From the NCBI GenBank assembly GCA_049287205.1, contig JBAQFJ010000001.1, forward strand, positions 943,653 through 1,007,652: 64,000 nucleotides of DNA, in the 5' to 3' direction. Source of the DNA: Microgenomates group bacterium (GTDB lineage: Bacteria > Patescibacteriota > Microgenomatia > UBA10105 > UBA927). How positions within the stretch are numbered: position 1 is the first letter of the stretch; every line of letters begins with the position of its first letter. Of the stretch, positions 1 through 64,000 are shown in pieces. Below the pieces are notes generated by a model. That model was not told the DNA's origin. It saw only the letters and a list, made by a program, of their open reading frames with translations, and did not search any database. Made by a program: the position numbers and the translations under genes.

Positions 1-561
1 CATTATGGAGATTGTTTCATCGGAGCAAACCATATTAAAACAAAAACAAGTATTACGACTGATTATGCGTATGAAAATACGGAAGGACTCAATGAAAACG
101 GCTGTTGGGTGATCGCTGACAGTATTGCGGCAGGAAGAAATTTAATTGCAACTTTGAAGTCGCTTCTCGGGAAATATCACCCAAAGGAGTTGATTTTCAT
201 CGTTTCTATCGGCAATCGTTGGGGTATCAATGAAGTAAGCCGCGTCGTTTCCGAGTATCATGTTAAAGCAACGTTTGTTGTGTGGGGAGCGCTGTTCGGA
301 CTGAATCCCGAGAATCATTATGATGAGCCGTGGGGACTTGATGACTGTGAACCAATTGACCTCAGGGATCAAACAACATTCATTTCCATGTATTCAAAAG
401 ATTTATGTGTCGGCGGGGATTTTGGCAATGATTATTATTGTCCTGCACTCGCGCAAAAATTATATGAAAAACAGCTTGCTGATCTTCGTATCACGCCTAA
501 AATTCCGACAGCAAAACAGATCCGTGCTGTCTATACTTCAGATGAGATTTTGATAAGGTAA
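1..561 (+). CDS. C-terminal fragment of an uncharacterized protein (ORF is open from nt 1, so the gene starts upstream of the window)
   Basis: Frame 1 is open from position 1 to the stop at 561. I do not recognise the family. Confidence 0.4.
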   Translation, partial: HYGDCFIGANHIKTKTSITTDYAYENTEGLNENGCWVIADSIAAGRNLIATLKSLLGKYHPKELIFIVSIGNRWGINEVSRVVSEYHVKATFVVWGALFGLNPENHYDEPWGLDDCEPIDLRDQTTFISMYSKDLCVGGDFGNDYYCPALAQKLYEKQLADLRITPKIPTAKQIRAVYTSDEILIR

Positions 562-565
562 TACA

Positions 566-1957
566 TTACCTGATTCTTGATCCTATTGGAAGATCACTTC
601 CCGAAAGAAACACCGGCTTATTGTCTTTGTCATCGGCAGCCACAATCATCCCCTGTGATTCTTCTCCCATCATTTTGCGTGGGGCAAGATTGACAATAAA
701 GAAAAACTGTTTCCCTATAAAGCTGTCGGCTGTATATCCATATTGCCTGACGCCGGTAAAAATAACTCGTTTACCAAGATTGCCAAAATCTATATGAAGT
801 CGGATAAGTTTTTCACTTTTTTCGACATGTTCAGCTGACTCTACTTTTCCTACCCTTATATCGACAGCGGCAAAGTCATCGATGGTGATTGTTGATTTTT
901 TACCTTTTTGGATAGAATACGCGTTGCTTAACCCAATCGTTTCCCTTACTTCTTTCATTGTGCTTTCAGCAACAGCCATGGCCTTTTCTTTCCCTTTTGA
1001 AAGAATTCCTTTGACTAATTCCGGATTATTTTTCAGTTCTTCATACGAATCCCTCGCATTTTTAAAGTATACAAGCAGGGATTCATATAAATATTGTTTT
1101 ACTGCAACATCCGCTATTTGGCCCTTAGTATAGCTGGTTTTCATTTCGTCTACTTTTGCTTTTTCACCAAAAAAATCAAGGTAAGCAAACACCATGTTTC
1201 CCTCAATGTGACCAACGTCAGTAGCATGTGCACGCGTCGGATCAGTATACGTTCCCATCACCTGTTTTTTGATTGTGTCTTCTGAATCAAAAATGGAAAT
1301 GATGTTTCCCAAGGATTTGCTCATTTTCCGTTTTCCGTCAGTCCCTAAAACAGTTGCAACACTATCCGGAATAAACGCCTCAGGAAGTTTAAAGACCTGT
1401 TTTTTATATATGTGGTTAAACCGCTCTCCAACATCGCGGGCAATCTCTACATGTTGTTTTTGGTCTTTTCCGACAGGAACAAAATCCGGTTTGTAGAGAA
1501 GAATGTCAGATGCCATGAGAATCGGATAACTAAACAGCCCGACATTTATATCGTCTTCCGTGATATCTTTTTGGAGCTTATCTTTGTACGCATGGGCGCG
1601 CTTCAACAGTCCAAGCGGTGTGACATTATTAAGAATTGTCTGCAATTCCGGATGAAATCCTTCAAGATCAGACTGTCTGTAAAAAACAAGTCTGTCGAAT
1701 TCTTCAGGTGTTAAGAATCCTTTAAGGAGTGCCAGTTCATTGAGAATAAGCGATTCCACGTTTTTTTGTAATTGTCCTTTGTTTTGAATCGTGGTGAGGG
1801 CATGAAAATCAGCCACGAAAAGAAAGCACTCGTTTTCACGCGCCATTTCTATCGATTGTTTTACCATCCCTAAATAATTACCAATATGGAGACTTCCATC
1901 CCCGCTTGGTGTAATGCCTGATAATATTCGTTTCATATAGTTTTTCCTTTCTATCAT
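566..1957 (-). CDS. trpS: Tryptophanyl-tRNA synthetase with a C-terminal Myf/EMAP-II-like tRNA-binding OB domain
   Basis: N-terminal SGITPSG...HIGNYLG (TrpRS HIGH-like motif) and a KMSKS motif. The C-terminal ~110 aa (DIRVGKV...GKRVIFTGVRQYG...VNLAPRKMMGEESQGM) resemble the Trbp111/MetRS C-terminal tRNA-binding domain. The true start may be the internal Met at 1936. Confidence 0.8.
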   Translation of the reverse strand: MIERKNYMKRILSGITPSGDGSLHIGNYLGMVKQSIEMARENECFLFVADFHALTTIQNKGQLQKNVESLILNELALLKGFLTPEEFDRLVFYRQSDLEGFHPELQTILNNVTPLGLLKRAHAYKDKLQKDITEDDINVGLFSYPILMASDILLYKPDFVPVGKDQKQHVEIARDVGERFNHIYKKQVFKLPEAFIPDSVATVLGTDGKRKMSKSLGNIISIFDSEDTIKKQVMGTYTDPTRAHATDVGHIEGNMVFAYLDFFGEKAKVDEMKTSYTKGQIADVAVKQYLYESLLVYFKNARDSYEELKNNPELVKGILSKGKEKAMAVAESTMKEVRETIGLSNAYSIQKGKKSTITIDDFAAVDIRVGKVESAEHVEKSEKLIRLHIDFGNLGKRVIFTGVRQYGYTADSFIGKQFFFIVNLAPRKMMGEESQGMIVAADDKDNKPVFLSGSDLPIGSRIR

Positions 1958-2012
1958 TGTATCATTTGTTTTTATACTCGCGGGCGGGAGATAATCCCGC
2001 CCGCGTTGTCTC

Positions 2013-3314
2013 TTACTTCATTTTTCCACTCAAAAATGTTTCATACGCGCCGAGATCTAGAAGCCCGTGTCCTGACAAATTAAACAGAATGGTTTTCTTT
2101 TTCCCTTCTTTTTTTGCCTGTAGCGCTTCCACGATCATGTGTTTAATTGCATGGGCTGATTCCGGCGCAGGGATAATCCCCTCAGTTTCAATAAAAAGCT
2201 GTGCTGCAGCAAACACTTCTTTTTGATCATAGGCAGCCGCCTCAATAAGTTTTTTGTTGTACAAAAAACTCACCAGTGGTGAGACGCCGTGATATCTGAG
2301 CCCTCCCGCATGAATTGGTGAAGGCACATATCCACTGCCGACCGTATACATTTTCATGAGGGGTGTCATCCCTGCGGTATCACCATAGTCATAGCGATAT
2401 TTACCCTTCGTCAGTGACGGACACGCTGTCGGTTCAACAGCAATACAGCGTAACTTTTTTGTGTTACCCATTATCTTGTCTGCCAGAAATGGAAATGCGA
2501 CGCCTGCAAAATTGCTCCCTCCTCCACAGCAACCAATGATGACATCAGGATATTCGCTTACCTGTTCTAGTTGTTTTTTTGCTTCCTGACCAATGATGGT
2601 TTGGTGAAGCATCACATGATTGAGTGCACTTCCCAGAGCATACCGTGTATTTCTACCGGATACTGCAACTTCAATCGCTTCAGATATCGCCATCCCCAAG
2701 CTTCCATTGGTATGTGGATAGTCTTTCAAAAATTGTTTTCCACAAACAGTTTTTGTTGACGGGCTTGCGTGCACCACCCCTCCATAGAGATGTATGATAG
2801 TTTTTCTGTATGGTTTTTGGTCATAGGAACTTTGCACCATAAACACAACGCACTTCATTCCAAATAATTTGGTTGCAAGGGACAGTGCTGACCCCCATTG
2901 TCCAGCACCAGTTTCCGTCGTCAAGGTCGTTATGCCTTCCTTTTTGTTGTAATATGCTTGGGGTAAGGCAGTATTGAATTTATGACTTCCCACAGGCGAC
3001 ACCCCCTCATATTTTGCAAAGATATGCGCAGGTGTTCCCAGTCGTTTTTCAAGACGGCGCAGCCGTAAAAGCGGTGACGGTCTATATGTTTTATAGAGCT
3101 CATACACCTCATCGGGTATCGGCACTGTTTTTTCCAAGGTTGTTTCCTGACGTATAAGTTCGCGCGGAAAAATTGGTGCCAAATCCGCAGCTTGTAATAC
3201 CTGTTTTGTTTTCGGATGCAGATACGGATCCGGCAACCCTACCCCGTACTTTTTTAAGTAATAGGGTAAGTTCAGATATGTTTTTGCTAGTATTTCTTCA
3301 TTTTGTTTTTTCAT
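2013..3314 (-). CDS. trpB: Tryptophan synthase beta chain, long TrpB2-type (PLP-dependent)
   Basis: The PLP lysine motif VGSHKFNTAL and the GAGQWGSALS region are present. A length of 433 aa is typical of TrpB2. Confidence 0.8.
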   Translation of the reverse strand: MKKQNEEILAKTYLNLPYYLKKYGVGLPDPYLHPKTKQVLQAADLAPIFPRELIRQETTLEKTVPIPDEVYELYKTYRPSPLLRLRRLEKRLGTPAHIFAKYEGVSPVGSHKFNTALPQAYYNKKEGITTLTTETGAGQWGSALSLATKLFGMKCVVFMVQSSYDQKPYRKTIIHLYGGVVHASPSTKTVCGKQFLKDYPHTNGSLGMAISEAIEVAVSGRNTRYALGSALNHVMLHQTIIGQEAKKQLEQVSEYPDVIIGCCGGGSNFAGVAFPFLADKIMGNTKKLRCIAVEPTACPSLTKGKYRYDYGDTAGMTPLMKMYTVGSGYVPSPIHAGGLRYHGVSPLVSFLYNKKLIEAAAYDQKEVFAAAQLFIETEGIIPAPESAHAIKHMIVEALQAKKEGKKKTILFNLSGHGLLDLGAYETFLSGKMK

Positions 3315-3460
3315 AGTTTCCTTTTTTTAAATTTTTACACGTAAAAGTTAACGAATGAATCCGCCACGTCAAACGTGGCTTTATGCCACAGTAAGCGTGG
3401 AGATCGCGTTTGACGCGATGCCAGTATGTCCTCCATGGTGTTTGTGTATGGTGATGCATA

Positions 3461-3533
3461 GGCAGGAGCACCAGGATTTGAACCTGAAATAGGGATTTTG
3501 GAGATCCCTGTGATACCGTTTCACTATGCTCCT
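3461..3533 (-). tRNA. tRNA-Trp (anticodon CCA)
   Basis: Reverse complement is AGGAGCAUAGUGAAACGGUAUCACAGGGAUCUCCAAAAUCCCUAUUUCAGGUUCAAAUCCUGGUGCUCCUG(CC). It has a 7-bp acceptor stem, a D-loop with GG, anticodon loop CUCCAAA (anticodon CCA), a T-loop TTCAAAT and discriminator G. Confidence 0.85.
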
Positions 3534-3589
3534 AAAAAACAAATAGGCCCTTGTAAATCACTCAAAGACTTGAGTAACTTACAAGGGCC
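3534..3589 (-). terminator. Intrinsic terminator (minus strand) directly upstream of tRNA-Trp
   Basis: Perfect 11-bp inverted repeat GGCCCTTGTAA...TTACAAGGGCC (3546-3589) with a nested ACTCAA/TTGAGT stem. On the minus strand it is followed by TATTTGTTTTTT. Confidence 0.6.
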
Positions 3590-3630
3590 TACAAAAAAGG
3601 CGGTTCCACCTTGTTTCATCGTCCTGCCAT

Positions 3631-3653
3631 TAAAAAACTCCCTTTCGGGGAGT
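3631..3653 (-). terminator. Intrinsic terminator (minus strand) downstream of the tRNA-like CAT gene
   Basis: Minus strand reads ACTCCCCGAAAGGGAGT followed by TTTTTTA. Confidence 0.55.
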
Positions 3654-3862
3654 CATGATATAAGGCGGGAAAATCTTATTACATGCTCCGCTGAACGCGA
3701 CACATGGTGCTTTATTTTTACAGGTAAGCTTCTGGATGAGACATTCTTTCTTTGGAAAGATAGCCCTCTCAGCCTCGATTTTCATCGATAGGAAGATCCC
3801 AATCAATCTCCCTGTGGCATTTATTCACTTGGCAACTAGTATAACACACCTCGTCAAATTTG

Positions 3863-3932
3863 TTGCGGAGCCAGGAATCGCACCTGGTCTAGAAGATTAT
3901 GAGCCTTCTGTGCAACTTTACACTACCCCGCG
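3863..3932 (-). tRNA. Atypical tRNA-like gene with anticodon CAT (candidate initiator-like tRNA-Met, or a degenerate tRNA)
   Basis: Reverse complement is CGCGGGGUAGUGUAAAGUUGCACAGAAGGCUCAUAAUCUUCUAGACCAGGUGCGAUUCCUGGCUCCGCAA. It has a 7-bp acceptor stem with a C1xA72 mismatch, U8, anticodon loop CUCAUAA, a T-arm CCAGG/CCUGG and discriminator A. The D-loop is short (6 nt) and lacks the GG pair. The gene is flanked by a TATAAT-containing putative promoter and its own terminator. Confidence 0.45.
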
Positions 3933-4009
3933 GTTTGTTTAAAGAACAATGGTCATTATATCTGATTTTGACCATGCTGTATAGCGCGGGGTATACTAGA
4001 GTAAGATAT

Positions 4010-4513
4010 ATGAAATCTAAAAAAACATCTGTTTCATTCACAATCCCCTTCAGCATTGTTGTCTTTTTCATTACTGTTTTTGTTGGTTTTTTGATATATA
4101 AACAAACGGCAGTCAATGTTTTGGGTACCTCTGATACCGCAACCTCATTCTTGAAAGAAGCATATATCCCCTTAGGAACAGGTGTAAACAATGCAACCGA
4201 TTGGGTAGACGTCAAGGGAGTGGCTGCATATGTGAATACTGGTTCCTACGGAGCCATGAAAAAAGTAACTTTTGAAGTGAGTATTGGGGTGCCGTCCGGA
4301 AATCAGACAGCGTATGTGAGGCTATACAACGCGACAGATAAGCATCCCGTGTGGTATTCAGAAATGACCATGGCAGGTGTTGGCCCTGAACTCCTCATAT
4401 CAACGCCTGTCACTCTTGACAGCGGGAATAAGCTGTACCAGGTACATATGAAATCTCAGCTTGGTGCGACAACTAATCTTTTGCAAGCGCGACTACACAT
4501 TCTTCTGTATTAA
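4010..4513 (+). CDS. Hypothetical secreted or membrane-anchored protein (N-terminal signal anchor)
   Basis: Start taken at MKSKKTSVSF, followed by a hydrophobic helix. TTGACC-18-TATACT lies upstream. The longer ORF-track start at 3899 would overlap the tRNA-like gene. Confidence 0.5.
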   Translation: MKSKKTSVSFTIPFSIVVFFITVFVGFLIYKQTAVNVLGTSDTATSFLKEAYIPLGTGVNNATDWVDVKGVAAYVNTGSYGAMKKVTFEVSIGVPSGNQTAYVRLYNATDKHPVWYSEMTMAGVGPELLISTPVTLDSGNKLYQVHMKSQLGATTNLLQARLHILLY

Positions 4514-4555
4514 TGGTTGTTTTTGCCTGATAAATCCCGTACAATAGCTTCAATT

Positions 4556-4627
4556 GTCAGCGTAGCTCAGTGGTAGAGCAGCGCCTTCATAAGGCGTGTG
4601 TCGCAGGTCCGATCCCCGCCGCTGACA
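4556..4627 (+). tRNA. tRNA with anticodon CAT (elongator Met or Ile2-lysidine type)
   Basis: GUCAGCGUAGCUCAGUGGUAGAGCAGCGCCUUCAUAAGGCGU... with paired G1-C72, D-loop AGUGGUA, anticodon loop UUCAUAA and discriminator A. The T-arm has one A-C mismatch. Confidence 0.7.
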
Positions 4628-4632
4628 CAAGT

Positions 4633-4983
4633 TTAATAGAATAACCCCCACCAGATTTTCCAATTGGTCGTAGCACTGGTTTTTTTGAGTGTTTCCCCAT
4701 TCCCTAGTTCCTGATTTATCAGGATGATTGTTTCGCCTGGGCGCGCCATATTCAGCTTCATTCTTGCTTCAGACTCGATAAATTCCGGAGACCTCGTAAA
4801 TTCAAGTTTTTTTTGCAGTGCAGCTTCCCTTTTTTGAAGCTCCACAAGAATCTTTTCCCGATCTTCTCTGGCATTTTGTCGTTTTATCGTGGAAGAGATG
4901 GAAGAAATGAGGCTAATACACCCAAAAATGAGGCTAATTAACAGAAGTAATGGGAAAAATCGAACTATGGGTTTTTGCTTCAT
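4633..4983 (-). CDS. Septum formation initiator FtsB/DivIC-like protein
   Basis: N-terminal TM helix, a coiled-coil segment, and an ARMKLNMARPGETII signature of the FtsB/DivIC family. Confidence 0.6.
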   Translation of the reverse strand: MKQKPIVRFFPLLLLISLIFGCISLISSISSTIKRQNAREDREKILVELQKREAALQKKLEFTRSPEFIESEARMKLNMARPGETIILINQELGNGETLKKTSATTNWKIWWGLFY

Positions 4984-5048
4984 AGCTAATTTATTTTTTA
5001 TACCTTGTTATTGCTGTGCATATGTGATATTATAGGCTTTATCTTGCC

Positions 5049-5064
5049 TGAGGCAATTGCCTCA
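5049..5064. promoter_or_regulatory. Perfect 16-bp palindrome TGAGGCAATTGCCTCA about 30 nt upstream of the recombinase gene
   Basis: Read directly from the sequence. It could be an operator or a recombination-site half. Confidence 0.35.
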
Positions 5065-5095
5065 TTATTAGACCTGCTTCAAACATATACGCATT

Positions 5096-5956
5096 ATGAG
5101 TGTTGATCTTAAGGCTACAAATGAACAGTTTGTTGAATATTTAGCGTCTCGCAAGCGAGCACGTGCTACCATCGTAGCATATAAAAAAGACATTGACCAA
5201 ATGTTGACGTTTTTTCAGACTGCAGAGAAAAAAGCCATTGGGGACATCACAAAAGATGAAATTGACGCTTTTTTGAAGAAATTGACCAGTGACAGCTATA
5301 CCCCAAAATCAGTATCCCGAAAAATTAACTCCATAAAAACCTACTTCCGGTTTCTTAAGATTTCCAATATCATTGCCGCTGATCCAGCGCTTGAGGTAGA
5401 ACATCCAAAATATGATGTAAAACCGCCTCGGATTTTGTCTAAACTTGAATATCGTGCGCTTCGTGATGCATGCAGGGGCGATGTCCGCATGTATGCGATC
5501 GTTGAACTGTTTTTGCAGACAGGTGTCCGCATTGGAGAACTTGCGGCACTTATGGTTGTTGACGTGAAAGCTACGGAACTGCATATTGCCAGTCAAGAAG
5601 GTCATGAAGAGCGAATGGTACCTCTAAATAAGGCAGCGCTCGAGGCCCTCCATAAATACATGGAAATCCGAAACAGTGAGGCAAAAAGCAATGCGCTCTT
5701 TATCACAAAAACAGGTCGCCCACTTTTGATTCGAAATATCAGGACTGCAATTGACCGGTATTTTAGAATTGCTGGCATTGAAGGAGCAAAGGTAAATGAC
5801 CTTCGTCACACCTTTATCGCCCATCATTTGATGGCGGGCACTCCCATTATGACACTGTCAAAACTTGTCGGACACAAACGCCTTTCCACGACAGAAAAAT
5901 ATTTGGAGCTTATTAAGGGACAACAGTCTGAGAATGTGAAGCTTGAAGAGTTATAA
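5096..5956 (+). CDS. Tyrosine site-specific recombinase (XerC/XerD / phage-integrase family)
   Basis: C-terminal catalytic region LRHTFIAHHLMAGTPIMTLSKLVGHKRLSTTEKYLEL carrying the R...HxxR...Y signature. Length 286 aa. Confidence 0.8.
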   Translation: MSVDLKATNEQFVEYLASRKRARATIVAYKKDIDQMLTFFQTAEKKAIGDITKDEIDAFLKKLTSDSYTPKSVSRKINSIKTYFRFLKISNIIAADPALEVEHPKYDVKPPRILSKLEYRALRDACRGDVRMYAIVELFLQTGVRIGELAALMVVDVKATELHIASQEGHEERMVPLNKAALEALHKYMEIRNSEAKSNALFITKTGRPLLIRNIRTAIDRYFRIAGIEGAKVNDLRHTFIAHHLMAGTPIMTLSKLVGHKRLSTTEKYLELIKGQQSENVKLEEL

Positions 5957-5981
5957 CCCCAAGCGCTACAATACGTGAGTA

Positions 5982-8123
5982 ATGGATAAAGCGTACATCC
6001 CAAAATCATTTGAAGAGACGATCTATTCCTCGTGGGAACAGGATGGGTATTTCTCGCCGAAAAAAGAAGCAGGAAAAGATCCATTCTGCGTTATTCTTCC
6101 CCTTCCGAACGCAAACGGTGATCTTCACTTGGGGCATGCCATGTTTACGATTGAGGACATCATGATTCGGTATCACCGGATGAAGGGCGACGTTACGTTA
6201 TGGCAACCAGGATTTGATCACGCGGGTTTTGAGACGCAATATGTGTTTGAAAAATTTTTAGCAAAACAGGGAAAAAGCAGGTTTGACTACTCGCGGGATG
6301 AACTGTACAAAGCGATTTGGGATTTTGCTCAGTCTAATCGTGGCAGCATGGAATCACAACTTCGGCGTATGGGGTTTTCCTTAGATTGGCCGAGACTGAA
6401 ATTTCCACTCGACCCCGCAATCATCGAAATCGTGTATAAAACATTCAAAAAAATGCATGACGATGGACTTGTCTATCGTGGAGAACGGCTGGTAAATTAC
6501 TGTACAAAATGCGGCACAAGTTTTTCGGATCTTGAAGTGAAACATGTGGAACAAATTGATCCCCTGTACTATCTGAAATATGGACCGTTTGTACTTGCAA
6601 CAGTCAGGCCTGAAACAAAATTTGGTGATACTGCAGTGGCAGTTCATCCGACAGACAAACGATATAAAGACTATATCGGAAAAGACATCACATTTGATGG
6701 ACTTATCGGTCAGGTGACGCTCCATGTGGTTGCTGATGAAGCGGTGGATCCTGCGTTTGGCACAGGTGTCGTGAAAGTCACTCCTGCACATGATATGACG
6801 GACTATGAAATCAGCAAACGTCATAATCTCCCACTCGTGCAGGTGATTGGATTTGATGGGAAATTGACTGCCGTTACCGGTCCATATACGGGACTTCGCG
6901 TCAAAGCGGCGCGCGCAAAGGTTGTTGAAGACCTTACGGCAAAGGGACTCATTGATCACATAGATGAAGGATATGTGCATACGGTTGGAACGTGCTATAA
7001 ATGCCAAACAACGTTAGAACCACTTCCTATGTCTCAGTGGTTTGTAAAAATCAAACCGCTTGCAGATCGTGCGATTACTTCTATTACAAAAAAAGAGGTG
7101 TCATTTGTTCCAAAACGATTTGAAAAAACAGCAACCCAGTGGCTCACTGACTTTCATGACTGGAATATCAGCCGTCAAATTGTGTGGGGTATACGAATTC
7201 CTGCATGGCGCTGCGAAAGCTGTGCAAAAACGAATCCTGAGAATGAATGGATTATTACTGAGGGAAGTATTCCTGAAAAATGTCCGCATTGCGGCGGAAC
7301 AACGCTACAACAGGATGAAGACGTATTTGATACCTGGTTTTCCAGTGCACAGTGGCCGTTTGCGACCTTGCAGGCAAACAGTGAAAAATCGGATTTTGAA
7401 ACATTCTATCCGACATCGGTTATGGAAACAGGCTATGATATTTTACCGTGGTGGGTATGTCGTATGCTCATGGTGGGTCTTTATGTGACAGGTAAAGTTC
7501 CATTTAAAAAAGTGTATCTTCATGGGTTAGTTCGAGACAGTAAAGGTCAGAAAATGAGTAAAAGCAAAGGCAATGTAGTTAATCCGATTAAAATGGTGGA
7601 TTTATATGGTGCAGACGCTCTTCGTATGGCACTCGTGTTTGGAGCGGCAGCCGGAAATGATATATCCCTTTCTGAAGATAAGATTCGCGGCATGCGGAAT
7701 TTTGCCAATAAATTATGGAATATTTCCCGTTTGTTTTTGATGAATACCGAAAACAGTAAAGATCTCCTTTTTTATGATAAAACCATGAATAAAGATTTAG
7801 TGAAGAATGATCTAGAAATGCTAAAAAAACTTGAGGCAACTGTAAAAACGACAACAAAATATATGGATACGTACCGATATTCCGATGCGGCGCAAACACT
7901 GTATGATTTTACATGGCATACACTTGCTGATGAATATCTGGAACAGAATAAAGAACGATTTAAACAAGGAGACACACAAGCGCTTGCTGTCTATCGTCAT
8001 GTGCTTCTGGTTGTACTCAAACTTCTCCATCCATTTATGCCGTTTGTCACTGAGAGTATTTGGGGTCAATTACCACGAAAACAAGATACAAAACTGATTA
8101 TTTCTTCGTGGCCAACCGTATAA
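5982..8123 (+). CDS. valS: Valyl-tRNA synthetase (short form lacking the C-terminal coiled-coil)
   Basis: PNANGDLHLGHAMF (HIGH motif), WQPGFDHAGFETQ and KMSKSKGN motifs. Length 713 aa. Confidence 0.8.
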   Translation: MDKAYIPKSFEETIYSSWEQDGYFSPKKEAGKDPFCVILPLPNANGDLHLGHAMFTIEDIMIRYHRMKGDVTLWQPGFDHAGFETQYVFEKFLAKQGKSRFDYSRDELYKAIWDFAQSNRGSMESQLRRMGFSLDWPRLKFPLDPAIIEIVYKTFKKMHDDGLVYRGERLVNYCTKCGTSFSDLEVKHVEQIDPLYYLKYGPFVLATVRPETKFGDTAVAVHPTDKRYKDYIGKDITFDGLIGQVTLHVVADEAVDPAFGTGVVKVTPAHDMTDYEISKRHNLPLVQVIGFDGKLTAVTGPYTGLRVKAARAKVVEDLTAKGLIDHIDEGYVHTVGTCYKCQTTLEPLPMSQWFVKIKPLADRAITSITKKEVSFVPKRFEKTATQWLTDFHDWNISRQIVWGIRIPAWRCESCAKTNPENEWIITEGSIPEKCPHCGGTTLQQDEDVFDTWFSSAQWPFATLQANSEKSDFETFYPTSVMETGYDILPWWVCRMLMVGLYVTGKVPFKKVYLHGLVRDSKGQKMSKSKGNVVNPIKMVDLYGADALRMALVFGAAAGNDISLSEDKIRGMRNFANKLWNISRLFLMNTENSKDLLFYDKTMNKDLVKNDLEMLKKLEATVKTTTKYMDTYRYSDAAQTLYDFTWHTLADEYLEQNKERFKQGDTQALAVYRHVLLVVLKLLHPFMPFVTESIWGQLPRKQDTKLIISSWPTV

Positions 8124-8135
8124 TACCCAGGAAGG

Positions 8136-9077
8136 TTACTTAAATGTAATCGTTGCCACAATCGATTTAAATACTGCGTCATCTGCAGCAAAATCGGCCG
8201 TGATACCACTCGGCGAGAAGTGATTTATTTCAAATGAGAGTGTATCCGTTACTTCAATCATGTATCCATGCATCGTTGTAAATGTATACCCGCCAACGGT
8301 TGACCCTGTTGTGTCTGTCGTATATTCAGTTGCTTTTTTTCCGCCAACTGTCGTTTCTTTGGTTATGAGCGCTTTTCCTGACGCATCACTGATGATTTTT
8401 CCCCGATAATCAGCAAGCACTTCCCCTACTCCACGTGGCGCGATGGTGAGTCGTGTTCCACCCGATAAATATGTACCTTGTGATCCGCAGCTTGACCCAT
8501 CACATACCGGTGCCAATACTGTTCCCGGAAGACTCAGTTGGATGGTAGTAATAGGAGATCTTGTTGTTCCATGAACCGGATTATACTGCTTCCAAGCACT
8601 TGAGGAGGCAAGTGGTGTTGGTGTAGTGAATGTTTTTGGTATAGCAAGCACTGAAAGACTACTCTCTGTCGCCACCGCTGTGGTTGGCAGTATTTCAGCC
8701 GGTGCAGTGGTTGGAGTAAGAATGGTTTTTGTTGTGACTTTTGATTCAGAAGTTTTTGTAATGAGGGTACGTATCACACCGCTTAATGCATATCCCACAA
8801 TGAAAAGAATAAGAAAGATAAAAAATCCTTTGATGAATGTTTTTGGTGACCGTTTGTTTGACGGCACTACAGGTGTTTCAACTGATGGAGGGGACATTGG
8901 TTCTTCAGCAGACATGGCGGGTGGTGTTTCCGGTTGTTTTTCACTTTGTTCCTGAATTGGAGTAATTACCGGTGTTTCTTCGTATTGGATATCGGGTGTT
9001 TGTACTTTTGGTTCAAAAGAAGTTGATTCGTCATCCATAGTAATAATTATTGTTTCACGAGTTGGAAACAGTGTCAA
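8136..9077 (-). CDS. Hypothetical Thr/Pro-rich, membrane-anchored extracellular protein
   Basis: Single TM helix (FFIFLILFIVGYAL) and a low-complexity T/P/S-rich region. Confidence 0.4.
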   Translation of the reverse strand: MTLFPTRETIIITMDDESTSFEPKVQTPDIQYEETPVITPIQEQSEKQPETPPAMSAEEPMSPPSVETPVVPSNKRSPKTFIKGFFIFLILFIVGYALSGVIRTLITKTSESKVTTKTILTPTTAPAEILPTTAVATESSLSVLAIPKTFTTPTPLASSSAWKQYNPVHGTTRSPITTIQLSLPGTVLAPVCDGSSCGSQGTYLSGGTRLTIAPRGVGEVLADYRGKIISDASGKALITKETTVGGKKATEYTTDTTGSTVGGYTFTTMHGYMIEVTDTLSFEINHFSPSGITADFAADDAVFKSIVATITFK

Positions 9078-9095
9078 TCGTAAGAAGAGTGTCTA

Positions 9096-9659
9096 TTATG
9101 CCCGTTCGACATAGCTTCCGGTTTCAGGATCAATGGCAATCAGTTCACCTTCTTTGATGAACAGTGGAACAGTAACAATAGCGCCCGTTTCAACAGTCAC
9201 TGTTTTTGTGGCTCCTGACATGGTATTTCCCTTTGCACCTTCCGTTGCCTCTGTTACCACAAGTCGAACTTTTTTAGGAAGCCGAATACCAACAGCCTCT
9301 TCTTCGTGAACGAGCACCTGATACGTGTCATTTGGTTTCAGGAATTTAACGAAGTCGCCAAGTAATGTTCCTTTTACTGTTACCTGATCAAATGTCTGAT
9401 TGTTCATAAACACATAATCGTCCCCTTCGGGATAGAGATATTGCATTTCCTGCGTTTCAACAGGAAGCTCCTCAACGGATTCACCGGATTTGTATGTGAA
9501 TTCCTGTACTTTTCCTGTGGTGAGTGATTTTAACCGAGTTCTTACAAATGCCGAGCCCTTACCCGGGTTGACGCGCTGAAATTCCACAATTTGGTGCGGT
9601 TGATCTTTAAACGTGATGAATATTCCGTTTTTGAAATCTGATGTTGTTATAGAGGACAT
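9096..9659 (-). CDS. efp: Translation elongation factor P
   Basis: Start taken at the internal Met (MSSITTSDFKNG). The conserved loop NPGKGSA carries Lys at position 34. Confidence 0.85.
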   Translation of the reverse strand: MSSITTSDFKNGIFITFKDQPHQIVEFQRVNPGKGSAFVRTRLKSLTTGKVQEFTYKSGESVEELPVETQEMQYLYPEGDDYVFMNNQTFDQVTVKGTLLGDFVKFLKPNDTYQVLVHEEEAVGIRLPKKVRLVVTEATEGAKGNTMSGATKTVTVETGAIVTVPLFIKEGELIAIDPETGSYVERA

Positions 9660-9684
9660 GGAAGCTATTATCCCACGAACAGGC

Positions 9685-10722
9685 TTATTTTTCAAACAGT
9701 TCAACACTTGGAAAGAAGAGTGTGTCAGCAATACGAGTTGTGTCGGCAAATAACATGATCAGCCGGTCAAGACCGACTGCAATTCCGCTTGTGTCCGGCA
9801 TACCAACCTTCAAGCTTTCAATAAAATCATGATCATAGTCATAGGTCGTTTTTCCGAGACGTTTAATTTCTGTGAGCTCCCAGTCAAATCGATCCTGTTG
9901 TTCTTTCCAATCGGTCAGTTCTGTATAACAATCGCCCAGTTCGAGACCACCGATATACCATTCAAACCGTTCTGCATAGTTTGGATTCTCTTTTTTCTTT
10001 TTAGACAAGGCAGCGAGGCATCCCGGAAATTCATAAATAATTGTGGGTTGGGTTTTTCCCAAATGCGGTTCAATTTCGTTGAGGTAAATCTGATCGTAGA
10101 GTTCTTCCCATGTGTTTGTATCTTTTACAGTATACCCTTTTTGTGCGGCAATGCTTCTTGCTTTTTTGTTGTCTAAAAATTCGTCAAAATTGATGCCAGC
10201 CCATTTTTGGAATGCTTCCTTGATTGTTATTTTTTCCCAAACGCCTGCAAGATCAAATGTCACTCCCTGATATGTGAGTGTATTTCCATTGCCAAGCGCA
10301 TGATTTATAGATAACAGCATATTTTTGCAGTCATCCATGAGTGATGTGTACGTTGCTCCTACACGATACCATTCAAGAATAGTAAATTCCGGATTATGTG
10401 TGTGACTGTCTGTTTCCATGTTTCTGAAGCTTTTTGTGATGCTGTAGCAATTGCCGATGCCAGCGACAATGAGTTTTTTTAGTGCAAGCTCCGGAGAAGT
10501 GGATAAATATGCGGGTATACTTTTTCGGTCTCTATCTAGTAGTTTTGTTTCAAAGACATCAAGGTAGCTTTCTGCAGCAGGCGCCCCAAGGAGTAAAGGA
10601 GTTTCAACTTCATGAAACTGTTCTTTATCAAAGAAGGAACGCACTCTGCGAATGACGTGTTCTCGAACGAAATATCGATCCCAGAGTTTCGGATTTTGCT
10701 TTAATGCTTGCCAGGTTTTCAT
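9685..10722 (-). CDS. epmA: EF-P lysine-34 lysyltransferase EpmA (PoxA/GenX) paralog of the class II LysRS catalytic core
   Basis: Class II motifs FHEVETPLL and FRNMETDSHTHNPEFTILEWY are present and there is no N-terminal anticodon-binding domain. Start at MKTWQALK, where ATGA overlaps the upstream ORF's stop. The gene sits immediately upstream of efp. Confidence 0.65.
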   Translation of the reverse strand: MKTWQALKQNPKLWDRYFVREHVIRRVRSFFDKEQFHEVETPLLLGAPAAESYLDVFETKLLDRDRKSIPAYLSTSPELALKKLIVAGIGNCYSITKSFRNMETDSHTHNPEFTILEWYRVGATYTSLMDDCKNMLLSINHALGNGNTLTYQGVTFDLAGVWEKITIKEAFQKWAGINFDEFLDNKKARSIAAQKGYTVKDTNTWEELYDQIYLNEIEPHLGKTQPTIIYEFPGCLAALSKKKKENPNYAERFEWYIGGLELGDCYTELTDWKEQQDRFDWELTEIKRLGKTTYDYDHDFIESLKVGMPDTSGIAVGLDRLIMLFADTTRIADTLFFPSVELFEK

Positions 10723-10988
10723 GAAGACCGTTTTTTCTTTGTTGCCCTTTTTGCCATTGGTTTTGCGCCAATTCCTGCAAAAGCTCTCACGACAAACAAG
10801 AGATAACAAATTTCCAGAATTCCCACTGTGTTTACTACCAATAGTCCGATAAACCACCATTTTTCATTTCGTTTCGCGGCATGCCATAAGGCAAATCCTT
10901 TCCATGCAAGACTCCAAATCATTGTGGGAATAAAACCGATACTCATCCATGGAAGCATGTTTATTGTTTCTCCGTTTAGCCAGTGCAT
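10719..10988 (-). CDS. Small Trp-rich membrane protein (2 TM), translationally coupled to epmA
   Basis: 89 aa with two hydrophobic helices. Its stop overlaps the epmA start (ATGA). Confidence 0.4.
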   Translation of the reverse strand: MHWLNGETINMLPWMSIGFIPTMIWSLAWKGFALWHAAKRNEKWWFIGLLVVNTVGILEICYLLFVVRAFAGIGAKPMAKRATKKKRSS

Positions 10989-10997
10989 AGTCCCCCT

Positions 10998-11678
10998 TTA
11001 TTTCATAAGTCGGTATACCTTGGCTTTTTCTTTCAGCGCGGCATACCACGTTTGTAATTGTTCACTAACTTTTTGTGTAAGAATTGCTTCCCGTGCTTCT
11101 TTTTGCATTCCATCAGAGTCTGTTGCAATAAGGGTTGACGGGTTATCTGCAATGTATGTTGTCACCTCATCATCAGTGATTGTGATATCTTTTCCGATGA
11201 TTTTTGTAAGCTGCATCTGTAGTTTGATTTGCTGATCAAAATCTTCTTTCGTCATTCCCTGATAGCTCAAGACTTCCTCTAATGTGACATTTCCACCGAA
11301 ACTTGCAAGAATTTCTTGTTCTTTCGCTTCAATTTCTTCTTTTGACACGGTCACTTTTTGTTTTGCCGCCTCGTCGCTGATGAGCTGTTCTGTAATCATG
11401 TTTTCCAGTGTTTGTGTTCCATATCGTGATACAAGCGCTTTATTTACCGTTGATCTGAAAATAAGTTTATTATTCACTACTGCAGCTATGATAAGGCCGC
11501 GATTTACCGCGAGAATTCCAAGAATAATTACACCAAGAACGATTGCGATGATTCCTGTTTTTGAAATACCTGTCTGTTTCGAAGGCTCAACTTGGAATGT
11601 CGGAAGTTCACTAGGCATAAAAACAACTTTTTTTGCCTGTGAAATTCGTTTTTTTGCGGTTTTCATTTTCTTTGCCAT
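10998..11678 (-). CDS. Membrane-anchored SurA/PrsA N-terminal-domain-like chaperone protein
   Basis: N-terminal TM helix, then a SurA_N-like region (NNKLIFRSTVNKALVSRYG...). No obvious PPIase domain. Confidence 0.45.
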   Translation of the reverse strand: MAKKMKTAKKRISQAKKVVFMPSELPTFQVEPSKQTGISKTGIIAIVLGVIILGILAVNRGLIIAAVVNNKLIFRSTVNKALVSRYGTQTLENMITEQLISDEAAKQKVTVSKEEIEAKEQEILASFGGNVTLEEVLSYQGMTKEDFDQQIKLQMQLTKIIGKDITITDDEVTTYIADNPSTLIATDSDGMQKEAREAILTQKVSEQLQTWYAALKEKAKVYRLMK

Positions 11679-11771
11679 ATAGGTTGCTCCTTTTTAAACG
11701 GACAGATGAATCTTGCTATGGGTATCATCCTATCATGTTTTTGGGCGCGAAACAAGAAAAATCTTTTTTAA

Positions 11772-12473
11772 TTATGTTCTTTTTGCAGGGCAAAATTGTG
11801 CAAGTGCACACGTTTGACAAAGTGGATGCACTGCTCTGCACACCGCCCTTCCATGCTCAATGAGCTGATATGTGATGGTATTCCATTTTTCTTTTGGAAG
11901 TAATTGTTGCAGTTCACTCTCAATCTTTTCTGGTATCGCGTCTTTAATAAAATCGATTGTTTTGCGGGAAGTATCTGTGTACATGTATGTTTTTCCGCCG
12001 ATTGTAGGAAGTGACACCAAACGGAGCCGTTGACTTAAACGGATGACATGTGTATCAACAGCAATACCTTTTGTCACATTAAACGCGTTTGAAAGTACAA
12101 CATTTGCTGTTTTTCTTGCTACTCCTTTGATTGTAAGGAGCGATTCCATAGTTTTCGGCACTTCCCCTTTATACACGGCATTGATGCGTTTGGCCGCAGC
12201 GATAATATTTTTTGCTTTATTTTTATAAAATCCGGTTTTTTTGACAAGTGTTTCTACTGTATGGTTCGATGCAGATGCGATATCTTGTATTGTCGGATAC
12301 GTGGAAAATAACAGAGGGGTTACGCTGTTTACCATTTTATCTGTACATTGAGCCGAAAGCATGACGGCTACAAGGAGCTCCCAAGGAGACTGATACGTAA
12401 GCATAATATGTGCGTTCGGATAGTCTTTTTCAAGAATTGACAGAAGTGTATGTATTCGTACATCATCCTTCAT
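11772..12473 (-). CDS. nth: Endonuclease III (DNA glycosylase/AP lyase)
   Basis: HhH-GPD region (GVARKTANVVL) and a C-terminal CxxxxxxCxxCxxxxxC 4Fe-4S cluster loop. Confidence 0.8.
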   Translation of the reverse strand: MKDDVRIHTLLSILEKDYPNAHIMLTYQSPWELLVAVMLSAQCTDKMVNSVTPLLFSTYPTIQDIASASNHTVETLVKKTGFYKNKAKNIIAAAKRINAVYKGEVPKTMESLLTIKGVARKTANVVLSNAFNVTKGIAVDTHVIRLSQRLRLVSLPTIGGKTYMYTDTSRKTIDFIKDAIPEKIESELQQLLPKEKWNTITYQLIEHGRAVCRAVHPLCQTCALAQFCPAKRT

Positions 12474-12511
12474 ATTGCGTTATGACGCTCTGATCAATAC
12501 AATAAAAACAG

Positions 12512-13114
12512 ATGGCGCTTATGAATATTCTATCACGGATGCAAAAGCAGTTATTACCGCATATTTCCCGAATATTCTCCGCATTGCCAAATTTGTCTCA
12601 GTTCCGGTTTACCATATTAGCCTCATTTTTTGCTTTTGTGGCACTCAATGTTTGGATGTCCCGTGTGACTCCAAATGAGTTGATTATAGAGCGTATGGAT
12701 CTTCTCTCTTCCCCTTTTTCGAGCACCAATCACATCCTGCTAGGAAAGCAGTTCTATGCCTTAGGAAATATGTCGGATGCCACGAAAGAATTATATTTAG
12801 CTCGTCAGGTGTCTACGTTTTCACCTCCGTTTTCATTTTTTGTTCCCAGTGTGCTTGGTGCACAGTCAGAGCCGACCGATGTCTTAAGCGCGTGGGAACA
12901 AGACCGATCGTATACACATCGTGCATATTCGTTTTGGAAAACAGTCGTTGAGAAGAATCCGGACTATCGAGATGCATACATCACTCTTGCAAAAATTTGT
13001 CTTCGTCTGGATAAGCGTGATGCAGCAATCACGTATGTAAAAACAGCATATCTATTAGATCCTAATGACGAAATCATACAAGAATTTGCAGCGCAACTTG
13101 GGGTGTTACTCTAA
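12512..13114 (+). CDS. Hypothetical membrane-anchored TPR-like repeat protein
   Basis: N-terminal hydrophobic segment followed by helical-repeat-like sequence. Confidence 0.4.
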   Translation: MALMNILSRMQKQLLPHISRIFSALPNLSQFRFTILASFFAFVALNVWMSRVTPNELIIERMDLLSSPFSSTNHILLGKQFYALGNMSDATKELYLARQVSTFSPPFSFFVPSVLGAQSEPTDVLSAWEQDRSYTHRAYSFWKTVVEKNPDYRDAYITLAKICLRLDKRDAAITYVKTAYLLDPNDEIIQEFAAQLGVLL

Positions 13115-13118
13115 AGAA

Positions 13119-13787
13119 TTATTCTTCTTTTGTCTCTTCCGCTGGTGCCGCTTCGCCTTCTTTTGTCTCTTCCGCTGGTTTTTCTTCCCCTTCTGCAGCG
13201 TTTTCGGTTACTACCGGCTCCGGCTCCTTTTCCACAATAAATGCGCCAATTTTAACAACAATGAGCGTTGGGTCTGTTAACACCTCAACACCTGTTGGAA
13301 TGGTTAATTCTCCAACAATAATTTGGTCATTCACAGCGGCAAGTCCTGTAATATCGACCTCGATTTTTTCCGGAAGCTCAGCAGGCAGCGCCTCTACCTC
13401 AATATGATCCATTAACGGCATAAGCACGCCAATTTTTTCTTTGATTGCCATTGGTTCTCCGATAAGTTCTACGGGAACTTCTGCATGTACCTTTTCTTTC
13501 AAATTCACTTCATGGAATTCCACATGAAGAATCGCAGCTGTTATTGGATGTACCTGTACAGTGTGAATTAATACCGGGTGTTTTTTTCCTGTTATAGTAA
13601 GTTCGATAAGTCCAGTTTCCCCTGCTTCGTGGTAGACTTTTTTAAAATCCGCTGCAGAAACGCTGATTGTTTCTGGTTCAACGCCTTTACCATAGACCGT
13701 TGCAGGTGTTTGTCCATTTGCACGGACAGATTTAACCTGTTTACCTTTGATAGTACGGATTTCTCCCTGGAGTGTATGTGAACTCAT
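13119..13787 (-). CDS. rplY: 50S ribosomal protein L25 (Ctc form) with a repetitive acidic C-terminal tail
   Basis: N-terminal L25 fold sequence (GKGVEPETISV...). The tail is encoded by a 33-bp-period direct DNA repeat at 13126-13181. Confidence 0.7.
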   Translation of the reverse strand: MSSHTLQGEIRTIKGKQVKSVRANGQTPATVYGKGVEPETISVSAADFKKVYHEAGETGLIELTITGKKHPVLIHTVQVHPITAAILHVEFHEVNLKEKVHAEVPVELIGEPMAIKEKIGVLMPLMDHIEVEALPAELPEKIEVDITGLAAVNDQIIVGELTIPTGVEVLTDPTLIVVKIGAFIVEKEPEPVVTENAAEGEEKPAEETKEGEAAPAEETKEE

Positions 13788-13791
13788 AGTG

Positions 13792-16308
13792 CTATTCCTT
13801 TATAAAACGTATTTGTATGTCGGAATCTTCCAACATCGTGCTATTGTACTCGAGATACCCTTCGTTTGCAAGTGTTATGCCTTCAGATTTGCCTGTGTTA
13901 AGCAATTTCCAGACAGCCGGATACTGCACACGAATAATGGTTGGCACTGTATCAATTCCCGATTGTTTTTGTCCAAAAATATACAGATCAAATTGTTTTG
14001 AAATGGCTGTCTCTTTATTTGTATATTCATACTGTATGGAAACGGTTGTTTTTTGGGACGGTTCGAGCGAGAACGCAACCGCGACTACGGAAAAATCAGC
14101 GCGTGTTGTGTCAAGTTCCCCGTACGGAAATACGAGTGGCGTGTTTTTTTTCGTTGGTTTTGCAGGTACGGACATATTGTCGATAGTAAAATTTGTAATA
14201 TGCGCCTGAACAGGAACATAGAAGCGCATATAATTTTTGTATGCCCCACTCCCCACCTGATTGTTGGAGGTGTTCCGTATTATTCTTGTTATATTTTCAG
14301 TAATTTTTCCTGCAGCATCAATAGTAATGGCTCTTGTGTCATCACGTTGTATATAATAATTTGTTTTGTTCACTCCAAGATTGGATTCAATAATTGTGTT
14401 GTAATCAAATACGCATGGTGTCGCCACATCTTTACAGTACGTTTTACTCGGGATAATACCCGCCCACGCAAATTGTTTGGATAATTGTTGTGCTTCCGGA
14501 TGAACAAAATACATTTGTATATTTCTATTTCGTAAGGCTTCATCAATAATACTGAATGCCTGAATACCGGATAATTTTTTGTTCCCCAAAAATGACGTCA
14601 TTACCGTTTTGACTAAGTTTCCAAGGAAATCTTTTTTTTGTGTTGATCCGGGAAAAAAATCCGTTTGGGTATACGAGAAAGATTTTTCATAAAAGTTCTC
14701 AGCTGTAATGACGTCTTTTGTATCAAGAATTTGAATTGAACCGAGAATTTTTAAAATTTGTATGATAAGCGACGAGTTGATCGCGATGACACCTTGTACG
14801 GTTTTTCCTGTTTCCTTTTCATAAAACCACATTGCGCGTTTTGCAGCCTCCTCAAAATTTGGATCCCAATTGCTGTCCCTGAGATACCAATGCTCCTGTT
14901 CCATGATGTCACGAATGGGGTTTGGTGGGTCGACATGACCTCGCAGTTGTCCGTCGACTGCATAGACATCCTGCACTTCCATTGAGTTTATGACACCATC
15001 CTCAATTGACATTTCCATAATTGAACCAATAAATCCTCCGGTTGGCCGAAGTTCTGTGCTATTTTGAAAAAGAAACAACAGATGAAGCGGTTCTTTAAAG
15101 CCTGCGATGTACGGGTATAACAATAATAAACGTTCTGCAGTTTGCAGCCGAGTTCGCACAATCTCTAAAATATCGATTCCCTGTTCAGCCTTGATTGTGA
15201 TGGAGGGAATTGACAGTGGAAAAGGAGGATGTTTCATTATTTGTTCAATGAGACGGTATGACAGATCTAGGTTAGTATGGAGAGAAAATATTTGTGTTTT
15301 TAGTTTTTCAACCTGCACCACTGTTGTCGTTGCATCTGCCTTTGATAAATCCGTGGTGAAAAAGGACTGACTGAAATCAGTTGCTAAATTTTCTATTTCT
15401 ATTGTCGATGCAAGTGTTGCTGATACTTTTTCAAGCGTGGTAATACTATTGGTGTCTGCAATGGTGTCTTGATGTATAAGATGAAATAGTGTTTGCACGT
15501 ATGGGAGGAGTCTGCGTGCATGTGTTGACCAAGATTGCATGGAATGTGCCGGCTCCTTAATACAGGGAAGGTTTGGTTTTGTAAGACATAATGATTGCCG
15601 ATAGATAATAATCAGCATTGCGCCAAGCGAGACTACATAGAGACATATTGGCAGGAGGAATGAAAACAAAAGCAGGCTTAGGATTAGTCGAATTTTTCTG
15701 CTTTTACTTTTTTTCCGGTTATTCGGAATTTTCGTTTTAGATATTTCTTTCACTTCCTTTGTTAAAAATGTTTGCGCTATGGTGTGTGCAATTCGTTGTA
15801 TGTCATGTTGTACATCTGTTGTATTTTCCTTTTCCGGCTCACGTTGTTTAGGTGTTTTTTCAAACGACTGCGTTTCTGTTTCAGACTTTGTATTTTTTTG
15901 TATGGGCGCAGTTTGATAGTTTTTAATTTTCTGTGTCCCCGTAAAAAAAAAGTTGCAAAGTTTTTCGAGAACAGAAGCGGTAATGGGTTTTGGATCAATA
16001 AGTGCATATTTTGTATATGGGGAATTTAAACTGGCTACATCATCTTCGTTAACCTCCCATATGACACTCATAGCCTTTTGACTGGTAATTTTATGATTAT
16101 CGAGAATATATTTCACAAAGATAAGATCGCCAACAATAAGATGATATGTTGTGTATGCGCTTGGTGAAGAATTAATAAAAACCTGACATCCGTTTAACGC
16201 AAAGAATTCCCGTAACGGTTCAACATAGTTTTCATCAAGCGCGTCGATACGTACCACCGGTGATGCGATCGTTTCGTTATGAATTTCTGCTTTTGTGTCC
16301 GTTTTCAT
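13792..16308 (-). CDS. Large (838 aa) hypothetical protein: ~190-aa cytoplasmic N-domain, one TM, ~600-aa extracellular domain
   Basis: TM helix IRLILSLLLFSFLLPICLYVVSLGAMLIIIY. No recognised catalytic motif. Confidence 0.5.
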   Translation of the reverse strand: MKTDTKAEIHNETIASPVVRIDALDENYVEPLREFFALNGCQVFINSSPSAYTTYHLIVGDLIFVKYILDNHKITSQKAMSVIWEVNEDDVASLNSPYTKYALIDPKPITASVLEKLCNFFFTGTQKIKNYQTAPIQKNTKSETETQSFEKTPKQREPEKENTTDVQHDIQRIAHTIAQTFLTKEVKEISKTKIPNNRKKSKSRKIRLILSLLLFSFLLPICLYVVSLGAMLIIIYRQSLCLTKPNLPCIKEPAHSMQSWSTHARRLLPYVQTLFHLIHQDTIADTNSITTLEKVSATLASTIEIENLATDFSQSFFTTDLSKADATTTVVQVEKLKTQIFSLHTNLDLSYRLIEQIMKHPPFPLSIPSITIKAEQGIDILEIVRTRLQTAERLLLLYPYIAGFKEPLHLLFLFQNSTELRPTGGFIGSIMEMSIEDGVINSMEVQDVYAVDGQLRGHVDPPNPIRDIMEQEHWYLRDSNWDPNFEEAAKRAMWFYEKETGKTVQGVIAINSSLIIQILKILGSIQILDTKDVITAENFYEKSFSYTQTDFFPGSTQKKDFLGNLVKTVMTSFLGNKKLSGIQAFSIIDEALRNRNIQMYFVHPEAQQLSKQFAWAGIIPSKTYCKDVATPCVFDYNTIIESNLGVNKTNYYIQRDDTRAITIDAAGKITENITRIIRNTSNNQVGSGAYKNYMRFYVPVQAHITNFTIDNMSVPAKPTKKNTPLVFPYGELDTTRADFSVVAVAFSLEPSQKTTVSIQYEYTNKETAISKQFDLYIFGQKQSGIDTVPTIIRVQYPAVWKLLNTGKSEGITLANEGYLEYNSTMLEDSDIQIRFIKE

Positions 16309-16471
16309 AGAAGTTCGTGCATTGGAGCTATTGTATTATGACAAAAAGGAAACACGAAAACAACCTGATTATATAGCCTGCACATTATATTATTTTTGTA
16401 TCCCAACATGAGTGGCCCAGCAGTACTTGTTATACATTCGATGAAGACTCCAAGTGTGTAAAAATCAGCAC

Positions 16472-16921
16472 TTAGTTTGAAGCATCAAGCGCCTGGTTTA
16501 CAAAAAAGTCCGCCCGTTTATTGAGTTCCCGTCTGACAGCAGTGTAGATAACTTTTCCACAAAGAATCCGTTCAAGAGATTTTACTTGTGCGGCTAAAAT
16601 TTGCAGCTTTGTATCTTTAATTTTAAATGTTCCCATGAGTTGATTGACGACAAGCAACGAATCCAATATGAATGTGATTTGTTCCGCCTGTTCCCCTTTT
16701 GACTGAAGATATTGCAGCGCCTTGATGACTGCGGTATATTCAGCAACATTATTTGTTGTGTCCCCTATCTTTTCGCCAAATTCCGCGAGTAATGTTCCAT
16801 TTTTCTCTATTACAACGCCAATTGCAGCTGGTCCGGGATTGCCTCTTGCTCCCCCGTCTGTGTGAATGGTAAATGCATTATTCATGGCACAAGTATCGCA
16901 CTCCCGTTTCTCTTCTGTCAA
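16472..16921 (-). CDS. Ribonuclease H, type 1 (archaeal-like RNase HI family)
   Basis: DGGARGNPGPAAIGVVI and TNNVAEYTAVIKAL motifs. Confidence 0.7.
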   Translation of the reverse strand: MTEEKRECDTCAMNNAFTIHTDGGARGNPGPAAIGVVIEKNGTLLAEFGEKIGDTTNNVAEYTAVIKALQYLQSKGEQAEQITFILDSLLVVNQLMGTFKIKDTKLQILAAQVKSLERILCGKVIYTAVRRELNKRADFFVNQALDASN

Positions 16922-18153
16922 GCGCGTTTGATTGAAAAAAATGAAGTAAGGAGTATAAAAAGTTCAGAGATTAGGGTTATGTATGCCGCGGCCATGTATC
17001 CATACGTTGGAATAAATAGTATATTTGCAATAATGTTGAATACCATGGAAAGTGCATAAATTATCAACATTTGTTTCTGCCTTTTTTCAACAACCAACAC
17101 CCACATAGTTAATGAACTGAGATAGAAAATCGGCAGTCCAACAAGCAGCACTTTAAACGGAAGAATGCTCGAGACAAATTCCGGTTTAATCATGGTAATG
17201 AGCGGCGATACTATCCAGCCGGCAACAGCTACGAAAAGGGATAATAGAAAAAGTGCAATACTAGCGTTTCGAATTTGCGACCGCAGTTTTTTTTCGTCCG
17301 CTTCTTTTTTTGCACGCATGAGCGAAGGAAGCGCTGCATTCATAAAAAATGTTGGGATGACTAATGCCATTTCAAAAAATTTATACGCCAGTCCATACGT
17401 TCCAACCTCCATTGTTGATCTGGTAATTGTGAGAACGACGCTGTCTATTCTGAAATATACGACATTGAACAGCAGGGTAATTCCTAATGGCAGGGCAGTG
17501 AGCAAAAGTTTTTTTATCGTCTTCACGTCAACAGTGAGCGATGGTAAACCTGCGAATTTTTTGACAAAAAAAAGAGCAATGATTGTTGTAAAAAGGGAGC
17601 CGAGTAAAAATGCTAGCAAGCTCCCAAACACCATCGCATTTGGAAGAAGAATTTTTGTCAGCGCCAGAATACACACAAGCGTTACAAGCGAACCTGCAAT
17701 TGTTGCGTATGTGGCAAAGTCATATCGTAATCGTTCTTGAAAGAATGCGTTTGTAGTTGTGATAATCGCCTGAAATAGTACTGTTGGAGTGAACAGAATA
17801 ATTCCCATTTTTACCATTGTTGAGTAACCTTGTTCAGATGAACCGGGAAGAAATGTGGTAATTGCAAGGGTAATAAACATTAACAAAAGACTTAAAACAA
17901 ATCGGGTAGTAAATAAGGCATTTTTTAATTGTTTGTCTGTTTGTTTTTCTTTCAGTTGTAAATACGCAGCGTTGAGCCCAAAGTCACAGAATAGATAAAA
18001 GAATGCTACATAGGTCGTAATTTTTGTGAAGTCGCCGTAGCCATCAACTCCAAGTGCTCGAGCTAGAAGAATGCTGACAAAGAATGTTGTTCCGCCAGAT
18101 ATAATTTTCCCAATGATCTGCGCCAATGTGTTAAGCGCGATTGTTTTTTTCAT
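16918..18153 (-). CDS. Polysaccharide/oligosaccharide flippase (MOP/Wzx family)
   Basis: About 12 TM helices. N-terminal NTLAQIIGKIISGGTTFFVSILLARALG is typical of the PST family. Confidence 0.65.
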   Translation of the reverse strand: MKKTIALNTLAQIIGKIISGGTTFFVSILLARALGVDGYGDFTKITTYVAFFYLFCDFGLNAAYLQLKEKQTDKQLKNALFTTRFVLSLLLMFITLAITTFLPGSSEQGYSTMVKMGIILFTPTVLFQAIITTTNAFFQERLRYDFATYATIAGSLVTLVCILALTKILLPNAMVFGSLLAFLLGSLFTTIIALFFVKKFAGLPSLTVDVKTIKKLLLTALPLGITLLFNVVYFRIDSVVLTITRSTMEVGTYGLAYKFFEMALVIPTFFMNAALPSLMRAKKEADEKKLRSQIRNASIALFLLSLFVAVAGWIVSPLITMIKPEFVSSILPFKVLLVGLPIFYLSSLTMWVLVVEKRQKQMLIIYALSMVFNIIANILFIPTYGYMAAAYITLISELFILLTSFFSIKRA

Positions 18154-18170
18154 ACCTGCCTTCTATTGTA

Positions 18171-19430
18171 TCAGGAATTTTTTTTTAAGAAGGGGAGAGC
18201 AAAAAAACAGGTCATAAGCAGTTGCCCCTGTTGTACGGTAAAAGGGTAATGATCAATCAAACCTAGCAAGCAAAGTGCGATGCTAGGAATGTAGAGAGCC
18301 CATGCTCCTTGCGGTCGCTTCATTTTTTTGTATATATACGCAACAATTCCGATAAGAAGCACACCAATACTGCCGGTTTCACTGAGAAGCAGCAGATAAA
18401 TATTGTGTACCGGCTGTAAGAAATATAAATCCCGTATTTGTAGTATTGCAGGAAGATTTGGTAAAAACGTTCCAAGACCAATTCCTGTGTATGGATGGGA
18501 GAGAAATAATTGTAGTGCCGCTTGTGCCAGATCAAGACGTATAAAGACACTCTCGTTAGTTTTGTTCAGTGTTTGTATATATGGCCACGCAAACAGGAAT
18601 CCGAAGACGATTGTCATACTGCTCATGATCCAGATGACCCATTTTTTTTTCGTTTTTGACCATGCAAAAACTCCGATAAAAAGTGCAGTACCGATGATCC
18701 ATGCGCCTCTGCTAAATGTTATGCCAAGTGCGCATAGTCCAAAAACAATACTGGTAATAAGAAAAATTTGTGCAGAGAGTATACGCGTTTTTTTTAATTG
18801 GAGAAGAATAAGCGGAATTGTTGTTGCAAGAAAGCCTCCTAATATATTTGGATGGGGGAGCGTTGCATATGGTCTTAAGAGTTCTATACACTGTGTTTTT
18901 GAAGGCCAGCACCAGTTTACTTTTGCTATTCCCGGAGTGTCAATGGAAAATGTCCGTTCTCCCAAAAACCAGAATATTCCTCCAAGTGTGTGTTGCATGA
19001 AGAATTGTGAAATTGCGATAACGGAAGAATAGAGTAGTGCGATTCCGAAACAATAGACTGTTTTTCTCAATGATGGTTTAGAAACATATATAACATAGAA
19101 GAAAAGAATATATTCCAAAACTTTTGCCCATTTTAAAATGGAAAGTATTGGATTTGAAGAAAAGAAGCAATTCAGTGCAATTAAAGTGATCGTTATGAAA
19201 CTCACTAATTTGTATTGCCAAAAGGTTTTTACCAAATTTTTTATGGCGTTTGTTTGTGCAAACCACGTACAGATTGTGATGAGGATAGTAATGTCTGTGA
19301 GAAAAATGGTAGGTGACAGGTAGTCAACCCGTCTGCCTAGAACTAACGTCCAATCCGGCCAAAAATGAACCCCTAGTTGTGTTGGAAGTAATAGAACAGT
19401 CAGATAAAAAAACCACTCAAAGATGCGCAT
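18171..19430 (-). CDS. O-antigen ligase/polymerase family membrane protein (Wzy/WaaL-like)
   Basis: Polytopic membrane protein with a central large loop. Resembles the O-antigen ligase domain family. Confidence 0.55.
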   Translation of the reverse strand: MRIFEWFFYLTVLLLPTQLGVHFWPDWTLVLGRRVDYLSPTIFLTDITILITICTWFAQTNAIKNLVKTFWQYKLVSFITITLIALNCFFSSNPILSILKWAKVLEYILFFYVIYVSKPSLRKTVYCFGIALLYSSVIAISQFFMQHTLGGIFWFLGERTFSIDTPGIAKVNWCWPSKTQCIELLRPYATLPHPNILGGFLATTIPLILLQLKKTRILSAQIFLITSIVFGLCALGITFSRGAWIIGTALFIGVFAWSKTKKKWVIWIMSSMTIVFGFLFAWPYIQTLNKTNESVFIRLDLAQAALQLFLSHPYTGIGLGTFLPNLPAILQIRDLYFLQPVHNIYLLLLSETGSIGVLLIGIVAYIYKKMKRPQGAWALYIPSIALCLLGLIDHYPFTVQQGQLLMTCFFALPFLKKNS

Positions 19431-19470
19431 CTACCATCAAGTATAGAAGGGGAATGGTATCAGGTGCAAC

Positions 19471-19929
19471 TTACGCAATTGGTTTTGGAGTGATAATAAG
19501 TTTTCGATCACGCCCCTCACCCGCTGATTCTGTGCTCACGCGTTCATCACCTGAAAGGGTGAGGTGAATCACACGCCTTTCAGCTGCTGACAAGTGGGAA
19601 AGTTCAACCGGATTGCCGGTTGTAATGGCCCGTTCTGACGCACGTTGTGCCATGTACATAAGCGCTTCCTCCCGTTTTTCACGGTAATCGCCGACATTTA
19701 CATACACGCGTTCCCAAGTTCCTAATACTTTTGCGACAATCATACCGAGGATCATTTGAAAACTTTCGAGTGTTCTTCCGTGAAACCCAATGAGAAGACC
19801 TGTTTCTTCTGTATTAATGTTTACGCGGTGAGCGCCTGACTCATCCATGTCAACACTTACTTCTCCTGTAACTCCTAGGCGAGTCAAAAGATCTTCAGTT
19901 ACTTCTTTAATTTTTGCTGTTGGTTCCAT
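19471..19929 (-). CDS. Jag/KhpB-like RNA-binding protein (KH + R3H domains)
   Basis: C-terminal R3H motif (RRVIHLTLSGDERVSTESAGEG). Located downstream of yidC. Confidence 0.7.
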   Translation of the reverse strand: MEPTAKIKEVTEDLLTRLGVTGEVSVDMDESGAHRVNINTEETGLLIGFHGRTLESFQMILGMIVAKVLGTWERVYVNVGDYREKREEALMYMAQRASERAITTGNPVELSHLSAAERRVIHLTLSGDERVSTESAGEGRDRKLIITPKPIA

Positions 19930-19930
19930 A

Positions 19931-20719
19931 TTATTTTCCTTTATTTACCTGTAATTGCTGAATAATACCAAAAAGTCCGAAGATATTCCAGTACAAAGCA
20001 AGACCGATAGGCAGTTGGAATGCGAAGAATCCAAACATGATTGGTGTAATGAGCATCATTTGTTTTTGCATATCAGCCATTGTATCTTGTTTTTTCTCTT
20101 CGCCGGGTTTTGCCAGCTCCGTAGTTTTTGATGCCTTTGGCATCATCAGTTTGGACTGATAGAGTTGGAGAAGTGCCGTAATAACCGGAATCAACAGGAG
20201 CCACCAACCAAATTGTTGCCAGTCGCTTGGTTTTACACCAAGATTCATACCAAAGAATGTCACATCAAATGTAGTCACCTGTAGTGCTTTATTGTACACA
20301 ATGGCATTTATGTCCTCCATCATTTTTCCGGCATTTCCATTTCCCAGTACCTGATAAAACACATTGTAGAGTGCAATGAGGATAGGAAATTGGATGAGCG
20401 TTGGTAAACAACCTGCGGCGGGATTAACTCCATGTTCTTTGTACAACGCCATTTGTGCCTGCTGCAGTGCCTGTTTATCGTCTTTATGTTTTTTTGAAAG
20501 TTCATCCAGATGCGGTTTCATATCAGACATTTTCTTTGCGCTTTTGAGTTGTGCCTGCATCAGGGGGTAGAGAATAAGTCGAACAGCAATGGTGAGTAAA
20601 ATAATGGCAAATCCAAGTGGCCCTGGTAGATGAAGCCATTCACAGAATTTGTAAAAGACCATGAGAAGATTTGTAATTGGCCATACGAGCAGTTGATTCC
20701 AGATTGTTGGATTTGTCAT
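19931..20719 (-). CDS. yidC: Membrane protein insertase YidC (short Oxa1/SpoIIIJ-type)
   Basis: Five-TM core with a conserved first TM and amphipathic region. Its neighbours are yidD, rnpA and rpmH. Confidence 0.8.
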
Positions 20720-20961
20720 AATTTTTTGGGAATCGGGTCAAAACCGCCTTTATTCCATGGGTGACAGCGAATAATGCGTTTGAGCCCTAACCACGATCCG
20801 ATTATTATACCATAGCGATCGATTGCCTGATACGTATACTCACTGCAGGTTGGAGTAAACCGACATATCTTATCAGTCAGCCATACGTGTTTTGCAAGTC
20901 CTGTATCAAGCGAAAGATATTTTTGGTAGAACCGTATAGCAGAAAGAAAAAATTTTTTCAT
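20716..20961 (-). CDS. yidD: Membrane protein insertion efficiency factor YidD
   Basis: [19 protein letters not shown] motif. Confidence 0.8.
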
Positions 20962-21287
20962 GACAGAGAAGCAATATACGCTTCAATTGTTGTTTTTAGA
21001 TTTTGAAATGAACTGTATTGAATCGGCTGCATAATCTTACACACAATATTTTTTGGTGCGCTTTCCTTTTCAAGGAGCGGCAGAAATGCCATGGCAATTT
21101 GTTTTTTTATTTGGTTTCTTGTCACTGCCTTTTTGCTAAATTTTTTTGTGACAAGGATGCCAAGATGTGTATGTGACGACTCAGTGTTTATTGAGGTAAA
21201 TTGCATACCGTGTATTTGTGACCGAATGCCGTGGCGCATGGTTTGAATAAAATTCTTTTTTGGCAATCTGTATATAGACGGAAGCAT
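20958..21287 (-). CDS. rnpA: RNase P protein component
   Basis: Basic RnpA-like sequence and position between rpmH and yidD. Confidence 0.7.
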
Positions 21288-21342
21288 ATATCTATTATAC
21301 CTGAAAAAAGTGTACGCTGATGTTTTTGAAGACTATCTTGTG

Positions 21343-21483
21343 TTAGACAGTAAGCACTTTTCGCCCAGTTGCCCGACGCCTTTTCAAGACTCTTCGTCCA
21401 CCTTTTGTTTTCATACGAGTTCGAAACCCGTGTGTACGTGAACGTTTTGCTTTGCTTGGATGATAAACACGTTTCGTTGCCAT
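21343..21483 (-). CDS. rpmH: 50S ribosomal protein L34
   Basis: Manual translation gives [46 protein letters not shown] (46 aa). It is not in the ORF track because it is under 60 aa. Confidence 0.85.
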
Positions 21484-21555
21484 AGTCTGACTATTATACA
21501 CAAAAAACTACAGGTGATGCAATAACAAAACAACTGAAAATGATACAATGGGGGC

Positions 21556-22641
21556 ATGCGTATCGCTAAAACGACTCTACAGAAATTCCGGTTGTACGAA
21601 AAACAATCGTTCATTTTTTCTTCCGGTATTACGGTACTTGTCGGTCAAAATGCAATCGGGAAAACAAATATTCTTGAAGCAATCGCACTGGCAGCCGTTG
21701 GTAAAAGTTTTCGGGCTGTCAAAGACAGCGACATGATATTGTGGGGAAATGAACTTGCGCGGGTGACGCACACGATTGTTGACAAAAAAGGCGGTGAAAC
21801 AATACTGGAAATACTGTTGACAACAGGCATGGTACAGGGTAAAAAAACCCAAGGAAAAAAATATCTGGTCAACGGCATTCCCAGGCGTCAGGTCGATTTT
21901 GTGGGAAATCTTCATGCGGTGTTGTTTGCACCAACAGATTTAAAACTTGTTACAGAAAGTCCAAGCGTCAGGCGTGAGTATCTCAATACTGTGCTTGTGC
22001 AAGTCGATCGAGAGTATCGAAGGAATCTGCAATCCTATGAGCGTGGGCTTCGGCAAAGAAATTCGCTTTTAGACCGAATCAATGAAGGTGTCGCCGCGCG
22101 TTCACAATTGTTGTTTTGGGATCAGCTGCTCATAAAAACCGGTTCCTATATTTCGGAGAAACGAAAAGAATATATTGAAGCAGTTAACGCATATAGTCTT
22201 GATGACCTAACGTATCGTATTTTGTATGATCCCAGTATTATTTCACTATCTCGGCTTCTTCAATATGCGGATGAAGAAATTGCGGCAAAATCTACACTTG
22301 TCGGTCCGCAGCGTGATGATTTTCGATTTGAAAAAATCAGCACTGATGATATATATATTGACATCGCGCGGTTTGGATCACGAGGAGAACAACGGCTTGC
22401 TGTATTATGGTTAAAATTGGCGGAACTGACATTTATTGAGCAAAAAACCGGTGACAGACCAGTACTTCTTCTTGATGATATTTTTTCTGAACTGGATGAA
22501 GAAAGTCGTCACATTGTGTTTGCAGTTATTGATCAACAACAAACAATTATCACTTCTGCTGAGGAAGAGTTGTTGCCGATGCTTAAAAAAATCCATAACG
22601 CCGAAATTATTCAATTACCGGTCCGGCATGGAGTACAATAA
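21556..22641 (+). CDS. recF: DNA replication and repair protein RecF
   Basis: N-terminal Walker A GQNAIGKTNILEAI and the overall RecF/SMC-like layout. Confidence 0.8.
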   Translation: MRIAKTTLQKFRLYEKQSFIFSSGITVLVGQNAIGKTNILEAIALAAVGKSFRAVKDSDMILWGNELARVTHTIVDKKGGETILEILLTTGMVQGKKTQGKKYLVNGIPRRQVDFVGNLHAVLFAPTDLKLVTESPSVRREYLNTVLVQVDREYRRNLQSYERGLRQRNSLLDRINEGVAARSQLLFWDQLLIKTGSYISEKRKEYIEAVNAYSLDDLTYRILYDPSIISLSRLLQYADEEIAAKSTLVGPQRDDFRFEKISTDDIYIDIARFGSRGEQRLAVLWLKLAELTFIEQKTGDRPVLLLDDIFSELDEESRHIVFAVIDQQQTIITSAEEELLPMLKKIHNAEIIQLPVRHGVQ

Positions 22642-23437
22642 TAGTATGATTGACGCAGCGTTTATCAAAGATCATATACACGTCGCACATCCTGATTCCC
22701 ATAAAGGACAAAATGGAAGACTCCTTATAATCGGAGGGTCGGATTTATTTCATGCGGCAAGTATCTGGTCGTTAACCGTTGCATCCCGCATTGTTGATCT
22801 TGTGCATTTTGCATCCACTCCTGAAAATAATGAAATAGTCCAAAAAGCAAAAGAAGAATTTAGAAATGGTATTGTCATCCACCGTGATGCAATTCATACG
22901 TATATTGAAGAAGATGATTGTATATTAGTGGGTCCCGGGATGGAAAGAACTCATGAAACAAGAGAGATGGTTGATACATTGCTCAAAACGTACCAGCACA
23001 AACAATGGGTGATTGATGCGGGAGCTCTGCAAATGATGGATAACAAACTTATACCACAGCATGCAATTCTGACTCCGCATCATCAGGAATTTGCACTCCT
23101 CCAAAAAGGGAATAAAACCATCACCCCGCAGCAATTTGCAAAAGTTCATGAGTGTATCGTAGTGGAAAAAGGTCAAGTTGATGTGATAACGGACGGAGAC
23201 CGTACCGAAGAAATTTCAGGCGGGAACGCCGGAATGACGAAAGGCGGAACGGGAGATGTACTTGCAGGACTTATCGCCGCACTTGCCTGCACACATGATC
23301 CATTGTTTGCAGCTATAGCAGGGAGCTTTATCAATAAACGCGCTGGGGATGACTTATACACAACAGTCGGACCTTTTTTTAACGCAACTGACTTAGCCGG
23401 TCAGATTCCAAAAACAATGAAAACGCTTTTGTTATAA
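22628..23437 (+). CDS. ADP-dependent NAD(P)H-hydrate dehydratase (YjeF C-terminal domain / Nnr2)
   Basis: GGTGDVLAGLIAAL motif and a carbohydrate-kinase-like fold. Start at MEYNNSM overlaps the recF end. Confidence 0.7.
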   Translation: MEYNNSMIDAAFIKDHIHVAHPDSHKGQNGRLLIIGGSDLFHAASIWSLTVASRIVDLVHFASTPENNEIVQKAKEEFRNGIVIHRDAIHTYIEEDDCILVGPGMERTHETREMVDTLLKTYQHKQWVIDAGALQMMDNKLIPQHAILTPHHQEFALLQKGNKTITPQQFAKVHECIVVEKGQVDVITDGDRTEEISGGNAGMTKGGTGDVLAGLIAALACTHDPLFAAIAGSFINKRAGDDLYTTVGPFFNATDLAGQIPKTMKTLLL

Positions 23438-23453
23438 GCGCTTCTTCGTAGTA

Positions 23454-23714
23454 TTACGTTTCAATTTTTTCGTTGATTTTCATCAAAAGGTATGTCACAA
23501 GAAGTGCAAGTGCAGTAACAACCACTGCATAGACAAGTTGTGAGAATACGACACTTCCTTTTGGCATGTATGGTTTGATATACGTATCAATTGTCGCTTG
23601 TATTACCGTGTTCCATGCGAGTGCCGCAACGAGTCCAAAAGCGGCTGTTGATAGCGCTATCATTTGTTTGAGCATGGCACGCGCCATTGCCTTGGATTGT
23701 TTTTTGGTTTCCAT
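23454..23714 (-). CDS. Small membrane protein (2 TM; DUF5654-like)
   Basis: 86 aa with two hydrophobic helices. Confidence 0.4.
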   Translation of the reverse strand: METKKQSKAMARAMLKQMIALSTAAFGLVAALAWNTVIQATIDTYIKPYMPKGSVVFSQLVYAVVVTALALLVTYLLMKINEKIET

Positions 23715-23740
23715 ACCATTATTATATACCTATATCCTTT

Positions 23741-24784
23741 ATGTACACACCAACCTTCAATATCACCAATAAAATACTGAAAAACATCGGCATCATTGAA
23801 GCTGCAAAAGAAGTGATTGAAAATGCACCTCTTGTACCTGCATGGGAAGCAAAATTTCGGGAAGAGGCAATTGTGAGGACTGTTCATCACGGAACACACA
23901 TTGAAGGAAACGAACTTAATTTTACAGAAGCAGAAAAAGTACTTGCCGGAGCAAAAGTGGTAGGACGCGATCGGGATATTCAAGAAGTCTTAAATTATCG
24001 AAACGTCTTGAAATTTATTGAATCATATCAGGGGGATGCAATCGGTGATGAAACGGTAAAGCATGTGCATGCGCTTATTGCCGACAGGATATTGCCGGAA
24101 GCCGTTGTTGGTGAATACCGGAAATCTCAAGTGGTGGTAAAAAACAGTCAAACTGGAGAAATTACATTTCGTCCGCCGCCGGCAGTGGAAGTTCCTTTCC
24201 TTGTTTCTGACTTCTTGTTGTGGCTTAAAAATGCGGCACCTGATGAAATGCATGCGGCACTTAAGGCGGGAATCACCCATTATGAATTAGTACGTATCCA
24301 TCCATTTCTTGATGGAAACGGTAGAGCAGCGCGCGCGATTGCGACACTTGTTTTATTTCGGGATGGATATGATATTAAACGGTTTTTTTCACTTGAAGAA
24401 TATTATGATCGGGAACCGCTGAATTATTACAACGCGCTCCAGAGTGTTGCGACAGAGAATGGAAATTTAACGCACTGGCTTGAATATTTTACTGAAGGAC
24501 TTGCAATAGAACTTTCACGTATAAAGGAAAAAGTAAAAACACTGTCCACAGATCTTAAAATGAAAAAACAACTCGGCGGGCAGCAATTGACCCTCTCGGA
24601 ACGGCAAATAAAAATTGTTGAATTTATTCAGGAAAATGGATTTTTGCAGAATAAAGCATTTTTTGAATTATTCCCGATGATTAGTGAAGACACGGTGCTC
24701 CGGGAAATTAAAGATTTAATGAAGAAAGGCATACTTACAAAACAAGGATCAACAAAAGGTGTTCGCTATATCCTAAAAGGATAA
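23741..24784 (+). CDS. Fic family protein with a C-terminal winged-helix domain
   Basis: Fic motif HPFLDGNGRAARA. Start taken at MYTPTFNITNKIL. Confidence 0.8.
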   Translation: MYTPTFNITNKILKNIGIIEAAKEVIENAPLVPAWEAKFREEAIVRTVHHGTHIEGNELNFTEAEKVLAGAKVVGRDRDIQEVLNYRNVLKFIESYQGDAIGDETVKHVHALIADRILPEAVVGEYRKSQVVVKNSQTGEITFRPPPAVEVPFLVSDFLLWLKNAAPDEMHAALKAGITHYELVRIHPFLDGNGRAARAIATLVLFRDGYDIKRFFSLEEYYDREPLNYYNALQSVATENGNLTHWLEYFTEGLAIELSRIKEKVKTLSTDLKMKKQLGGQQLTLSERQIKIVEFIQENGFLQNKAFFELFPMISEDTVLREIKDLMKKGILTKQGSTKGVRYILKG

Positions 24785-24798
24785 CGCAATTTATACCA

Positions 24799-26520
24799 AT
24801 GACATTCCAGACGCTTGCTGTTTACGTTCAAAAACTTGAAAGCACTCCATCGCGTAACGCAATGACGCAGATTCTTGCTGACCTTTTTCTTCAGGCAAAA
24901 AATGACGAAATTGGAGAGCTATGCTATTTGCTGCAGGGGAGAGTAGCGCCTTTATATGAGGCAACAGAATTTGGTATTGCAGACAAGCTTATGATTCGAG
25001 CGGTTGCTATGGCATATGGAGTGGAAGAATCTCATGTGACAACACTTTTTAAAAAATATGGGGATTTGGGAATTGCAGCAGAGGAAATTGCGGGTGCTAA
25101 AAAACGATCTGTACAATACCAACTTCATGATGTGTTTTTTAAATTAAAAGCTGTTGCCATGATGGGTGGGGAGGGGTCACAGGAACAAAAAATTCAGGCA
25201 TTATCCGATTTATTCATTCATTCTGATTCACTTTCTGTCCGGTATCTTGTGAGGATTCCTTTGGATAAACTGCGTTTAGGGTTTTCGGATATGACGATGA
25301 TTGATGCGTTATCCTGGATGATTACTGGAACGAAAGCGCATAAAGATCAGATTGAGGCGGCTTATGAAGTCAGGCCGGATCTCGGGTATATCGCAACACA
25401 GCTTAAAATGCATGGTTTGCACGGGGTTTCCCATGTGAAACCTGTTGTGGGTGCACCGATTCTTGCAGCCCTCTGTCAGCGGCTTCCCAATGCCAGTGAA
25501 ATGATAAAGAAAATGGGAGAAGTAGATGTTGAACCGAAATATGACGGCGTGAGAACACAAATTCATTTCGACAGGAAAAACAAAAAGATTACTGTCTCGA
25601 GTTTTTCAAGAAATTTGGAAAATACAACAGCGATGTACCCGGAACTTGAGCATATAGCAGATCAAATTCATGCAGATGACGTTATTTTGGATAGTGAAGC
25701 GGTTGGGTATGATGAAAAAACACATCGGGTCATTCCATTTCAGGAAACTATGACGAGGAAACGAAAACATAATATTGCAGGGGCGACGCAGAGTGTACCT
25801 TTACGGTTTTTTGTTTTTGATATTTTAGAGAAGAATGGAGAGGATTTGATGGGTGTTTCTCTTTCAAAACGGCGGGATATTTTGGAACGCACCGTTATGA
25901 ACGGCCCAATTTTATCTGTTTCGCCGCATATTGTTACAGACAGCATTCAAACGCTCCGCGATTATCATACAGAGCAAATTACACTTGGTCTTGAAGGCGT
26001 CGTTGTGAAGAAATGGGAAGCGGTGTACGAACCGGGACGTCGCGGGTATACATGGGTGAAATTCAAAGAAGAAAATAAAGTGGGAAAACTTGCAGACACT
26101 GTCGATGCTGTAGTGATGGGCTATTACAAAGGGGAAGGGAAGCGGACGAACTTCGGTATCGGGGCATTTTTAGTGGGTGTTAAAAAGGGAGAATCATTTG
26201 TGACAATGACCAAAATCGGAACCGGAGTGACTGATGCACTATGGAAAGAAATGAAATTGTTGTTTGGCGCGTATGCATCAAAAGAGCAACCAAAAGCATA
26301 CCAGCAGGTTGATAAAATATTTATTCCAGATGTGTGGATAACACCTGAAATTGTTGTGGAAATTGCGGCAGATGATATTACAAAATCACCGTCACACGGT
26401 GCTAAATTTGCATTACGATTTCCAAGGCTTGTCAGAATTAGAACTGATAAAAACGCGAGTCAGGTAACTACAGTGAGCGAATTGGAAACCATGTATCATA
26501 ATCAGGAGTCAATACAATGA
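24799..26520 (+). CDS. ATP-dependent DNA ligase (archaeal/eukaryotic Lig type, 573 aa)
   Basis: Motif I EPKYDGVR, motif IV EGVVVKK and motif V WVKFK, plus an N-terminal DNA-binding domain. Confidence 0.8.
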   Translation: MTFQTLAVYVQKLESTPSRNAMTQILADLFLQAKNDEIGELCYLLQGRVAPLYEATEFGIADKLMIRAVAMAYGVEESHVTTLFKKYGDLGIAAEEIAGAKKRSVQYQLHDVFFKLKAVAMMGGEGSQEQKIQALSDLFIHSDSLSVRYLVRIPLDKLRLGFSDMTMIDALSWMITGTKAHKDQIEAAYEVRPDLGYIATQLKMHGLHGVSHVKPVVGAPILAALCQRLPNASEMIKKMGEVDVEPKYDGVRTQIHFDRKNKKITVSSFSRNLENTTAMYPELEHIADQIHADDVILDSEAVGYDEKTHRVIPFQETMTRKRKHNIAGATQSVPLRFFVFDILEKNGEDLMGVSLSKRRDILERTVMNGPILSVSPHIVTDSIQTLRDYHTEQITLGLEGVVVKKWEAVYEPGRRGYTWVKFKEENKVGKLADTVDAVVMGYYKGEGKRTNFGIGAFLVGVKKGESFVTMTKIGTGVTDALWKEMKLLFGAYASKEQPKAYQQVDKIFIPDVWITPEIVVEIAADDITKSPSHGAKFALRFPRLVRIRTDKNASQVTTVSELETMYHNQESIQ

Positions 26521-27458
26521 TAATAGTATTTTATGCCATTGCATTTCTCGTGTTGGGATTTGTGCTTGCAAAAAGCGCTGACTGGGTAGTAAAAGGCACA
26601 GCGTTTATCGCACATAAAGCACATATCAAGAGTTTTCTTCTTGGATTTTTAATCTTAGGGTTTGCAACGACAATCCCAGAAATGTTTGTTGCCTATCAGG
26701 CAGTCCATGACGGTGTACCTCAATTATCTGTCGGGAATCTTCTTGGGGGATCAATACTTTTGCTTTCTTTTGTTATGGGAGGAAGCGCAATTATCCTGAA
26801 GCGGATTAAACTTGATCACGGGTTGTCTATATTTGATATTGGCATGTCTTCCGCAGTCATTTTAGCACCAGCCATGGTGATATGGGATGGGAATCTGACA
26901 CGACCGGAAGGATGGATTCTCCTTGGTGTGTATGCAGCGCAACTGTTGTTTATCAATAAGGAACAGCATGTTGCCGACACTATGGAGCATCACGCCAAAC
27001 AAGTTTCGCACGCATGGCATGCATTGGGACTGCTTGCCGCAGGCCTTGTCGGTATGGCTATTGCATCACGGTATATTGTGACGATTGCAGAAATTGTTGC
27101 CAACATGTTTTCCATACCCGCATTTGTCGTCGGTTTATTTCTTGTGACCATTGGGACAAATTTACCGGAATTGACGCTCGCGGTTGAAGCAATCGTAAAA
27201 AAACAAAAAGATATTGCATTCGGCGATATCTTAGGTTCCAGTGTAATTAATACGCCTCTTTTAGGAATTATTTGTATTATCCGCCCATTTTCAATTCCTG
27301 ATCATGAACGGATGCAAGTAACGCTCATATTACTTGTTCTTGTCTCTCTATTTTTCTTTTGGGCGGCTGCAACAAAAAAAGATATAACAAGACGGGAAGG
27401 ATTCGTACTTTTTACCATCTATATTGCATTTATCTTGTTTGAAATGCTTCATATATAG
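26517..27458 (+). CDS. Ca2+/cation antiporter (CaCA family, YrbG-like)
   Basis: Two alpha-repeats (TIPEMFV and GTNLPELTLAVEA). About 10 TM helices. Confidence 0.7.
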   Translation: MIIVFYAIAFLVLGFVLAKSADWVVKGTAFIAHKAHIKSFLLGFLILGFATTIPEMFVAYQAVHDGVPQLSVGNLLGGSILLLSFVMGGSAIILKRIKLDHGLSIFDIGMSSAVILAPAMVIWDGNLTRPEGWILLGVYAAQLLFINKEQHVADTMEHHAKQVSHAWHALGLLAAGLVGMAIASRYIVTIAEIVANMFSIPAFVVGLFLVTIGTNLPELTLAVEAIVKKQKDIAFGDILGSSVINTPLLGIICIIRPFSIPDHERMQVTLILLVLVSLFFFWAAATKKDITRREGFVLFTIYIAFILFEMLHI

Positions 27459-27480
27459 CCGTATAATGCGATGTATACCT

Positions 27481-28305
27481 ATGGGAAAACCATTTTTTTC
27501 TGTTATCATTCCGGCGCTCAACGAAGAAAAGTTTTTACCAAAACTTCTTGAGAGTCTTTCTCATCAACATTTTACTGATTTTGAGGTCATTGTTGTGGAT
27601 GGAAAATCAAAAGACAAAACTGTCGCTGTTGCATCAACATATATTGGAAAAGTGCCAAATTTATCCGTGGTTGTTGCGGATCACGCCAGCTTACCGTATC
27701 AGAGAAATATTGGCGCGGATGCCGCGACGGGAGGGTGGCTCGTATTTATTGACGCAGATACTGTACTCTATTCTTATACATTGGAACGGTTATACACACA
27801 ACTTTCTGTTTCTGAAGAGTCATTCTTTACCACATGGTTTAGTCCTGATAGCGATGATATCAATGATGTGCGGTTAACGTTGTTTGCTATTTTCTTTATT
27901 GAATTATCAAAAACTGTTAAACGTGCCGTATCACCCGGTTCGTTTACCGTCGTAAAACGATCAGCATTTACTGCTATTAACGGGTATGATATTGAACACC
28001 CATTTTTGGAAGATCAGGATTTTTCCCGTCGTATGTCTACACACGGGTTTGAGCTTTCAATAATAAGGGAGACACTATATATATGGTCACTTAGACGCTA
28101 TCGAAAAGAAGGAACAGCGAAAGTACTGCAAGCATATACCCGGTCTATTTTGCCTGTGATTTTTTCCAAAAAAGTGCCAAAGAATATGAAGGGATATGAA
28201 ATGGGCGGACAAATATTTTCGAAGAAAAAAAAGAGTGTGAAAAAACCGTTATTAAAGGACACGGAACGAAAAATGAAAAAATTGATGCAGGAAATTTTTG
28301 AATAA
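27481..28305 (+). CDS. Family 2 glycosyltransferase
   Basis: FSVIIPALNEE...VIVVDGKSKDKT and the GT-A fold DxD region. Start at MGKPFF. Confidence 0.7.
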   Translation: MGKPFFSVIIPALNEEKFLPKLLESLSHQHFTDFEVIVVDGKSKDKTVAVASTYIGKVPNLSVVVADHASLPYQRNIGADAATGGWLVFIDADTVLYSYTLERLYTQLSVSEESFFTTWFSPDSDDINDVRLTLFAIFFIELSKTVKRAVSPGSFTVVKRSAFTAINGYDIEHPFLEDQDFSRRMSTHGFELSIIRETLYIWSLRRYRKEGTAKVLQAYTRSILPVIFSKKVPKNMKGYEMGGQIFSKKKKSVKKPLLKDTERKMKKLMQEIFE

Positions 28306-28311
28306 ACTCGT

Positions 28312-29628
28312 ATGCGAATTATTGCCGATCTTCATCTTCATTCACGATTTTCTAGGGCCGTTTCCCGTGAGATGACCATAAAAAATTTGTACGCTTCGGG
28401 TGTCCGAAAAGGAATAGGTCTTATTGCAACGGGAGACTGGACACATCCCTTATGGATGGGTGAAATTGAAAGTGAACTGGAAGAGATGGGAAACGGATTT
28501 TTGCAGCTAAAAGGAACAACGGAAGGTCCAAAATTTTTGCTTTCCACTGAAATATCCTGTATTTTTTCCCAGAATGGAAAAACAAGACGGGTGCATACTC
28601 TTATCTGGGTTCCAACCATTGCCTCAGCGATCAAAATCAGCCAGGAAATTACTAAACAGGGTGGTAATGTACTTTCAGACGGAAGGCCAATTTTAGGGTT
28701 TACCCTGATTCGCCTTGCTGAACTTGTGTTGACCATTGAGCCTAAGGCTCTTATAGTGCCTGCACACATTTGGACGCCGTGGTTTTCTGTGTACGGGAAG
28801 ATGGGCGGATTTGACAGCCTAAAAGAAGCATTTGGAGAATATGAAAAATATATTTATGCGGTGGAAACCGGGCTTTCAAGCAGTCCTGATATGAACTGGC
28901 AAATTGGAGAACTTGATACCCGTTCTATCGTATCGTTTTCTGATGCACACAGCGGTCCAAAATTAGGAAGAGAGGCAACGATATTTTCTTTGCCTTCGCT
29001 GTCATTTGAGTATCTTACTGCGGCACTGAAAAATTATAAAAATAATCCGAAACTTCCACACATTGAATCAACCATCGAGTTTTATCCCGAGGAAGGAAAA
29101 TATCATTACACGGGGCATAGAGACTGTCATATTCGTTTGACGCCTAAAGAAGTCGAAAAAAAAGGAACAACCTGTCCTGTATGTGGGAAGCCGCTTACTC
29201 AAGGTGTGATGCAACGCGTTTCTGAGCTTGCAACGAGACCCCTCGCATCAAATAAGACAACAACAGATGGAATGAGTCATTATGAAAATGTCGGGCATGC
29301 ACGTCCTCCATTTATCATGTTGGTGCCACTTATGGAAATTATCGCCGAAGCTCTCGGCAGACCCGTCACGAGTCCGAGGGTTCAAGAGCGGTATGACGCG
29401 TTAATTAAGGAATTTACCAGTGATTTTGCTATTCTTATGCATGTCTCTATTGAAGAAATTGCCCGGGTATCACTTCCTGAAATAGCAGACGGAATTAAAA
29501 AAGTCCGTACAGGAGATATTGTAATTGATCCCGGATATGACGGGGTGTTTGGCGTTGTGAAAATCTGGAAAAGTGAAAAAGATAGGGATCTCGTCTCCGC
29601 TGCGGGAGAACAGGAAAGTATATTTTAA
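28312..29628 (+). CDS. Endonuclease Q-like PHP-domain nuclease (TIGR00375 family)
   Basis: ADLHLHSRFSRAVSREMT, GTGDW, RRVHTLIW, PAHIWTPWFSVYG, LSSSPDM and FSDAHSGPKLGRE motifs, plus C-terminal Zn-finger cysteines (HYTGHRDCH...CPVCGKPL). The pattern matches my recollection of archaeal EndoQ. Confidence 0.6.
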   Translation: MRIIADLHLHSRFSRAVSREMTIKNLYASGVRKGIGLIATGDWTHPLWMGEIESELEEMGNGFLQLKGTTEGPKFLLSTEISCIFSQNGKTRRVHTLIWVPTIASAIKISQEITKQGGNVLSDGRPILGFTLIRLAELVLTIEPKALIVPAHIWTPWFSVYGKMGGFDSLKEAFGEYEKYIYAVETGLSSSPDMNWQIGELDTRSIVSFSDAHSGPKLGREATIFSLPSLSFEYLTAALKNYKNNPKLPHIESTIEFYPEEGKYHYTGHRDCHIRLTPKEVEKKGTTCPVCGKPLTQGVMQRVSELATRPLASNKTTTDGMSHYENVGHARPPFIMLVPLMEIIAEALGRPVTSPRVQERYDALIKEFTSDFAILMHVSIEEIARVSLPEIADGIKKVRTGDIVIDPGYDGVFGVVKIWKSEKDRDLVSAAGEQESIF

Positions 29629-29639
29629 CCTCTTTCTTA

Positions 29640-29725
29640 TTGACCTTCAAAAACAAATCGTGATACGCTGATATGTAGAACCCTCCTTCGTCCTCAATAA
29701 AAAGGACTACGGCGGGCGAAGGAGG
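29640..29725 (+). promoter_or_regulatory. Putative promoter (TTGACC-18-TACGCT) and 5' leader hairpin that sequesters the Shine-Dalgarno of the downstream DUF4870 gene
   Basis: CCTCCTTCG (29682-29690) pairs with CGAAGGAGG (29717-29725). The latter is the RBS AGGAGG, 7 nt before the ATG at 29737. An inner GTCCT/AGGAC hairpin sits in the loop. Confidence 0.45.
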
Positions 29726-29736
29726 TGAATTAATCA

Positions 29737-30069
29737 ATGGCGCAAACAAAAGCAAACAACGAAAATTTAATGGGCGCAGCAACATACTTGTTGGCGTTTG
29801 TTACCGGAATTATTTTTTTAATCGTTGAGAAAGAAAGCAAATTTATCCGGTTTCACGCAATGCAGTCAACCATCCTTTTTGGAGGAATTTTTATCGCAAA
29901 CATCGTCTTAGGATTTATTCCAATTTTAGGTTGGTTACTTGGTTTATTGTTGTCCCTCGCATCATTTATCCTTTGGATTATCTGTATGTGGAAAGCATTC
30001 CAAGGAGAAATGTACAAAGTACCATTTGTTGGTAATTTGGCAGAGCAACAATTAAAGAAAATGAAGTAA
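29737..30069 (+). CDS. DUF4870-family small membrane protein
   Basis: AATYLLAFVTGIIFLIVEKESKFIRFHAMQS motif. Confidence 0.6.
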   Translation: MAQTKANNENLMGAATYLLAFVTGIIFLIVEKESKFIRFHAMQSTILFGGIFIANIVLGFIPILGWLLGLLLSLASFILWIICMWKAFQGEMYKVPFVGNLAEQQLKKMK

Positions 30070-30155
30070 TGGATATCTCGCGAGATACCTATTCTCTATG
30101 ACACCACTTGCCTTGGAAGGGGAGTGGTGTTTATAGTAAGAGATAAGAAAGGGGT

Positions 30156-30788
30156 GTGCACATGAAAATAATTGTCGGACTTGGAAATCCCGGAAGTGAA
30201 TATCAAGATACGCGTCATAATATCGGGTTCATGACGATTGATAAACTGGCAAAAGAATTGACCCCGGAATCCGTTTCCTGGAAAGAAGAGGCAAAATTTA
30301 GCGCCATGACGACAAAAATTGGTGAAGTTGTTCTGGTAAAACCGATTACCTTCATGAATAATTCTGGCGTTGCCGTGTCTGCAATTATGCATTTTTTCAA
30401 ATTGACTCCCGCTGATGTCTGGGTGATTCATGATGATATTGATCTGCCGATTGGAAAAATTAGGATTCGCCAGAAGGGAAGCAGCGCGGGACATCGGGGC
30501 GTTGAGTCTCTTATTGCCGAACTTAAAACTGATGCGTTTGTCCGATTTCGTCTTGGTATCGGGCGGGGTAAGTTGTTTAGTAAAGGTGATTCGGATACGC
30601 AAGATATTGAAAAAGGAAACGCGGGGAAAGCGCAACACGGAAGGCATCAATGGGATATCTCATTTGTTCTTTCCAGGTTTTCTCAGGGAGAAGCGGGAAC
30701 GCTCAAACATTTGATTAAAAATGGAACGGAAGCCGTCCGTATTGCACTGAATGAAGGCATTGATAAGGCAATGACACGATTCAATTAA
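30156..30788 (+). CDS. pth: Peptidyl-tRNA hydrolase (with a C-terminal extension)
   Basis: MKIIVGLGNPGSEYQDTRHNIGF N-terminus. Confidence 0.85.
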   Translation: MHMKIIVGLGNPGSEYQDTRHNIGFMTIDKLAKELTPESVSWKEEAKFSAMTTKIGEVVLVKPITFMNNSGVAVSAIMHFFKLTPADVWVIHDDIDLPIGKIRIRQKGSSAGHRGVESLIAELKTDAFVRFRLGIGRGKLFSKGDSDTQDIEKGNAGKAQHGRHQWDISFVLSRFSQGEAGTLKHLIKNGTEAVRIALNEGIDKAMTRFN

Positions 30789-30822
30789 TCCGACCAATAA
30801 ATACCAATAAGTACCAATATAA
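30785..30822. repeat. Phased CCAATAA repeat block, copy 1 (AATCCGACCAATAAATACCAATAAGTACCAATATAATT) abutting a start codon
   Basis: Three about-10-bp-spaced CCAATA(A/T) units. Shares the 17-mer AATCCGACCAATAAATA and CCAATAAATACCAATAAG with copy 2. Confidence 0.6.
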
Positions 30823-30824
30823 TT

Positions 30825-31097
30825 ATGCAAAAAATGCAAAAGCTTGGTGACATTCTCCAGTTATTTAATCCTGTTGAGGATAAATACATTTCGCGTGAAT
30901 TTCAGAAATACGGTATCTATCTTGCGGAAACGTTGAACGATTATAAACATAGGGCGTTATATATTCGTCTTGCTAAAACTATCCCGCGTGCGATTCTTGA
31001 AAAAACGCTCAGCTTTGTAAAAGACGCAAATGCAACCAGCAAGCCGCGACTGTTTATGTGGAAAATGAAAGAGCTTAGACAGAAGGAAAAAGAATAA
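30825..31097 (+). CDS. Hypothetical 90-aa protein
   Basis: The ORF is bracketed by the two CCAATAA repeat blocks. No recognisable domain. Confidence 0.4.
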   Translation: MQKMQKLGDILQLFNPVEDKYISREFQKYGIYLAETLNDYKHRALYIRLAKTIPRAILEKTLSFVKDANATSKPRLFMWKMKELRQKEKE

Positions 31098-31099
31098 AC

Positions 31100-31152
31100 T
31101 AATAACCCAATAAATACCAATAAGCCAATAAATCAATCCGACCAATAAATAA
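31100..31152. repeat. Phased CCAATAA repeat block, copy 2 (four CCAATAA units) abutting the acylphosphatase start codon
   Basis: Sequence is AATAACCCAATAAATACCAATAAGCCAATAAATCAATCCGACCAATAAATAA. Confidence 0.6.
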
Positions 31153-31425
31153 ATGAAAACAATACGTCTTATTATTTCAGGGAGTGTGCAGGGGATAGGA
31201 TTTCGGAAATGGATCAAGCGACAAGCACAACGCGCGTCTGTAACAGGATGGGTTAAGAATAGGGAAGATGGGGCTGTGGAATCCGTTGTGCAGGGTGAAG
31301 CTGATGCAATTCAACAACTCATAATCCATATACATCAGGGCCCGCCGCTCGCGCTCGTAGAAGGTGTTTTTGAAGAACCAATAGAAGATGCTTCCAGATA
31401 TGAAGATTTTATCGTGATACAATAA
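31153..31425 (+). CDS. acyP: Acylphosphatase
   Basis: ISGSVQGIGFRKW motif and a 90-aa length. Confidence 0.75.
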   Translation: MKTIRLIISGSVQGIGFRKWIKRQAQRASVTGWVKNREDGAVESVVQGEADAIQQLIIHIHQGPPLALVEGVFEEPIEDASRYEDFIVIQ

Positions 31426-31432
31426 AAATAGT

Positions 31433-31900
31433 ATGCAAAAGCTCGTATCTTTTTTGCGTTGTAAACCCTTCTTTTTCTTTTGGATTACTCTTATTTATAT
31501 TGTTTTTGTGTATGTTGTGAAATGGAATATCCATCCGACGATACAAGCGGGATTGTTTATTGTTGGGGGTCTGATTGGGATGTATTTTTTGGAGGCGGCG
31601 GAGCGGTTTGTGCATCTTAATCCGTCTCCTTTCCGATCCATTGTGTTTGTTGCTCTTTTTTTGGCAGTTTCTTTTTTTGTGGTTACTTCGTCTGTTTCTT
31701 ATATTGCGTCAGGGCTGGTTCTCAGTATTTTTTTAACGCTTATATTGTGGCAATTTGGAGAATGGTCAACGGCTAAAAATCTTCATCGTTGGTATGTGAT
31801 GCTTGCTGATCCTGTATCACCCCGTGCACAAGTATGGATTCTTTGTTTTGAATTCGTATTTTTTGTTTTTCAAACAATTATTTTTATACAAAAGGCGTAA
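31433..31900 (+). CDS. Hypothetical 4-TM membrane protein
   Basis: Hydrophobicity pattern only. Confidence 0.4.
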   Translation: MQKLVSFLRCKPFFFFWITLIYIVFVYVVKWNIHPTIQAGLFIVGGLIGMYFLEAAERFVHLNPSPFRSIVFVALFLAVSFFVVTSSVSYIASGLVLSIFLTLILWQFGEWSTAKNLHRWYVMLADPVSPRAQVWILCFEFVFFVFQTIIFIQKA

Positions 31901-31904
31901 TGAT

Positions 31905-32399
31905 ATGTTGATTCAACATACTGATAGTATTTGGAAGTATTTATCAGAAGAACAACGCGTGCTCGCTGATGACGGGGCATTTTTGCTTGCTGACAGCCTC
32001 GTTCATAAGGATGCTGAGCCGACGGATTATTCTTATCTAGTATTTCCTTATGCAAAGCTGTACGAGGGGTTTTTAAAAGACGCATTTTTACAGCTCGGTG
32101 TGATCACAGCTCCTGATTATGCAAGTAACAGGTTTCGTATTGGAAGAGTATTGAATCCGAATATTACAAAACTCCTGCGAGGAAAAAGCGTGTTTGCGCA
32201 GCTTCGGAATCAATATGGCATTGAATTACCCGAACGTCTTTGGAACGCTTGGAAACAAGGAAGAAATTTAGTATTCCATTATTTTCCAACGAATGTGCAC
32301 ATGCTTTCCCGGGATCAGGCAATTACCACCATTGATATTCTTATCAGTGCAATGCGGGAACTGTTGGAGCGAACCCGCATTACAAAAAAAGGAGCTTGA
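31905..32399 (+). CDS. Hypothetical protein (164 aa)
   Basis: Start taken at MLIQHTD immediately after the upstream stop. No recognised domain. Confidence 0.4.
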   Translation: MLIQHTDSIWKYLSEEQRVLADDGAFLLADSLVHKDAEPTDYSYLVFPYAKLYEGFLKDAFLQLGVITAPDYASNRFRIGRVLNPNITKLLRGKSVFAQLRNQYGIELPERLWNAWKQGRNLVFHYFPTNVHMLSRDQAITTIDILISAMRELLERTRITKKGA

Positions 32400-32412
32400 A
32401 TAGCACGAGAGA

Positions 32413-33120
32413 ATGGATAATACTACAAATATATCTATGAAACAGGTACGTACGCAAAAAAAACACATACACGCGCATGTTTCAACAGAATGGGTGTTTC
32501 GATTCTGGGCGTGGCAGCTTTTATTTTGGGCATTATATCGCTATTTTTTCCACTTACCAGAATGGGCGGATGAGTTTGTGTTTAAGCCCCTTGTCTTTGT
32601 TGTTCCTGTGTTTTTATACGTCTTAAAAAAAGAACGATCCAGACTTATTTCGATAGGATTAACCAAAAAAAACTTGAGCAAAAACCTGCTTTTTGGTATG
32701 GGCATGGGAATTATCTTTTTCCTTGAGGGAATTGGGGTAAATATTGCTACGAACGGCACGCTTAAAATACAACAACTGTCTACAGTTGCAGGATACTCCG
32801 TAGGATTATTGACGCTTTTGTCACTGGCAACTGCGTTTTCTGAGGAAGTATTAAGCAGGGGATTTCTTTTTTCCAGACTCTACGCACAAACAAAACGACT
32901 GTGGTACAGCATTTTGCTGTCAACCGCTATGTTTGTGGCATTTCATATTCCTATTCTTGTCACCTCACTAAAATTTCAGGGACCAACACTTATTTTGTTT
33001 GTCGCAACAAGTGTGGTGCTTGCGATCGTTAACAGTATTATTTTCGTGCAGTCAAAGTCTTTGGTAACCCCGATCCTTATCCACTTTTTTTGGAATATGA
33101 CAGTTGCACTATTTCTTTAA
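32413..33120 (+). CDS. CPBP-family intramembrane metalloprotease (CAAX protease / Abi-like)
   Basis: FSEEVLSRGFLF (EExxxR), FVAFHIP (FxxxH) and HFFWN (HxxxN) motifs. Confidence 0.65.
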   Translation: MDNTTNISMKQVRTQKKHIHAHVSTEWVFRFWAWQLLFWALYRYFFHLPEWADEFVFKPLVFVVPVFLYVLKKERSRLISIGLTKKNLSKNLLFGMGMGIIFFLEGIGVNIATNGTLKIQQLSTVAGYSVGLLTLLSLATAFSEEVLSRGFLFSRLYAQTKRLWYSILLSTAMFVAFHIPILVTSLKFQGPTLILFVATSVVLAIVNSIIFVQSKSLVTPILIHFFWNMTVALFL

Positions 33121-33135
33121 ATCCGAAGTTCGGAT

Positions 33136-33897
33136 TTAACTTGCGGTCCAGCCGCCATCAATGTAGAGCGTTGCTCCTGTTGTGTAGCTTGCTTCATCAG
33201 ATGCTAAATAGACAACAGTTGCTGCGATTTCTTCTGCTTTACCAAATCGTTTCATAGGAATTCTTGCAATGAGCGTGTTATAAAAATCAGGCATTTGTTT
33301 CACGGCTTCGGTCATCTCTGTCTCAATAAACCCCGGACCGATTGCATTAACAGTAATGCCGTGTTGCGCAAACTCATCTGCGAGCGCTTCGGTTAGAGAA
33401 ACAACGCCGCCTTTGGACGCGCAGTAGTTTACTGCTCCTGCCATGCCGCTTCCGACACCACCTGACAGAATAGAAGCAATGTTTATGATTCGACCAAATT
33501 TATTTTTTATCATTTCTTTTGCTGCTGCTTGCGCAACAAAAAAATATGCTTTGAGATTCGTATCAAGGACCTTGTCCCATCCGTCACCAGTCATGTTGAG
33601 TGTCTGTTCAATGGATCCGACTCCCGCGTTGTTAAGGAGTATATCTAGTCGTCCAAATGTTGCAACTGTTTTTGCAACAGCGTTTGTCACATCTTCCTGT
33701 TGTAACACGTCCGTTGGAATGGCGATTGCATCGCCACCTGCAGCTTTTATTTCAGCAACAAGTGCGTCAAGCTTTTCAACGCGTCGTGCTGCAAGCGCGA
33801 CTTTTGCACCCTGACTAGCAAGCGCAAGTGCTGAGGCGCGACCTATACCACTTGAAGCTCCGGTGACGAGCGCAACTTTACCAGTGAGAGAAAACAT
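33136..33897 (-). CDS. Short-chain dehydrogenase/reductase (FabG-like 3-oxoacyl-ACP reductase family)
   Basis: KVALVTGASSGIGRA Rossmann motif and an SDR-typical length. Confidence 0.7.
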   Translation of the reverse strand: MFSLTGKVALVTGASSGIGRASALALASQGAKVALAARRVEKLDALVAEIKAAGGDAIAIPTDVLQQEDVTNAVAKTVATFGRLDILLNNAGVGSIEQTLNMTGDGWDKVLDTNLKAYFFVAQAAAKEMIKNKFGRIINIASILSGGVGSGMAGAVNYCASKGGVVSLTEALADEFAQHGITVNAIGPGFIETEMTEAVKQMPDFYNTLIARIPMKRFGKAEEIAATVVYLASDEASYTTGATLYIDGGWTAS

Positions 33898-33960
33898 ATA
33901 TATGTCCTTTCGGCTGAAAACCTAGGCAGCAAAATATGTTTTGTTGTCAGGTAGTCTGCT

Positions 33961-34587
33961 TTATTTTGTACTTGTTATTGCCGCATCAACTGCAACGATA
34001 AGGTCGTTGACGGTGTTTAACTGCAGTTTATTTCCATTCAGATAAAATGTCGGTGTTGCATTGACACCGATAGATTCACCTAACCGTACATCCTGATCGA
34101 TCAATGATTGTATTGCGTCTGCTTGCATATCCTGATTGAATGCTTCCATGCGAAGCCCAAGTCTTGCAGCTTCTGAGGCGATGAACGTGGTATTTAATTC
34201 TTTTTGTCCCAAAAACAGTGCGTCATGCATTTCCCAATATTTTCCCTGCAATGCGGCAGCTTCTGCAGCCCGTGCTGCAGGAAGCGCCATAGTATGTGAA
34301 GGGATAGGATAATTCCGATATACGAAGTACAATGAATCTTTGTATTTTTCCGTTAATTGTTTGACACTTGGATAGAATTGTCCGCACGCCGGACATTGAT
34401 AGTCGGAAAATTCAACGAGCCAAACGGGAGCATCTTTCGATCCTAACGTACGCATTGCATTTGCAGTGAGTATTTCTTTTGAAACCGGCTTTGCAGGTTG
34501 TGTCATAACAATCATTGCGATGGTGAGAATTATTCCTGTGATTGCAAAAATACCTAAGAACAGTTTTGTTTCCGATGTTAGTTTCAT
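33961..34587 (-). CDS. DsbA-like thiol:disulfide oxidoreductase (secreted thioredoxin fold)
   Basis: N-terminal TM or signal sequence and a CPAC active site (DYQCPACGQF). Confidence 0.7.
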   Translation of the reverse strand: MKLTSETKLFLGIFAITGIILTIAMIVMTQPAKPVSKEILTANAMRTLGSKDAPVWLVEFSDYQCPACGQFYPSVKQLTEKYKDSLYFVYRNYPIPSHTMALPAARAAEAAALQGKYWEMHDALFLGQKELNTTFIASEAARLGLRMEAFNQDMQADAIQSLIDQDVRLGESIGVNATPTFYLNGNKLQLNTVNDLIVAVDAAITSTK

Positions 34588-35054
34588 ACTTTTTTTGTGA
34601 GGGATAGGCTTTTAAGCGCTAAACCAAAAATAATATACATATTGACCGCTGAAATGCCACACCACATGCAAACGCCATGAATCAGGAACAGTTCTGTGTA
34701 GGTAAACCAAGAGACGAAACAGATACCAAACAGACCCATGCCGAAGATTCCCCAGAGTAATCCTTTATTTGTTTTAAATGTTCGAAGGAAAGATAAAATC
34801 ATTAAGAATGTATATCCGAGAACGCCAATGGCAGGCACAGGAATACCGAACGGGTAGGAGAGTGCGCTTTTTCTGACTGCTTCACATCCGCCACCACTTA
34901 AACACACAATACCAGTCTGTCTAAGGAAACTTTGCAGAACATAGACACCCATAATGAGGCCTGCAATAGAAAGAATAAAGATAATTCGGTTTATCGATTT
35001 TAATTGTGTATCCATAATAGTTCTATTATGCCATAGCATATAGAATCCCGCCAC
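34584..35054 (-). CDS. Vitamin K epoxide reductase (VKOR)-family disulfide-bond-forming membrane protein, the DsbB analogue
   Basis: Four-TM protein with a CxxC (VCMWCG) and loop cysteines (CLSGGGCEA). It overlaps dsbA by 4 nt. Confidence 0.6.
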   Translation of the reverse strand: MAGFYMLWHNRTIMDTQLKSINRIIFILSIAGLIMGVYVLQSFLRQTGIVCLSGGGCEAVRKSALSYPFGIPVPAIGVLGYTFLMILSFLRTFKTNKGLLWGIFGMGLFGICFVSWFTYTELFLIHGVCMWCGISAVNMYIIFGLALKSLSLTKKV

Positions 35055-37302
35055 GGCGGGATTTCAGGGTTTCTATTTCATATGGTGCTTCAATTTTTAT
35101 ACGTGAGAGCCTCGATGAGTTGAGTACAACAGACAGTGAACTTGCGGCCATTGCAAATGCGGCCATGGGAGGAGTTAATGTAACTCCAAAAGATGCACCA
35201 ACTCCCATTGCAATAGGGATGAGAATAATGTTGTATCCAAATGCCCACAAAAGATTTTGTCTGATTGTCTGCATAACACGTTTTGAAACGTGGATCATAA
35301 AAGGGATGCGATTCAATGAATCGGAAAGAATGGTCATATCAGCGGTTGCTTTTGCAATCGCAGTTCCTGATCCAATGGCAACACCGACATCGGATGCCGC
35401 AATTGCTGGCGCATCATTGATGCCGTCACCGATCATCATGATAATTTGATTATTACCACGGAGCTTTTCGATGATTCCTGCTTTTTCATCCGGTTTTACC
35501 CCTCCAATAACTTTTTCAATGCCAACCATATTCGCTTTGATTTTTGCACTTTCTTTTTTGTCGCCTGATAGGAGAATTGGTGTGATATGCATGGATTTGA
35601 GCGTTCCAATAACATGGGAAACTTCTGGTCGTAGTTCATCATCAATGGCAAATAGAGCAACAAGTTTGGTGTCATATGCAGCAAGAACAATTGTTTTTCC
35701 TGAATTGCGAAACTCGCTCAATTTTTGTTGTATATTTTTATCAATACGCACCGCATGTGACTGAAGAAACTGTTCTGTTCCAATAAAGATATGTTTATTA
35801 TGTGTTACTGCACTGATTCCTAATCCTGGGATTGCTGTAATCTGTTGTGGTGTTGTTTTGTCATGATTGATCTTGTTTGCTGTTGCCCATGTGAGGAGTG
35901 CTGTGGAAAGGGGGTGTTCGGATGCTGCCTCAACTGCAAAGAGTGTCGGAAGTACACTCGTATCTATGATGACTGTGTCTGTCACCACCGGTTTTCCTTT
36001 GGTGATTGTCCCTGTTTTATCAAATACTACAGTTGTTGTATTACCTGCGCGTTCTAGGGCATGGGCTGACCGAATTAGTACACCTGCTTTTGCAGCCCTG
36101 CCGACACCACCGATGACTGCCATAGGAGTGGCAAGTCCTAATGCACACGGACAAGCAACGACAAAAACCGCAATACTTTTTGCGATGGCGTCCACTGGTG
36201 ATCCCATGATAAGCCAAAATATGGCCGTTCCAACACCGAGGATAATAACAATAGGAACAAAGACAGATGAAATGGAATCAGCAAGTCGTGCAATTTCCGG
36301 TTTTGCATTTTGTGCATCGCGTACCAATTGTTGAATGTGAGACAACATCGTGTCTTTACCGACAGCACTCGCCTTCATACGGAGGACTCCTGTTGTGTTG
36401 ATTGTTCCTGCGATAAGCTCATCACCGATGTGTTTTTCCATAGGAATCGGTTCACCAGTTAACAGTGATTGATCAATTGATGACGCGCCGGACACAATGA
36501 TGCCATCAACAGGAATGCGTTCACCTGGACGAATTTCCAAAAGGTCACCAAGGATAATGTTTTCGGTTTTTGTTTCAACTATGTTGTTGCCGATTAATTT
36601 ATGACTTGTGATTGATTCGAGTTTGGATAATGCACGTATACTTTCGGTAGCACTATGTTTTCCTTTTGCCTCCAAGTATTTTCCGAGAAGGACAAGGGTA
36701 ATAATGACTGTGCTACTGTCATAAAACATTGCTTGTGGTAATCCTTCTGCTTGGCCAAGTAAAGTTGCAATAAAATGAAATACAGAATAACCGTAGGCGA
36801 TGGTAGTACCAAGAACAATCAGGGTGTCCATGTTGGTGGCACCGACTCGAAGCGCGCTTAATGCTCCTTGATAAAATCCCCAACCTCCATAGATTTGTAC
36901 AATCGTTGCAAGGAGTGTGGATGCATAAATAAGCGGTTCTTTCAAATTTGAGGGGATGGGGAATCCAAGCATGTCGGGAAGCGTAAAAAGTACGACGAGG
37001 AATGTCAGCATTCCATTGATGAACACGACTTTTCCCATACGTTGTACAGTATGTATGTGCGCTTCTTCCTTTTTTTCTTCTGACACAACTGCGTCATCTG
37101 AAATAATTGGTTTGTATCCGAGTGACGTAATGGTTTGTATCACTGTCGTGATATCATTTTTTGAATCGACATCCACAACAGCTTCTTCGCTTCCGTAATT
37201 TACATCGGCTCGTTGGACACCTTTGGTTTTTTTGAGCTGTCTTGCTATGAGCGTTGCGCAGGAAGCGCAATGCATGCCCATGATCGGAATGGTTTGTTTC
37301 AT
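35026..37302 (-). CDS. copA: Copper-translocating P1B-type ATPase
   Basis: N-terminal HMA GMHCASCA, CPC motif VVACPCALG, DKTGTIT and GDGINDAP. Confidence 0.85.
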   Translation of the reverse strand: MKQTIPIMGMHCASCATLIARQLKKTKGVQRADVNYGSEEAVVDVDSKNDITTVIQTITSLGYKPIISDDAVVSEEKKEEAHIHTVQRMGKVVFINGMLTFLVVLFTLPDMLGFPIPSNLKEPLIYASTLLATIVQIYGGWGFYQGALSALRVGATNMDTLIVLGTTIAYGYSVFHFIATLLGQAEGLPQAMFYDSSTVIITLVLLGKYLEAKGKHSATESIRALSKLESITSHKLIGNNIVETKTENIILGDLLEIRPGERIPVDGIIVSGASSIDQSLLTGEPIPMEKHIGDELIAGTINTTGVLRMKASAVGKDTMLSHIQQLVRDAQNAKPEIARLADSISSVFVPIVIILGVGTAIFWLIMGSPVDAIAKSIAVFVVACPCALGLATPMAVIGGVGRAAKAGVLIRSAHALERAGNTTTVVFDKTGTITKGKPVVTDTVIIDTSVLPTLFAVEAASEHPLSTALLTWATANKINHDKTTPQQITAIPGLGISAVTHNKHIFIGTEQFLQSHAVRIDKNIQQKLSEFRNSGKTIVLAAYDTKLVALFAIDDELRPEVSHVIGTLKSMHITPILLSGDKKESAKIKANMVGIEKVIGGVKPDEKAGIIEKLRGNNQIIMMIGDGINDAPAIAASDVGVAIGSGTAIAKATADMTILSDSLNRIPFMIHVSKRVMQTIRQNLLWAFGYNIILIPIAMGVGASFGVTLTPPMAAFAMAASSLSVVLNSSRLSRIKIEAPYEIETLKSRRGGILYAMA

Positions 37303-37580
37303 GATTTCTTTTCCATCACTTTCATGACTTCATCAATTACTTCTTTTTCATTGCCCTTTTTAATAGCGTCAGACACGCAGGTTTGTAAGTGATTTTTAAG
37401 AATGATTTGGTCAATTTGACGAAGCGCTGATTGGATAGCGAGGGATTGATGGATGATATGGATACAATAATGACCGTCTTCTACCATAGAGATAACCTTA
37501 TCAAGTTGGCCTCGGGTAATTTTTAACCGATGAAGGATGGTATGTTGTACACTTTTGTCTCGTGGTATTCCTTTTGGCAT
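37299..37580 (-). CDS. csoR: CsoR/RcnR-family metal-sensing transcriptional repressor
   Basis: 93 aa with C/H/C ligand positions (YCIHIIHQ...QTCV). It overlaps the copA start by 4 nt. Confidence 0.7.
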   Translation of the reverse strand: MPKGIPRDKSVQHTILHRLKITRGQLDKVISMVEDGHYCIHIIHQSLAIQSALRQIDQIILKNHLQTCVSDAIKKGNEKEVIDEVMKVMEKKS

Positions 37581-37608
37581 AGTGAATTCCTTTTCATGAA
37601 AGAGGCAC

Positions 37609-37639
37609 TTGACTTATATCCCCCCCATAGGGATAGAAT
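37609..37639. promoter_or_regulatory. Candidate CsoR operator overlapping a TTGACT-19-TAGAAT promoter in the csoR / permease-copZ divergent region
   Basis: GC-tract pseudo-palindrome TATCCCCCCCATAGGGATA between a -35-like and a -10-like hexamer. Confidence 0.4.
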
Positions 37640-37656
37640 AGAGAGGTTATCAACGA

Positions 37657-38691
37657 TTGTCAATAGTAGTATTTATGCCAAATTTGTATCTTATTTTTTT
37701 GACAGGACTTATCACAGGAGGCATTGGTTGCATGGCAGTGCAAGGGGGACTTCTTGCAAGTATCATTGCGACGAGACAGGTAAAAGAACACACTCTCAAG
37801 AGTACGCTTTGGATTGTTTTGATATTTTTAATTGGGAAGATCTTCGCATATACATTGCTTGGATTTGCACTGGGGTGGGTGGGTTCATTTTTTCAAATGA
37901 CGGTTATAACCCGAGTAGTTCTCATGGTGGTAGCATCGCTGTTTATGATTGTGACGGCTTTGAATTTATTCGAGGTGCATCCGATATTTCGTCGTTTTGC
38001 TATACAGCCGCCGAAGTTTTTTTATAGATTTGCACGAAAAGAATCAAAAACACTTGATTGGTTTGCACCACTTTTTGTTGGAGTTCTTACTATATTTCTA
38101 CCGTGCGGAACAACACAAGCGATGATGGTGACCGCACTCCAATATGGAAATCCTGTATTATCGGCAAGTATTTTATTAGTGTTTACCTTAGGGACCGTGC
38201 CTTTATTTATACTGTTTGGCGTGTTGATACAGGCTGCATCTGTTGTGTTTACGAAGTATTTTGCGCCGATTGCCGCGACGCTTGTCATTGGACTTGCAGT
38301 ATGGAATTTGAGTAATGCAGCTGCCATCAGCGGATTTGACGTACGTGAAATAACGAAGCCAATGGTTTGCCAACTTGTGTATTGTGATGAGATTGTGGGG
38401 AATACACAGCAAAAACAAGTAGCCACAACGACACCCATAATTACGATTAACGCCACGTCTTATACCATTGATAATCCACATATCAAAGCCGGATCAGAAG
38501 TGAAATTGACGGTGAAAAATGTTCGTGGGGGCGGCTGCATACAATTTTTTACAATACCAAAACTACGTATTGAGAAAACAATTGCGGTGGGCGAGGAAGA
38601 GATACTGGTATTTACGGCTCCCAAAGAAAAAGGATCCTTGCCATTTATGTGTAGTATGGGTATGTATCGGGGAGCGTTTATCGTTGAATAG
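37657..38691 (+). CDS. Putative metal-transport permease with a C-terminal soluble metal-binding-like domain
   Basis: Six to eight TM helices with CxxC-like cysteines in the first TM (GGIGCMAVQGG). It lies in the copper operon next to copZ. Family uncertain (TauE/CcdA-like). Confidence 0.35.
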   Translation: MSIVVFMPNLYLIFLTGLITGGIGCMAVQGGLLASIIATRQVKEHTLKSTLWIVLIFLIGKIFAYTLLGFALGWVGSFFQMTVITRVVLMVVASLFMIVTALNLFEVHPIFRRFAIQPPKFFYRFARKESKTLDWFAPLFVGVLTIFLPCGTTQAMMVTALQYGNPVLSASILLVFTLGTVPLFILFGVLIQAASVVFTKYFAPIAATLVIGLAVWNLSNAAAISGFDVREITKPMVCQLVYCDEIVGNTQQKQVATTTPIITINATSYTIDNPHIKAGSEVKLTVKNVRGGGCIQFFTIPKLRIEKTIAVGEEEILVFTAPKEKGSLPFMCSMGMYRGAFIVE

Positions 38692-38698
38692 GAGGAAT

Positions 38699-38902
38699 AT
38701 GACAACAATACAATTAAAATTATCTGGTATGCACTGTGTGAGTTGTTCACTGCTGATTGAGGGGGAGCTAGAAGATATTGGGGTGCAGGCAAAGGCAAAT
38801 TACGCAAAACAGTTGGTAGATTGTACGTACGACGAGGAAAAAATTGATGTAAAAAAAATACAGGAAGTGATTGAAAAACTTGGGTACAAGGTGGTCAGTT
38901 AA
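38699..38902 (+). CDS. copZ: Copper chaperone CopZ (HMA domain)
   Basis: MTTIQLKLSGMHCVSCS motif (GMxCxxC). A GGAGG RBS precedes it. The ORF-track start at 38519 is too long. Confidence 0.75.
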   Translation: MTTIQLKLSGMHCVSCSLLIEGELEDIGVQAKANYAKQLVDCTYDEEKIDVKKIQEVIEKLGYKVVS

Positions 38903-39328
38903 TCAGTTTTTCAGCGTCAGCAAATAGGTCTCAAGTTGTTTGAGGGCGTCGTCCTCTGAAGAAAAAGGAATTTCTTTTTTTACAGCAGGACACCCCCTGA
39001 GCATACGACTGACTCTGTCAGTCTTCTCATAGAGAAGGACAACGGGTTTGCCGGTTTGATGTGCATGTTCTACCTCAATACCAGTGCCTGTGGTAGGTTC
39101 GCCGACATAGGCAATCATGATGTCGCTTTTGTCGAGCGCAGCAATGTCCCGGTTGTAGACGTCTTGAGAAGAGACATCAGGATTTGCATCCGGATCAGTG
39201 CCGTTTAAAAATGCCCAGAAGTAGGTAAACCCGAGATTTTCGGCAATAGCAGCCATTTTTTTGTAAAACGATTTCGTTTTATCGGGTTTAGGTAAATCGT
39301 TGAGCGCGCCGGCAAAAAATATATGCAT
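38903..39328 (-). CDS. Nucleoside 2-deoxyribosyltransferase-like protein
   Basis: IFFAGAL N-terminus and IAYVGEPTTGTGIEVEHAHQTGKPVVLL, typical of the NDT family. Confidence 0.45.
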   Translation of the reverse strand: MHIFFAGALNDLPKPDKTKSFYKKMAAIAENLGFTYFWAFLNGTDPDANPDVSSQDVYNRDIAALDKSDIMIAYVGEPTTGTGIEVEHAHQTGKPVVLLYEKTDRVSRMLRGCPAVKKEIPFSSEDDALKQLETYLLTLKN

Positions 39329-39415
39329 ATTGTTCTTTGTTCCTGTAAGAAATATAGTATACTACTTATGCAAGCCACGCAATTTTATTATCGTACTGAT
39401 GTTTGAAGGAGGAAT

Positions 39416-39736
39416 ATGACAGATATAACGTTAACTGATCAAAGTTTTGATGAACTCGTAATAAAGAGCGATGTTCCATTTTTAGTTGATTTTTGGGCAG
39501 TGTGGTGCGGACCATGTCAGACACAGGGGCCGATCATTGAAGAAATTGCGACAGCTTTTGCAGGAAAAGCAAAAGTCGGAAAAGTGAATGTTGATGAGAA
39601 TCCGCAGACAGCCGGAAAATACGGCATCATGTCTATTCCAACGCTTATGATTTTTAAAGGCGGTGCCGTTGTTAAACAACTTATTGGACTGCAGAGCAAA
39701 GAGATGATTGTTTCAGAATTGAATAAACTGGTGTAA
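39416..39736 (+). CDS. trxA: Thioredoxin
   Basis: WCGPC active site. Confidence 0.9.
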   Translation: MTDITLTDQSFDELVIKSDVPFLVDFWAVWCGPCQTQGPIIEEIATAFAGKAKVGKVNVDENPQTAGKYGIMSIPTLMIFKGGAVVKQLIGLQSKEMIVSELNKLV

Positions 39737-39741
39737 TTTTT

Positions 39742-40671
39742 ATGTACGACGTACTCATTATCGGATCAGGACCTGCAGGATATACAGCTGCTATTTATTC
39801 GTCCCGTGCATTTTTAAAAACGCTCGTTATTTCAGGGTATATTCCCGGCGGACAACTGACCACAACAACAGACATTGATAATTTTCCCGGATTTCCAAAA
39901 GGCATCATGGGACCGCAACTGATGACGGACATGGGGGAGCAGGCAAAGCGATTTGGGACAGAGTTTGTGACAGATGCGGTAACAACCATTGAAACAAATA
40001 CCGATGGAACATTTGCAGTGAAAACAGGAAATGGTGCGTATCAGACAAAATCCATTATTATCGCAACAGGAGCGCAGGCGAAAGAATTGGGTACCCTCGG
40101 GGAAGAGCAATATCGGGGGAAGGGAATCAGTTATTGTGCAACCTGTGACGGGTTTTTTTTCAGAGAAAAACACGTTATTGTCGTCGGCGGCGGGGATACA
40201 GCAATGGAAGAGGCAACGTTTTTGACGAAATTTGCCGCGCACGTCACAATCCTGCATCGCAGGGAAGAATTCCGAGCAAGCGCCATCATGCTAGAGCGAG
40301 CGAAAAAAGATCCAAAAATTTCATTTATGACTAATACTGTTATTGAATCGTTTACGGGAGATATGAAGCTAACTGGAGTGAAATTGAAAAATACAGTGAC
40401 AAATGAAGTGACAGAGATGTTGATTGATGGCGTGTTTGCGGCTATCGGACATACGCCCGCAACAGGATTTTTAAAAGATGTCGTGACGATGGATGAAAAA
40501 GGATATGTCATAACAAAAAAAGGCGATGTGGTAGAGACTGCAACATCAGTTGAAGGAATTTTTGCCGCAGGAGACTGTGTTGATACGCGCTACCGTCAGG
40601 GAATTGTTGCGGCGGGGACTGGTGCAATGGCAGCGATCGATGCGGAACGATATCTGCAGGATAAAACATAA
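39742..40671 (+). CDS. trxB: Thioredoxin-disulfide reductase
   Basis: CATC redox centre (CATCDGFFF) and FAD/NAD GxGxxG/A motifs. Confidence 0.85.
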   Translation: MYDVLIIGSGPAGYTAAIYSSRAFLKTLVISGYIPGGQLTTTTDIDNFPGFPKGIMGPQLMTDMGEQAKRFGTEFVTDAVTTIETNTDGTFAVKTGNGAYQTKSIIIATGAQAKELGTLGEEQYRGKGISYCATCDGFFFREKHVIVVGGGDTAMEEATFLTKFAAHVTILHRREEFRASAIMLERAKKDPKISFMTNTVIESFTGDMKLTGVKLKNTVTNEVTEMLIDGVFAAIGHTPATGFLKDVVTMDEKGYVITKKGDVVETATSVEGIFAAGDCVDTRYRQGIVAAGTGAMAAIDAERYLQDKT

Positions 40672-40673
40672 TC

Positions 40674-41360
40674 ATGCAAACACCAGCACTTCATACCGCG
40701 CGAATTAAACACATCCAAAAGCTTACAGACACAGTGTATGAATTTACCTATACTTTTCTTGACACAACACCGATGCAGTTTTCTGCTGGCCAGTATGGAA
40801 CGGTAATTATTGACAGCACCAATCGGAGACAATATTCGTTTTGTTCTGATCCAAAACACACCGATACGGTAAGCATGGTGATTGATACAAAACCGATGGG
40901 GCCGGGGTCAATGTATTTCCTTTCAAAAAAAATAGGGGATGCTATTCAGATGCTAGCGCCACTAGGAAATTTTGTTCTTGAACCAAGCCCAAGAAAGAAG
41001 CTTTTTGTCGCGACAGGAACGGGAATTGCACCGATCAAAAGTATGATTTTAGACGCGATACAAACAATGCCGATAATATTGCATTGGGGGCTTCGACATG
41101 AAACAGATATGTATTGGGACAAAGAATTTACCGAGTTAGCCAAAAAGCATCCTACATTTCAGTACAATCTTGTGTTGTCAAAACCAGAAACGCAATGGCA
41201 GGGGAAAACCGGTCATGTCACAGATCATCTTGCGGAAGTGGATGAATTGTTAGATACTGATTATTACCTTTGCGGAAACAAACAGATGATTTCTGATGCG
41301 AAGGAACTGCTTCTTGCCCACCATGTCCCTGATGGACAGATTAAAACAGAAATGTTTTAA
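40674..41360 (+). CDS. Ferredoxin-NADP+ reductase-like FAD/NAD(P)-binding oxidoreductase
   Basis: RQYSF FAD-binding motif and GTGIAP NAD(P)-binding motif. Confidence 0.6.
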   Translation: MQTPALHTARIKHIQKLTDTVYEFTYTFLDTTPMQFSAGQYGTVIIDSTNRRQYSFCSDPKHTDTVSMVIDTKPMGPGSMYFLSKKIGDAIQMLAPLGNFVLEPSPRKKLFVATGTGIAPIKSMILDAIQTMPIILHWGLRHETDMYWDKEFTELAKKHPTFQYNLVLSKPETQWQGKTGHVTDHLAEVDELLDTDYYLCGNKQMISDAKELLLAHHVPDGQIKTEMF

Positions 41361-41394
41361 TAATTATTCATTTTTTTAGGAAGGATGTATTGTT

Positions 41395-42663
41395 ATGGTT
41401 ACTATCAATCCATTTGAAAATGCAATGAAACAGCTGGAAAAGGCAGCTGTATTTGTTGGAAAATCCCACTCCGTTCAAACTTCGCGGGATGGAGAGAATT
41501 TGGAAATTCTCAAACAACCTCAACGTATACTCAATGTGACCATTCCTGTGAAGATGGATAATGGAAGGACAAAAATCTTCCAAGGATATCGCGTGCAGTT
41601 TAATAATGCCAGAGGCCCATATAAGGGGGGCATTCGTTTTCATCCACAAGTGTCTCTTGATGAAGTGAAAGCATTGTCGTTTTGGATGGCAATGAAATGT
41701 GCTGTAGCTGATCTTCCACTTGGCGGCGGGAAAGGCGGGGTGATTGTTGACCCAAAAACATTGTCGACGAGTGAACTTGAACGGTTGTCTCGGGGGTATG
41801 TCCGCGCGATTTCTGACAATATAGGGCCTTCTAAAGATGTACCGGCGCCTGATGTAAATACCACAGGACAAATTATGGGATGGATGGTGGATGAATATAT
41901 TAAACTCCAGCAGAAAAAACTGACAAAAAAAGAAACACTGAAATTACGGTCAACATTTACCGGAAAACTCATCAGTGATGGGGGAAGTGAGGGGAGAGAA
42001 GAAGCAACAGGACTTGGAGGACTGTTTGTGTTGCAAGCCATGCTCAAAAAAATGAAATTGTTAGGCAAATTAACTGCTGCAGTACAGGGGTTTGGAAATG
42101 TGGGGTATAACATTGCAAAATTCTTGCATGAACAGGGTTTTGTTGTTGTAGCAGTCTCTGACAGTAAAGGCGGTATATATAATAAGGAAGGATTAGATCC
42201 AGAGTCAGTACTTGCTGTTAAGAAGAAAACAGGCACACTTCCACGCATCGGAAAAGCAATTACAAATGCAGCATTGCTAGAGCTTCCGGTTGACGTACTC
42301 GTTCCATCTGCACTCGAAAGCGTCATCACAAAGGCAAATGCCACAAAGATCAAGGCGCGGGTGATTTTGGAAATGGCAAACGGACCGATCGCGTCGGAAG
42401 CAGACAGTATCCTCTACAAAAAGGGGATCGTGGTGATTCCTGATATTTTGGCCAATTCCGGCGGCGTCTCGGTTTCCGCATTTGAATGGGAGCAAAACCT
42501 GAAAGCACAACATTGGACAAAAAAGGCAGTGAATGCCAAGCTTAAAACGAAAATGGAAAAGGCTGCAACTGATATCTGGGTTATGGCGAAGAAGATCAAG
42601 ACTGATCTTCGCACTGCAGCGTTTGTCGTTGCATTGGAACGAATCTTAAAAGCAATGAAGTAA
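41395..42663 (+). CDS. Glutamate dehydrogenase (Glu/Leu/Phe/Val dehydrogenase family)
   Basis: [14 protein letters not shown] catalytic glycine-rich motif and a C-terminal Rossmann domain. Confidence 0.85.
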
Positions 42664-42671
42664 TACGTTTG

Positions 42672-43055
42672 TTATGCGTCGCCAGTGAATTTTTGTCCAA
42701 ACGCCTTTTTTGCGTTGCGTTCAACTTCTCTCCAATCTGGCTCACCGCGTTTTTGGGGAATTACCTTTTCTTTTTGTACTCCTACGTGTTTTGCGCGTTC
42801 AACCAATGCATCAAGATGTTGAAATCTGTTTGTTATAATTGACTGTTGATCATGTTTTGGAAGCGTAGAAAGAATAAGTGCCTCACTGAAGCTAAAAGCG
42901 ATACCAACAAACTGAGTACCTGAAGGGTTATTCTCAGGCGACATGGCTCTTATAGTAAGAAAGAAAGAGGTATATCGCAATGCAGCGCTGTGATGTATAT
43001 CACTAGCGGTACATTCCTTGTTGACATGACTGGTAAACTTGCGTAGAATATACAT
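42672..43055 (-). CDS. Doubtful hypothetical ORF. Its 5' part overlaps a strong plus-strand promoter, and the true start, if any, may be the internal Met at 42944.
   Basis: No recognised domain. Confidence 0.25.
   Translation of the reverse strand: MYILRKFTSHVNKECTASDIHHSAALRYTSFFLTIRAMSPENNPSGTQFVGIAFSFSEALILSTLPKHDQQSIITNRFQHLDALVERAKHVGVQKEKVIPQKRGEPDWREVERNAKKAFGQKFTGDA
43021..43049 (+). promoter_or_regulatory. Sigma70-type promoter TTGACA-17-TAGAAT for the rRNA operon leader or a small RNA
   Basis: Read directly: TTGACA tgactggtaaacttgcg TAGAAT. Confidence 0.55.
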
Positions 43056-43206
43056 TTGCTCGTGTAAGGGTATACTTTTTTATTGATTTCTCGTTCGTTT
43101 CCAAGAGAAATGAGTAAAAAATTATTCATGACAAGACACACACCATATAACCGAAAGATAAACGGATTTTTGCCGTGGTGATCTTCTTTCATGGATAACG
43201 TATGAA

Positions 43207-43230
43207 CCCCGCACAGGCGGGGTTTTTCTT
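43207..43230 (+). terminator. Intrinsic terminator or attenuator (CCCCGC-ACAG-GCGGGG followed by TTTTTCTTT) between the promoter and tRNA-Ala
   Basis: GC hairpin plus a T-run on the plus strand, about 160 nt downstream of the promoter. Confidence 0.55.
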
Positions 43231-43310
43231 TGCCCTTCGAAGTTTTAACGAAGGAGGGTAATGGACCCCTCGCACATTTTTAAAGTTGGACGACACACTC
43301 TCTGGGTTTC

Positions 43311-43383
43311 GGGCCCGTAGCTTAGCTGGTAGAGCGCATCATTTGCAATGATGAGGTCACCGGTTCGAATCCGGTCGGGTCCA
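43311..43383 (+). tRNA. tRNA-Ala (anticodon UGC)
   Basis: GGGCCCGUAGCUUAGCUGGUAGAGCGCAUCAUUUGCAAUGAUGAGGUCACCGGUUCGAAUCCGGUCGGGUCCA with a G3:U70 pair. Confidence 0.9.
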
Positions 43384-43935
43384 CAATAAAAAGTTCGTTT
43401 CGCGGGATAAGCGATTACTGAGTAATCTTTTATCTCGCGACAAGAGCGCGTCGTCGCGTAAACCGCGACAATAGCACTTTTACAATATCAATAGTATCTT
43501 CCTTTATAAATAGGACAAGGAAGATACATGGTTTTTTTGAATGAAATATGAGTAGTTACATCGTAAGGGATAATCTTAAATGTTGATTACCTGTTACGAT
43601 GACATTTCGTTGGGCGACAATTTTTTTATTAAATGAGTCGAGAAAAATAGAGCAAAGCGCGCTAATTAATTTTAGCTCCTTTGTTCTCTGCAACGCTTTT
43701 AAAGTTGATAATGGATGCCCTGGGTATTCATGCCGAGGAAGGACGTATATGACAGCGATATTCGTCGGGGAGGAGTCATAATCCTGTGATCCGGCGGTTT
43801 CCGAATGGGGAAACCCGTCTAGTGAAGAACTAGTCAATGTACGATGAAGATAACCGAAAGGTTGGGATAGTCGTATGTAGGATACCGGGCGAACTGAAAC
43901 ATCTCAGTAGCCTGAGGAATAGAAATCAAGTACGA

Positions 43936-43967
<32 letters not shown>

Positions 43968-45684
43968 AAGTCTAAACCACAGCGCAAGTTGTGGGGTTGT
44001 AGGGCTTTCGATCTGGAATGCAATTGGTGATAACAGAATACCGTGGAATAGGAAACCAAAGAACGTGAAAGTCGTGTATGTGAAATTACCAATTCTCCTA
44101 GAGAGTTCCTAAGTACCATGGACCACGAAGGGTCTGTGGGAATCTGGGTCAACCACGATCCAAGACTAAATACATGAATGCACCGATAGTGAACAAGTAC
44201 CATGAGGGAAAGGTGAAAAGCACCCCGGAAGGGGAATGAAATAGTACCTGAAATTATCAACTAACAAACAGACGAAGTCCTGCAATCGCAAGATTTGGAT
44301 AACGTCGTGCCTATTGAAGAATGAACCGGCGAGTTGCCCAGTACGGCTTTGCTTAATCAAGTAACCCTTGAGGAGGCGTAGTGAAAGCGAGGTCTAATTG
44401 ACCGATTATGTTGTACTGGACAGACCCGAAACCAGGTGAGCTAACCATGAGCAGGGTGAATGTTGACGAAAGCCAACAAGAGGCCCGAACTCGTCAGAGC
44501 TGCAAATCTGTGAGATGACTTGTGGTTAGGGGTAATATGCCTATCGAACCTGGAGATAGCTGGTTCTCCCCGAAATATATTTAGGTATAGCGGTTACTAA
44601 TTCCCGGAAGGGGTAGAGCACTGAATGATACGTGTTTCGCAAGGAATACGCATCAATCAAACTCCGAATACTTTCCGTGATACCGTAACTAGTCAGACAT
44701 GCACGGCTAAGCGCGTGTGTCAAGAGGGCAACAGCCCGGACTTACATCTAAGGTCTCTAAGTGTGTGCTCAGTGGTTAAGGAAGTTATGAATTTAAGACA
44801 CCCAGGAAGTTGGCTCAGAAGCAGCCACCTTTTAAAGAACGCGTAACAGCGCACTGGATGAAATTCGTAGCGCCGAAAATGAACGAGGCTCAAGCACGCC
44901 ACCGAAGATTAAGATGTGCCGTAAGGCACGTGGTAGGGGAGCGTTCTGTTCTGCGGTGAAGGTTAGGCTGTAAGGCTGACTGGAGCGGACAGAAGTGAGA
45001 ATGCCGGTATGAGTAGCGTTTGGAAGTGAGAATCTTCCATGCCGAATGCGCAAGGTTTCCGAAGCAACGTTCGTCGACTTCGGGTAAGTCGGATCTAAGC
45101 CGAGGCCATTATTTTGATGGCGTAGGTCGATGTATAAACGGTTTATATTCCGTTACTATAGTGTATTGATTAAGACACAAAGGAATGACAATGAGGGATT
45201 TGTTGATGTCTCGCACTCGCGGGATCTAAGCATTAAAGTAGTGAGGACTGGTAAATCCGTTCTCATGTTTAACTAAAGATGTGGGGGAGTTTGAGGAGCA
45301 ATCCGATGACAACATCAATCGTTTCTTATTCGAGAAAAGTTTCGTTGTGAAATACATTGTATCCGTACTAATAACCAACACTGGTGCGCTGGTAGAGTAT
45401 ACCAAGGCAAGCGGGCGACAGCAGTTTAAGGAACTCGGCAACAAAAACTAGGTGTAACTTATTGGAGATACCTTACCTAGAGCAATCTAGGTCACAGTAA
45501 ACGACACTATGCAACTGTTTAACTAAAACACAGGTCTCTGCGAAGCGGAAACGCAACGTATAGGGGCTGACACCTGCCCAGTGCCGGTAAGTTAAAAATG
45601 GTCGGTAAACAAAAACGTAAGTTTTTTTAGCTGGCTTTTTAAGCTCCGGTGAACGGCAGCAGTAACTATAACTGTTCTATGGTA

Positions 45685-46292
45685 AATTTTCGTTGCTATA
45701 GTGAGGTAGACAAACCTCTCTTTTATTCCCCGTGCAAAAGGAAGGCGGGATAAAAGAAAAATTGTGCTAAATGCTGGAAACTCTGAGTATCTTGTGCTAC
45801 TATGTGTTATATGACACATAGTGAAAAAGCATCAAGTGCAGACAATCAGCAGGAAAGATTGGATCCGTGGTGGATTGTAGGATTTGTTGATGGAGAAGGA
45901 TGTTTTTCCGTTAGTACGTTTAAAAATTCAACTTGTTCAAGTGGGTTTCAAACTCTTTATGAGTTTGTGGTCACACAAGGAGAAACGAGTAAACGAGCTA
46001 TGGAAGCAATCAAAACTTATTTTGGTTGCGGAGCGATTTATATAAATCGCAGACATGATAACCATCATCACGATCTTTTACGATATTGTGTACGAAAGCA
46101 GGAAGATTTGAAAACAAAAATCATCCCGTTTTTCAGAAAATATCCATTACAATCTGCAAAACAAGAACAATTTGAGACATTTTGTCAAAAATTGTTTGAT
46201 CCAAAATCCTCAACGACTATACGCACAACTCGGTAAAACGAGAAGATATAGTCTGATCTTCATGGCGACATGAAGTTAACAAATTTTTATGA
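45685..46292 (+). other. Group I intron in 23S domain IV, after GGTA and before GCGAAATTCC (E. coli ~1931 site), carrying a LAGLIDADG ORF
   Basis: The exon sequence is interrupted between ...AACTGTTCTATGGTA and GCGAAATTCCTTGTCGGG. Boundaries are accurate to within 1-2 nt. Confidence 0.7.
45802..46236 (+). CDS. LAGLIDADG homing endonuclease (single-motif, I-CreI-like), intron-encoded
   Basis: VGFVDGEGCF motif. Located inside the 23S intron. Confidence 0.8.
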   Translation: MCYMTHSEKASSADNQQERLDPWWIVGFVDGEGCFSVSTFKNSTCSSGFQTLYEFVVTQGETSKRAMEAIKTYFGCGAIYINRRHDNHHHDLLRYCVRKQEDLKTKIIPFFRKYPLQSAKQEQFETFCQKLFDPKSSTTIRTTR

Positions 46293-46912
46293 GCGAAATT
46301 CCTTGTCGGGCAAGTTCCGACCCGCACGAAAGGTAGAATGACATAGTGACTGTCTTAAACTGTTACCCGGCGAAATTGAAATGGCTGTGAAGATGCGGCC
46401 TACTCACACATGGACAAAAAGACCCCATGAAGCTTTACTGCAATTTGGCACTGAAGAGTTTATTTTAACTGTCGAGTATAGGTGGGAGCCTTCGGGCGAA
46501 CAATGGAATACCACTCTTTAAAATGAATGAATCTTACTTACTCCTACATAAAAATCTAGGAGCAGGACACTGTCTGATGGGCAGTTTAACTGGGGAGGTT
46601 GCCTCCAAAAGTGTAACGGAGGCGTGCAAAGGTTGGCTAATCCTGAATGGAAACCAGGACGTGTCGTGCAAACGCGATAAGCCAGCTTGACTGCGAGACG
46701 TACATGTCGAGCAGATGCGAAAGCAGGCGTTAGTGATCCTCGATACCCTCGTGGGAGGGTTCGGGCTTAACGGATAAAAGCTACTCTGGGGATAACAGGC
46801 TGATCGCTTCCGAGAGTCCATATCGACGAGGCGGTTTGGCACCTCGATGTCGGCTCATCCTATCCTGGGGCTGTAGAAGGTCCCAAGGGTCCGGCTGTTC
46901 GCCGGTTAAAAG

Positions 46913-46948
<36 letters not shown>

Positions 46949-47310
46949 AGACCTTAGTGGAATAGACGCCACTATAACGAGCTGTCCATCCTTTACCGTT
47001 CTAGAATCTTTGTATATCGAGAAATTTTAAAGGATCCCGCAAAACAATACTAATTATATTGAATGCGGGAATAAATCTGACTAATTGCTGGAAACACTCA
47101 GTATCTAATACTACTTTTAAAAAAAGTAACAATGTATTAGTGGAGTCAATCAGCAGGGAAGGCCCCGCCTTGGCGGGGAACCCTCAGAGACTATATGTCA
47201 GATCTGGCTTCGCCAGAAAGATATAGTCCGAACTGTATGGCGACATACAGACTGCAGCAGAAATGCGTGCAGAGTCGTTTTTACATCAAAAAACGATATT
47301 AACATTATTG
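46949..47310 (+). other. ORF-less group I intron in 23S domain V, inserted after GAGACAGT and before TCGGTC (E. coli 2593 / I-CreI-type site)
   Basis: The exon resumes with TCGGTCTCTATCC...CTAGTACGAGAGGACCG. The intron ends in G. It shares an AAGATATAGTC...ATGGCGACAT core-like block with intron 1. Confidence 0.7.
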
Positions 47311-47754
47311 TCGGTCTCTATCCTGTGTGAGCGTTCGATTCTTGAGGGGAGTTCTCTCTAGTACGAGAGGACCGAGAGGAACAGATCCCTGGTTTGCCTG
47401 TTGTCACCCTGAGAGGTGGCACCGCAGGGTAGCTAGATCTGGAAGGGATAAGTGCTGAAAGCATCTCAAGCACCAAGCCCACCCCAAGATGAAGAATCGT
47501 TGAAGATCCGTTGTAGATGACAACGTTGATAGGCGAGAAGTGTACGCACCGTGAGGTGTTCTAGCTTACTCGTACTAATTGATCGAATGTTGTGGAGAAC
47601 AAAGGAAGATTTGTTCTATTCCCAAACGATATGAACATCGCCTCTGGGATCAGCAACAAGATTATCCCTTATGTGTAATTACTCATTCAAAAAGTGTGAA
47701 TATTGATATTAACAATTAAATATTGGTAAAATAGCGAATCGAGAACCGCTCTAG

Positions 47755-47882
47755 AGTTCTCCAGTTTTTTGAGCGACGTGGCACCACCCGATCCCATCCC
47801 GAACTCGGAAGTGAAACGCGTTAGCGCTGACAATACTTGGTCCGCGAGGTCCTGGGAAGATAAGTCAAAGCTGGGGAACTGT
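47755..47882 (+). rRNA. rrf: 5S ribosomal RNA (boundaries approximate)
   Basis: CCCATCCCGAACTCGGAAGTGAAACGCGTTAGCGCTGA core, and a helix I GTTCTCCAG/CTGGGGAAC extended into a long processing stem. Confidence 0.7.
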
Positions 47883-47897
47883 GGAGCGGTTTTTTCG
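47871..47897 (+). terminator. rRNA operon terminator: the 3' arm of the long 5S-flanking stem followed by TTTTTT
   Basis: CTGGGGAACTGTGGAGCGG pairs with CCGCTCTAGAGTTCTCCAG (47742-47760). It is followed by TTTTTTCG. Confidence 0.5.
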
Positions 47898-48000
47898 TGG
47901 AAAAAAAATAACACCCTTACCTTGATCGAAAATCGATCTTCCGACTTGTCGGAATGAACAGGTAAGAGTGTCGGATTGAGTTTGTTCAATCGTTGGGAGA

Positions 48001-48453
48001 TTATCCAATGCCAATACAAAATGCGGCAGAATCCAGGCGTTTTAGCCACACATTTACCGCCATTGGTTTTCCAATTTGGGTTGGAAAATATATGGGAACG
48101 ATGCGTTCTTTTACCAGTTGATTGATTTTTTCTTTGAGTAGTGTCAGATCAGCTGTTCTGCTCCAATCCATAAAGTCACTATTATTGGCGCTCCATTCAA
48201 CGGTTATAACAACCCCATATGCTGAATCAGCTTCTTCTAGATGTGGTTTACGAACAATGAGTACGTCATCACCTGTTGCTTCAAATTTCAGTAAACCAAC
48301 ATTGATAAGGAGTTGTTGCAATGCTTTCCGATATGCAACAAGATTGCCGTTTAATGCTATTCCAGGTTCAAAAATATCTGTTCGAACGTCTCCCATTTTA
48401 TCCTCCCGAACACTATATAAATTTAGGTGTTTACCACGCGTTTGTGTTGACAC
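48001..48453 (-). CDS. Hypothetical protein (150 aa)
   Basis: No recognised domain. A hairpin-rich region lies downstream of its stop. Confidence 0.4.
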   Translation of the reverse strand: MSTQTRGKHLNLYSVREDKMGDVRTDIFEPGIALNGNLVAYRKALQQLLINVGLLKFEATGDDVLIVRKPHLEEADSAYGVVITVEWSANNSDFMDWSRTADLTLLKEKINQLVKERIVPIYFPTQIGKPMAVNVWLKRLDSAAFCIGIG

Positions 48454-48483
48454 CTGCGATTGTATTGCCTCAATTTCAGCAAC

Positions 48484-48512
48484 TTGACAGCATCATACGC
48501 GTATCCTATAAT
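48484..48512 (+). promoter_or_regulatory. Consensus sigma70 promoter TTGACA-17-TATAAT upstream of the TrmB-like regulator
   Basis: TTGACA gcatcatacgcgtatcc TATAAT, about 25 nt before the ATG at 48537. Confidence 0.6.
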
Positions 48513-48536
48513 AGAAGCAAACATCTGTTCGTTTAT

Positions 48537-49340
48537 ATGAACAAACAAATACTTTCTACTCAGCTTGAACAATTTGGTCTTGATGAAATTGAGGTTCAAA
48601 TATACCTGAATTTACTCGAAACTGGTGCTAAGACTCCTCTTGATCTTTCTCGTGAAACAAACATTAATCGAACAAAGATATATCGGTATCTTGATCGCTT
48701 GAAGGCAAAAAAGCTTGTTGAGGAAGTCAATTCCGGTCGAGGGATGCATTTAAAAGCATCAGATCCTGAAAATTTACAGATTTTGCTTCTCGAAAAAGAA
48801 CATCAAATAACATCACAAAAAGAATTGCTTCCAGGTTTGCTTCAAGAGCTTACTAAAATACCAAATACGCAGCAGTCATTTTTTGAGATGAAACAATATC
48901 ACGGAGATGACGGGCTCAAACAAATGTTATGGAATTGGTCATCAGCAAAAAAAGAGATTTTATTATATGGGTATCAGACAATGAATGAGATTGTCGGAAG
49001 GAAATTTGCTGAAATGCTCCGTGAGGAGCAGGTAAAAAAGAAGATTACTGTTTATGAAATAGAAGAGGAAATTGATCAAGGTAATTTTACCGGTAAATTT
49101 ACCTATACTGATGTTCAAAATTGGGGTAAGTATTACACTCCTCGATATGTTGATCCAAAATTGTTAAAAATACGGCAATATACAGGTATTTATAATAATA
49201 CGGTTTGCATCATGAATTGGGATCATGGTGTGAAAGTGGGAGTCGAAATTATCAATGAGGTGTACGCTTCAATGCAAAAACAGCTGTTTTGGAACACCTG
49301 GAATCAGATAGGGGAAAAGCCGATTCATTCCAAAAAGTAA
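48537..49340 (+). CDS. TrmB-family (winged HTH) transcriptional regulator
   Basis: N-terminal FGLDEIEVQIYLNLLETGAKTPLDLSRETNINRTKIYRYLDRLKAKKLVEE wHTH. Start at MNKQILS. The longer ORF-track start overlaps the minus-strand ORF. Confidence 0.65.
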   Translation: MNKQILSTQLEQFGLDEIEVQIYLNLLETGAKTPLDLSRETNINRTKIYRYLDRLKAKKLVEEVNSGRGMHLKASDPENLQILLLEKEHQITSQKELLPGLLQELTKIPNTQQSFFEMKQYHGDDGLKQMLWNWSSAKKEILLYGYQTMNEIVGRKFAEMLREEQVKKKITVYEIEEEIDQGNFTGKFTYTDVQNWGKYYTPRYVDPKLLKIRQYTGIYNNTVCIMNWDHGVKVGVEIINEVYASMQKQLFWNTWNQIGEKPIHSKK

Positions 49341-49347
49341 CTTCTAT

Positions 49348-49376
49348 TTGGCAAATAGCCTCATTTCCTGTATAAT
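49348..49376 (+). promoter_or_regulatory. Promoter TTGGCA-17-TGTATAAT (extended -10) upstream of rpsA
   Basis: Read directly from the sequence. Confidence 0.55.
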
Positions 49377-49412
49377 ACCCCTATTCCAATAGAAAGGCGG
49401 AAATAATAATTA

Positions 49413-50597
49413 ATGGCACCAAAGAAAAAGTTCGATAAACAAACTCCAAAAGTCGCGGAGGAAATTGCGACAACGAAAAAAGAGGAAGTAAAAACACCTC
49501 AACCCCCGAAGAAGATCACAGCAACCACGATGGAAGAGCTCTTGTCTCAGACAGGCTATTCCCTCAAAGGCCTCAAAAAAGGTGATGTGGTGGAAGGCAC
49601 TGTGACACGTGTTACTCCAAAAGAAGTTACGATTGAAATCGGTGGCAAAACCGAAGGTGTGGTCATTGACCGCGAACTGGAAAGCTATCGCGATACGATT
49701 TTAGCCTTGAAACCGGGTGATACCGTAACCGCACTCGTTATCGTCGCAGAAAACGATCGAGGACAATCCGTACTTTCCCTCAGGAAAAGCATTTTTGAAA
49801 AACAATGGAATGGGCTCACTGACAAGCAGAAGAGTGGGGAAGCCATTGAAGTGCTCCTAAAAGAGCTTGTTCGTGGCGGTATGCTCGTTGATTGTGGCGG
49901 ACTTCGTGGATACATCCCACAGTCACAATTTGACAGTGCAACAAGTAAAACTCTTGATAAAATGGTCGGCCGTCGTATGGCTGTCAAAGTCATGGAAGTT
50001 GATCAGGCATCAAACCGTTTGATCTTCTCCCAACGCGCAATGACCGAAGAGGCAAATCTTTCCAAACAGAAAGAACTTTTGGAACTTATTAAAGTCGGCG
50101 ATACCGTGGAAGCAAAAGTAACAGGTGTTGTGCCATTTGGTGCATTTGCCAAATTCTCCGTGGAAAAAGACGGAGAAAAGCATGATATTGAAGGTCTCAT
50201 CCACATTTCTGAAATTGCGTGGGAAAAAGTTGAAGATCCAGGACAATACATCAAAGCCAATGACACCGTGAAGGTAAAAGTCATCGGCATTGATGAAAAA
50301 TCAGGGAAGATGACGTTGTCACTCAAACAATTATTGCCAGATCCATGGGAACATGTCCTTGATATGTTCGAAAAAGATACACAAGTCAAAGGGACAGTCT
50401 CCCGTGTATCTCCATATGGCGTCTTTGTGAATCTTTCACCGGGTATTGACGGACTCATCCATATTTCCAAGATTTCCCCAGGGGAAGAACCGAAAGTTGG
50501 CGATGCAATCACAGTGAACATCGAAGATATTCAGCCAGACAAACGAAAAATTAGTTTGTCCATGACGCTTACTGAAAAACCAATTGGGTACCGGTAA
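49413..50597 (+). CDS. rpsA: 30S ribosomal protein S1 (four S1 domains)
   Basis: Repeated S1 OB-fold signatures (GDVVEGTVTRV..., GDTVEAKVTGV..., GTVSRVSPYGVFV...). Confidence 0.8.
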   Translation: MAPKKKFDKQTPKVAEEIATTKKEEVKTPQPPKKITATTMEELLSQTGYSLKGLKKGDVVEGTVTRVTPKEVTIEIGGKTEGVVIDRELESYRDTILALKPGDTVTALVIVAENDRGQSVLSLRKSIFEKQWNGLTDKQKSGEAIEVLLKELVRGGMLVDCGGLRGYIPQSQFDSATSKTLDKMVGRRMAVKVMEVDQASNRLIFSQRAMTEEANLSKQKELLELIKVGDTVEAKVTGVVPFGAFAKFSVEKDGEKHDIEGLIHISEIAWEKVEDPGQYIKANDTVKVKVIGIDEKSGKMTLSLKQLLPDPWEHVLDMFEKDTQVKGTVSRVSPYGVFVNLSPGIDGLIHISKISPGEEPKVGDAITVNIEDIQPDKRKISLSMTLTEKPIGYR

Positions 50598-50608
50598 ACC
50601 ATACTTTT

Positions 50609-51298
50609 ATGGCATTTGAGAATATCAGACCACCTCATATTGAGGTCGGCACAATCGTCCGAAAGGTTCCTATAACACCTGACGTTAAGCAGATGATCGG
50701 TGAATCATTGCTGACGCGACTGAATCCTGATAATGAATCGCATATATTTGCGGCGCATCGGCTTGACAGGAAAAGTGCAGAAGCCGGACTTCTTACTACA
50801 GATGGCAAACCCGAGTTACTTTCAGCAGAAGATTTCAGGAATTGGACGCACGCAGGAGACACACGGGAGAATCCGTGGAGAAAATTAGACCTCGTGCAAC
50901 AGGAAGGTGATATGAAAGCGACGGGATTTATCAATTCTTATGCGCCCGAGCGTGGTGTGAAGAAAACCCTTCTGGAACATGGTGCGATTACCAATAAAAA
51001 AGCAGTCATTGATGAAATTGAATGGTATATGCCGGAAATGACTGAAATAAGTGAAAATAAGATAGTGATGCAACATATGTCTGACAGATTTAAACACGGA
51101 ACGGATGTCGTCACGCATTGGGTCGATGTGGGGGATATCAACGACGATATACGAGGGTTACACAAGCAACTTGGATTTAAAGAAGTATATAAGCAATCCT
51201 ACATGGGCGAGGAAGAGGACAGTATTTGTTTTGTCGCTGACCGTTCTTCTTTTGCCCGCGCGATGCTTGAACAATTAGCTGCTCCGGCCGGAAAATAA
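50609..51298 (+). CDS. Hypothetical protein (229 aa, possibly GNAT-like fold)
   Basis: No confident motif. The beta-rich C-terminal half weakly resembles acetyltransferases. Confidence 0.35.
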   Translation: MAFENIRPPHIEVGTIVRKVPITPDVKQMIGESLLTRLNPDNESHIFAAHRLDRKSAEAGLLTTDGKPELLSAEDFRNWTHAGDTRENPWRKLDLVQQEGDMKATGFINSYAPERGVKKTLLEHGAITNKKAVIDEIEWYMPEMTEISENKIVMQHMSDRFKHGTDVVTHWVDVGDINDDIRGLHKQLGFKEVYKQSYMGEEEDSICFVADRSSFARAMLEQLAAPAGK

Positions 51299-51320
51299 AG
51301 ACGTGATATAATCCTCTCAC

Positions 51321-52628
51321 ATGAAGCAACGGTCCTCATTTGTGTGTCAACAATGTTCTGCAGAGTTTCCGCAGTGGTACGGGAAATGCCCAAACTGTGA
51401 TTCATGGAACTCACTGGTCGAGACGGTAAAGGAAAGTGAATCAACATCCTCAGGAGCATTCCACAAAAAAGTTATCAATGCGACTGCTCCCCAAAAACTC
51501 TCCGCTGTAAAACACATTGAGAAAAATCGTCTCAAAAGCGGGATTCCGGAATTTGACCGCGTGATGGGTGGGGGGATTGTTCCCGGATCTGTCACTCTTC
51601 TTGCCGGAGACCCCGGAGTCGGAAAATCAACATTGCTTCTTCATGTTCTCTCACCAATCGGTGGACTTTATGTTTCCGGTGAAGAATCGAGTGAACAGAT
51701 TAAACTTCGTGCAAAACGAATGGGAATTGACGGGGAAAATATCATGGTTCTTGCAGAAACGGTCTTAGAGGGCATTACAGAGGCTCTTTCAAAAAACACC
51801 TCTTTTCCTCTTATTATCATTGATTCCATTCAAACAATAGCCTCAAATGAACTTGAAGGGATGGCTGGATCAGTAGGACAGATCAGATATTGTGCTGAGG
51901 AGCTCGTGAATTTTGCAAAATCAAAAGGTGTTCCTATTCTTATCATCGGACACGTTACCAAAGAAGGGGAGATTGCGGGACCAAAAGTTCTCGAACATAT
52001 GGTCGATACGGTTTTGTATCTTGAGGGAGAACGGTATCAGGATGCAAGAATATTGCGGACTCTCAAAAATCGGTTTGGTGCAGTTGAAGAGGTGGGAATT
52101 TTTGAAATGAAGGAAAATGGACTGAAGGAGATAGCCAATCCTTCCGAGCTATTCTTGCAAGACCGAGTAAAGAATGTACCTGGGTCGGTTGTGACGGTAA
52201 TTCTTGAAGGCACCCGTCCACTTTTGGTTGAAATTCAGGCTTTGGTGGTACCAAGTCAGATACCGATTCCCCGCAGAGTTGCAAACGGTTTTGATTACAA
52301 TAGACTACAACTTCTGATTGCGATTTTGCAGAAACGATGCGGGTTGCCACTTGGTACATCAGACGTTTTTGTCAATGTGAGCGGTGGATTAAAAATTACA
52401 GAGCGTGCGTGTGATTTGGCCGTAGCTGCCGCGATAATCAGTTCATATAAAAATATCGCACTCGACACAAAAACGGCATTATTTGGTGAGGTAGGACTTC
52501 TTGGAGAGGTGCGGCATGTGGGGCAGGAAGAGCGTCGGGAAAAAGAAGCAAAACGTTTAGGATTTACGACCGTACTTGCCAGCAAAACCACAAAAAATCT
52601 TCAACAACTGCAGAAAATTTTGCAATGA
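51321..52628 (+). CDS. radA: DNA repair protein RadA/Sms
   Basis: N-terminal C4 zinc finger (CQQCSAEFPQWYGKCPNCDSW), Walker A GDPGVGKSTLLL, and a C-terminal Lon-like domain. Confidence 0.85.
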   Translation: MKQRSSFVCQQCSAEFPQWYGKCPNCDSWNSLVETVKESESTSSGAFHKKVINATAPQKLSAVKHIEKNRLKSGIPEFDRVMGGGIVPGSVTLLAGDPGVGKSTLLLHVLSPIGGLYVSGEESSEQIKLRAKRMGIDGENIMVLAETVLEGITEALSKNTSFPLIIIDSIQTIASNELEGMAGSVGQIRYCAEELVNFAKSKGVPILIIGHVTKEGEIAGPKVLEHMVDTVLYLEGERYQDARILRTLKNRFGAVEEVGIFEMKENGLKEIANPSELFLQDRVKNVPGSVVTVILEGTRPLLVEIQALVVPSQIPIPRRVANGFDYNRLQLLIAILQKRCGLPLGTSDVFVNVSGGLKITERACDLAVAAAIISSYKNIALDTKTALFGEVGLLGEVRHVGQEERREKEAKRLGFTTVLASKTTKNLQQLQKILQ

Positions 52629-52633
52629 GGACT

Positions 52634-53419
52634 TCAAGGGTGCGATTCATTAAACGCCGTGAGACGTTGTAATGCAGATTCAGATTGGAAAAACCAAGCA
52701 AGAGATGCAGTAAACGGATCATTTCCCTTTCCAATTTGTTGAAATAATCCAGTTGCCCAATCATTTCGAAGAAGTTTATCAGGATATTTGGCTTTAGAGT
52801 TGTAGAATATTGGAGTGATTTTTTGTAATGCTCTGATGTTTTCTTCCGGCAGATGGGGAATTTTTATATACCGAGTTACTCCAATGACGCGACCAGCATA
52901 TATATCAGGCACATATATTGCACTGTTTTTTTCAGACGATCTAATTACATCCCAATTACGGTGTTCAAATTGTTTGGTTTCCTGCGTTGGATTTTTGCTT
53001 ATTTCTGTGGAGATTTCTCTATATTGTTTCATTATCCAAGAGACAGCTTCGCTGTCACAAAAATCTTTCCGTTCAAGTGTGTTGAGAATATTTTGTTGAA
53101 GATCAATCGGTTCTTCCTGGAAATTAAGAAAAACTGAATCTGCAAGATTAGTAAGCACTGCTTGTGTTTCTTCCGGTTTTTTAACTTTTCCCAAAAGGTG
53201 GTAGAGTAAACTAGTTCTTTCGCCGTCTTCTCTTATCATTGCGTTGAATGTGAATTCTTTTTGATACGCATCAGCTATATCGACCATGTTGGAAAATGTT
53301 TGTGGGCTTAAAAAATTTGAATATGCTGTAAAGAGTCCTTTGGCGAATGGGGGAGAAGTCGGTTCATATCCGAGATGTTCAAGTGTGGGCACTCGATCCT
53401 GACTTTCGATTGGAGCCAT
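52634..53419 (-). CDS. Hypothetical protein (261 aa)
   Basis: No recognised domain. Confidence 0.4.
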   Translation of the reverse strand: MAPIESQDRVPTLEHLGYEPTSPPFAKGLFTAYSNFLSPQTFSNMVDIADAYQKEFTFNAMIREDGERTSLLYHLLGKVKKPEETQAVLTNLADSVFLNFQEEPIDLQQNILNTLERKDFCDSEAVSWIMKQYREISTEISKNPTQETKQFEHRNWDVIRSSEKNSAIYVPDIYAGRVIGVTRYIKIPHLPEENIRALQKITPIFYNSKAKYPDKLLRNDWATGLFQQIGKGNDPFTASLAWFFQSESALQRLTAFNESHP

Positions 53420-53564
53420 GTAAAAGATGAGTATACCACCATTTTTTGTAAATGCAAGCTATGAGTATATATACTATCCAATACTTCGGTATTTTCCTTA
53501 TTTTATTAGTATTTTTTATTATTTTCAGATTCGTTTCATTGTTTCTGTGGTACAATGGGATTCG

Positions 53565-54356
53565 ATGAAAAAAGGAATTATTCAACCGGTTGTTCAGAAG
53601 CGCGCAGAAAAAAGTGTAACGCCGTCATCTGCGTTTACCAAGGAACTTGCGCAGGAGATTGTGCGTAATCTTACTGCATTTGGAAAATTGACAGCCCGAC
53701 CATTTCAAAAACGTACCCACCCACTAGCCAAGAAAAAATCAATACCGCCAGTTGGTGAATACCCAGTGCTTGTGGATACGAGTGTCCTTATTGATGGAAG
53801 AATCCTGCCGATTGTAAACAGCGGGTTTTTTGTGGCTACACTTATCGTCCCACAATTTGTGCTTGCAGAGATTCAGCATATTGCCGATAGCGCCGATATG
53901 ATCAGACGTTCAAAGGGAAGACGGGGAATGGACGTGGTGAACGCCTTAAAAAATCAACGGGTGAATGCAGGAGTGAAAGTGAAAATTGTGGCGGATGATC
54001 CGCAGGAGATCAAAGAAGTCGATCATAAGCTTGCATATTTGTCTAAACTTTGGAAAGCACGGCTTTTAACCGTTGATTTTAATCTTGCACAGATGGCCCG
54101 TGCGCAGGGTGTAAAAGTATTGAATGTGAATGATCTTGCACAAGCGCTTAAAGTTGCGCTCATTTCCGGCGAAGAGTTAACCGTAAAGATCACGCATAGT
54201 GGAAAAGAACGGAATCAAGGGGTCGGGTACTTGCCCGACGGAACCATGGTGGTGGTCGAGGATACCAAAGAGCGGATAGGACAAGATGTGGTGGTGGTTA
54301 TTACAAAAGTACATCAGACGCCCGCAGGACAGTTATTCTTCGCACGGCTTAAATAA
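53565..54356 (+). CDS. PIN + TRAM domain protein (YacL-like)
   Basis: PIN N-terminal acidic residues (VLVDTSVLIDGRI) and a C-terminal TRAM OB-fold (VGYLPDGTMVVVEDTKERIGQDVVVVITKV). Start at MKKGII, preceded by a TACAAT -10 element. Confidence 0.65.
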   Translation: MKKGIIQPVVQKRAEKSVTPSSAFTKELAQEIVRNLTAFGKLTARPFQKRTHPLAKKKSIPPVGEYPVLVDTSVLIDGRILPIVNSGFFVATLIVPQFVLAEIQHIADSADMIRRSKGRRGMDVVNALKNQRVNAGVKVKIVADDPQEIKEVDHKLAYLSKLWKARLLTVDFNLAQMARAQGVKVLNVNDLAQALKVALISGEELTVKITHSGKERNQGVGYLPDGTMVVVEDTKERIGQDVVVVITKVHQTPAGQLFFARLK

Positions 54357-54592
54357 TCCTCTCATCGTAGAACACGTCTTTATAAAAGACGTTCGCATAG
54401 GTATGTTCAACTTCGTAGTTGTTCTCGCTCACTAAGAGACAATGTCAATTACAGTAAAGATGTATGTTTGAGGCGTACTATGACATTTTCTGTTCTTTTT
54501 TAAAGCCGTATTCTACGCTTTTTTGAATATTTCTCCATATATATAGGAAGGATAGGGGAAAGGGGTTATCCTGAAGTTATCCACAAAAAGTT

Positions 54593-54889
54593 TTGAAAAT
54601 ACAAAGAGAGCGTAATGACAATATAATTATCATTAAAATAACTATAAGACTATGGTTTTTGACAGCAATATTTCCTATGGGACTTGACAAGGTCGAGAAA
54701 AAGGTTTTCAATGAATATATGTCAGTAAAACTACTGCTCAAGCAGATGGGTTTGGGAAGTTCAGGAGATAAGGCTAAGGCGCGGCTATCTCCGATGGTTC
54801 GTGAGCGCCAATCGTTTGAATCTGAGGTTCGGCGACAATTTGTCGAACTGAAGAAAAAGGGAATCAGTATTCCCGTATTTACGTTATAA
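54593..54889 (+). CDS. Possible small protein. The real start may be an internal Met (MGLDK or MSVKLL, 56-70 aa).
   Basis: The ORF is followed 30 nt later by a clean intrinsic terminator. No recognised domain. Confidence 0.3.
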   Translation: MKIQRERNDNIIIIKITIRLWFLTAIFPMGLDKVEKKVFNEYMSVKLLLKQMGLGSSGDKAKARLSPMVRERQSFESEVRRQFVELKKKGISIPVFTL

Positions 54890-54920
54890 CAAACAGTATT
54901 TACTAGCAGATTTGGGGGAA

Positions 54921-54950
54921 AAGACCACCGATGAGGTGGTCTTTTTTGTT
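54921..54950 (+). terminator. Intrinsic terminator AAGACCACC-GATGA-GGTGGTCTT followed by TTTTTGTTT
   Basis: Read directly from the sequence. Confidence 0.7.
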
Positions 54951-54988
54951 TCAGGAATTACTCAGGAAAGAGTAGGAAAATAGAAGAG

Positions 54989-55005
54989 GATTTGGGTTTG
55001 GGTCA
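54989..55005. repeat. 17-bp repeat GATTTGGGTTTGGGTCA, copy 1, in the non-coding island
   Basis: An identical 17-mer occurs at 55147-55163. A related AGCAGATTTGGG occurs at 54905 and 55143. Confidence 0.6.
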
Positions 55006-55146
55006 AAGGTGTTCCACCACATTTTCCTTCTCGCCTTAGTTCATTCGAACTGCGGCTCGAAGAGCGATTGTTGGCGGACAATAAAGACTAATTTCGAAGA
55101 CTCAATAAGTCTTTATTGCATTAAAAAAGCATCACTACCGCTAGCA

Positions 55147-55163
55147 GATTTGGGTTTGGGTCA
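55147..55163. repeat. 17-bp repeat GATTTGGGTTTGGGTCA, copy 2
   Basis: Identical to copy 1. Confidence 0.6.
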
Positions 55164-55508
55164 CCTTTTTCAAGATGATTTTGCTACGAATAGTAATGCT
55201 TTTCTTTTGGATATTGCCGTAAAGCAATATCTTATACCGCAGAATAACGAAAATGAGTAAATGTTGTCAAATTTTTTTTTGAAGCTAAATTATTTCACGC
55301 GGATTGTTGGAATGGCAAAATTTCATGATGAATTTCACGCCATAAAAAAAGTCGAGATATGCTGTATGGGAAATAGTTTGCCTGCCCAACAAACTATTCC
55401 CCGTACAAAACACCTCGACCGTTTTTTTTGAAAAAAGATTTTTTATAAAAATCTTATAGTTTGCCGATTGTAACGCGACAACGGGAAGTTGTCAATTAGG
55501 GAGATGCC

Positions 55509-56780
55509 CTATAACGATTCTTTTTTTAGGAGAGTGTGTGCAGCAAGTTTTCCAAATTCCACTGCATAGTTCGTTCCGCGATCCCATGGATAGATAGAAT
55601 CAAGATTTGCCAGATATATGTGTTTGTATGGTGTGACAATTACAGGTGCACACTTCGAATAATTGCAGGTATGCACGGGCTGCGCGTTAGGAACGGTAAA
55701 TAGAAACATGTTGGTGATATCTTTTTTTGAAAAATGAGGAGCAATTTTTTTGAGGTATGGGAAAAAGAGTGCTAGCAGTTCCTCTTTCGTTTTTGTAATG
55801 AATGCATGACCATCCGGCAGATAATTGCCGACATAACAAATATGGTTTCCTCCATAGTGGGATGACGCAATCATATTTGTGTGATCAACAACTGCCAAAA
55901 ATGGAAATGATCGGTCGTTAATGTTGAGCCAATACGTCTTGTTGAGTATTGGTTTTTTTGTTTCAAGAATGAGTGTTTGCGCCCAAAGGTGTGGAATTGC
56001 AAGTAATTGTTTTTTGTAGTGTTCGTCAAACCCGCCGATTGCCGCGGCAATTGAGGAGGGGACAGTATAGAGGATTGCATCAAACTGACGCTCATTGATG
56101 AGAAATCCGGTTGTCGTTTTTTTGATTGCTGTTATTGTGGTATTTGTCAGTATAGTGCCGCTATTTTTTTTGACAGCGTCTGCTAGCACTTCAACAAACC
56201 GAGAAAATCCGCCTCGAAAATACCCGAGACGGGGGGTTCTTTTGTAGAGTCTCGCCCAAAGCCAAGATGCTGCCACTTTGTCTGCGAATGGCCCAAATTT
56301 TGCGTCCAAGAGCGGTTCCCAGATCCGCTGCCATGCAATTTTACCGTTGATAATCTGAAATAATTTTTTTGCTGTGATGTGTTCGAGTGGCTTCCAAAAT
56401 GGATTGCATTTCATGAGGGCCGCAGTCATCCCCGTTCTTACGCGATCAATAAACGGCAATCCCGGGAATTTTAAAATAGTGAGTGGTGTGTCAAATGGAT
56501 GTTGCTCGCCATTAAGATATATAGAAGTGGTTGGGGAGAGGATAAGCATATCGTTTTTTAGTCCAAGTTCACGGGCAAGACTGATGAGTGCGCGGTCGTT
56601 GGTAAAAAAATGGTGATAGGTTTTTTCCAATTTCCAGCTCCATGAGGCGCTAGAAAAACCGTTTGCGAGTCCTCCGAGTGATTCATCCTTTTCAAACACA
56701 GTAACCGCGGCACCGCGTTTAGTGAGTTCATATGCGGCACTTAGCCCTGTGATCCCGCCGCCGATGATTGCAACATTCAT
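55509..56780 (-). CDS. FAD-dependent oxidoreductase of the UDP-galactopyranose mutase (Glf) / amine-oxidase-like superfamily
   Basis: N-terminal MNVAIIGGGITGLSAAYEL...VFEKDESLGGL dinucleotide fold, and TYHHFFTND resembling the Glf GAHIFHTND motif. Length 423 aa. Confidence 0.5.
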   Translation of the reverse strand: MNVAIIGGGITGLSAAYELTKRGAAVTVFEKDESLGGLANGFSSASWSWKLEKTYHHFFTNDRALISLARELGLKNDMLILSPTTSIYLNGEQHPFDTPLTILKFPGLPFIDRVRTGMTAALMKCNPFWKPLEHITAKKLFQIINGKIAWQRIWEPLLDAKFGPFADKVAASWLWARLYKRTPRLGYFRGGFSRFVEVLADAVKKNSGTILTNTTITAIKKTTTGFLINERQFDAILYTVPSSIAAAIGGFDEHYKKQLLAIPHLWAQTLILETKKPILNKTYWLNINDRSFPFLAVVDHTNMIASSHYGGNHICYVGNYLPDGHAFITKTKEELLALFFPYLKKIAPHFSKKDITNMFLFTVPNAQPVHTCNYSKCAPVIVTPYKHIYLANLDSIYPWDRGTNYAVEFGKLAAHTLLKKESL

Positions 56781-56874
56781 ACTGGAAGAAATTGTAGCAC
56801 AAACAGAGCGTGATACTGTTTGTTTTATTGCTAGACTGAGACATTCACGATATACTTATGTTCGGAATTCTTGT

Positions 56875-57768
56875 ATGTTTCGCTTATTTCAAAAAACGCT
56901 TTTGTATCAGCTTCTTTTTCTTCTTCGTCCGTGGCATTGGGTGAAAAATATCGCAGTCTACGTGCCTATTGTGTTTGCCGGACTTTTGTTTACCTCAGCT
57001 GCTTTTTGGCAAACAACCATTGCGTTTCTTTCCTTATGTTTTCTTTCGTCATCACATTACATTATCAATGACATTGTGGATGCGCCAAAAGACAAGCTAG
57101 ACAGCAACCGGAAACATCGTCCTATTGCATCCTCCGCAATTTCTGTGGAACTTGCATGGTTTGTATGGTGTGTCTGTGTCGGTATCGGATTTTTTATCGC
57201 CTCGCAACTGGGGAGTTCATTTTTTATTGTCGCTCTTACCTATTCGTTTGTTCATTATCTTCTATTATTTATTTTCCGTCATATGCCCATTCTTGATATT
57301 ATGGCGCTTGCAACAGGATATATACTCCGAATATTTGCGGGTGAAGTCGCATCGGATATTCATATATCCATTTGGCTTGCACTTTCGGCATTTTCTCTTG
57401 CCCTGCTGTTTGCTGTTTCTAAACGGAGACATGAATGGAATATGAAACAGGCAACTGTTGTGAAAGAACGGTATTCTGAACGATTGCTTGATACGTACAT
57501 AGCTGTTTTTGCAACCTCATCATTTCTTTCCTATACGTATTTTACGTTTCTTTCGACGTTTTCGTTGGAGGGGGTGACGGGAGCCGGTAGAAAATGGCTG
57601 ATGATAACAACCCCATTTGTGTTATATGGCATACTTCGGTTTCTTCAGCAGCTGTATGAAGAAAAGCAAAAAACATTTCAACGATTACTGGTGACTGATG
57701 CGCCACTTCTGATTACCGCATTTGGGTGGGGAATATCAGTACTCGTCATCATCTACGGATTGCGCTAA
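56875..57768 (+). CDS. UbiA-family prenyltransferase resembling decaprenyl-phosphate phosphoribosyltransferase (DPPR synthase, Rv3806c-like)
   Basis: NDIVDAPKDKLDSNRKHRPIASS (NDxxDxxxD...RPIAS) motif and about 8 TM helices. Start at MFRLFQ; the ORF-track GTG start at 56722 overlaps the upstream gene. Confidence 0.6.
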   Translation: MFRLFQKTLLYQLLFLLRPWHWVKNIAVYVPIVFAGLLFTSAAFWQTTIAFLSLCFLSSSHYIINDIVDAPKDKLDSNRKHRPIASSAISVELAWFVWCVCVGIGFFIASQLGSSFFIVALTYSFVHYLLLFIFRHMPILDIMALATGYILRIFAGEVASDIHISIWLALSAFSLALLFAVSKRRHEWNMKQATVVKERYSERLLDTYIAVFATSSFLSYTYFTFLSTFSLEGVTGAGRKWLMITTPFVLYGILRFLQQLYEEKQKTFQRLLVTDAPLLITAFGWGISVLVIIYGLR

Positions 57769-57771
57769 AAT

Positions 57772-58365
57772 GTGATGCATATGACTCCACGACACCCGCA
57801 CTCCACAAAACCCATTCGTATAGGATTGGATTTTGACGGGGTTGTTGCAGCAAATCCGCTTCGTATTGTTCGCGGTCCGATTACATTCATTAAACGTCAT
57901 ATTTTCAAAAAGAAAAAAACGGAATTTTATATTCCGACATCGCCCCTCATGAAATTTGCGTTTTGGTTGCCGCACCAATGGAGTGTTTTTCCGGGGTACG
58001 GTGTAGGGATACTGAAACAATTGGTTCATGAAGGGAATGTGGAAGCATGCATTGTCAGCGGCAGATACGGGTATCTGGATGCACAGATTCCCATTTGGTT
58101 GAAGCGGCGTGGGCTGGATAAGACGTTTACTGCCGTGTATGCAAATGAGAAGAATGAGCAGCCGCATATATTTAAAGAACGGATGCTCAAGAAACTGCAG
58201 TTGGATTATTTTATTGAGGATAATTTGGATATTGTGCTGTATCTGGCACCGCGTGTGAAAACAAAAATTTTATGGATTTACAATAGTTTTGACTTCGCCT
58301 TTCCGTATGATGCAAAATATGCATCTGTTTTTCAGGCACTCAAAACACTTATGGCGCATCGGTAA
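57772..58365 (+). CDS. HAD-superfamily phosphatase
   Basis: IGLDFDGVV (DxDG) motif I. Located directly after the UbiA-like gene. Confidence 0.55.
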   Translation: MMHMTPRHPHSTKPIRIGLDFDGVVAANPLRIVRGPITFIKRHIFKKKKTEFYIPTSPLMKFAFWLPHQWSVFPGYGVGILKQLVHEGNVEACIVSGRYGYLDAQIPIWLKRRGLDKTFTAVYANEKNEQPHIFKERMLKKLQLDYFIEDNLDIVLYLAPRVKTKILWIYNSFDFAFPYDAKYASVFQALKTLMAHR

Positions 58366-58371
58366 ATACCA

Positions 58372-59904
58372 GTGCTATATTCTTTGATTGAAAAAACAAT
58401 GAGTTTTTTTAAAAAAAATCAGGATCGCATAGTGTTATGTGCCATATGCATTGCTTTTTTTATTGTCGGACTCTATCGATTAGATACACTTCCCGGAGAA
58501 TGGTTTGGTGATATCTCCATAGTAAATAATTATGTAAGCGAGATTTTAGCGGGAAACCATCCATTCATTTTTGTTACGAGTGCGGGCCCTGTATATTTTT
58601 ATTGTATTGCTCCGATCATTTATCTTGTTGGTGCCTCATTTTTGACGTATAAATTGATTTCCTTAAGCGTTGGAGTTGTTGGCATCGTTGTTATCTATCT
58701 TTTTGCCCGAGCGCTGTTTTCTTCCCGTATTGCCCTCATCACCTCCTTTCTTACCGCCTGTTCATTCTGGTATCTCGTGTGGGCAAGACTTGGTAACTAC
58801 AACATCTGTGTTCCTATTCTTACAGCGTGTATGCTGTATTGTTTTTTGAAATATGTGCATGGTCATCATTTTCGTTGGCTTGCAGGAAGCATTATTGCTT
58901 CTGGATTCGGACTGTTTTTATATGCAGGCACATTTGTATTGCCCGTTGTGTTGTGTGCGTTGTATTTGTACGACCTTGTTTGGCAACGGAAAAAAATGGA
59001 GTGGAGGCAGATATGGCGGATGGCATGTTGGTATCTCCCTATTTTTACCTTGTTTATGTTGTTGCTTTTTTTGAGTGCCAGGCAAGAAGCAGATGGGTAT
59101 TTAGGAACGAAACTCATCGATACATTTTCCTTACCGCTTGGTGATTTTTTGTTGCAGTTGGGGCGAAATGCCTTTCGTACCCTGACCATGCTACATCTTG
59201 AGGGAGACATTGTGTTTCGGTGGAATATTCCTGCCAAACCTCTGATCGATACGGTAAGCGGGATAGTTTTTATTTTTGGTGTGCTGTTACTGTTTATTCA
59301 AAAAAAATCCTGTCTGCCATATATTGTTATTCCTGCGTGTCTTTTACTTATTCCTTCCATACTTCCCGGTCATCCGGCAATTGAAGTCCCAAGTAGTCCT
59401 AGGACACTTGCTATTCTTCCATTTGTATTTGTCAGTATTGCGTACGGCATCGATTGTATGTATGTTTTTTTCAAAGAAAAGATCGGGCCTTTTGGCGGCA
59501 AGATATTGTTGCTCGCTCTATGTGTAGTGATTTTATATTTGAATATGTATGCGTATTTTGTTCAGTATCCAACTCACTTGCCAAACAGGAATGTACCGTA
59601 TAGCAAACTCATTGCCGCGTTTATCGACACAGTCTCTACAGAAACACCGGTGTATATAACTGCCTTAGAGTGGGGAGAGTGGGGACAACCGGAATATGAC
59701 GGAATTTATTATGCACTGCAGCATAGAGATAGAATACTGAGTACCGATGTGCCGACATGCGATCTCGTCGGCACAGCATTTGTTGTTATCGCCTCACCGT
59801 ATCAACAGGAAGAAGTATCTGTATTGCAGTCGTGTATACCGACTGCAACCATACGGGAGCACAGAAAAAATGGTCAGCTAGTCTTTTTGTCGCTTACGAA
59901 TTAG
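58372..59904 (+). CDS. GT-C fold membrane glycosyltransferase (ArnT/PMT_2-like, GT39/GT83)
   Basis: About 11 TM helices, a first extracytoplasmic loop with PGEWFGD, and a C-terminal soluble domain. Confidence 0.55.
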   Translation: MLYSLIEKTMSFFKKNQDRIVLCAICIAFFIVGLYRLDTLPGEWFGDISIVNNYVSEILAGNHPFIFVTSAGPVYFYCIAPIIYLVGASFLTYKLISLSVGVVGIVVIYLFARALFSSRIALITSFLTACSFWYLVWARLGNYNICVPILTACMLYCFLKYVHGHHFRWLAGSIIASGFGLFLYAGTFVLPVVLCALYLYDLVWQRKKMEWRQIWRMACWYLPIFTLFMLLLFLSARQEADGYLGTKLIDTFSLPLGDFLLQLGRNAFRTLTMLHLEGDIVFRWNIPAKPLIDTVSGIVFIFGVLLLFIQKKSCLPYIVIPACLLLIPSILPGHPAIEVPSSPRTLAILPFVFVSIAYGIDCMYVFFKEKIGPFGGKILLLALCVVILYLNMYAYFVQYPTHLPNRNVPYSKLIAAFIDTVSTETPVYITALEWGEWGQPEYDGIYYALQHRDRILSTDVPTCDLVGTAFVVIASPYQQEEVSVLQSCIPTATIREHRKNGQLVFLSLTN

Positions 59905-59977
59905 CGTACCTTGTTTTCAGATGAAGCAGTTTTTGTCTGTGCTATACTGTGTGAATTGTTTTTCGCATTGATTTTTT

Positions 59978-61021
59978 ATGAAAGATACGCGTCTATTTTT
60001 GGTAACCGGCGGATCAGGATTCTTGGGCATTAATTGTATAAGGTATCTTCTTCATCGGGGTTGCCGTGTGCGTTCGCTTGATATAGCGCCATTTACGTAT
60101 CCTGAAAAAACCCGCGTTGTTTCTCTTGTTGGAGACATTCGTGACAAAAAAACGGTAGAACAAGCGATGCGCGGTGTGGATGTGGTTGTTCATTGCGCCG
60201 CCGCACTTCCTTTGTACACAAAAGAGGATATTTATTCAACGGAAGTGACTGGGACGGAAATCGTTTTGGCTGCAGCAAAAAAACTGCATATTTCGTGCGT
60301 TATATATATTTCTTCAACCGCTGTTTATGGTATTCCCGACCATCATCCGATTGTAGAAACTGACCGCATGATCGGTGTAGGTCCGTATGGTGAAGCCAAA
60401 ATACAAGCAGAAGCGCTATGTCGGCGTGCAAGAGCACAAGGCTTGTGTGTACCAATCATCAGACCAAAAACATTTGTCGGCCCCGAACGGTTGGGGATTT
60501 TCGGGATGCTGTATGACTGGGCATATACAGGGCACGGGTTTCCGATGATTGGGTCGGGGAACCACCGGTATCAACTGTTGGATGTGGAAGACTTATGCCA
60601 GTTTATTTATCTTGTAAGTTGTAAACCAAGGGACGTGGTAAATACTGAATTTAATGTCGGCGCTTTGAAATTTGGAACAATGCGTGAAGATTTTCAGTCT
60701 GTATTAACCCTTGCGGGACATGGAAAAAAAATCATTGGTTTTGCCGAACAGCCTGTTATCTTTGGACTGAAGGTGTTGGAAGCACTGCACTTGTCGCCAG
60801 TCTATGAATGGATTTATGAAACTGCAGGAAAAGATTCGTTTGTTTCGATTGTAAAAGCTCAAAAAATTGGTTACAAGCCTCAGTATTCCAACAGTGATGC
60901 GTTGAAACGGAATTATATGTGGTATGTGAAGAATTTGCCGAGTTTTGCTCGTACGACGGGTATATCACACCGTGTGCCGTGGGGACAGGGAATTTTGCAG
61001 TTTGCCAAGTTATTCTTCTAA
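59978..61021 (+). CDS. NAD-dependent epimerase/dehydratase (extended SDR)
   Basis: LVTGGSGFLGINCIRYLL Rossmann motif and the YGEAK catalytic YxxxK. Confidence 0.75.
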   Translation: MKDTRLFLVTGGSGFLGINCIRYLLHRGCRVRSLDIAPFTYPEKTRVVSLVGDIRDKKTVEQAMRGVDVVVHCAAALPLYTKEDIYSTEVTGTEIVLAAAKKLHISCVIYISSTAVYGIPDHHPIVETDRMIGVGPYGEAKIQAEALCRRARAQGLCVPIIRPKTFVGPERLGIFGMLYDWAYTGHGFPMIGSGNHRYQLLDVEDLCQFIYLVSCKPRDVVNTEFNVGALKFGTMREDFQSVLTLAGHGKKIIGFAEQPVIFGLKVLEALHLSPVYEWIYETAGKDSFVSIVKAQKIGYKPQYSNSDALKRNYMWYVKNLPSFARTTGISHRVPWGQGILQFAKLFF

Positions 61022-62671
61022 TGTAATCGGAGTAAACACACCGGTTTTTTTGAATATCATAATTTTCGGATGGTCATAGACGGTAAACGATTCATCGGCC
61101 ACGCTGTCATTGATTTGCATGTTGGTAAACGGTAATGTCGGATAATTTTCAAACGTTGCAACTTTTGTAAACCCGAGGGATCCGGAAAATAATTTATGAT
61201 AATACATCGCTGTTGTTTTGTAGCATTTGTCTTTTGGCAATCTGCTGCAGTTTGTCAATTTCATAAGTGGGGTATAGAGTCTGTTGCTTGCGATGATAAT
61301 GTAGTCTGTTTCACTTAACACCTGATTGACAGTGTCCCATTTTTCGTTTGTATCCGTTTCATAGAGCGCTAGTTCACGTACAGCATAGAGGGAAGCAAAT
61401 CCGATCGGCAACGCGTCGTCCCAATGTTCAAGGGCGATGACCGCGCCTTTTGCAATGTTTGTTTTTATCCATGCTGTTGCTGTGACCCGTGTGTTCGGCA
61501 CGGTGTATATTGTCATGAAGGTCATTGTCCACAGAAGTATAATTCCGGTACAAATACCGTAGATAAGCACACTTTTGTTGCGGGATAGAGTATGAGTACA
61601 TTTTTGTATCAATAATGCTGCAAAGATTGTCAGTAGTGGATATATAGGAAGCATATATCGCATAAATCCGATGGCAAACCGTCCGACAGTTGCTGTATAG
61701 ATCCAAAAAAAGGAAAGGAGAAGAATAGCGGGGAAGTGTTTTTCTTTTATTGTGTGCAGTGTTGCATAGATGATTCCTACGATCGATAGCGTGCCAAGCA
61801 GTATTCCTTGTCCCCAAAGCAGGATATTTTTTAGTTCATATATATAGGGAATTTTTCCGACATATTGGAGGGTATAGGGGAATGTGAACGCGTTTTTTGT
61901 CATGGTTTGTTGTGCGATTATTTGCTGCTTGAATGAGACAAAATCAAAAAATGCGAATGGTTCTGAAACAAAAAATGTATACAGTGTCGCTCCACCGATG
62001 CATGCTGCATGGGTAAGTGTCTGTTTCCAACTGTTTTTCCATTGGAGAGCGAGGGTTATGCCGATTGGAATACATAATATTGTTGCACTTATTTTTGTTG
62101 CAAGCGCAAGTCCGCATGCAACACCAATATACAGCGCATTGGAGATGGTTTGGTGTTGGTGGTATCGAAGGATGAGGAGGAGGGTGAGCATGGAAAAAAA
62201 TGTGAGGAGTGTATCAACCGCGTAAAAATGGCTGAGTTGTATGGGAAGAACAGAGATGGCGTACCAAAGTGAGCCAAACCACACCGTGTATTTATTTTTA
62301 GTTAATCTGCGAAGAATATAATATATGCAACAGACAGACCCGATATCAAATACTCCCGACAGTATTCTTCCAAGAATGTAGATTTTGTCGTAGCTTGCAA
62401 ACCGTATGTCGAACATTCCGCCGATTGCTCCTGTAAGTTTCAACAGATAGAACGGGAAACTTCCATAGGCAAAAAAGTGCGGATTCATGTCTTGGTGAAC
62501 GTTTAACTGTTCGACGGTCATGAGAATCATCCGTTCATCCGGATGAAGATGGTTCCCCTGATCCCAATCAAGACCTGTGAATCTGAAGACGGCGGCAATG
62601 CCAAGAATTGCAATCAATAGTATGAATGATTTAATTCGTGGTTTCATGGTAATTGCATGACTGAGCGACAT
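61010..62671 (-). CDS. GT-C fold glycosyltransferase family 39-like (PMT_2 / ArnT-like)
   Basis: LHPDERMI (DE motif) in the first loop and about 11 TM helices. Confidence 0.6.
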   Translation of the reverse strand: MSLSHAITMKPRIKSFILLIAILGIAAVFRFTGLDWDQGNHLHPDERMILMTVEQLNVHQDMNPHFFAYGSFPFYLLKLTGAIGGMFDIRFASYDKIYILGRILSGVFDIGSVCCIYYILRRLTKNKYTVWFGSLWYAISVLPIQLSHFYAVDTLLTFFSMLTLLLILRYHQHQTISNALYIGVACGLALATKISATILCIPIGITLALQWKNSWKQTLTHAACIGGATLYTFFVSEPFAFFDFVSFKQQIIAQQTMTKNAFTFPYTLQYVGKIPYIYELKNILLWGQGILLGTLSIVGIIYATLHTIKEKHFPAILLLSFFWIYTATVGRFAIGFMRYMLPIYPLLTIFAALLIQKCTHTLSRNKSVLIYGICTGIILLWTMTFMTIYTVPNTRVTATAWIKTNIAKGAVIALEHWDDALPIGFASLYAVRELALYETDTNEKWDTVNQVLSETDYIIIASNRLYTPLMKLTNCSRLPKDKCYKTTAMYYHKLFSGSLGFTKVATFENYPTLPFTNMQINDSVADESFTVYDHPKIMIFKKTGVFTPITLEE

Positions 62672-63971
62672 CGTATACGTTCATTCCCGTTGTTGTATTG
62701 GTGTATAGATTTACAAATTCATTTTCAAACAAGACATTGTTTGGTTGAAGAAATTGTTCCGGGGTACGGGAAAGTTCTATATACCCGATATGGTACTTTT
62801 GCAATAAATAACATGCTTTTTCTTTGTTGGTTGCTTCATAAATGGATTTTTGCTGCATTTCCCGTTTTGTCTGATTATATCCGTATGACCATGTAAAGTA
62901 GGTATATCCCGCAAATATTTTTCTTCCGGCAAGAGACGCCGGGTGATAGAGCCATGTGCTGTTTAAAATAACGGCATCAGGCGGAGTGTTGGTGCGGAAA
63001 AATTCTACATCCCGGTTATTAGGCGCATCCTGCATCGATCCTTTTGTTTCATTGAAAATAGGGAACAGATCAATGATGCCGGAAAGAGTTAAAATAAATG
63101 CCAATAAGCCAATAACCCAATAACTTAATATACGGATGATTTTAGATGAAGATTTTTTGAGCCAGTCAAAGATTTTGACCAATCCATGTGCGGTAAGTAA
63201 GTTGCCGACGATAATAAAAAAATTAAAGAATTTGTGATTATTGATCATATCAGGAGAAAACCGCCACAGATTGGGTGCAATAAACAGTAGCAGTAAGGGA
63301 ACGATGAACAGAATTTTAACTTTTTTTGGTGCGACAATGAATCCGAAGGGAATCATAACAAACGAAAGTCCGAGATTTTGCCACCAAAATACCACAATGG
63401 AACGCAGTGTGAGCGGATTGTGCACAAGATAGCCTGGATCAAAGGTGATAGTACCAGACAAGCCAATAAGCTTTGTATACACGAAAATACTTGGAATACT
63501 GATGAGTGCGGCACAAAGGAGGGGGATACGAGATTTTTTTTGTATGATGCAGATCCACAGAAGCCAAATTCCTGCAATAAGGGCAGCTGCTTGGTTTAAA
63601 AAAAGCAGGGTAATCATGGAGAGTGCAATGCTGCAGGAGAGCAGGAATCTATGGACTTTTGACTGCATGGTATTTGTCTTGAGTGTAAGCAGTATTGTTA
63701 TGAGTACCAGTGCATACGACAATCCAAGATGTCGTTGATTTGTATAGATATTCATTGTCCAGAATGCGCTTACAAGTCCTCCATCCCACGGGCCGAATGC
63801 CGGAAACGCGGTATTTGTGACAATATCCTGCAGTGTATGGGATGAAAGCGGATGTTTTTCAAAAAATCGTACAAAGGACAGTGACCCATTAAAACAAAAA
63901 AGGAGTACGGCAATGGTTGCAGTTGCATAGCGAGAGAACAGTTTTTTTGCCATGAGTGCAATGGTAAGCAT
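62631..63971 (-). CDS. Polytopic membrane protein, putative GT-C-like glycosyltransferase (may extend beyond the window)
   Basis: About 10 TM helices plus a C-terminal soluble domain. It overlaps the downstream GT-C gene by 41 nt. Confidence 0.4.
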   Translation of the reverse strand: MLTIALMAKKLFSRYATATIAVLLFCFNGSLSFVRFFEKHPLSSHTLQDIVTNTAFPAFGPWDGGLVSAFWTMNIYTNQRHLGLSYALVLITILLTLKTNTMQSKVHRFLLSCSIALSMITLLFLNQAAALIAGIWLLWICIIQKKSRIPLLCAALISIPSIFVYTKLIGLSGTITFDPGYLVHNPLTLRSIVVFWWQNLGLSFVMIPFGFIVAPKKVKILFIVPLLLLFIAPNLWRFSPDMINNHKFFNFFIIVGNLLTAHGLVKIFDWLKKSSSKIIRILSYWVIGLLAFILTLSGIIDLFPIFNETKGSMQDAPNNRDVEFFRTNTPPDAVILNSTWLYHPASLAGRKIFAGYTYFTWSYGYNQTKREMQQKSIYEATNKEKACYLLQKYHIGYIELSRTPEQFLQPNNVLFENEFVNLYTNTTTGMNVYDVAQSCNYHETTN

Positions 63972-64000
63972 GAGTGCGGAAAGACCAAATACGCTCAGTG

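Follow-up and report, generated by a model that had tools for sequence, protein, structure and literature searches.

A putative tryptophan supply-and-charging unit in a Microgenomates genome: a T-box-type leader ahead of tRNA-Trp, trpB2 and trpS

Positions 566–3857 of the minus strand most plausibly form a tryptophan supply-and-charging unit governed at two levels by the charging of tRNA-Trp (probability about 0.6). The window, by which is meant the whole 64-kb stretch of DNA analysed, belongs to a Microgenomates (CPR) MAG, and the analysis was sequence-based throughout. In the proposed mechanism, a promoter at about 3838–3857 would drive a T-box-type leader of about 300 nt, the short Stem I loop of which would offer UGG to the anticodon of tRNA-Trp. 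At the 3' end of the leader a weak antiterminator would compete with a very stable terminator; the UGGN bulge of the former would pair with uncharged tRNA at its free 3' end. As uncharged tRNA-Trp builds up, RNA polymerase would pass the terminator and transcribe the tRNA-Trp gene, then a uORF with Trp codons and finally trpB2. Once the tRNA had been cut out, the remaining mRNA would start almost exactly at the AUG of the uORF, so that translation would depend on tRNA processing. When Trp-tRNA is scarce, the ribosome would stall at the UGG codon(s) of the uORF and leave the trpB2 ribosome-binding site free, because that site coincides with or adjoins the end of the uORF. TrpB2 would then produce tryptophan from scavenged indole and serine or O-phosphoserine. 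The essential trpS has a putative extended −10 promoter of its own and is therefore proposed to be expressed constitutively, perhaps boosted by the read-through.

The identities of the three genes were consistent among ARAGORN, Rfam and the curated protein models, which bear out the sequence-only reading of a co-oriented minus-strand group with short spacers (146 nt from the tRNA to trpB2 and 76 nt from the trpB2 stop to the ATG at 1936). The tRNA-Trp gene with anticodon CCA is located at 3461–3533, where ARAGORN and Rfam (59 bits) agree; it has discriminator G73, and its encoded 3' end is CC, the final A being missing. The ORF at 2013–3314, preceded by the Shine-Dalgarno sequence AAAGGAAAC at 3316–3324, encodes a stand-alone TrpB2-type tryptophan synthase beta chain of 433 amino acids. 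It scored above the cut-offs of the curated TrpB-like/TrpB2 models (NF009057, 661 bits versus 366; TIGR01415, 596 versus 519), and identity as a canonical trpB was rejected, the TIGR00263 score of 150 being far below the cut-off of 392. The protein shares about 55% identity with the closest TrpB2 of known structure. It has the cofactor-phosphate loop, and the motifs GSHKFN with the PLP-lysine, ETGAGQWG, GGGSN and SGHG are all kept in comparison to the solved TrpB2 6hul_B (E = 7e-133). The third gene, trpS, encodes at 566–1936 a TrpRS of 456 amino acids with a class Ib catalytic domain (TIGR00233, 266 versus 177; PF00579, E = 4e-54) with a Shine-Dalgarno sequence at 1942–1951. Its ORF extends to 1957 (566–1957), and the NCBI annotation uses the second ATG, at 1936. 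The C-terminus of the TrpRS is a fused PF01588 tRNA_bind domain (residues 367–459) resembling Trbp111 and the MetRS C-terminus. This fusion was common to all of the best 120 homologs listed, and the tRNA_bind part forms a separate ORF in the loci L170 and L172.

Gene order was compared among the loci with enough flanking sequence (WIN, L001, L081, L082, L087, L092 and L162–L172). In every close relative trpB2 is followed by trpS while the outer flanking genes vary, and the arrangement of tRNA, trpB2 and trpS is thus non-random. The tRNA-Trp gene lies directly upstream of trpB2 in 10 of the 14 non-redundant loci, always with G73. The comparison with related genomes that had been suggested as a check thereby supports the earlier view of a conserved, functionally linked Trp module. 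The further claim of a single transcription unit held in part: the genes are linked, but a leader precedes the tRNA and trpS probably has a separate promoter as well.

The start of the unit had previously been placed at the tRNA, and it has to be moved upstream, to a leader with its own putative promoter at 3534–3857 on the minus strand. The candidate promoter consists of TTGACG (3852–3857) and the extended −10 motif TGTTATACT (3838–3846), and the latter recurs, in the form TGnTAnAcT and at an unchanged position, in each of the 13 homologous leaders long enough to include it. The leader RNA itself (3534–3837) is homologous in 14 loci (alignment A2), and its predicted architecture agrees with that of a T-box in which Stem I is ultrashort, as in the valS leader of L171. 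A Stem I-like hairpin, AGGGAGAUU-GAUUGG-GAUCUUCCU, occupies 3790–3813; five pairs of its 9-bp stem show compensatory changes among the six type-A leaders. Its loop (3799–3804) is invariant, with UGG (3799–3801) followed by a purine (G/A) as the candidate Trp specifier. The type-B leaders have a CCGG-AGGGUUGGAA-CCGG hairpin, with UUGGAA there. Further downstream, at 3715–3734, a Stem IIA/B-like hairpin CAG-AAGCUUAC-CUG is followed by the F-box-like CCUGUAAAAA. The helix covaries between CAG/CUG and CGG/CCG, and the CCGUAAA-type sequence, comparable to CGg..cCGUUA in the Rfam T-box consensus, is nearly invariant. A terminator-like GC hairpin with U6 at 3632–3654, showing compensatory changes in all leaders, is a candidate Stem III-like element, pause site or first terminator. 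This element and the linker of 20–25 nt before the T-box sequence are non-canonical and count against the T-box reading.

The 3' end of the leader contains two mutually exclusive structures. The T-box sequence AAACAAGGUGGAACCGCC at 3599–3616, with a UGGA bulge predicted to pair with the tRNA 3' end, was located by a partial Rfam alignment of model positions 183–216 to 3583–3616, which covers the antiterminator only (14.6 bits, E = 0.37). The T-box consensus AGGGUGGNACCGCG is represented by AAGGUGGAACCGCC at 3599–3612, and the truncated RNA folds into helix A1, the 7-nt UGGN bulge UGGAACC and helix A2 (−9.5 kcal/mol). Helix A1 is paired in all 14 leaders, three of its six pairs being compensatory, and the observed score was reached by none of 500 shuffles. 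The intrinsic terminator at 3534–3591, supported by folding (−43 kcal/mol) and covariation, comprises a hairpin (3544–3591) and a U-run (3534–3543), and its 5' arm doubles as the 3' strand of the antiterminator, the shared part being GGCCCUUGU. Between loci, the sequences ACAAGG and GUACGG change in step with CCUUGU and CCGUAC in the T-box flank and also with the terminator 3' arm, which amounts to a three-way covariation. The RNAalifold consensus of the whole leader included 30 pairs, 17 of them covarying; 20 of the 30 belong to the terminator hairpin, which has 23 pairs in the window's own fold. The tRNA gene starts 10 nt after the terminator stem. If the terminator controls the very tRNA that the leader senses, the result would be positive feedback, an odd arrangement for a gene that is probably single-copy. 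The variable base of UGGN is C (six) or U (five) in 11 leaders and A in the other three, those of the window and of its closest relatives L162 and L164; this A does not pair with discriminator G73, which counts against the T-box reading.

None of the Trp leaders gave a full match to the Rfam model RF00230 at its gathering score (93 bits), with long Stem I and distal platform, and with E ≤ 10 the model found nothing on the leaders of L169, L162, L164, L170, L172 and L092. The L171 valS leader was recognised by the same model (48 bits, E = 1.6e-9) with Stem I positions 22–95 deleted. It has the same short Stem I, the terminal loop of which, CCA-GUC-A, holds a Val codon, and it lends independent support to short-Stem-I T-boxes in the clade. 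In other phyla, canonical Trp-specific T-boxes (96–101 bits, GAA-UGG-A) are present directly upstream of trpB2. The literature search found no published T-box in Patescibacteria.

The absence of a T-box signature noted in the sequence-only reading applies solely to the spacer between the tRNA and trpB2, since the T-box-type leader precedes the tRNA. Within that spacer the Rfam model found no T-box, and the hairpins described there are real but modest (z = −2.1); what that reading did not include is the conserved Trp-codon uORF which the spacer also encodes. The uORF (3298–3459, minus strand, 53 codons, MHHHTQTPWRTYWHR...LTWRIHSL...) begins with an ATG 1 nt after tRNA position 76, as in all 10 tRNA-bearing loci, and its stop lies 14 nt inside trpB2. 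It has three Trp codons in the window (3433–3435, 3421–3423 and 3364–3366), one of which is invariant, the W being conserved in all 14 loci. The peptide K-x-K-G-R-E-Y-W-R is preserved by synonymous changes, Arg being encoded by AGG, AGA, CGG and CGA, and the conserved GREYWR motif suggests that more than codon counting is involved. In the other loci the frame stops 20–40 nt short of the trpB2 start, extends across it or continues into the gene; in three it runs into or fuses with trpB2 without a stop in the stretch read, L162 being an in-frame fusion. The position of the end fits occlusion of the ribosome-binding site. No structure sequestering that site at trpB2 was consistent across the loci, and no terminator was found after the uORF in the window.

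Between trpB2 and trpS, a GC-rich hairpin follows immediately after the trpB2 stop (1980–2004, minus strand), with compensatory changes in nearly all relatives. It lacks a U-run on the minus strand and might act as a terminator, a processing site or a stabiliser. It is followed by the extended −10-like motif TGATACAAT at 1956–1964. The TGnTAnAAT form of the motif, the same as in the leader promoters, is conserved in most relatives (nine listed), where it precedes the ATG of the trpS ORF by 12–21 nt; L166 has a distance of 34 nt, and the ATG concerned in L082 belongs to a YbaK-fused ORF. In the window the motif covers the first in-frame ATG at 1957 and thus fits the NCBI start at 1936. Because both the conserved hairpin and the extended −10 lie in this gap, trpS probably also has a promoter of its own.

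Several other explanations of the leader and the uORF were considered. The T-box-type leader could be real while the tRNA-Trp is transcribed mainly from an unrecognised promoter of its own or by leakage of the terminator, its siting being accidental and without regulatory meaning. Four relatives (L001, L083, L170 and L172) keep the leader, uORF and trpB2 without the tRNA, so that the tRNA is dispensable at the site; the terminator U-run is degenerate in L082, positive feedback on the tRNA gene is hard to rationalise, and a promoter may hide inside the terminator. An accident is nevertheless unlikely, as the tRNA follows the terminator by 9–14 nt in 10 loci with TrpB2 identities of 63–100%, the ORF start is always at exactly the same distance from the tRNA end, and neither a consensus scan nor reading by eye revealed anything resembling a promoter within the final 100 nt of the leader. 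It is more doubtful still that the leader represents a separate small-RNA gene that has tandem terminators, or that it is an attenuator responding to a protein or another ligand, with a convergent likeness to T-boxes. The mid-leader hairpin with its U6 would end an RNA of about 190 nt, and both the scores below the Rfam threshold and the mismatch of the UGGN base with G73 would agree with such an element. Against it stand the T-box consensus of 14 nt, the two covarying antiterminator helices with the bulge of 7 nt between them, the F-box-like sequence after its covarying hairpin, the position of UGG in a conserved loop, the sister valS leader with its GUC loop, and the location of this leader type, which sits only upstream of Trp genes in all the loci found. 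[quoted passage not shown] No Shine-Dalgarno sequence precedes its ATG, the UGGC is invariant and complementary to GCCA, and a small hairpin starting from UGG/GCG is predicted in most loci and kept despite changes in the peptide (L169 and L082 versus L162). Translation is still the better reading and the untranslated motif improbable: across the 14 loci the frame contains no stops, whereas the two alternative frames have 14 and 7; codons for Gly, Thr, Tyr and Ser vary synonymously, as do those for Arg; an in-frame ATG is always present 12–16 codons upstream; and the 57-nt insertion in the window preserves the frame. Moreover, distant CPR trpB2 loci have unmistakable tandem-Trp leader peptides, likewise without Shine-Dalgarno sequences; these include textbook versions, for instance MKNKINSNNWWTNNLW with a terminator after it.

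Also the role assigned to TrpB2 has an alternative, in which the enzyme is a second beta subunit beside a full trp pathway encoded elsewhere, or has another task, and the module does not serve indole salvage. The window covers 64 kb of a 1.02-Mb genome, trpA and trpB are reported from 15–18% of the larger Patescibacteria MAGs (PMC8672522), and at some loci trpB2 does have other trp genes beside it: trpA lies between trpB2 and trpS in L170, and trpB2 precedes trpD/C/B1/A in the CPR-like contigs L086, L091 and L093. In the 64-kb window, however, tblastn with E. coli TrpA, TrpC, TrpD and TrpE (E ≤ 1) found nothing except TrpB2 itself, as had been claimed from the sequence alone, and TrpB2 stands alone there; the flanks of ±6 kb were likewise free of other trp genes in 11 of 12 close relatives. 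Neither the source contig nor those with the nearest TrpB2s had any of the best 120 TrpA matches, and the CPR matches were few and distant, TrpA being rare in the clade. A role in Trp supply is also indicated by the putative Trp-specific T-box, the Trp-codon uORF and the genes for TrpRS and tRNA-Trp to which trpB2 is linked. This alternative appears about as improbable as the untranslated motif, and the source organism probably lacks the rest of the trp pathway. The co-substrate, previously given as serine, may need correcting to O-phosphoserine, because relatives carry a mini serine-kinase (mini-SerK) homolog in the trpB2 unit; the homolog adjoins trpB2 in seven loci and is absent beside trpB2 in the window. 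PMC11917138, with reference to Hettwer & Sterner 2002 and Busch 2014, presents TrpB2 as a high-affinity indole enzyme using O-phosphoserine.

In comparison to class I transcriptional T-boxes (RF00230; Bacillus subtilis tyrS, glyQS and trpS leaders), the leader has a similar 14-nt T-box sequence and a UGGN bulge of 7 nt. Its antiterminator and its intrinsic terminator exclude each other, a IIA/B-like hairpin is followed by an F-box-like element, a UGG resembles a specifier, and the leader likewise precedes Trp genes including an aminoacyl-tRNA synthetase locus. It differs in having neither the long Stem I nor the distal platform for the tRNA elbow, in not being recognised by the Rfam model, in its extra hairpins and U6 before the T-box sequence, in its patescibacterial host, and in that the first gene downstream is the cognate tRNA itself. 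With the class II T-boxes, whose Stem I is ultrashort (actinobacterial ileS, Mycobacterium tuberculosis; PMC7778990, PMC11297988) it shares a specifier in or near the terminal loop of a short Stem I, and a Stem II and IIA/B pseudoknot-type hairpin behind it. Those act on translation by sequestering the ribosome-binding site (PMC7778990, PMC11297988), whereas the leader described here is proposed to act on transcription because it ends in a long terminator hairpin and U-run.

The module resembles the stand-alone TrpB2 enzymes of Thermotoga maritima and Sulfolobus solfataricus (PDB 6hul, 4qys, 6hte) in that the protein belongs to the same family by the curated models and has its catalytic motifs intact, and in the proposed indole rescue and O-phosphoserine use (PMC11917138 and the two studies it cites). 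The gene here differs in being wired to trpS, to tRNA-Trp and to a putative tRNA-Trp sensor. A partial likeness is found in Chlamydia trpRBA, where a bacterium with a reduced genome keeps the last step of Trp synthesis alone, for indole from neighbours. That unit consists of TrpB1 and TrpA under the repressor TrpR, with no tRNA, trpS or riboswitch in it. Classical trp attenuators (E. coli trpL; Corynebacterium and Streptomyces trp and trpS2, PMC1262725) similarly have a short Trp-codon ORF before Trp genes, but the uORF of the window runs into the trpB2 start and is not followed by a terminator–antiterminator pair. In the at (rtpA–ycbK) operon of B. subtilis (PMC4027176 and its references 11 and 12), the Trp-codon leader peptide rtpLP comes after a Trp T-box. 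There, as proposed here, two sensors of uncharged tRNA-Trp act in series: transcriptional antitermination comes first, then a short Trp-codon ORF that ends where ribosomes bind for the following gene, and the stalling suggested above for the uORF follows the rtpLP/rtpA pattern. The uORF described here is longer than rtpLP, has the GREYWR motif with one invariant Trp, lacks a Shine-Dalgarno sequence and lies right after a tRNA, and in place of anti-TRAP the proposed targets are TrpB2 together with the tRNA and perhaps TrpRS.

On the minus strand, the tRNA-Trp(CCA) gene (3461-3533; ARAGORN and Rfam), the gene of a 433-aa TrpB2 (2013-3314) and a TrpRS gene proved to be co-oriented neighbours, as the sequence-only reading had stated. 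With the TrpB2 models NF009057 (661 bits) and TIGR01415 (596 bits) the protein scored above the curated cut-offs, and with the canonical trpB model below it, and it is identical to MFZ2025590.1 from a MAG named 'Microgenomates group bacterium'. The ORF downstream of trpB2 matched TIGR00233 and ends in a C-terminal tRNA_bind domain; its start in the NCBI annotation is the second ATG, at position 1936. Also the reported absence of trpA, trpC, trpD and trpE from the window was borne out, as tblastn with five E. coli Trp enzymes found no TrpA, TrpC, TrpD or TrpE homolog in the 64 kb.

Among the close relatives, which were collected by exact-protein look-ups, trpS lies 3' of trpB2 on the same strand in every one with enough flanking DNA. 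This order was kept at TrpB2 identities of 63-89% while the outer neighbours differ, which argues against chance. A tRNA-Trp(CCA) gene stands immediately 5' of the unit in 10 non-redundant loci, the window included, and is absent in four. The locus L170 has a 71-aa ORF and trpA inserted between trpB2 and trpS. The pairing extends beyond the clade of the window: in the loci L090, L094, L096, L098, L138 and L148, trpB2 adjoins the gene of a genuine but distant TrpRS (31-37% identity, with a score above the TIGR00233 cut-off). Altogether, trpS was located within 2 kb of trpB2 in about 16 of 160 TrpB2 loci, far more than expected of two unlinked single-copy genes. A literature search found no description of a TrpB2-TrpRS linkage.

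Fusion of TrpRS to a Trbp111/MetRS-C-like tRNA-binding domain (566-901 in the window, residues about 345-456) was shared by each of the top 120 homologs listed, and the domain forms a separate ORF just 3' of trpS in L170 (9385-9723) and in another trpB2 locus, L172 (8461-8796). About one fourth of the same best 120 carry an N-terminal YbaK-type tRNA_edit domain (PF04073), giving proteins of about 620 aa, for example in L171 (7313-9253), L082, L090 and L096. Some other arrangements were also seen. L098 (3112-6617) has the order CPR-type T-box motif, trpS, trpB2 and separate tRNA_bind ORF, and the locus L143 (2706-2776) carries tRNA-Trp 127 nt downstream of trpB2 and, 187 nt upstream of this gene, a canonical T-box motif. 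In L096 (5667-6629), downstream of a Trp leader peptide, an EamA/YddG-like gene lies between trpB2 and the YbaK-TrpRS gene; it matches the aromatic amino acid exporter family weakly and might encode a Trp or indole transporter.

Conservation across 14 loci (alignment A2) covers the 328 nt that separate tRNA-Met (3862-3932) from tRNA-Trp. An extended -10 promoter motif (TGnTAnAcT) precedes the conserved leader, the 3' end of which reads AAACAAGGUGGAACCGCC, followed by a long hairpin and a U-run (3534-3591). This terminator hairpin has 20 pairs in the consensus and 23 in the window's own fold. The antiterminator module of the Rfam T-box model (positions 183-216) aligned to the leader 3' end, at 14.6 bits only. 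When the RNA was cut before the 3' arm of the terminator, the predicted minimum free energy fold was that of a canonical T-box antiterminator, with helix A1 (ACAAGG:CCUUGU), a 7-nt bulge UGGAACC and helix A2, at -9.5 kcal/mol versus -43 kcal/mol for the terminator. Helix A1 was paired in all 14 leaders, with compensatory changes at three of its six pairs; the observed score was reached by no shuffle, and shifted registers fell to 19-54% paired. The RNAalifold consensus of the whole leader included 30 pairs, 20 of them in the terminator hairpin, and 17 of the 30 covary. Substitutions from ACAAGG to GUACGG are shared by the T-box flank and the 5' and 3' arms of the terminator, and such matched changes are what a two-state switch predicts.

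Closer to the promoter, a 9-bp covarying hairpin (3790-3813) has the invariant loop GAUUGG, showing UGG and a purine, and the second leader form (type B) has CCGG-AGGGUUGGAA-CCGG at this Stem I-like position. It is followed by a small covarying hairpin and then CCUGUAAAAA (CCGUAAAAA in type B), which resemble Stem IIA/B and the F-box. Outside the rRNA, the only T-box motif in the window was the one at 3599-3611. The sequence-only reading, which had considered the spacer downstream of the tRNA, reported no T-box signature; a probable T-box-type leader is present upstream of the tRNA instead.

Some observations limit this assignment. With Rfam, at gathering and permissive thresholds, no full T-box was found in any Trp leader, and none of the leaders reached the threshold. 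In the UGGN bulge, which would pair with the tRNA 3' end, the variable base is C or U in eleven leaders, but the window and its two nearest relatives have A; tRNA-Trp has G73, and the A counts against a clean T-box assignment. Furthermore, the T-box sequence comes after a conserved GC hairpin with U6 (3632-3654), possibly a pause site or first terminator, and a linker of 20-25 nt. SRP RNA, 6S RNA and RNase P RNA were considered as identities of the conserved leader and rejected, as none had an Rfam match and the antiterminator/terminator logic fits a T-box.

T-boxes of other loci lend independent support to the T-box reading. For the valS leader of the relative L171 (817-950, minus strand), the Rfam T-box model gave 48 bits and E=1.6e-9, which is under its gathering score; most of Stem I, model positions 22-95, is deleted, and the terminal loop CCA-GUC-A includes a valine codon followed by A. 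This leader indicates that the lineage has T-boxes in which Stem I is ultrashort and the specifier lies in the terminal loop, and that the loop triplet tracks the amino acid. The window ortholog of this valS, the ValRS gene at 5982-8123, has no leader and follows an integrase gene after a 25-nt gap. Canonical T-boxes above the Rfam gathering score, with GAA-UGG-A, were located directly upstream of trpB2 in L031, L036 and L048, loci from Anaerolineaceae and another bacterium, so Trp-specific T-box control of TrpB2 appears to recur across phyla. A short Stem I is a known trait of the translational class II T-boxes of Actinobacteria (PMC7778990, PMC11297988), whereas the leader in the window pairs a short Stem I with a transcription terminator. 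No publication linking T-boxes to CPR/Patescibacteria was found in the searchable literature. With this leader, the range of T-boxes would include the Candidate Phyla Radiation, where their form escapes the standard Rfam model, and riboswitch counts for these very large lineages may thus be too low.

The gap from the terminator stem to tRNA-Trp is 9-14 nt in each of the ten loci with this tRNA, too short for a tRNA promoter, and a search of the gap and of the leader end gave no promoter-like motif. Transcription of tRNA-Trp would depend on read-through of a terminator relieved by uncharged tRNA-Trp itself. The leader-uORF-trpB2 unit occurs without the tRNA in four relatives and therefore does not need it. 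We know of no described T-box with its own ligand tRNA as the first downstream gene, and a literature search on T-box, tRNA-Trp and trpS operons found no description of a T-box upstream of a tRNA gene. The tRNA-Met(CAU) just upstream of the leader (3862-3932, minus strand) has a C1-A72 mismatch, is initiator-like and is intact in the window; it is split at the anticodon stem-loop by a group I intron (Rfam 62-63 bits) in two relatives, L164 (5288-5471) and L172 (5334-5535).

For the spacer between the tRNA and trpB2, the earlier finding of no T-box was upheld by Rfam, which at gathering and permissive thresholds found no known RNA family there; what had been overlooked is a conserved ORF with Trp codons. 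This uORF (3298-3459, minus strand) has 53 codons, three of them for Trp, and its stop lies 14 nt inside trpB2. The succession G73-C-C (C-U in the locus L092), U, ATG was found in all eight loci with the uORF directly after the tRNA, the window included; to our knowledge, a Trp-codon ORF starting at a tRNA 3' end is undescribed. The frame from the ATG to the conserved ..(E/T)-Y-W-R.. was open in 14 loci, with 0 stops versus 14 and 7 in the two alternative frames, and around the invariant UGG the Arg, Gly, Thr, Tyr and Ser codons differ synonymously. The uORF stop lies 20-40 nt upstream of the trpB2 start, or the uORF overlaps this start, and in three loci it runs on into trpB2, being fused in frame in L162. 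Compared with L162, the window has an in-frame insertion of 57 nt (3367-3423, minus strand) duplicating the Trp region of the uORF, which was present in none of the other loci in hand. The insertion hairpins, AUCGCGU-CAA-ACGCGAU and GCCACGU-UUG-ACGUGGC, have mutually complementary cores (CGUCAAACG and CGUUUGACG), so alternative pairings between two Trp codons are possible. The UACUGGCGA block was also considered as a second T-box-like bulge, which was rejected, as its UGG is base-paired in the loci L169 and L082 and the frame evidence favours coding. No structure sequestering the trpB2 Shine-Dalgarno was consistent across the loci.

Distant CPR-type trpB2 loci, including one of a Roizmanbacteria genome, have textbook Trp leader peptides, e.g. 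MKNKIFSNNWWIDSLW, MKNKINSNNWWTNNLW and ...NNWWWWNV..., located 100-220 nt upstream of trpB2 (L002, about 5746-5797; L094, L086, L093, L096, L095, L084, L089 and L005). As read from the sequences, the stretch after these peptides has terminator-like GC hairpins with U-runs, and a gene with a TrpR/YerC-like C-terminus is often located before them. In some of these loci, trpB2 is the first gene of a full trpD/C/B1/A operon.

The junction of trpB2 and trpS qualifies the claim of a single transcription unit. A GC-rich hairpin (1980-2004) after the trpB2 stop was present in nearly all relatives, with compensatory changes and no U-run on the gene strand. It is followed by TGATACAAT (1956-1964), the extended -10 form seen in the leader promoters, which lies 12-21 nt upstream of the trpS-ORF ATG in most relatives and 34 nt in the locus L166. 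Therefore trpS probably has its own promoter, which an essential gene would be expected to have; transcripts of the regulated unit may also extend into it. The single unit is weakened by these elements, and the functional linkage stands.

The physiological role of stand-alone TrpB2 has been a standing question since 2002. The catalytic motifs of the window TrpB2 are intact, and its nearest solved structures are archaeal TrpB2s (6hul_B, E=7e-133; 4qys, 6hte). TrpB2 enzymes are described, in PMC11917138 citing Hettwer & Sterner 2002 and Busch 2014, as binding indole tightly and using O-phospho-L-serine as substrate. A 133-aa ORF of ParB/Srx fold adjoins trpB2 in seven loci (CPR, other bacterial and one archaeal) and lies inside the T-box unit in three relatives. 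It is homologous to the free serine kinase SerK (PDB 5x0b, E=4e-13) and the O-phosphoserine synthase SbnI, and was named mini-SerK for its partial coverage of SerK (residues 16-118 and 204-241). The copies are located in L171 (5505-5906), L081 (about 1780-2163), L001 (5462-5860), L087 (3540-3935), L138 (6326-6718), L154 (2510-2845) and L020 (7371-7595); the window has none. Mini-SerK may supply O-phosphoserine to TrpB2. After the tRNA (L081, L171), mini-serK has its ATG at the position of the uORF ATG and no Shine-Dalgarno, versus a Shine-Dalgarno AAGGAGG in L001, which has no tRNA; this pattern raised the idea that tRNA 3' processing would yield a near-leaderless mRNA.

TrpA is rare and divergent in the clade, and none of the best 120 TrpA matches was on the source contig or on contigs with the nearest TrpB2s, a result that bears indirectly on the presence of trpA in the source genome and is suggestive only. 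In Patescibacteria, trpA/trpB are present in a minority of the larger MAGs (PMC8672522). Taken together, the TrpB2 properties, the mini-SerK neighbours, the rarity of TrpA and the putative control by tRNA-Trp charging favour the view that the organism obtains its tryptophan through TrpB2 from external indole, the likely substrates being scavenged indole and O-phosphoserine. Linkage to trpS, tRNA-Trp and a serine-kinase homolog, with apparent Trp T-box and leader-peptide control in several phyla, is regulon-level evidence for a role in Trp supply, and points to neighbours' indole as a nutrient of symbiotic or episymbiotic CPR bacteria.

Elsewhere in the window, a cluster of tRNA-Ala(UGC), 23S and 5S genes was located at 43311-47876; the window contains no 16S gene. 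The 23S gene spans 3910 nt compared to the 2925-nt model and includes a group I intron (46993-47250), which fits a CPR organism, intron-bearing genes being typical of CPR rRNA.

The tRNA-Trp, TrpB2 and TrpRS module is thus real and richer than first described, and all statements on its mechanism derive from sequence comparison. The most far-reaching reading, to which we give a probability of roughly one in three, is that a T-box of new build (short Stem I, transcriptional, in CPR) gates the gene of its own ligand tRNA-Trp, and that excision of the tRNA leaves a near-leaderless mRNA whose first ORF encodes a Trp-sensing peptide controlling TrpB2. If true, 'tRNA punctuation' would here take a bacterial form and serve a two-step charging sensor, and stand-alone TrpB2, with the mini serine kinase in relatives, would be the physiological indole and O-phosphoserine route to tryptophan in pathway-less organisms. 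A T-box before its own tRNA and a Trp ORF abutting that tRNA would also raise questions on feedback and on the translation of processed transcripts.

The T-box, the Trp leader peptide, TrpB2 and the domain fusions of aminoacyl-tRNA synthetases are known devices. Their combination appears to be new, as do the putative T-box build, a CPR form missed by Rfam in which a short Stem I goes with a terminator, and the presence of the cognate tRNA gene, with a uORF abutting it, within the presumably controlled transcript. A matching two-sensor layout is found in the anti-TRAP operon of B. subtilis, in which, according to PMC4027176, uncharged tRNA-Trp is sensed at both transcription and translation.

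Follow-up and report, generated by a model that had tools for sequence, protein, structure and literature searches.

Can a bacterium with a genome of about 1.02 Mb attach (R)-beta-lysine to its elongation factor P (EF-P), and if it does, where would the beta-lysine come from? The question is raised by a locus in a stretch of 64,000 nucleotides (the window) from a Microgenomates group bacterium, in which efp, the gene for EF-P, follows a gene for a paralog of lysyl-tRNA synthetase (LysRS).

Organization of the locus

Four genes running in the same direction on the minus strand span positions 9096-11678 and code for a SurA_N_3-like protein, a DUF5652 protein, a LysRS-like catalytic core and EF-P. 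The first-pass annotation had described an EF-P gene, a LysRS paralog and a protein with two transmembrane segments, and we recovered all of these elements at the same positions, on the minus strand. The features, in order of transcription, are the following.

10998..11678, minus strand: SurA_N_3-like membrane-anchored protein (Pfam SurA_N_3, E=1.5e-7), the upstream neighbor, given for context
10719..10988, minus strand: DUF5652 small membrane protein of 89 aa with two predicted helices (Pfam PF18893, E=1.7e-22)
9685..10722, minus strand: epmA, paralog of the class II LysRS catalytic core, 345 aa, predicted (R)-beta-lysine ligase for Lys34 of EF-P
9778..9780, minus strand: epmA codon GCA for Ala315, aligned with A298 of E. 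coli EpmA (gate for the alpha- or beta-lysine backbone)
9096..9659, minus strand: efp, three-domain elongation factor P, 187 aa (TIGR00038 and three Pfam domains)
9558..9560, minus strand: efp codon AAG for Lys34, predicted beta-lysyl acceptor at the tip of the NPGKGSA loop

Both the ATGA overlap and the Lys34 loop of efp, already reported at first pass, can be read directly from the sequence. The start codon of epmA (ATG, 10722-10720) lies within tcttcATGAaaacc, where ATGA (10719-10722) is common to this start and to the TGA stop of the DUF5652 gene, whose product ends in ...RSS. The choice of this start is backed by an N-terminus, MKTW(Q/E)KL, that is kept in relatives (MKTWQ). The ATG of efp is at 9659, which leaves a gap of 25 nt to the epmA stop. 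For the DUF5652 gene, the Logan gene call places the start 10 codons further downstream, which gives a protein of 79 aa. These open reading frames are real genes and not chance ones, and a protein identical to the window EpmA stands in NCBI as MFZ2025597.1 ([quoted passage not shown]). epmA and efp form a co-directional pair, and the DUF5652 gene upstream of it probably belongs to the same transcript. A scan of the region for promoters and terminators gave nothing beyond chance, and an Rfam search of the same region returned no RNA element.

To place the locus among its relatives, we scanned one genome per species; of the 598 loci that this gave for relatives of the query, we analyzed the best 80 (L numbers below).

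Assignment of the LysRS-like protein to the EpmA family

The LysRS-like protein might be an EpmA, or it might be the sole LysRS of the genome, a housekeeping enzyme in truncated form. Pairwise scores against solved structures do not tell the two apart, as the best LysRS scored 195 bits and the EpmAs of E. coli and Salmonella about 173 bits; the likeness to LysRS catalytic domains thus matches that to E. coli EpmA. No second LysRS-like sequence was found in the window (tblastn, E<1), and this search for a full-length LysRS covered 64 kb of the roughly 1.02-Mb genome, which also leaves some room for the truncated enzyme. Since pairwise scores fail to split EpmA from LysRS, profile scores, the gate residue and a tree are needed. 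The same scores, in which LysRS does at least as well as the enterobacterial EpmA, also mean that the subclade of the window protein is distant in sequence from the enterobacterial enzyme.

The EpmA call made for this paralog at first pass is supported by the family models, as the protein passed both NCBIfam cut-offs for EpmA, with 320.7 bits for the equivalog TIGR00462 (genX; cut-off 286.9) and 276.9 bits for NF006828 (cut-off 264), but failed those for LysRS. The LysRS models gave 249-266 bits against cut-offs of 428-468 (for TIGR00499, 249 bits against 427.6), about 180 bits short. Pfam detected tRNA-synt_2 alone, and the protein aligns with residues 167-501 alone of E. coli LysS, with an identity of about 32% to this core, which bears out the earlier observation that the anticodon-binding domain is missing. 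Class II LysRSs (LysS/LysU) share the catalytic fold and its motifs with the window protein, but they carry the anticodon-binding domain and have Gly at the gate, as opposed to the Ala of the window protein. In the alignment of this gate, the window protein reads TSGIAVGLD (Ala315 lies in SGIAVG), E. coli EpmA CSGVALGVD and LysS TAGLGIGID. Ala was found at the gate in 50/50 CPR, 6/6 Chloroflexota and 13/13 classical EpmAs, against Gly in 11/11 LysRSs, and each of these EpmAs, like the window protein, bears the Ser/Ala signature equivalent to S76/A298 of E. coli EpmA. Residue A298 serves as a gate for backbone selectivity, at which Ala favors (R)-beta-lysine and the substitution A298G reverses the preference to alpha-lysine; the conversion of E. 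coli EpmA into a LysRS required a grafted anticodon-binding domain together with A298G (Lassak laboratory preprint, bioRxiv 10.64898/2026.07.07.736966). A truncated housekeeping LysRS with neither the domain nor the Gly is difficult to reconcile with these findings.

A phylogeny against genuine LysRS, which the first-pass annotation had proposed as a check, puts the window protein on the EpmA side. The neighbor-joining (NJ) tree, built by this distance method only, comprised 49 sequences and 333 columns, with EpmA-like and LysRS proteins from 80 genomes and E. coli references; in it, the bipartition between LysRS and all EpmA-like sequences, the window protein included, had a bootstrap of 100/100, and the window protein was nested among the EpmAs of CPR bacteria. 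Homologs sharing 63-88% identity number in the hundreds; they are from Gottesmanbacteria and further Patescibacteria, and the names EpmA or GenX are already attached to many of them. Moreover, the gene is fixed beside efp in about 56 genomes (among the best 80 of 598 loci), which also speaks against a housekeeping LysRS. As far as family scores, domain content, phylogeny and the gate residue can tell, the protein is a true EpmA; on the same four grounds we rejected the truncated LysRS, to which we leave practically no chance.

The putative substrate and its loop

The EF-P of the window scored 226.7 bits with TIGR00038 (cut-off 185.8) and matches the Pfam domains EFP_N, EFP and Elong-fact-P_C, corresponding to the KOW-like, OB and C-terminal domains. 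Its pairing with the LysRS paralog, on which the first reading of the locus had been built, stands: efp lies 25 nt downstream of epmA and K34 is present. Lys34 is invariant in every EpmA-adjacent EF-P (64 aligned loci). The surrounding loop is (F/H/R)-V-(N/S)-PGKGSAF in CPR bacteria and Chloroflexota, and FVKPGKGQAF in Proteobacteria and Acidobacteriota. The EF-P of E. coli and Salmonella has the PGKG loop with Lys34 as well, and E. coli EF-P differs from that of the window at the flanking positions, with F29, K31 and Q36 as opposed to R29 (found in this lineage), N31 and S36. In E. coli EF-P, the identity elements for EpmA are F29, K31, G33 and K34 (PMC3950694); the window protein keeps G33 and K34, while two of the four differ (F29 to R and K31 to N). 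Asn or Ser at position 31 is found throughout the CPR/Chloroflexota subclade, and N31 occurs also in Chloroflexota with an adjacent aminomutase gene. The absence of the identity elements at 29 and 31 marks a difference between subclades, not an exclusion from the EpmA family, and to judge from these substitutions the recognition of EF-P by EpmA must differ in detail. We found 22 Pro-Pro motifs in 17 of the 65 open reading frames of the window, so EF-P has clients in this genome; their frequency, 0.34 per protein, compares with a quoted 0.49 per protein for E. coli, and their count is somewhat below the random expectation from the proline content.

Distribution and kinship of the pair

The first-pass annotation had regarded the system as an unexpected retention in a minimal genome, and this part of it did not hold. 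About 50 species-level CPR loci among the best 80 of the 598 have epmA as the immediate upstream neighbor of efp, both genes being on one strand. They come from genomes of several classes; the groups represented are, among others, Gottesman-, Woese-, Pace-, Peregrini-, Peri- and Wirthbacteria, Parcubacteria and Minisyncoccia. As EpmA is kept across the lineage, its retention in a reduced genome is the rule and no surprise. NCBI already names the exact protein EpmA, and a patchy spread of EpmAB across many phyla, Chloroflexi included, was known before (PMC2821294; PMC11388002). The epmA-efp pair is, then, ordinary: it is standard in this group of tiny genomes and correctly labelled in public databases. 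The roughly 50 CPR loci with this gene order also comprise many records labelled as uncultured Gammaproteobacteria or Pseudomonadales, which nest among the CPR sequences.

The order epmA-efp is shared by six Chloroflexota loci among the best 80 of 598 (L025, L030, L033, L036, L039 and L049), whose EF-P loop, FVNPGKGSAF, is of the CPR type. With 43-51% identity, the EpmAs of Chloroflexota are the closest non-CPR relatives among these 80 loci, and in the NJ tree they form one subclade with those of CPR bacteria (bootstrap 67/100). A search of a literature library for EpmA or EF-P in Patescibacteria/CPR, or for an aminomutase in CPR, found nothing relevant, and a broad survey of EF-P does not mention Patescibacteria (PMC11388002).

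The DUF5652 neighbor

The small protein encoded upstream of epmA is a member of DUF5652 (PF18893, 79.4 bits against a Pfam gathering threshold of 23.4) with two hydrophobic helices. In the first-pass annotation it was an unexplained membrane protein coupled to epmA; the overlap of the two genes is indeed there, although only 4 of the 11 loci with the pair have it, and the protein now has an identity as a DUF5652 member that is a neighbor of epmA in one clade only. It might be a functional partner of EpmA, for example one that tethers or regulates EF-P modification at the membrane, with translation coupled through the ATGA. We surveyed the neighborhood in the best 80 of the 598 loci. The window and 10 related loci, namely the closest relative (L002) and nine Gottesmanbacteria-like species-level genomes, have the gene as the immediate upstream neighbor of epmA; the 4-nt overlap is found in the window, L002, L010 and L015. 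DUF5652 is missing from this position, however, in five loci of the same Gottesmanbacteria-like clade (L009, L011, L012, L014 and L018), and among those 80 loci no other CPR class and no Chloroflexota locus has it there. Where the pair exists without the overlap, the spacing is -1 to +52 nt, so that the whole range runs from -4 to +52 nt. Stop/start codon overlaps are common in compact genomes, which further weakens the argument from the ATGA. Finally, the whole block of SurA-like gene, DUF5652, epmA, efp, a gene for a 300-aa protein and the ValRS gene is syntenic in the Gottesmanbacteria-like clade, so the conservation of DUF5652 as a neighbor needs no functional link. The SurA_N_3-like gene is syntenic in L002-L017 and in L047; separately, a 33%-identical homolog of its product adjoins a KamA-like gene in a Roizmanbacteria genome. 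Given the restriction to one clade, the variable spacing and the block synteny, we rejected DUF5652 as a component of the system and think it very improbable that it is a partner of EpmA. The coupling with epmA looks like gene packing and synteny in a compact genome.

Probable source of beta-lysine

The first-pass annotation had stated that no epmB is in the window, and tblastn at E<1 indeed found no KamA/EpmB-like sequence in the 64 kb; with E. coli EpmB as the query, tblastn detects the KamA proteins of CPR bacteria at E values of about 1e-58 to 1e-68. Nor did any CPR locus (among the best 80 of 598) have an aminomutase gene at less than 10 kb from epmA. CPR bacteria are metabolically reduced symbionts, and the lack of a KamA in the window and near epmA in about 50 CPR loci (best 80 of 598) could mean that the system is partial, with EpmA and EF-P present without an aminomutase and EF-P either beta-lysylated with beta-lysine acquired from a host or the environment, weakly alpha-lysylated or left unmodified, as was suggested for Buchnera aphidicola APS. 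There are precedents, as yjeA occurs without yjeK in Buchnera APS and in Planctomyces limnophilus (PMC2821294), and partial EF-P modification systems in symbionts have been discussed (PMC5354580). Non-adjacency, nevertheless, tells little, because epmB is unlinked from epmA in E. coli and the aminomutase gene is not adjacent in several Chloroflexota loci; in addition, the window covers only 6% of the genome.

We therefore looked at KamA genes in the relatives. In two Chloroflexota loci (L039 and L049), as opposed to none of the CPR loci, kamA adjoins the pair directly downstream of efp (order epmA-efp-kamA), and it is also adjacent in several loci of Acidobacteriota and Proteobacteria. The Chloroflexota KamA is nearest to the NCBIfam model AblA_like_2 (TIGR03822; 387 bits against a cut-off of 396), and not to the EpmB model (TIGR03821). 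Used as a protein query, this efp-linked KamA matched mostly Chloroflexota and Alphaproteobacteria; one match on a 955-kb contig (P0215) proved to lie in a GC-rich, alphaproteobacteria-like locus with efp, epmA and kamA. Filtering the KamA matches for an AT-rich amino-acid composition led to P0221, which as a new query gave the CPR set. This set comprises KamA-family proteins named by NCBI from Candidatus Gottesmanbacteria (P0260), Roizmanbacteria (P0326), Microgenomates, Parcubacteria and "Patescibacteria group"; P0326 is encoded on a complete Roizmanbacteria genome of 1.10 Mb (CP066689.1). In the CPR KamA, the CxxxCxxC motif is intact, as are the lysine for PLP and a pair of Asp residues matching D293 and D330 in the Clostridium lysine 2,3-aminomutase 2A5H, which, from the literature on 2A5H, we take to bind the epsilon-amino group of lysine.

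Between both match lists there was no case of EpmA and KamA on one contig, and the only case within one assembly was the MAG JACOXO01, in which KamA (P0260, L093) is on contig 15 and EpmA (L040) on contig 17, unlinked. No KamA from the 1,020,031-bp source contig of the window was among the 120 matches listed. That KamA-family genes occur in a number of CPR classes (Gottesmanbacteria and Roizmanbacteria among them), and in one case together with EpmA in a single MAG, argues against a partial system, which we consider unlikely although it deserves to be kept in mind. Regarding the substrate, the first-pass annotation had offered a choice between alpha-lysine and an epmB elsewhere in the genome. 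The second option is favored here, as a prediction, because of the Ala gate and of the unlinked CPR KamA genes; alpha-lysine as the preferred substrate is disfavored by the same two observations, the gate being Ala in 50/50 CPR EpmAs. Most likely, beta-lysine would come from an unlinked KamA-family aminomutase encoded elsewhere in the roughly 1.02-Mb genome, one nearest to AblA_like_2 and not to the enterobacterial EpmB.

Proposed mechanism and comparison with known systems

Taken together, we think it quite probable, on the strength of sequence comparisons, that the pair works as an EF-P beta-lysylation system with beta-lysine from an unlinked KamA. In the proposed mechanism EpmA, a LysRS catalytic core that would have lost the tRNA anticodon-binding domain, activates (R)-beta-lysine with ATP and would transfer it to Lys34, and the modified EF-P would relieve ribosome stalling at Pro-Pro motifs. 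The pair belongs to a CPR and Chloroflexota subclade of the beta-lysylation system. The gene identities, family membership, synteny and gate residue, and the existence of KamA genes in CPR bacteria, are observed; the chemistry, the co-transcription and the aminomutase of this particular genome are what we infer.

The best-known counterpart is the system of E. coli and Salmonella, formed by EpmA (PoxA, GenX, YjeA), EpmB (YjeK) and EF-P. There, too, EpmA is a LysRS core without the anticodon-binding domain, and like it the window protein passes the EpmA equivalog models and carries the Ser/Ala pair at S76/A298. About 7 kb separate epmA from efp-epmB in E. coli, so there as well the aminomutase gene need not be adjacent. 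The differences are several: E. coli EpmA is 20 aa shorter, the window has the order epmA-efp, unlike E. coli, and the aminomutase of the relatives is nearest to AblA_like_2 (TIGR03822), unlike E. coli EpmB (TIGR03821). The two EpmAs also fall on opposite sides of the first split in the EpmA clade of our single NJ tree, a split that is unsupported (14/100 and 8/100). A reduced genome offers a second comparison, since the host-dependent Buchnera aphidicola APS likewise keeps poxA and efp (PMC5354580; PMC2821294). Buchnera APS is without yjeK, whereas KamA-family genes are found in several CPR lineages, so the CPR system is probably complete.

Of the possible readings for the window itself, a true lack of the aminomutase is the only one of real interest. 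It is improbable, in our estimate, that the genome of this Microgenomates bacterium, possibly along with many others of the CPR, holds EpmA and EF-P without an aminomutase, with the full activation of EF-P in need of beta-lysine from the host. If it were true, it would be a host dependency at the level of translation and a large-scale case of the trend towards partial EF-P systems in symbionts anticipated earlier (PMC5354580); if many CPR genomes had EpmA and no aminomutase, this would point to beta-lysine supplied by the host, a connection of symbiosis with translation that could be tested. The weight of the finding for the window is small, as annotation pipelines already name its genes correctly. 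Within the CPR/Chloroflexota subclade, some relatives have accessory genes, which, like the loop signature and the unlinked aminomutase, have been unstudied so far. As a by-product, the analysis outlines how EF-P beta-lysylation is organized in CPR/Patescibacteria, a system that is widespread in them and related to that of Chloroflexota, with a loop signature of its own and an unlinked aminomutase of the AblA_like_2 type.

Gene order and signals around efp

Two features flank the start and the end of efp in the window:

9667-9695, minus strand: promoter-like site TTGAAA-17 nt-(TG)GATAAT, within the 3′-terminal part of epmA, its end 8 nt short of the efp ATG
8136-9077, minus strand: gene downstream of efp for a protein of ~300 aa with a Pro/Thr-rich N-terminal region and one membrane helix

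Starting from this putative site, the efp transcript would be near-leaderless; the scan that detected it returned 12 sites against 10.7 expected, a total not above chance. The ~300-aa protein had no match in Pfam, and the position of its gene downstream of efp is kept across the Gottesmanbacteria-like clade.

In some relatives, other genes lie between epmA and efp:

L007 ~11062-11520 (also L010, L011, L013 and L047): GNAT acetyltransferase, 152 aa (Pfam Acetyltransf_1, E=4e-19)
L014 ~11035-11739 (also L013 and L016): YggS-like PLP-binding protein, ~234 aa (Pfam Ala_racemase_N, E=8e-14)

The GNAT gene, which separates epmA from efp in several Gottesmanbacteria-like genomes, is absent from the window. 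Since GNATs act as partners of lysine 2,3-aminomutase in the synthesis of N-acetyl-beta-lysine, it is conceivable that the inserted enzyme is tied to the chemistry of beta-lysine or of EF-P. As for the YggS-like protein, PLP also serves KamA/EpmB as cofactor.

Extended forms of EpmA

Four proteins of the EpmA clade carry 90-135 additional residues at the N-terminus and retain the Ser/Ala signature:

L053:985-2412 (Peribacteria), directly upstream of efp
L056:9728-11035 (Wirthbacteria), directly upstream of efp
L059:3043-4332
L062:9602-10975

The added region had no match in Pfam in any of the four, and the alignment of the L053 protein with E. coli LysS begins at LysS residue 25. These proteins may represent a form of EpmA with a leftover, degenerate OB/anticodon-binding-like domain.

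Taxonomy of the records and rRNA genes of the window

Many MAG records named 'uncultured Gammaproteobacteria' or 'uncultured Pseudomonadales' (L010-L014, L016, L017, L019, L021 and L023, among others) show CPR-type synteny. Their EpmAs nest among Gottesman-/Pacebacteria sequences, and one of the records is an 886-kb 'chromosome'. The taxonomy assigned to them looks wrong or a placeholder.

The rRNA genes of the window are arranged as follows:

43311-47876: stretch with tRNA-Ala, 23S rRNA and 5S rRNA
43688-47597: 23S rRNA, 3.9 kb
46993-47250: group I intron inside the 23S rRNA
47760-47876: 5S rRNA

No 16S rRNA was found upstream of the 23S within the window, and the intron-containing 23S is apparently unlinked from it, an arrangement typical of CPR bacteria.

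Neighborhoods of the aminomutase genes

In Roizmanbacteria CP066689.1 (L098:10001-11726), a KamA-like gene is directly followed by a SurA_N_3 gene, whose product is 33% identical to that of the SurA-like gene of the window (10998-11678); a LysE-family gene is also nearby. In the window, the SurA-like gene precedes DUF5652-epmA-efp. This gene order hints at an ancestral kamA-surA-epmA-efp neighborhood that would have been split later. A cluster comprising efp, an EpmA-like gene (345 aa), a TctC gene and a KamA gene of the AblA_like_2 type is present in L088, a GC-rich, alphaproteobacteria-like contig of 955 kb. This clustering shows that the AblA_like_2-type aminomutase fills the EpmB-equivalent role outside Chloroflexota and CPR too.

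What the first reader, a model, noticed from the sequence alone, without database searches (positions are those of the whole stretch)
24799..29628. Archaeal-type DNA repair set: ATP-dependent ligase and EndoQ-like nuclease (plus type-1 RNase H at 16.5 kb)
Seen: a 573-aa ligase has KYDGVR, EGVVVK and WVKFK motifs, so it is ATP-dependent rather than NAD-dependent. Three kb downstream a PHP-domain protein matches, motif for motif, my recollection of Pyrococcus endonuclease Q (DLHLHS.FS.AVS, PAHIWTPW, SDAHSGPKLGRE, C-terminal Zn finger). An RNase HI of the archaeal type 1 family sits at 16472-16921. Established: EndoQ cleaves 5' of dU, hypoxanthine and AP sites, and is archaeal with sporadic bacterial occurrences. 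Inference: this lineage may rely on an archaeal-like lesion-incision route (EndoQ, then the ligase) alongside Nth, which fits CPR or DPANN-style horizontal sharing.
Basis: partly seen in the sequence, partly recalled or inferred. Interest (0 to 1): 0.55.

Follow-up and report, generated by a model that had tools for sequence, protein, structure and literature searches.

The report
Clamp-tethered EndoQ and ATP ligase block
A tiny-genome (CPR/Microgenomates) bacterium carries a genuine endonuclease Q and an archaeal-style ATP-dependent DNA ligase in a gene block conserved across its class, but both are already correctly named in public records and the nuclease belongs to a large bacterial branch, not a recent archaeal import.

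Summary
Window 24799-26520 encodes a three-domain ATP-dependent DNA ligase, 28312-29628 a full-length endonuclease Q (EndoQ) homologue, and 16472-16921 a Sto/LC11-type RNase HI. NCBI already names the identical ligase and EndoQ proteins, from a Microgenomates MAG.

EndoQ is not sporadic in bacteria: at least 600 species genomes carry close homologues. Its nearest relatives are bacterial, including EndoQ-UvrD helicase fusions in several non-CPR phyla. Pyrococcus (35% identity) and Brevibacillus (30%) are more distant.

This bacterial clade differs systematically from the archaeal enzyme in two ways. The first zinc-finger Cys is an invariant His. The disordered C-terminus ends in a beta-clamp-type motif (QL[SG][IL]F; QESIF here), where Pyrococcus carries a PCNA-binding box.

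The ligase lies upstream of EndoQ on the same strand in 63 of 80 related loci. Peptidyl-tRNA hydrolase is linked just as often, so this is mainly inherited block synteny. RNase HI is unlinked. Whether an NAD-dependent ligase coexists could not be tested.

Verdict: a real but largely ordinary repair gene set, with a modestly new bacterial EndoQ variant.

The parts
24799..26520 (+). ATP-dependent DNA ligase, Lig1/archaeal three-domain type (DNA-binding, nucleotidyltransferase and OB domains); adenylation Lys247 lies at nt 25537-25539
   Evidence: Pfam A_N/A_M/A_C. TIGR00574 scores 372.8 against cutoff 217.8. Aligns end to end with 2hiv. Motifs I, III, IV, V and VI are conserved in 119 homologues. 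NCBI names the identical protein 'ATP-dependent DNA ligase'.
28312..29628 (+). Endonuclease Q homologue (PHP catalytic domain, Zn-binding domain, C-terminal helical domain, disordered tail)
   Evidence: PfuEndoQ E 7e-51 over the full length. Foldseek TM 0.78/0.85 to 5zb8. All metal and pocket residues map. NCBI names the identical protein 'endonuclease Q family protein'.
29116..29184 (+). Zn-binding site of EndoQ: H269-x2-C272 ... C288-x2-C291 (His replaces Pfu Cys249)
   Evidence: Residue map. Counts over 81 CPR sequences are H 81/81, C 80/81, C 81/81, C 81/81. Brevibacillus and Pyrococcus have C4.
29611..29625 (+). C-terminal pentapeptide QESIF, a candidate beta-clamp-binding motif at the end of a disordered tail
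   Evidence: Clade consensus EQL[SG][IL]F-COOH in 115/120 homologues. 77/80 loci carry it, 44 in strict form, against 0 of about 1069 other ORFs. pLDDT is below 50 for residues 430-438. The consensus QL(S/D)LF is given in PMC9690074.
23687..24784 (+). Fic-domain protein with a C-terminal wHTH, 14 nt upstream of the ligase; conserved block member
   Evidence: Pfam Fic, 66.7 bits. Present in 58/80 loci; Fic-to-ligase gap is under 150 nt in 22 loci.
26517..27458 (+). Na/Ca exchanger family membrane protein; a variable insert between ligase and EndoQ, and not a repair gene
   Evidence: Pfam Na_Ca_ex. Present in only 17/80 loci.
27481..28305 (+). Family-2 glycosyltransferase; a variable insert between ligase and EndoQ, and not a repair gene
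   Evidence: Pfam Glycos_transf_2. Present in 23/80 loci.
21556..22641 (+). RecF; upstream end of the conserved block, divergent from rpmH-rnpA-yidD-yidC-jag
   Evidence: Pfam SMC_N/AAA_23. Present in 40/80 loci. Neighbours identified.
30156..30788 (+). Peptidyl-tRNA hydrolase; downstream end of the conserved block, used as the synteny control
   Evidence: Pfam Pept_tRNA_hydro. Present in 65/80 loci, and in 51/59 loci with at least 6 kb downstream.
16472..16921 (-). RNase HI of the Sto/Halo/LC11 (archaeal-like type 1) subgroup; not linked to the ligase-EndoQ block
   Evidence: Pfam RNase_H. 3u3g E 9.5e-29, with the TDGG, AEY, LDS and RAD acidic positions aligned. Overlaps a Polysacc_synt flippase gene by 4 nt.
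11772..12473 (-).
   Evidence: Pfam HhH-GPD, 79.7 bits.

Best explanation
The window comes from a Microgenomates (CPR/Patescibacteria) genome.

EndoQ. The 438-aa protein is a functional-looking member of a large bacterial branch of the endonuclease Q family. Inferred from conserved residues: it uses the PHP two-metal centre to nick DNA immediately 5' of a flipped-out deaminated base (dU, dI) or an AP site, leaving a 3'-OH and a 5'-phosphate lesion end. Its Zn-binding domain uses His-Cys-Cys-Cys.

Clamp tether. The disordered C-terminus ends in a beta-clamp-type peptide (QESIF; clade consensus QL[SG][IL]F). The enzyme is therefore probably recruited to DNA by the DnaN sliding clamp. This would be the bacterial counterpart of the PCNA/PIP-box tether of the archaeal enzyme.

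Ligase. The 573-aa ligase is a Lig1-type ATP-dependent nick sealer. After strand-displacement or 5'-3' exonuclease resynthesis by enzymes not encoded in this window, it is the obvious candidate to close the nick.

Gene block. The two genes sit in a collinear housekeeping block conserved across Microgenomates: recF-nnrD-fic-lig-[variable inserts]-endoQ-[DUF4870]-pth. This is compatible with co-expression but does not prove a dedicated partnership.

Origin. The module is vertically inherited within this class, not a recent archaeal acquisition.

What is shown and what is inferred. Shown: homology, residue conservation, fold, motif statistics, synteny. Inferred: substrate range, clamp binding, the ligase's role after EndoQ.
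For: EndoQ identity:
- E 7e-51 over the full length to 5zb8.
- TM 0.78/0.85.
- H8, H10, E80, H95, H152, D211 and H213, plus pocket residues T155, E185, G187 and L188, align to the mutationally defined Pfu residues.
- E80, H95, H152, D211 and H213 are invariant in 81 sequences and H10 in all 80 with a residue at that column; H8 varies (H 55, Q 22, E 3).

Clamp motif:
- Present in 115/120 homologues.
- Present in 77/80 loci, against 0 of about 1069 control ORFs in strict form.
- Retained at the far C-terminus of EndoQ-UvrD fusions.
- The tail is disordered in the model.
- Consensus and PIP analogy come from PMC9690074 and PMC5961232.

Ligase.

Block:
- 63/80 loci have the ligase upstream on the same strand, 10 of them directly adjacent.
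- In the window the gaps and overlaps are small: fic to lig 14 nt, lig overlapping the exchanger by 4 nt, GT2 to endoQ 6 nt.

Bacterial clade:
- 35% identity to Pyrococcus and 30% to Brevibacillus, against 43-51% to the fusion proteins of Fibrobacterota, Gemmatimonadota, KSB1 and other phyla.
- In the distance tree the fusion clade is sister to the stand-alone clade that holds the window protein.
- GC content is uniform.
Against: - There is no biochemistry for any CPR EndoQ.
- The window's own tail (QESIF) has Glu where the consensus has Leu.
- The TIGR00375 score (165.9) is below the curated cutoff (326.6).
- The first Zn ligand is changed, and two main-chain pocket positions differ (L168T, N191F).
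- Ligase-EndoQ linkage is no more frequent than EndoQ-Pth linkage (52/59 against 51/59). Outside Microgenomates no ligase is adjacent: L073 and L074, three fusion neighbourhoods and Brevibacillus.
- The ligase has no recognisable clamp motif.
- No Pol I, flap endonuclease, UDG or LigA lies in the window, so the rest of the pathway is unseen.
- The promoter and terminator scan was uninformative.
Confidence: 0.62

Rival explanations
1. The ligase is simply the cell's housekeeping (possibly sole, replicative) DNA ligase. Its position near EndoQ is inherited gene order in an origin-proximal housekeeping block, with no special functional tie to EndoQ.
For: - The block starts at recF, divergent from rpmH-rnpA-yidD-yidC-jag.
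- Pth, an unrelated function, is linked to EndoQ as often as the ligase.
- Fic-to-ligase adjacency is tighter than ligase-to-EndoQ adjacency (22 against 10 loci under 150 nt).
- The ligase is a near-universal member of the block (52/59 informative loci).
- It has the full Lig1 architecture, which serves replication in archaea and eukaryotes.
- No LigA was seen in 1.4 Mb of related DNA. This is weak evidence, because all of that DNA is the same genomic region.
Against: - Tight adjacency is commoner for ligase-EndoQ than for EndoQ-Pth (under 150 nt: 10 against 3; under 600 nt: 21 against 10).
- The intervening genes are variable inserts (17/80 and 23/80 loci), which suggests an ancestral lig-endoQ pair.
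- By general knowledge, NAD-dependent LigA is regarded as universal in bacteria. This was not tested here.
Confidence: 0.3
2. One reading: an archaeal-type repair set (EndoQ, ligase, RNase HI) acquired by horizontal sharing between CPR bacteria and archaea/DPANN, and working as one lesion-incision route.
For: - The ligase's best solved relatives are archaeal (Sulfolobus 318.7 bits, Pyrococcus 289) rather than bacterial LigD (about 70).
- The best NCBIfam equivalog-type model is haloarchaeal LigA.
- The RNase HI resembles Halobacterium- and Sulfolobus-type enzymes.
- EndoQ was first described in Thermococcales (PMC4357722).
Against: - EndoQ's nearest relatives are bacterial, across many phyla.
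- Identity to PfuEndoQ is 35%, and the clade-wide differences include a bacterial clamp motif.
- At least 600 CPR species carry it in the same block, so it is old and vertically inherited.
- Composition is uniform, and it is absent from the phage collection.
- RNase HI is unlinked and sits in a cell-envelope operon.
Confidence: 0.1
3. The PHP protein is an EndoQ homologue that has drifted to another substrate, for example a general AP/3'-end-processing nuclease or an RNA-DNA junction nuclease. On this reading it is not a deaminated-base endonuclease.
For: - It scores below the TIGR00375 cutoff.
- The Zn domain helps form the lesion pocket in the Pfu complex (PMC11354406), and its first ligand is changed.
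- Pocket positions differ: L168T (invariant Thr) and N191F.
- H8 is Gln or Glu in 25/81 relatives.
- There is a clade-specific insertion between E80 and H95.
Against: - Every side chain shown by mutagenesis to matter in PfuEndoQ is conserved: E76, H84, H139, D193, G169 and L170.
- The two changed pocket residues contact the base through main-chain atoms only.
- H8A keeps about half activity in PfuEndoQ.
- Distant Bacillus homologues retain EndoQ activity according to PMC5961232.
Confidence: 0.12

Closest known systems
Pyrococcus furiosus endonuclease Q (PDB 5ZB8, 7K30; archaeal 'family 1')
   Same: - The same three-domain fold (TM 0.78/0.85).
- The same PHP metal ligands and lesion-pocket side chains.
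- A Zn-binding domain at the same place.
- A disordered C-terminal tail carrying a sliding-clamp-binding peptide.
   Different: - 35.9% identity.
- The first Zn ligand is His, not Cys.
- The tail ends in a bacterial beta-clamp-type motif instead of a PIP box.
- Clade-specific insertions are present.
- It scores below the TIGR00375 cutoff.
- It sits in a conserved block with a ligase gene. By my recollection of locus tags the Thermococcales genes are not adjacent (not tested here).
Bacillales EndoQ (B. pumilus/B. subtilis type; here Brevibacillus laterosporus WP_031414379.1)
   Same: A bacterial, stand-alone EndoQ with conserved catalytic residues. The Bacillus enzymes are reported to have EndoQ activity (PMC5961232).
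   Different: - Only 30% identical.
- It keeps the C4 zinc site.
- It has no C-terminal clamp-type tail.
- It has His at the Trp157 position.
- Its context is nudF-endoQ-spoIIM-fur-xerD, with no ligase.
EndoQ-UvrD/PcrA helicase fusion proteins (about 1000-1200 aa) of Fibrobacterota, Gemmatimonadota, KSB1, Zixibacteria, Calditrichota and Latescibacteria
   Same: - They are the closest relatives of the window EndoQ domain (43-51% identity).
- They have the same His-Cys-Cys-Cys site.
- Most end in QLxLF.
   Different: - They carry a C-terminal SF1 helicase.
- They occur in large free-living genomes.
- No ligase is adjacent in the three neighbourhoods inspected.
Archaeal/eukaryotic Lig1-type ATP-dependent DNA ligases (Sulfolobus 2HIV, Pyrococcus 2CFM, human LIG1)
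   Same: The DNA-binding, adenylation and OB domains are collinear end to end. Motifs I, III, IV, V and VI are present.
   Different: - The bacterial-host protein starts at residue 21 of the Sulfolobus enzyme, so it lacks that enzyme's N-terminal extension. From memory, that extension carries its PCNA-binding peptide.
- No clamp motif was detected.
Sto/LC11/Halobacterium-type RNase HI (PDB 3U3G, 4E19, 2EHG; Rv2228c N-domain)
   Same: About 135-aa RNase H fold with the aligned acidic residues. Best hit E 9.5e-29.
   Different: It is an ordinary member. It is encoded apart from the ligase/EndoQ block, next to cell-envelope genes.

Membership tests
Endonuclease Q family | PHP-domain metal ligands His8, His10, Glu76, His84, His139, Asp193 (and His195) of PfuEndoQ | tested here: met
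   They map to H8, H10, E80, H95, H152, D211 and H213. All are conserved in every CPR sequence with a residue at that column except H8, which is H 55, Q 22, E 3. The residue list comes from PMC5961232.
Endonuclease Q family | Lesion-recognition pocket (Thr142, Glu167, Gly169, Leu170 side chains; Leu168 and Asn191 main chain) | tested here: met
   T155, E185, G187 and L188 are conserved. The two main-chain positions are T186 and F209.
Endonuclease Q family | Four Zn ligands at the positions of Cys249, Cys252, Cys268 and Cys271 | tested here: met
   H269, C272, C288 and C291 occupy the four aligned positions and are conserved in 81 sequences. Metal binding itself was not tested.
Endonuclease Q family | The zinc site is of the C4 (all-cysteine) type | tested here: not met
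   The first ligand is His in all 81 CPR sequences and in 91 of the 92 long (>=680 aa) representatives where the site was parsed. Pyrococcus and Brevibacillus have Cys.
Endonuclease Q family | Three-domain fold: PHP, Zn-binding and C-terminal helical domains | tested here: met
   AlphaFold2 model with pLDDT 81.9 and pTM 0.84. Foldseek hit to 5zb8 at E 3e-37, TM 0.78/0.85 over about 430 columns; the next hit has TM 0.36.
Endonuclease Q family | Score above the curated cutoff of NCBIfam TIGR00375 | tested here: not met
   165.9 bits against a cutoff of 326.6, although the alignment is full length (5-414 against 2-372 of 374) at E 1.7e-48. Precomputed Pfam PF27218 (MJ0043_C) is recorded for the identical protein.
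Endonuclease Q family | Incision immediately 5' of dU, dI, dX or an AP site | not testable with these tools
   This needs an enzyme assay.
Archaeal EndoQ (family 1) | C-terminal PIP box that binds PCNA | tested here: not met
   The tail ends in QESIF, and the clade consensus is QL[SG][IL]F, the bacterial clamp-motif type. The PIP box is described in PMC5961232.
Beta-clamp-binding proteins | Terminal QL(S/D)LF-type penta- or hexapeptide on a flexible tail | tested here: inconclusive
   The clade is clearly positive: 115/120 homologues; 44 strict and 33 loose of 80 loci; 0 strict in about 1069 control ORFs. The window protein has the looser QESIF. The tail has pLDDT below 50. Binding to DnaN was not tested.
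ATP-dependent DNA ligase (Lig1 type) | Nucleotidyltransferase motifs I (KxDG), III, IV, V and VI | tested here: met
   KYDG at residues 247-250, DSEAV at 298, EGVVVK at 399, WVKFK at 419 and LRFPRLVRIR at 539, conserved in 119 homologues.
ATP-dependent DNA ligase (Lig1 type) | Three-domain architecture, with scores above the curated cutoffs | tested here: met
   Pfam A_N 112.1, A_M 162.9 and A_C 65.7 bits. TIGR00574 372.8 against 217.8. Aligns 1-569 against 21-607 of 2hiv.
NAD-dependent DNA ligase (LigA) | LigA adenylation domain, OB fold, Zn finger, HhH and BRCT domains | tested here: not met
   No LigA-type Pfam or NCBIfam hit for this protein. E. coli LigA finds nothing in the window or the 80 loci. 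Whether a LigA exists elsewhere in the genome was not testable.
RNase HI, Sto/LC11/Halobacterium subgroup | RNase H fold with the four aligned acidic residues, and closest to this subgroup | tested here: met
   Pfam RNase_H 45.7 against 25.8. 3u3g at E 9.5e-29 with TDGG, AEY, LDS and RAD aligned. E. coli-type enzymes score only about 1e-4.

The most novel reading that the evidence does not exclude
In Microgenomates the Lig1-type ATP-dependent ligase has displaced NAD-dependent LigA and is the cell's only ligase. On this reading EndoQ, held on the beta clamp by its C-terminal peptide, is the main entry point for uracil, hypoxanthine and AP-site repair. An archaeal-style 'nick first, then reseal' route, organised on a bacterial clamp, would then be core housekeeping in a whole bacterial class.
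Probability: 0.15. Interest if true: 0.7.

Novelty: new variant of a known kind. Interest (0 to 1): 0.4.

Why it matters
The EndoQ literature, including a 2024 paper, still describes the enzyme as archaeal with a few bacterial homologues. No paper in the searched library links it to CPR bacteria or to the bacterial sliding clamp.

The data here point to a very large bacterial EndoQ branch: Patescibacteria plus helicase-fused forms in several other phyla. This branch has its own zinc-site chemistry and a beta-clamp-type tail.

That gives concrete, cheap experiments on how EndoQ-initiated repair is organised in bacteria: clamp binding, the helicase hand-off and the ligase partner. It also bears on how minimal-genome bacteria deal with base deamination.

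The gene assignments themselves add nothing new. NCBI already names both proteins correctly.

Tried and rejected
1. LigA elsewhere in the genome.
- tblastn with E. coli LigA against the window and 80 related loci found nothing. All of that DNA is the same region, so the result says little.
- Walking out from the window ends failed. Three of the four edge proteins tried are not on record, and the fourth lies on a 12.7 kb contig only.

2. Literature. Searches for EndoQ or ATP-dependent ligase together with CPR, Patescibacteria, Microgenomates or DnaN gave nothing relevant. The 2017 paper on bacterial EndoQ families and the 2021 complex-structure paper are not held. I therefore cannot exclude that the helicase fusion or the clamp motif has already been noted there.

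3. Operon signals. Promoter-like sites were at chance level. Terminator-like sites were about twice the shuffle mean, but none gave a clear operon boundary.

4. An origin next to recF. There is no DnaA-box cluster, and the gap holds rpmH, rnpA and yidD.

5. A clamp motif in the ligase. None is conserved. The only recurrent match lies inside motif IV.

6. Mobile-element carriage of EndoQ. There are no phage hits, and one Brevibacillus replicon.

7. Pair-specific synteny. The Pth control led me to reject this as strong evidence.

8. Monophyly of the block-carrying CPR clade. My bootstrap test was poorly designed and uninformative. Only the coarse topology is used.

Full report
**1. What is in the sequence**

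Ligase (24799-26520, +, 573 aa):
- Pfam DNA_ligase_A_N, A_M and A_C all pass their cutoffs.
- TIGR00574 scores 372.8 bits against a cutoff of 217.8.
- The protein aligns end to end (1-569) with residues 21-607 of the Sulfolobus solfataricus ligase 2hiv (E 7.6e-94). Pyrococcus, Thermococcus and Archaeoglobus ligases follow, then human LIG1. Bacterial LigD-type domains score far lower.
- Motifs I (KYDG, Lys247), III, IV, V and VI are conserved in 119 homologues.

EndoQ (28312-29628, +, 438 aa):
- It matches Pyrococcus furiosus EndoQ over its whole length (E 7e-51).
- It matches TIGR00375 over the full length at E 1.7e-48, but at 165.9 bits it is below the curated cutoff of 326.6.
- An AlphaFold2 model (pLDDT 81.9, pTM 0.84) superposes on 5zb8 and 7k30 at TM 0.78/0.85. 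The best non-EndoQ PHP protein reaches only 0.36.

RNase HI (16472-16921, -, 149 aa):
- It is most similar to the LC11/Sto/Halobacterium/Rv2228c-N group.

**2. Source organism and annotation status**

- The identical EndoQ and ligase sequences are in NCBI as 'endonuclease Q family protein' and 'ATP-dependent DNA ligase' of a 'Microgenomates group bacterium' MAG, on a 1,020,031-bp contig.
- The window also holds a 3.9-kb bacterial 23S rRNA. It is interrupted by a LAGLIDADG ORF and a group I intron, a CPR hallmark.
- The gene identifications are therefore correct but not new.

**3. Membership test for EndoQ**

The residues defined by structure and mutagenesis in PfuEndoQ come from PMC5961232. 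They map as follows.

| PfuEndoQ | Window protein | Role |
|---|---|---|
| H8 | H8 | metal ligand |
| H10 | H10 | metal ligand |
| E76 | E80 | metal ligand |
| H84 | H95 | metal ligand |
| H139 | H152 | metal ligand / pocket |
| D193 | D211 | metal ligand / pocket |
| H195 | H213 | PHP-site His |
| T142 | T155 | pocket side chain |
| E167 | E185 | pocket side chain |
| G169 | G187 | pocket |
| L170 | L188 | pocket side chain |
| L168 | T186 | pocket, main chain only |
| N191 | F209 | pocket, main chain only |
| C249 | H269 | Zn-domain ligand |
| C252 | C272 | Zn-domain ligand |
| C268 | C288 | Zn-domain ligand |
| C271 | C291 | Zn-domain ligand |

- In an 81-sequence alignment of CPR homologues the metal and pocket residues are conserved in every sequence with a residue at that column, except H8 (H 55, Q 22, E 3). 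H8A keeps about half activity in PfuEndoQ.
- The one systematic departure is the zinc domain. Pfu C249 is His in all 81 sequences, while the other three ligands remain Cys in 80 or 81 of 81.
- Brevibacillus and Pyrococcus keep four cysteines.
- The window protein is thus an EndoQ-family member of a distinct subfamily.

**4. A clamp-binding tail**

- The last nine residues are predicted disordered and end in QESIF.
- Among the 120 closest database homologues, 115 end in Qxx[LIMVF][FLMY], with the consensus EQL[SG][IL]F-COOH.
- Among the 80 genomic loci, 44 end in a strict penta- or hexapeptide form (Q[LIMV]x[LIM]F or Q[LIMV]x[LIM]x[FL]), 33 in a looser form and only 3 in none.
- All 44 strict hits among the 1149 ORFs of at least 150 aa in those loci are the EndoQs themselves.
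- This is the beta-clamp-binding consensus QL(S/D)LF (PMC9690074).
- PfuEndoQ carries a PCNA-binding PIP box in its own disordered C-terminus (PMC5961232).
- I infer that the bacterial clade swapped the clamp-specific peptide while keeping the tether. The inference is strong for the clade. It is weaker for this protein, which has Glu at motif position 2.
- The Brevibacillus enzyme has no such tail.
- No paper in the searched library mentions EndoQ together with DnaN.

**5. Distribution and evolution**

Every one of the best 80 with an informative title is Patescibacteria/Microgenomates: Gottesman-, Levy-, Woese-, Davies-, Roizman- and Shapirobacteria among others.
- An exhaustive HMMER search of 1.84 billion 50%-identity cluster representatives gave 3273 hits at E<=1e-3 and 866 at E<=1e-30.
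- About 100 of the best 150 representatives are long proteins (most about 950-1200 aa; nine of them are shorter, truncated or intein-bearing forms). The EndoQ domain occupies residues 1 to about 420, followed by a UvrD/PcrA SF1 helicase.
- Sources name these fusions from Chitinispirillaceae/Chitinivibrionales, Latescibacteria, Calditrichota, KSB1, Zixibacteria and Gemmatimonadota, often on multi-megabase contigs.
- The fusions share the His-Cys-Cys-Cys site, and most end in QLxLF after the helicase.
- The window EndoQ is 43-51% identical to them, 35% to Pyrococcus and 30% to Brevibacillus.
- A neighbour-joining tree is only a rough guide. It puts Pyrococcus and Brevibacillus outside, a fusion clade (43/60 bootstraps) on one side, and the stand-alone clade holding the window protein on the other.
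- GC content is flat at about 0.41 through the region. No phage carries a homologue.
- The statement 'archaeal with sporadic bacterial occurrences' reflects the published literature (PMC4357722, PMC5961232, PMC11354406). It does not reflect present sequence data.
- A recent archaeal or DPANN transfer of EndoQ is not supported.
- For the ligase, an ancient archaeal origin remains possible, because its best characterised relatives are archaeal. I could not build a proper phylogeny.

**6. Is the ligase tied to EndoQ?**

- In 63 of 80 loci the ATP-dependent ligase lies upstream of EndoQ on the same strand. The median gap is 1.3 kb, and 10 are directly adjacent (under 150 nt).
- The genes between them in the window, a Na/Ca exchanger and a family-2 glycosyltransferase, occur in only 17 and 23 loci. 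They look like inserts into an older lig-endoQ pair.
- The whole stretch is collinear across the class: recF-nnrD-fic-lig-...-endoQ-(DUF4870)-pth.

| Pair | Present where at least 6 kb of flank is available | Gap under 150 nt | Gap under 600 nt |
|---|---|---|---|
| ligase to EndoQ | 52/59 | 10 loci | 21 loci |
| EndoQ to Pth (control) | 51/59 | 3 loci | 10 loci |
| Fic to ligase | not computed | 22 loci | 46 loci |

- The linkage is thus mainly inherited block synteny. Only the excess of tight adjacency is pair-specific.
- No ligase was found within the fetched flanks of the seven CPR loci that lack the block yet have at least 6 kb upstream. The neighbours of two of these, L073 and L074, were annotated and are unrelated to DNA repair. 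The three fusion-gene neighbourhoods and Brevibacillus have none either.
- The block begins next to rpmH-rnpA-yidD-yidC-jag, which is the classical origin-proximal neighbourhood with dnaA and dnaN missing. That fits a housekeeping role for the ligase at least as well as a dedicated repair role.

**7. Mechanism proposed**

1. EndoQ, probably recruited by the beta clamp, nicks 5' of dU, dI or an AP site.
2. A polymerase with 5'-3' exonuclease or strand-displacement activity replaces the damaged stretch. In the fusion lineages a UvrD-type helicase may do this job.
3. The Lig1-type ligase seals the nick.

This follows the pathway models proposed for the archaeal enzyme in PMC4357722. Only homology, conserved residues, the motif statistics and gene order are shown here. 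Substrates, clamp binding and the ligase's role are inferred. The helicase fusion is independent genomic support that bacterial EndoQ feeds a nick-directed excision route.

**8. The rest of the 'set'**

- RNase HI lies 11 kb upstream on the opposite strand. It overlaps a polysaccharide-flippase gene by 4 nt and sits beside an O-antigen-ligase-like gene. Nothing links it to the block.
- An HhH-GPD glycosylase (11772-12473) and RadA (51321-52628) are elsewhere in the window.
- No UDG, Pol I or LigA lies in the window.

**9. What could not be settled**

- Whether an NAD-dependent LigA coexists in this genome. This decides between 'accessory repair ligase' and 'sole ligase'.
- Whether the 2017 classification of bacterial EndoQ families already covers the helicase-fused and clamp-motif forms. 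That paper is not held.

**10. Verdict**

The genes are real, already annotated, and ordinary for this lineage.

What goes beyond the annotation:
- a large bacterial EndoQ clade with a His-Cys3 zinc site and a beta-clamp-type tail;
- helicase fusions of that clade in other phyla;
- a class-wide gene block that keeps EndoQ next to a Lig1-type ligase.

Interest is moderate.

Noticed in passing
window 43688-47597 (23S rRNA); ORF 45802-46236; intron 46993-47250: The bacterial 23S rRNA is about 1 kb longer than the model. It contains a LAGLIDADG homing-endonuclease ORF and, separately, a group I intron. tRNA-Ala lies upstream and 5S downstream, and no 16S is in the window.
   Followed up: partly
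window 23687-24784 and loci L001-L080: A Fic-domain protein with a C-terminal wHTH sits 14 nt upstream of the ligase. Fic-to-ligase adjacency (22 loci under 150 nt, 46 under 600 nt) is tighter than ligase-to-EndoQ adjacency. A link between an AMP-transferase and an AMP-dependent ligase is unexplained.
   Followed up: partly
proteins P0265-P0389, P0390-P0507; loci L084, L085: EndoQ fused to a C-terminal UvrD/PcrA helicase (about 1000-1200 aa) is common in Fibrobacterota, Gemmatimonadota, KSB1, Zixibacteria, Calditrichota and Latescibacteria. Sources mostly annotate these only as helicases. Most still end in QLxLF.
   Followed up: partly
proteins P0241, P0246, P0247: Some EndoQ homologues (830-940 aa) are interrupted by inteins. 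They hit Intein_splicing, two of them (P0241, P0246) also LAGLIDADG_3, and one an HTH domain. The inteins sit inside the nuclease domain.
   Followed up: partly
window 19471-21555: rpmH-rnpA-yidD-yidC-jag lies divergent from recF with only 54 nt between rpmH and recF. This is the classical origin-proximal arrangement, but dnaA and dnaN are absent and there is no DnaA-box cluster.
   Followed up: partly
EndoQ residue 8 in loci L001-L080: The first PHP metal ligand (His8) is Gln in 22 and Glu in 3 of 81 CPR EndoQ sequences, although all other metal ligands are invariant.
   Followed up: no
window 26503-26520 versus 29608-29625: The ligase ends in ...NQESIQ and EndoQ in ...EQESIF in the same genome. 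The ligase tail consensus (NQ[EK]S[IV]x) lacks the terminal aromatic residue of a clamp motif. The resemblance may be coincidence.
   Followed up: no
loci L001, L002, L005, L007, L009 and many others: Many records titled 'uncultured Gammaproteobacteria bacterium' carry the Microgenomates-type block with 45-71% identical EndoQ. The titles look like placeholder or wrong taxonomy labels.
   Followed up: no
L082 (NZ_CP011075.1, Brevibacillus laterosporus 'plasmid', 733 kb): The record typed as a plasmid carries chromosomal-style genes around EndoQ: mciZ, nudF-like NUDIX, spoIIM, fur, xerD and deoB. It may be a chromid or a chromosome fragment.
   Followed up: no
window 1-64000: Cumulative GC skew rises almost monotonically across the whole 64 kb with no turning point. 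A paper on a closed Microgenomates genome reports unusual one-directional skew (PMC7143001).
   Followed up: no
window 38903-39328 (-), 51321-52628 (+), 5096-5956 (+): Other nucleic-acid-related genes are present: a nucleoside 2-deoxyribosyltransferase, RadA/Sms, and a tyrosine recombinase (XerC/D-like) near two tRNA-Met genes and a tRNA-Trp gene.
   Followed up: no
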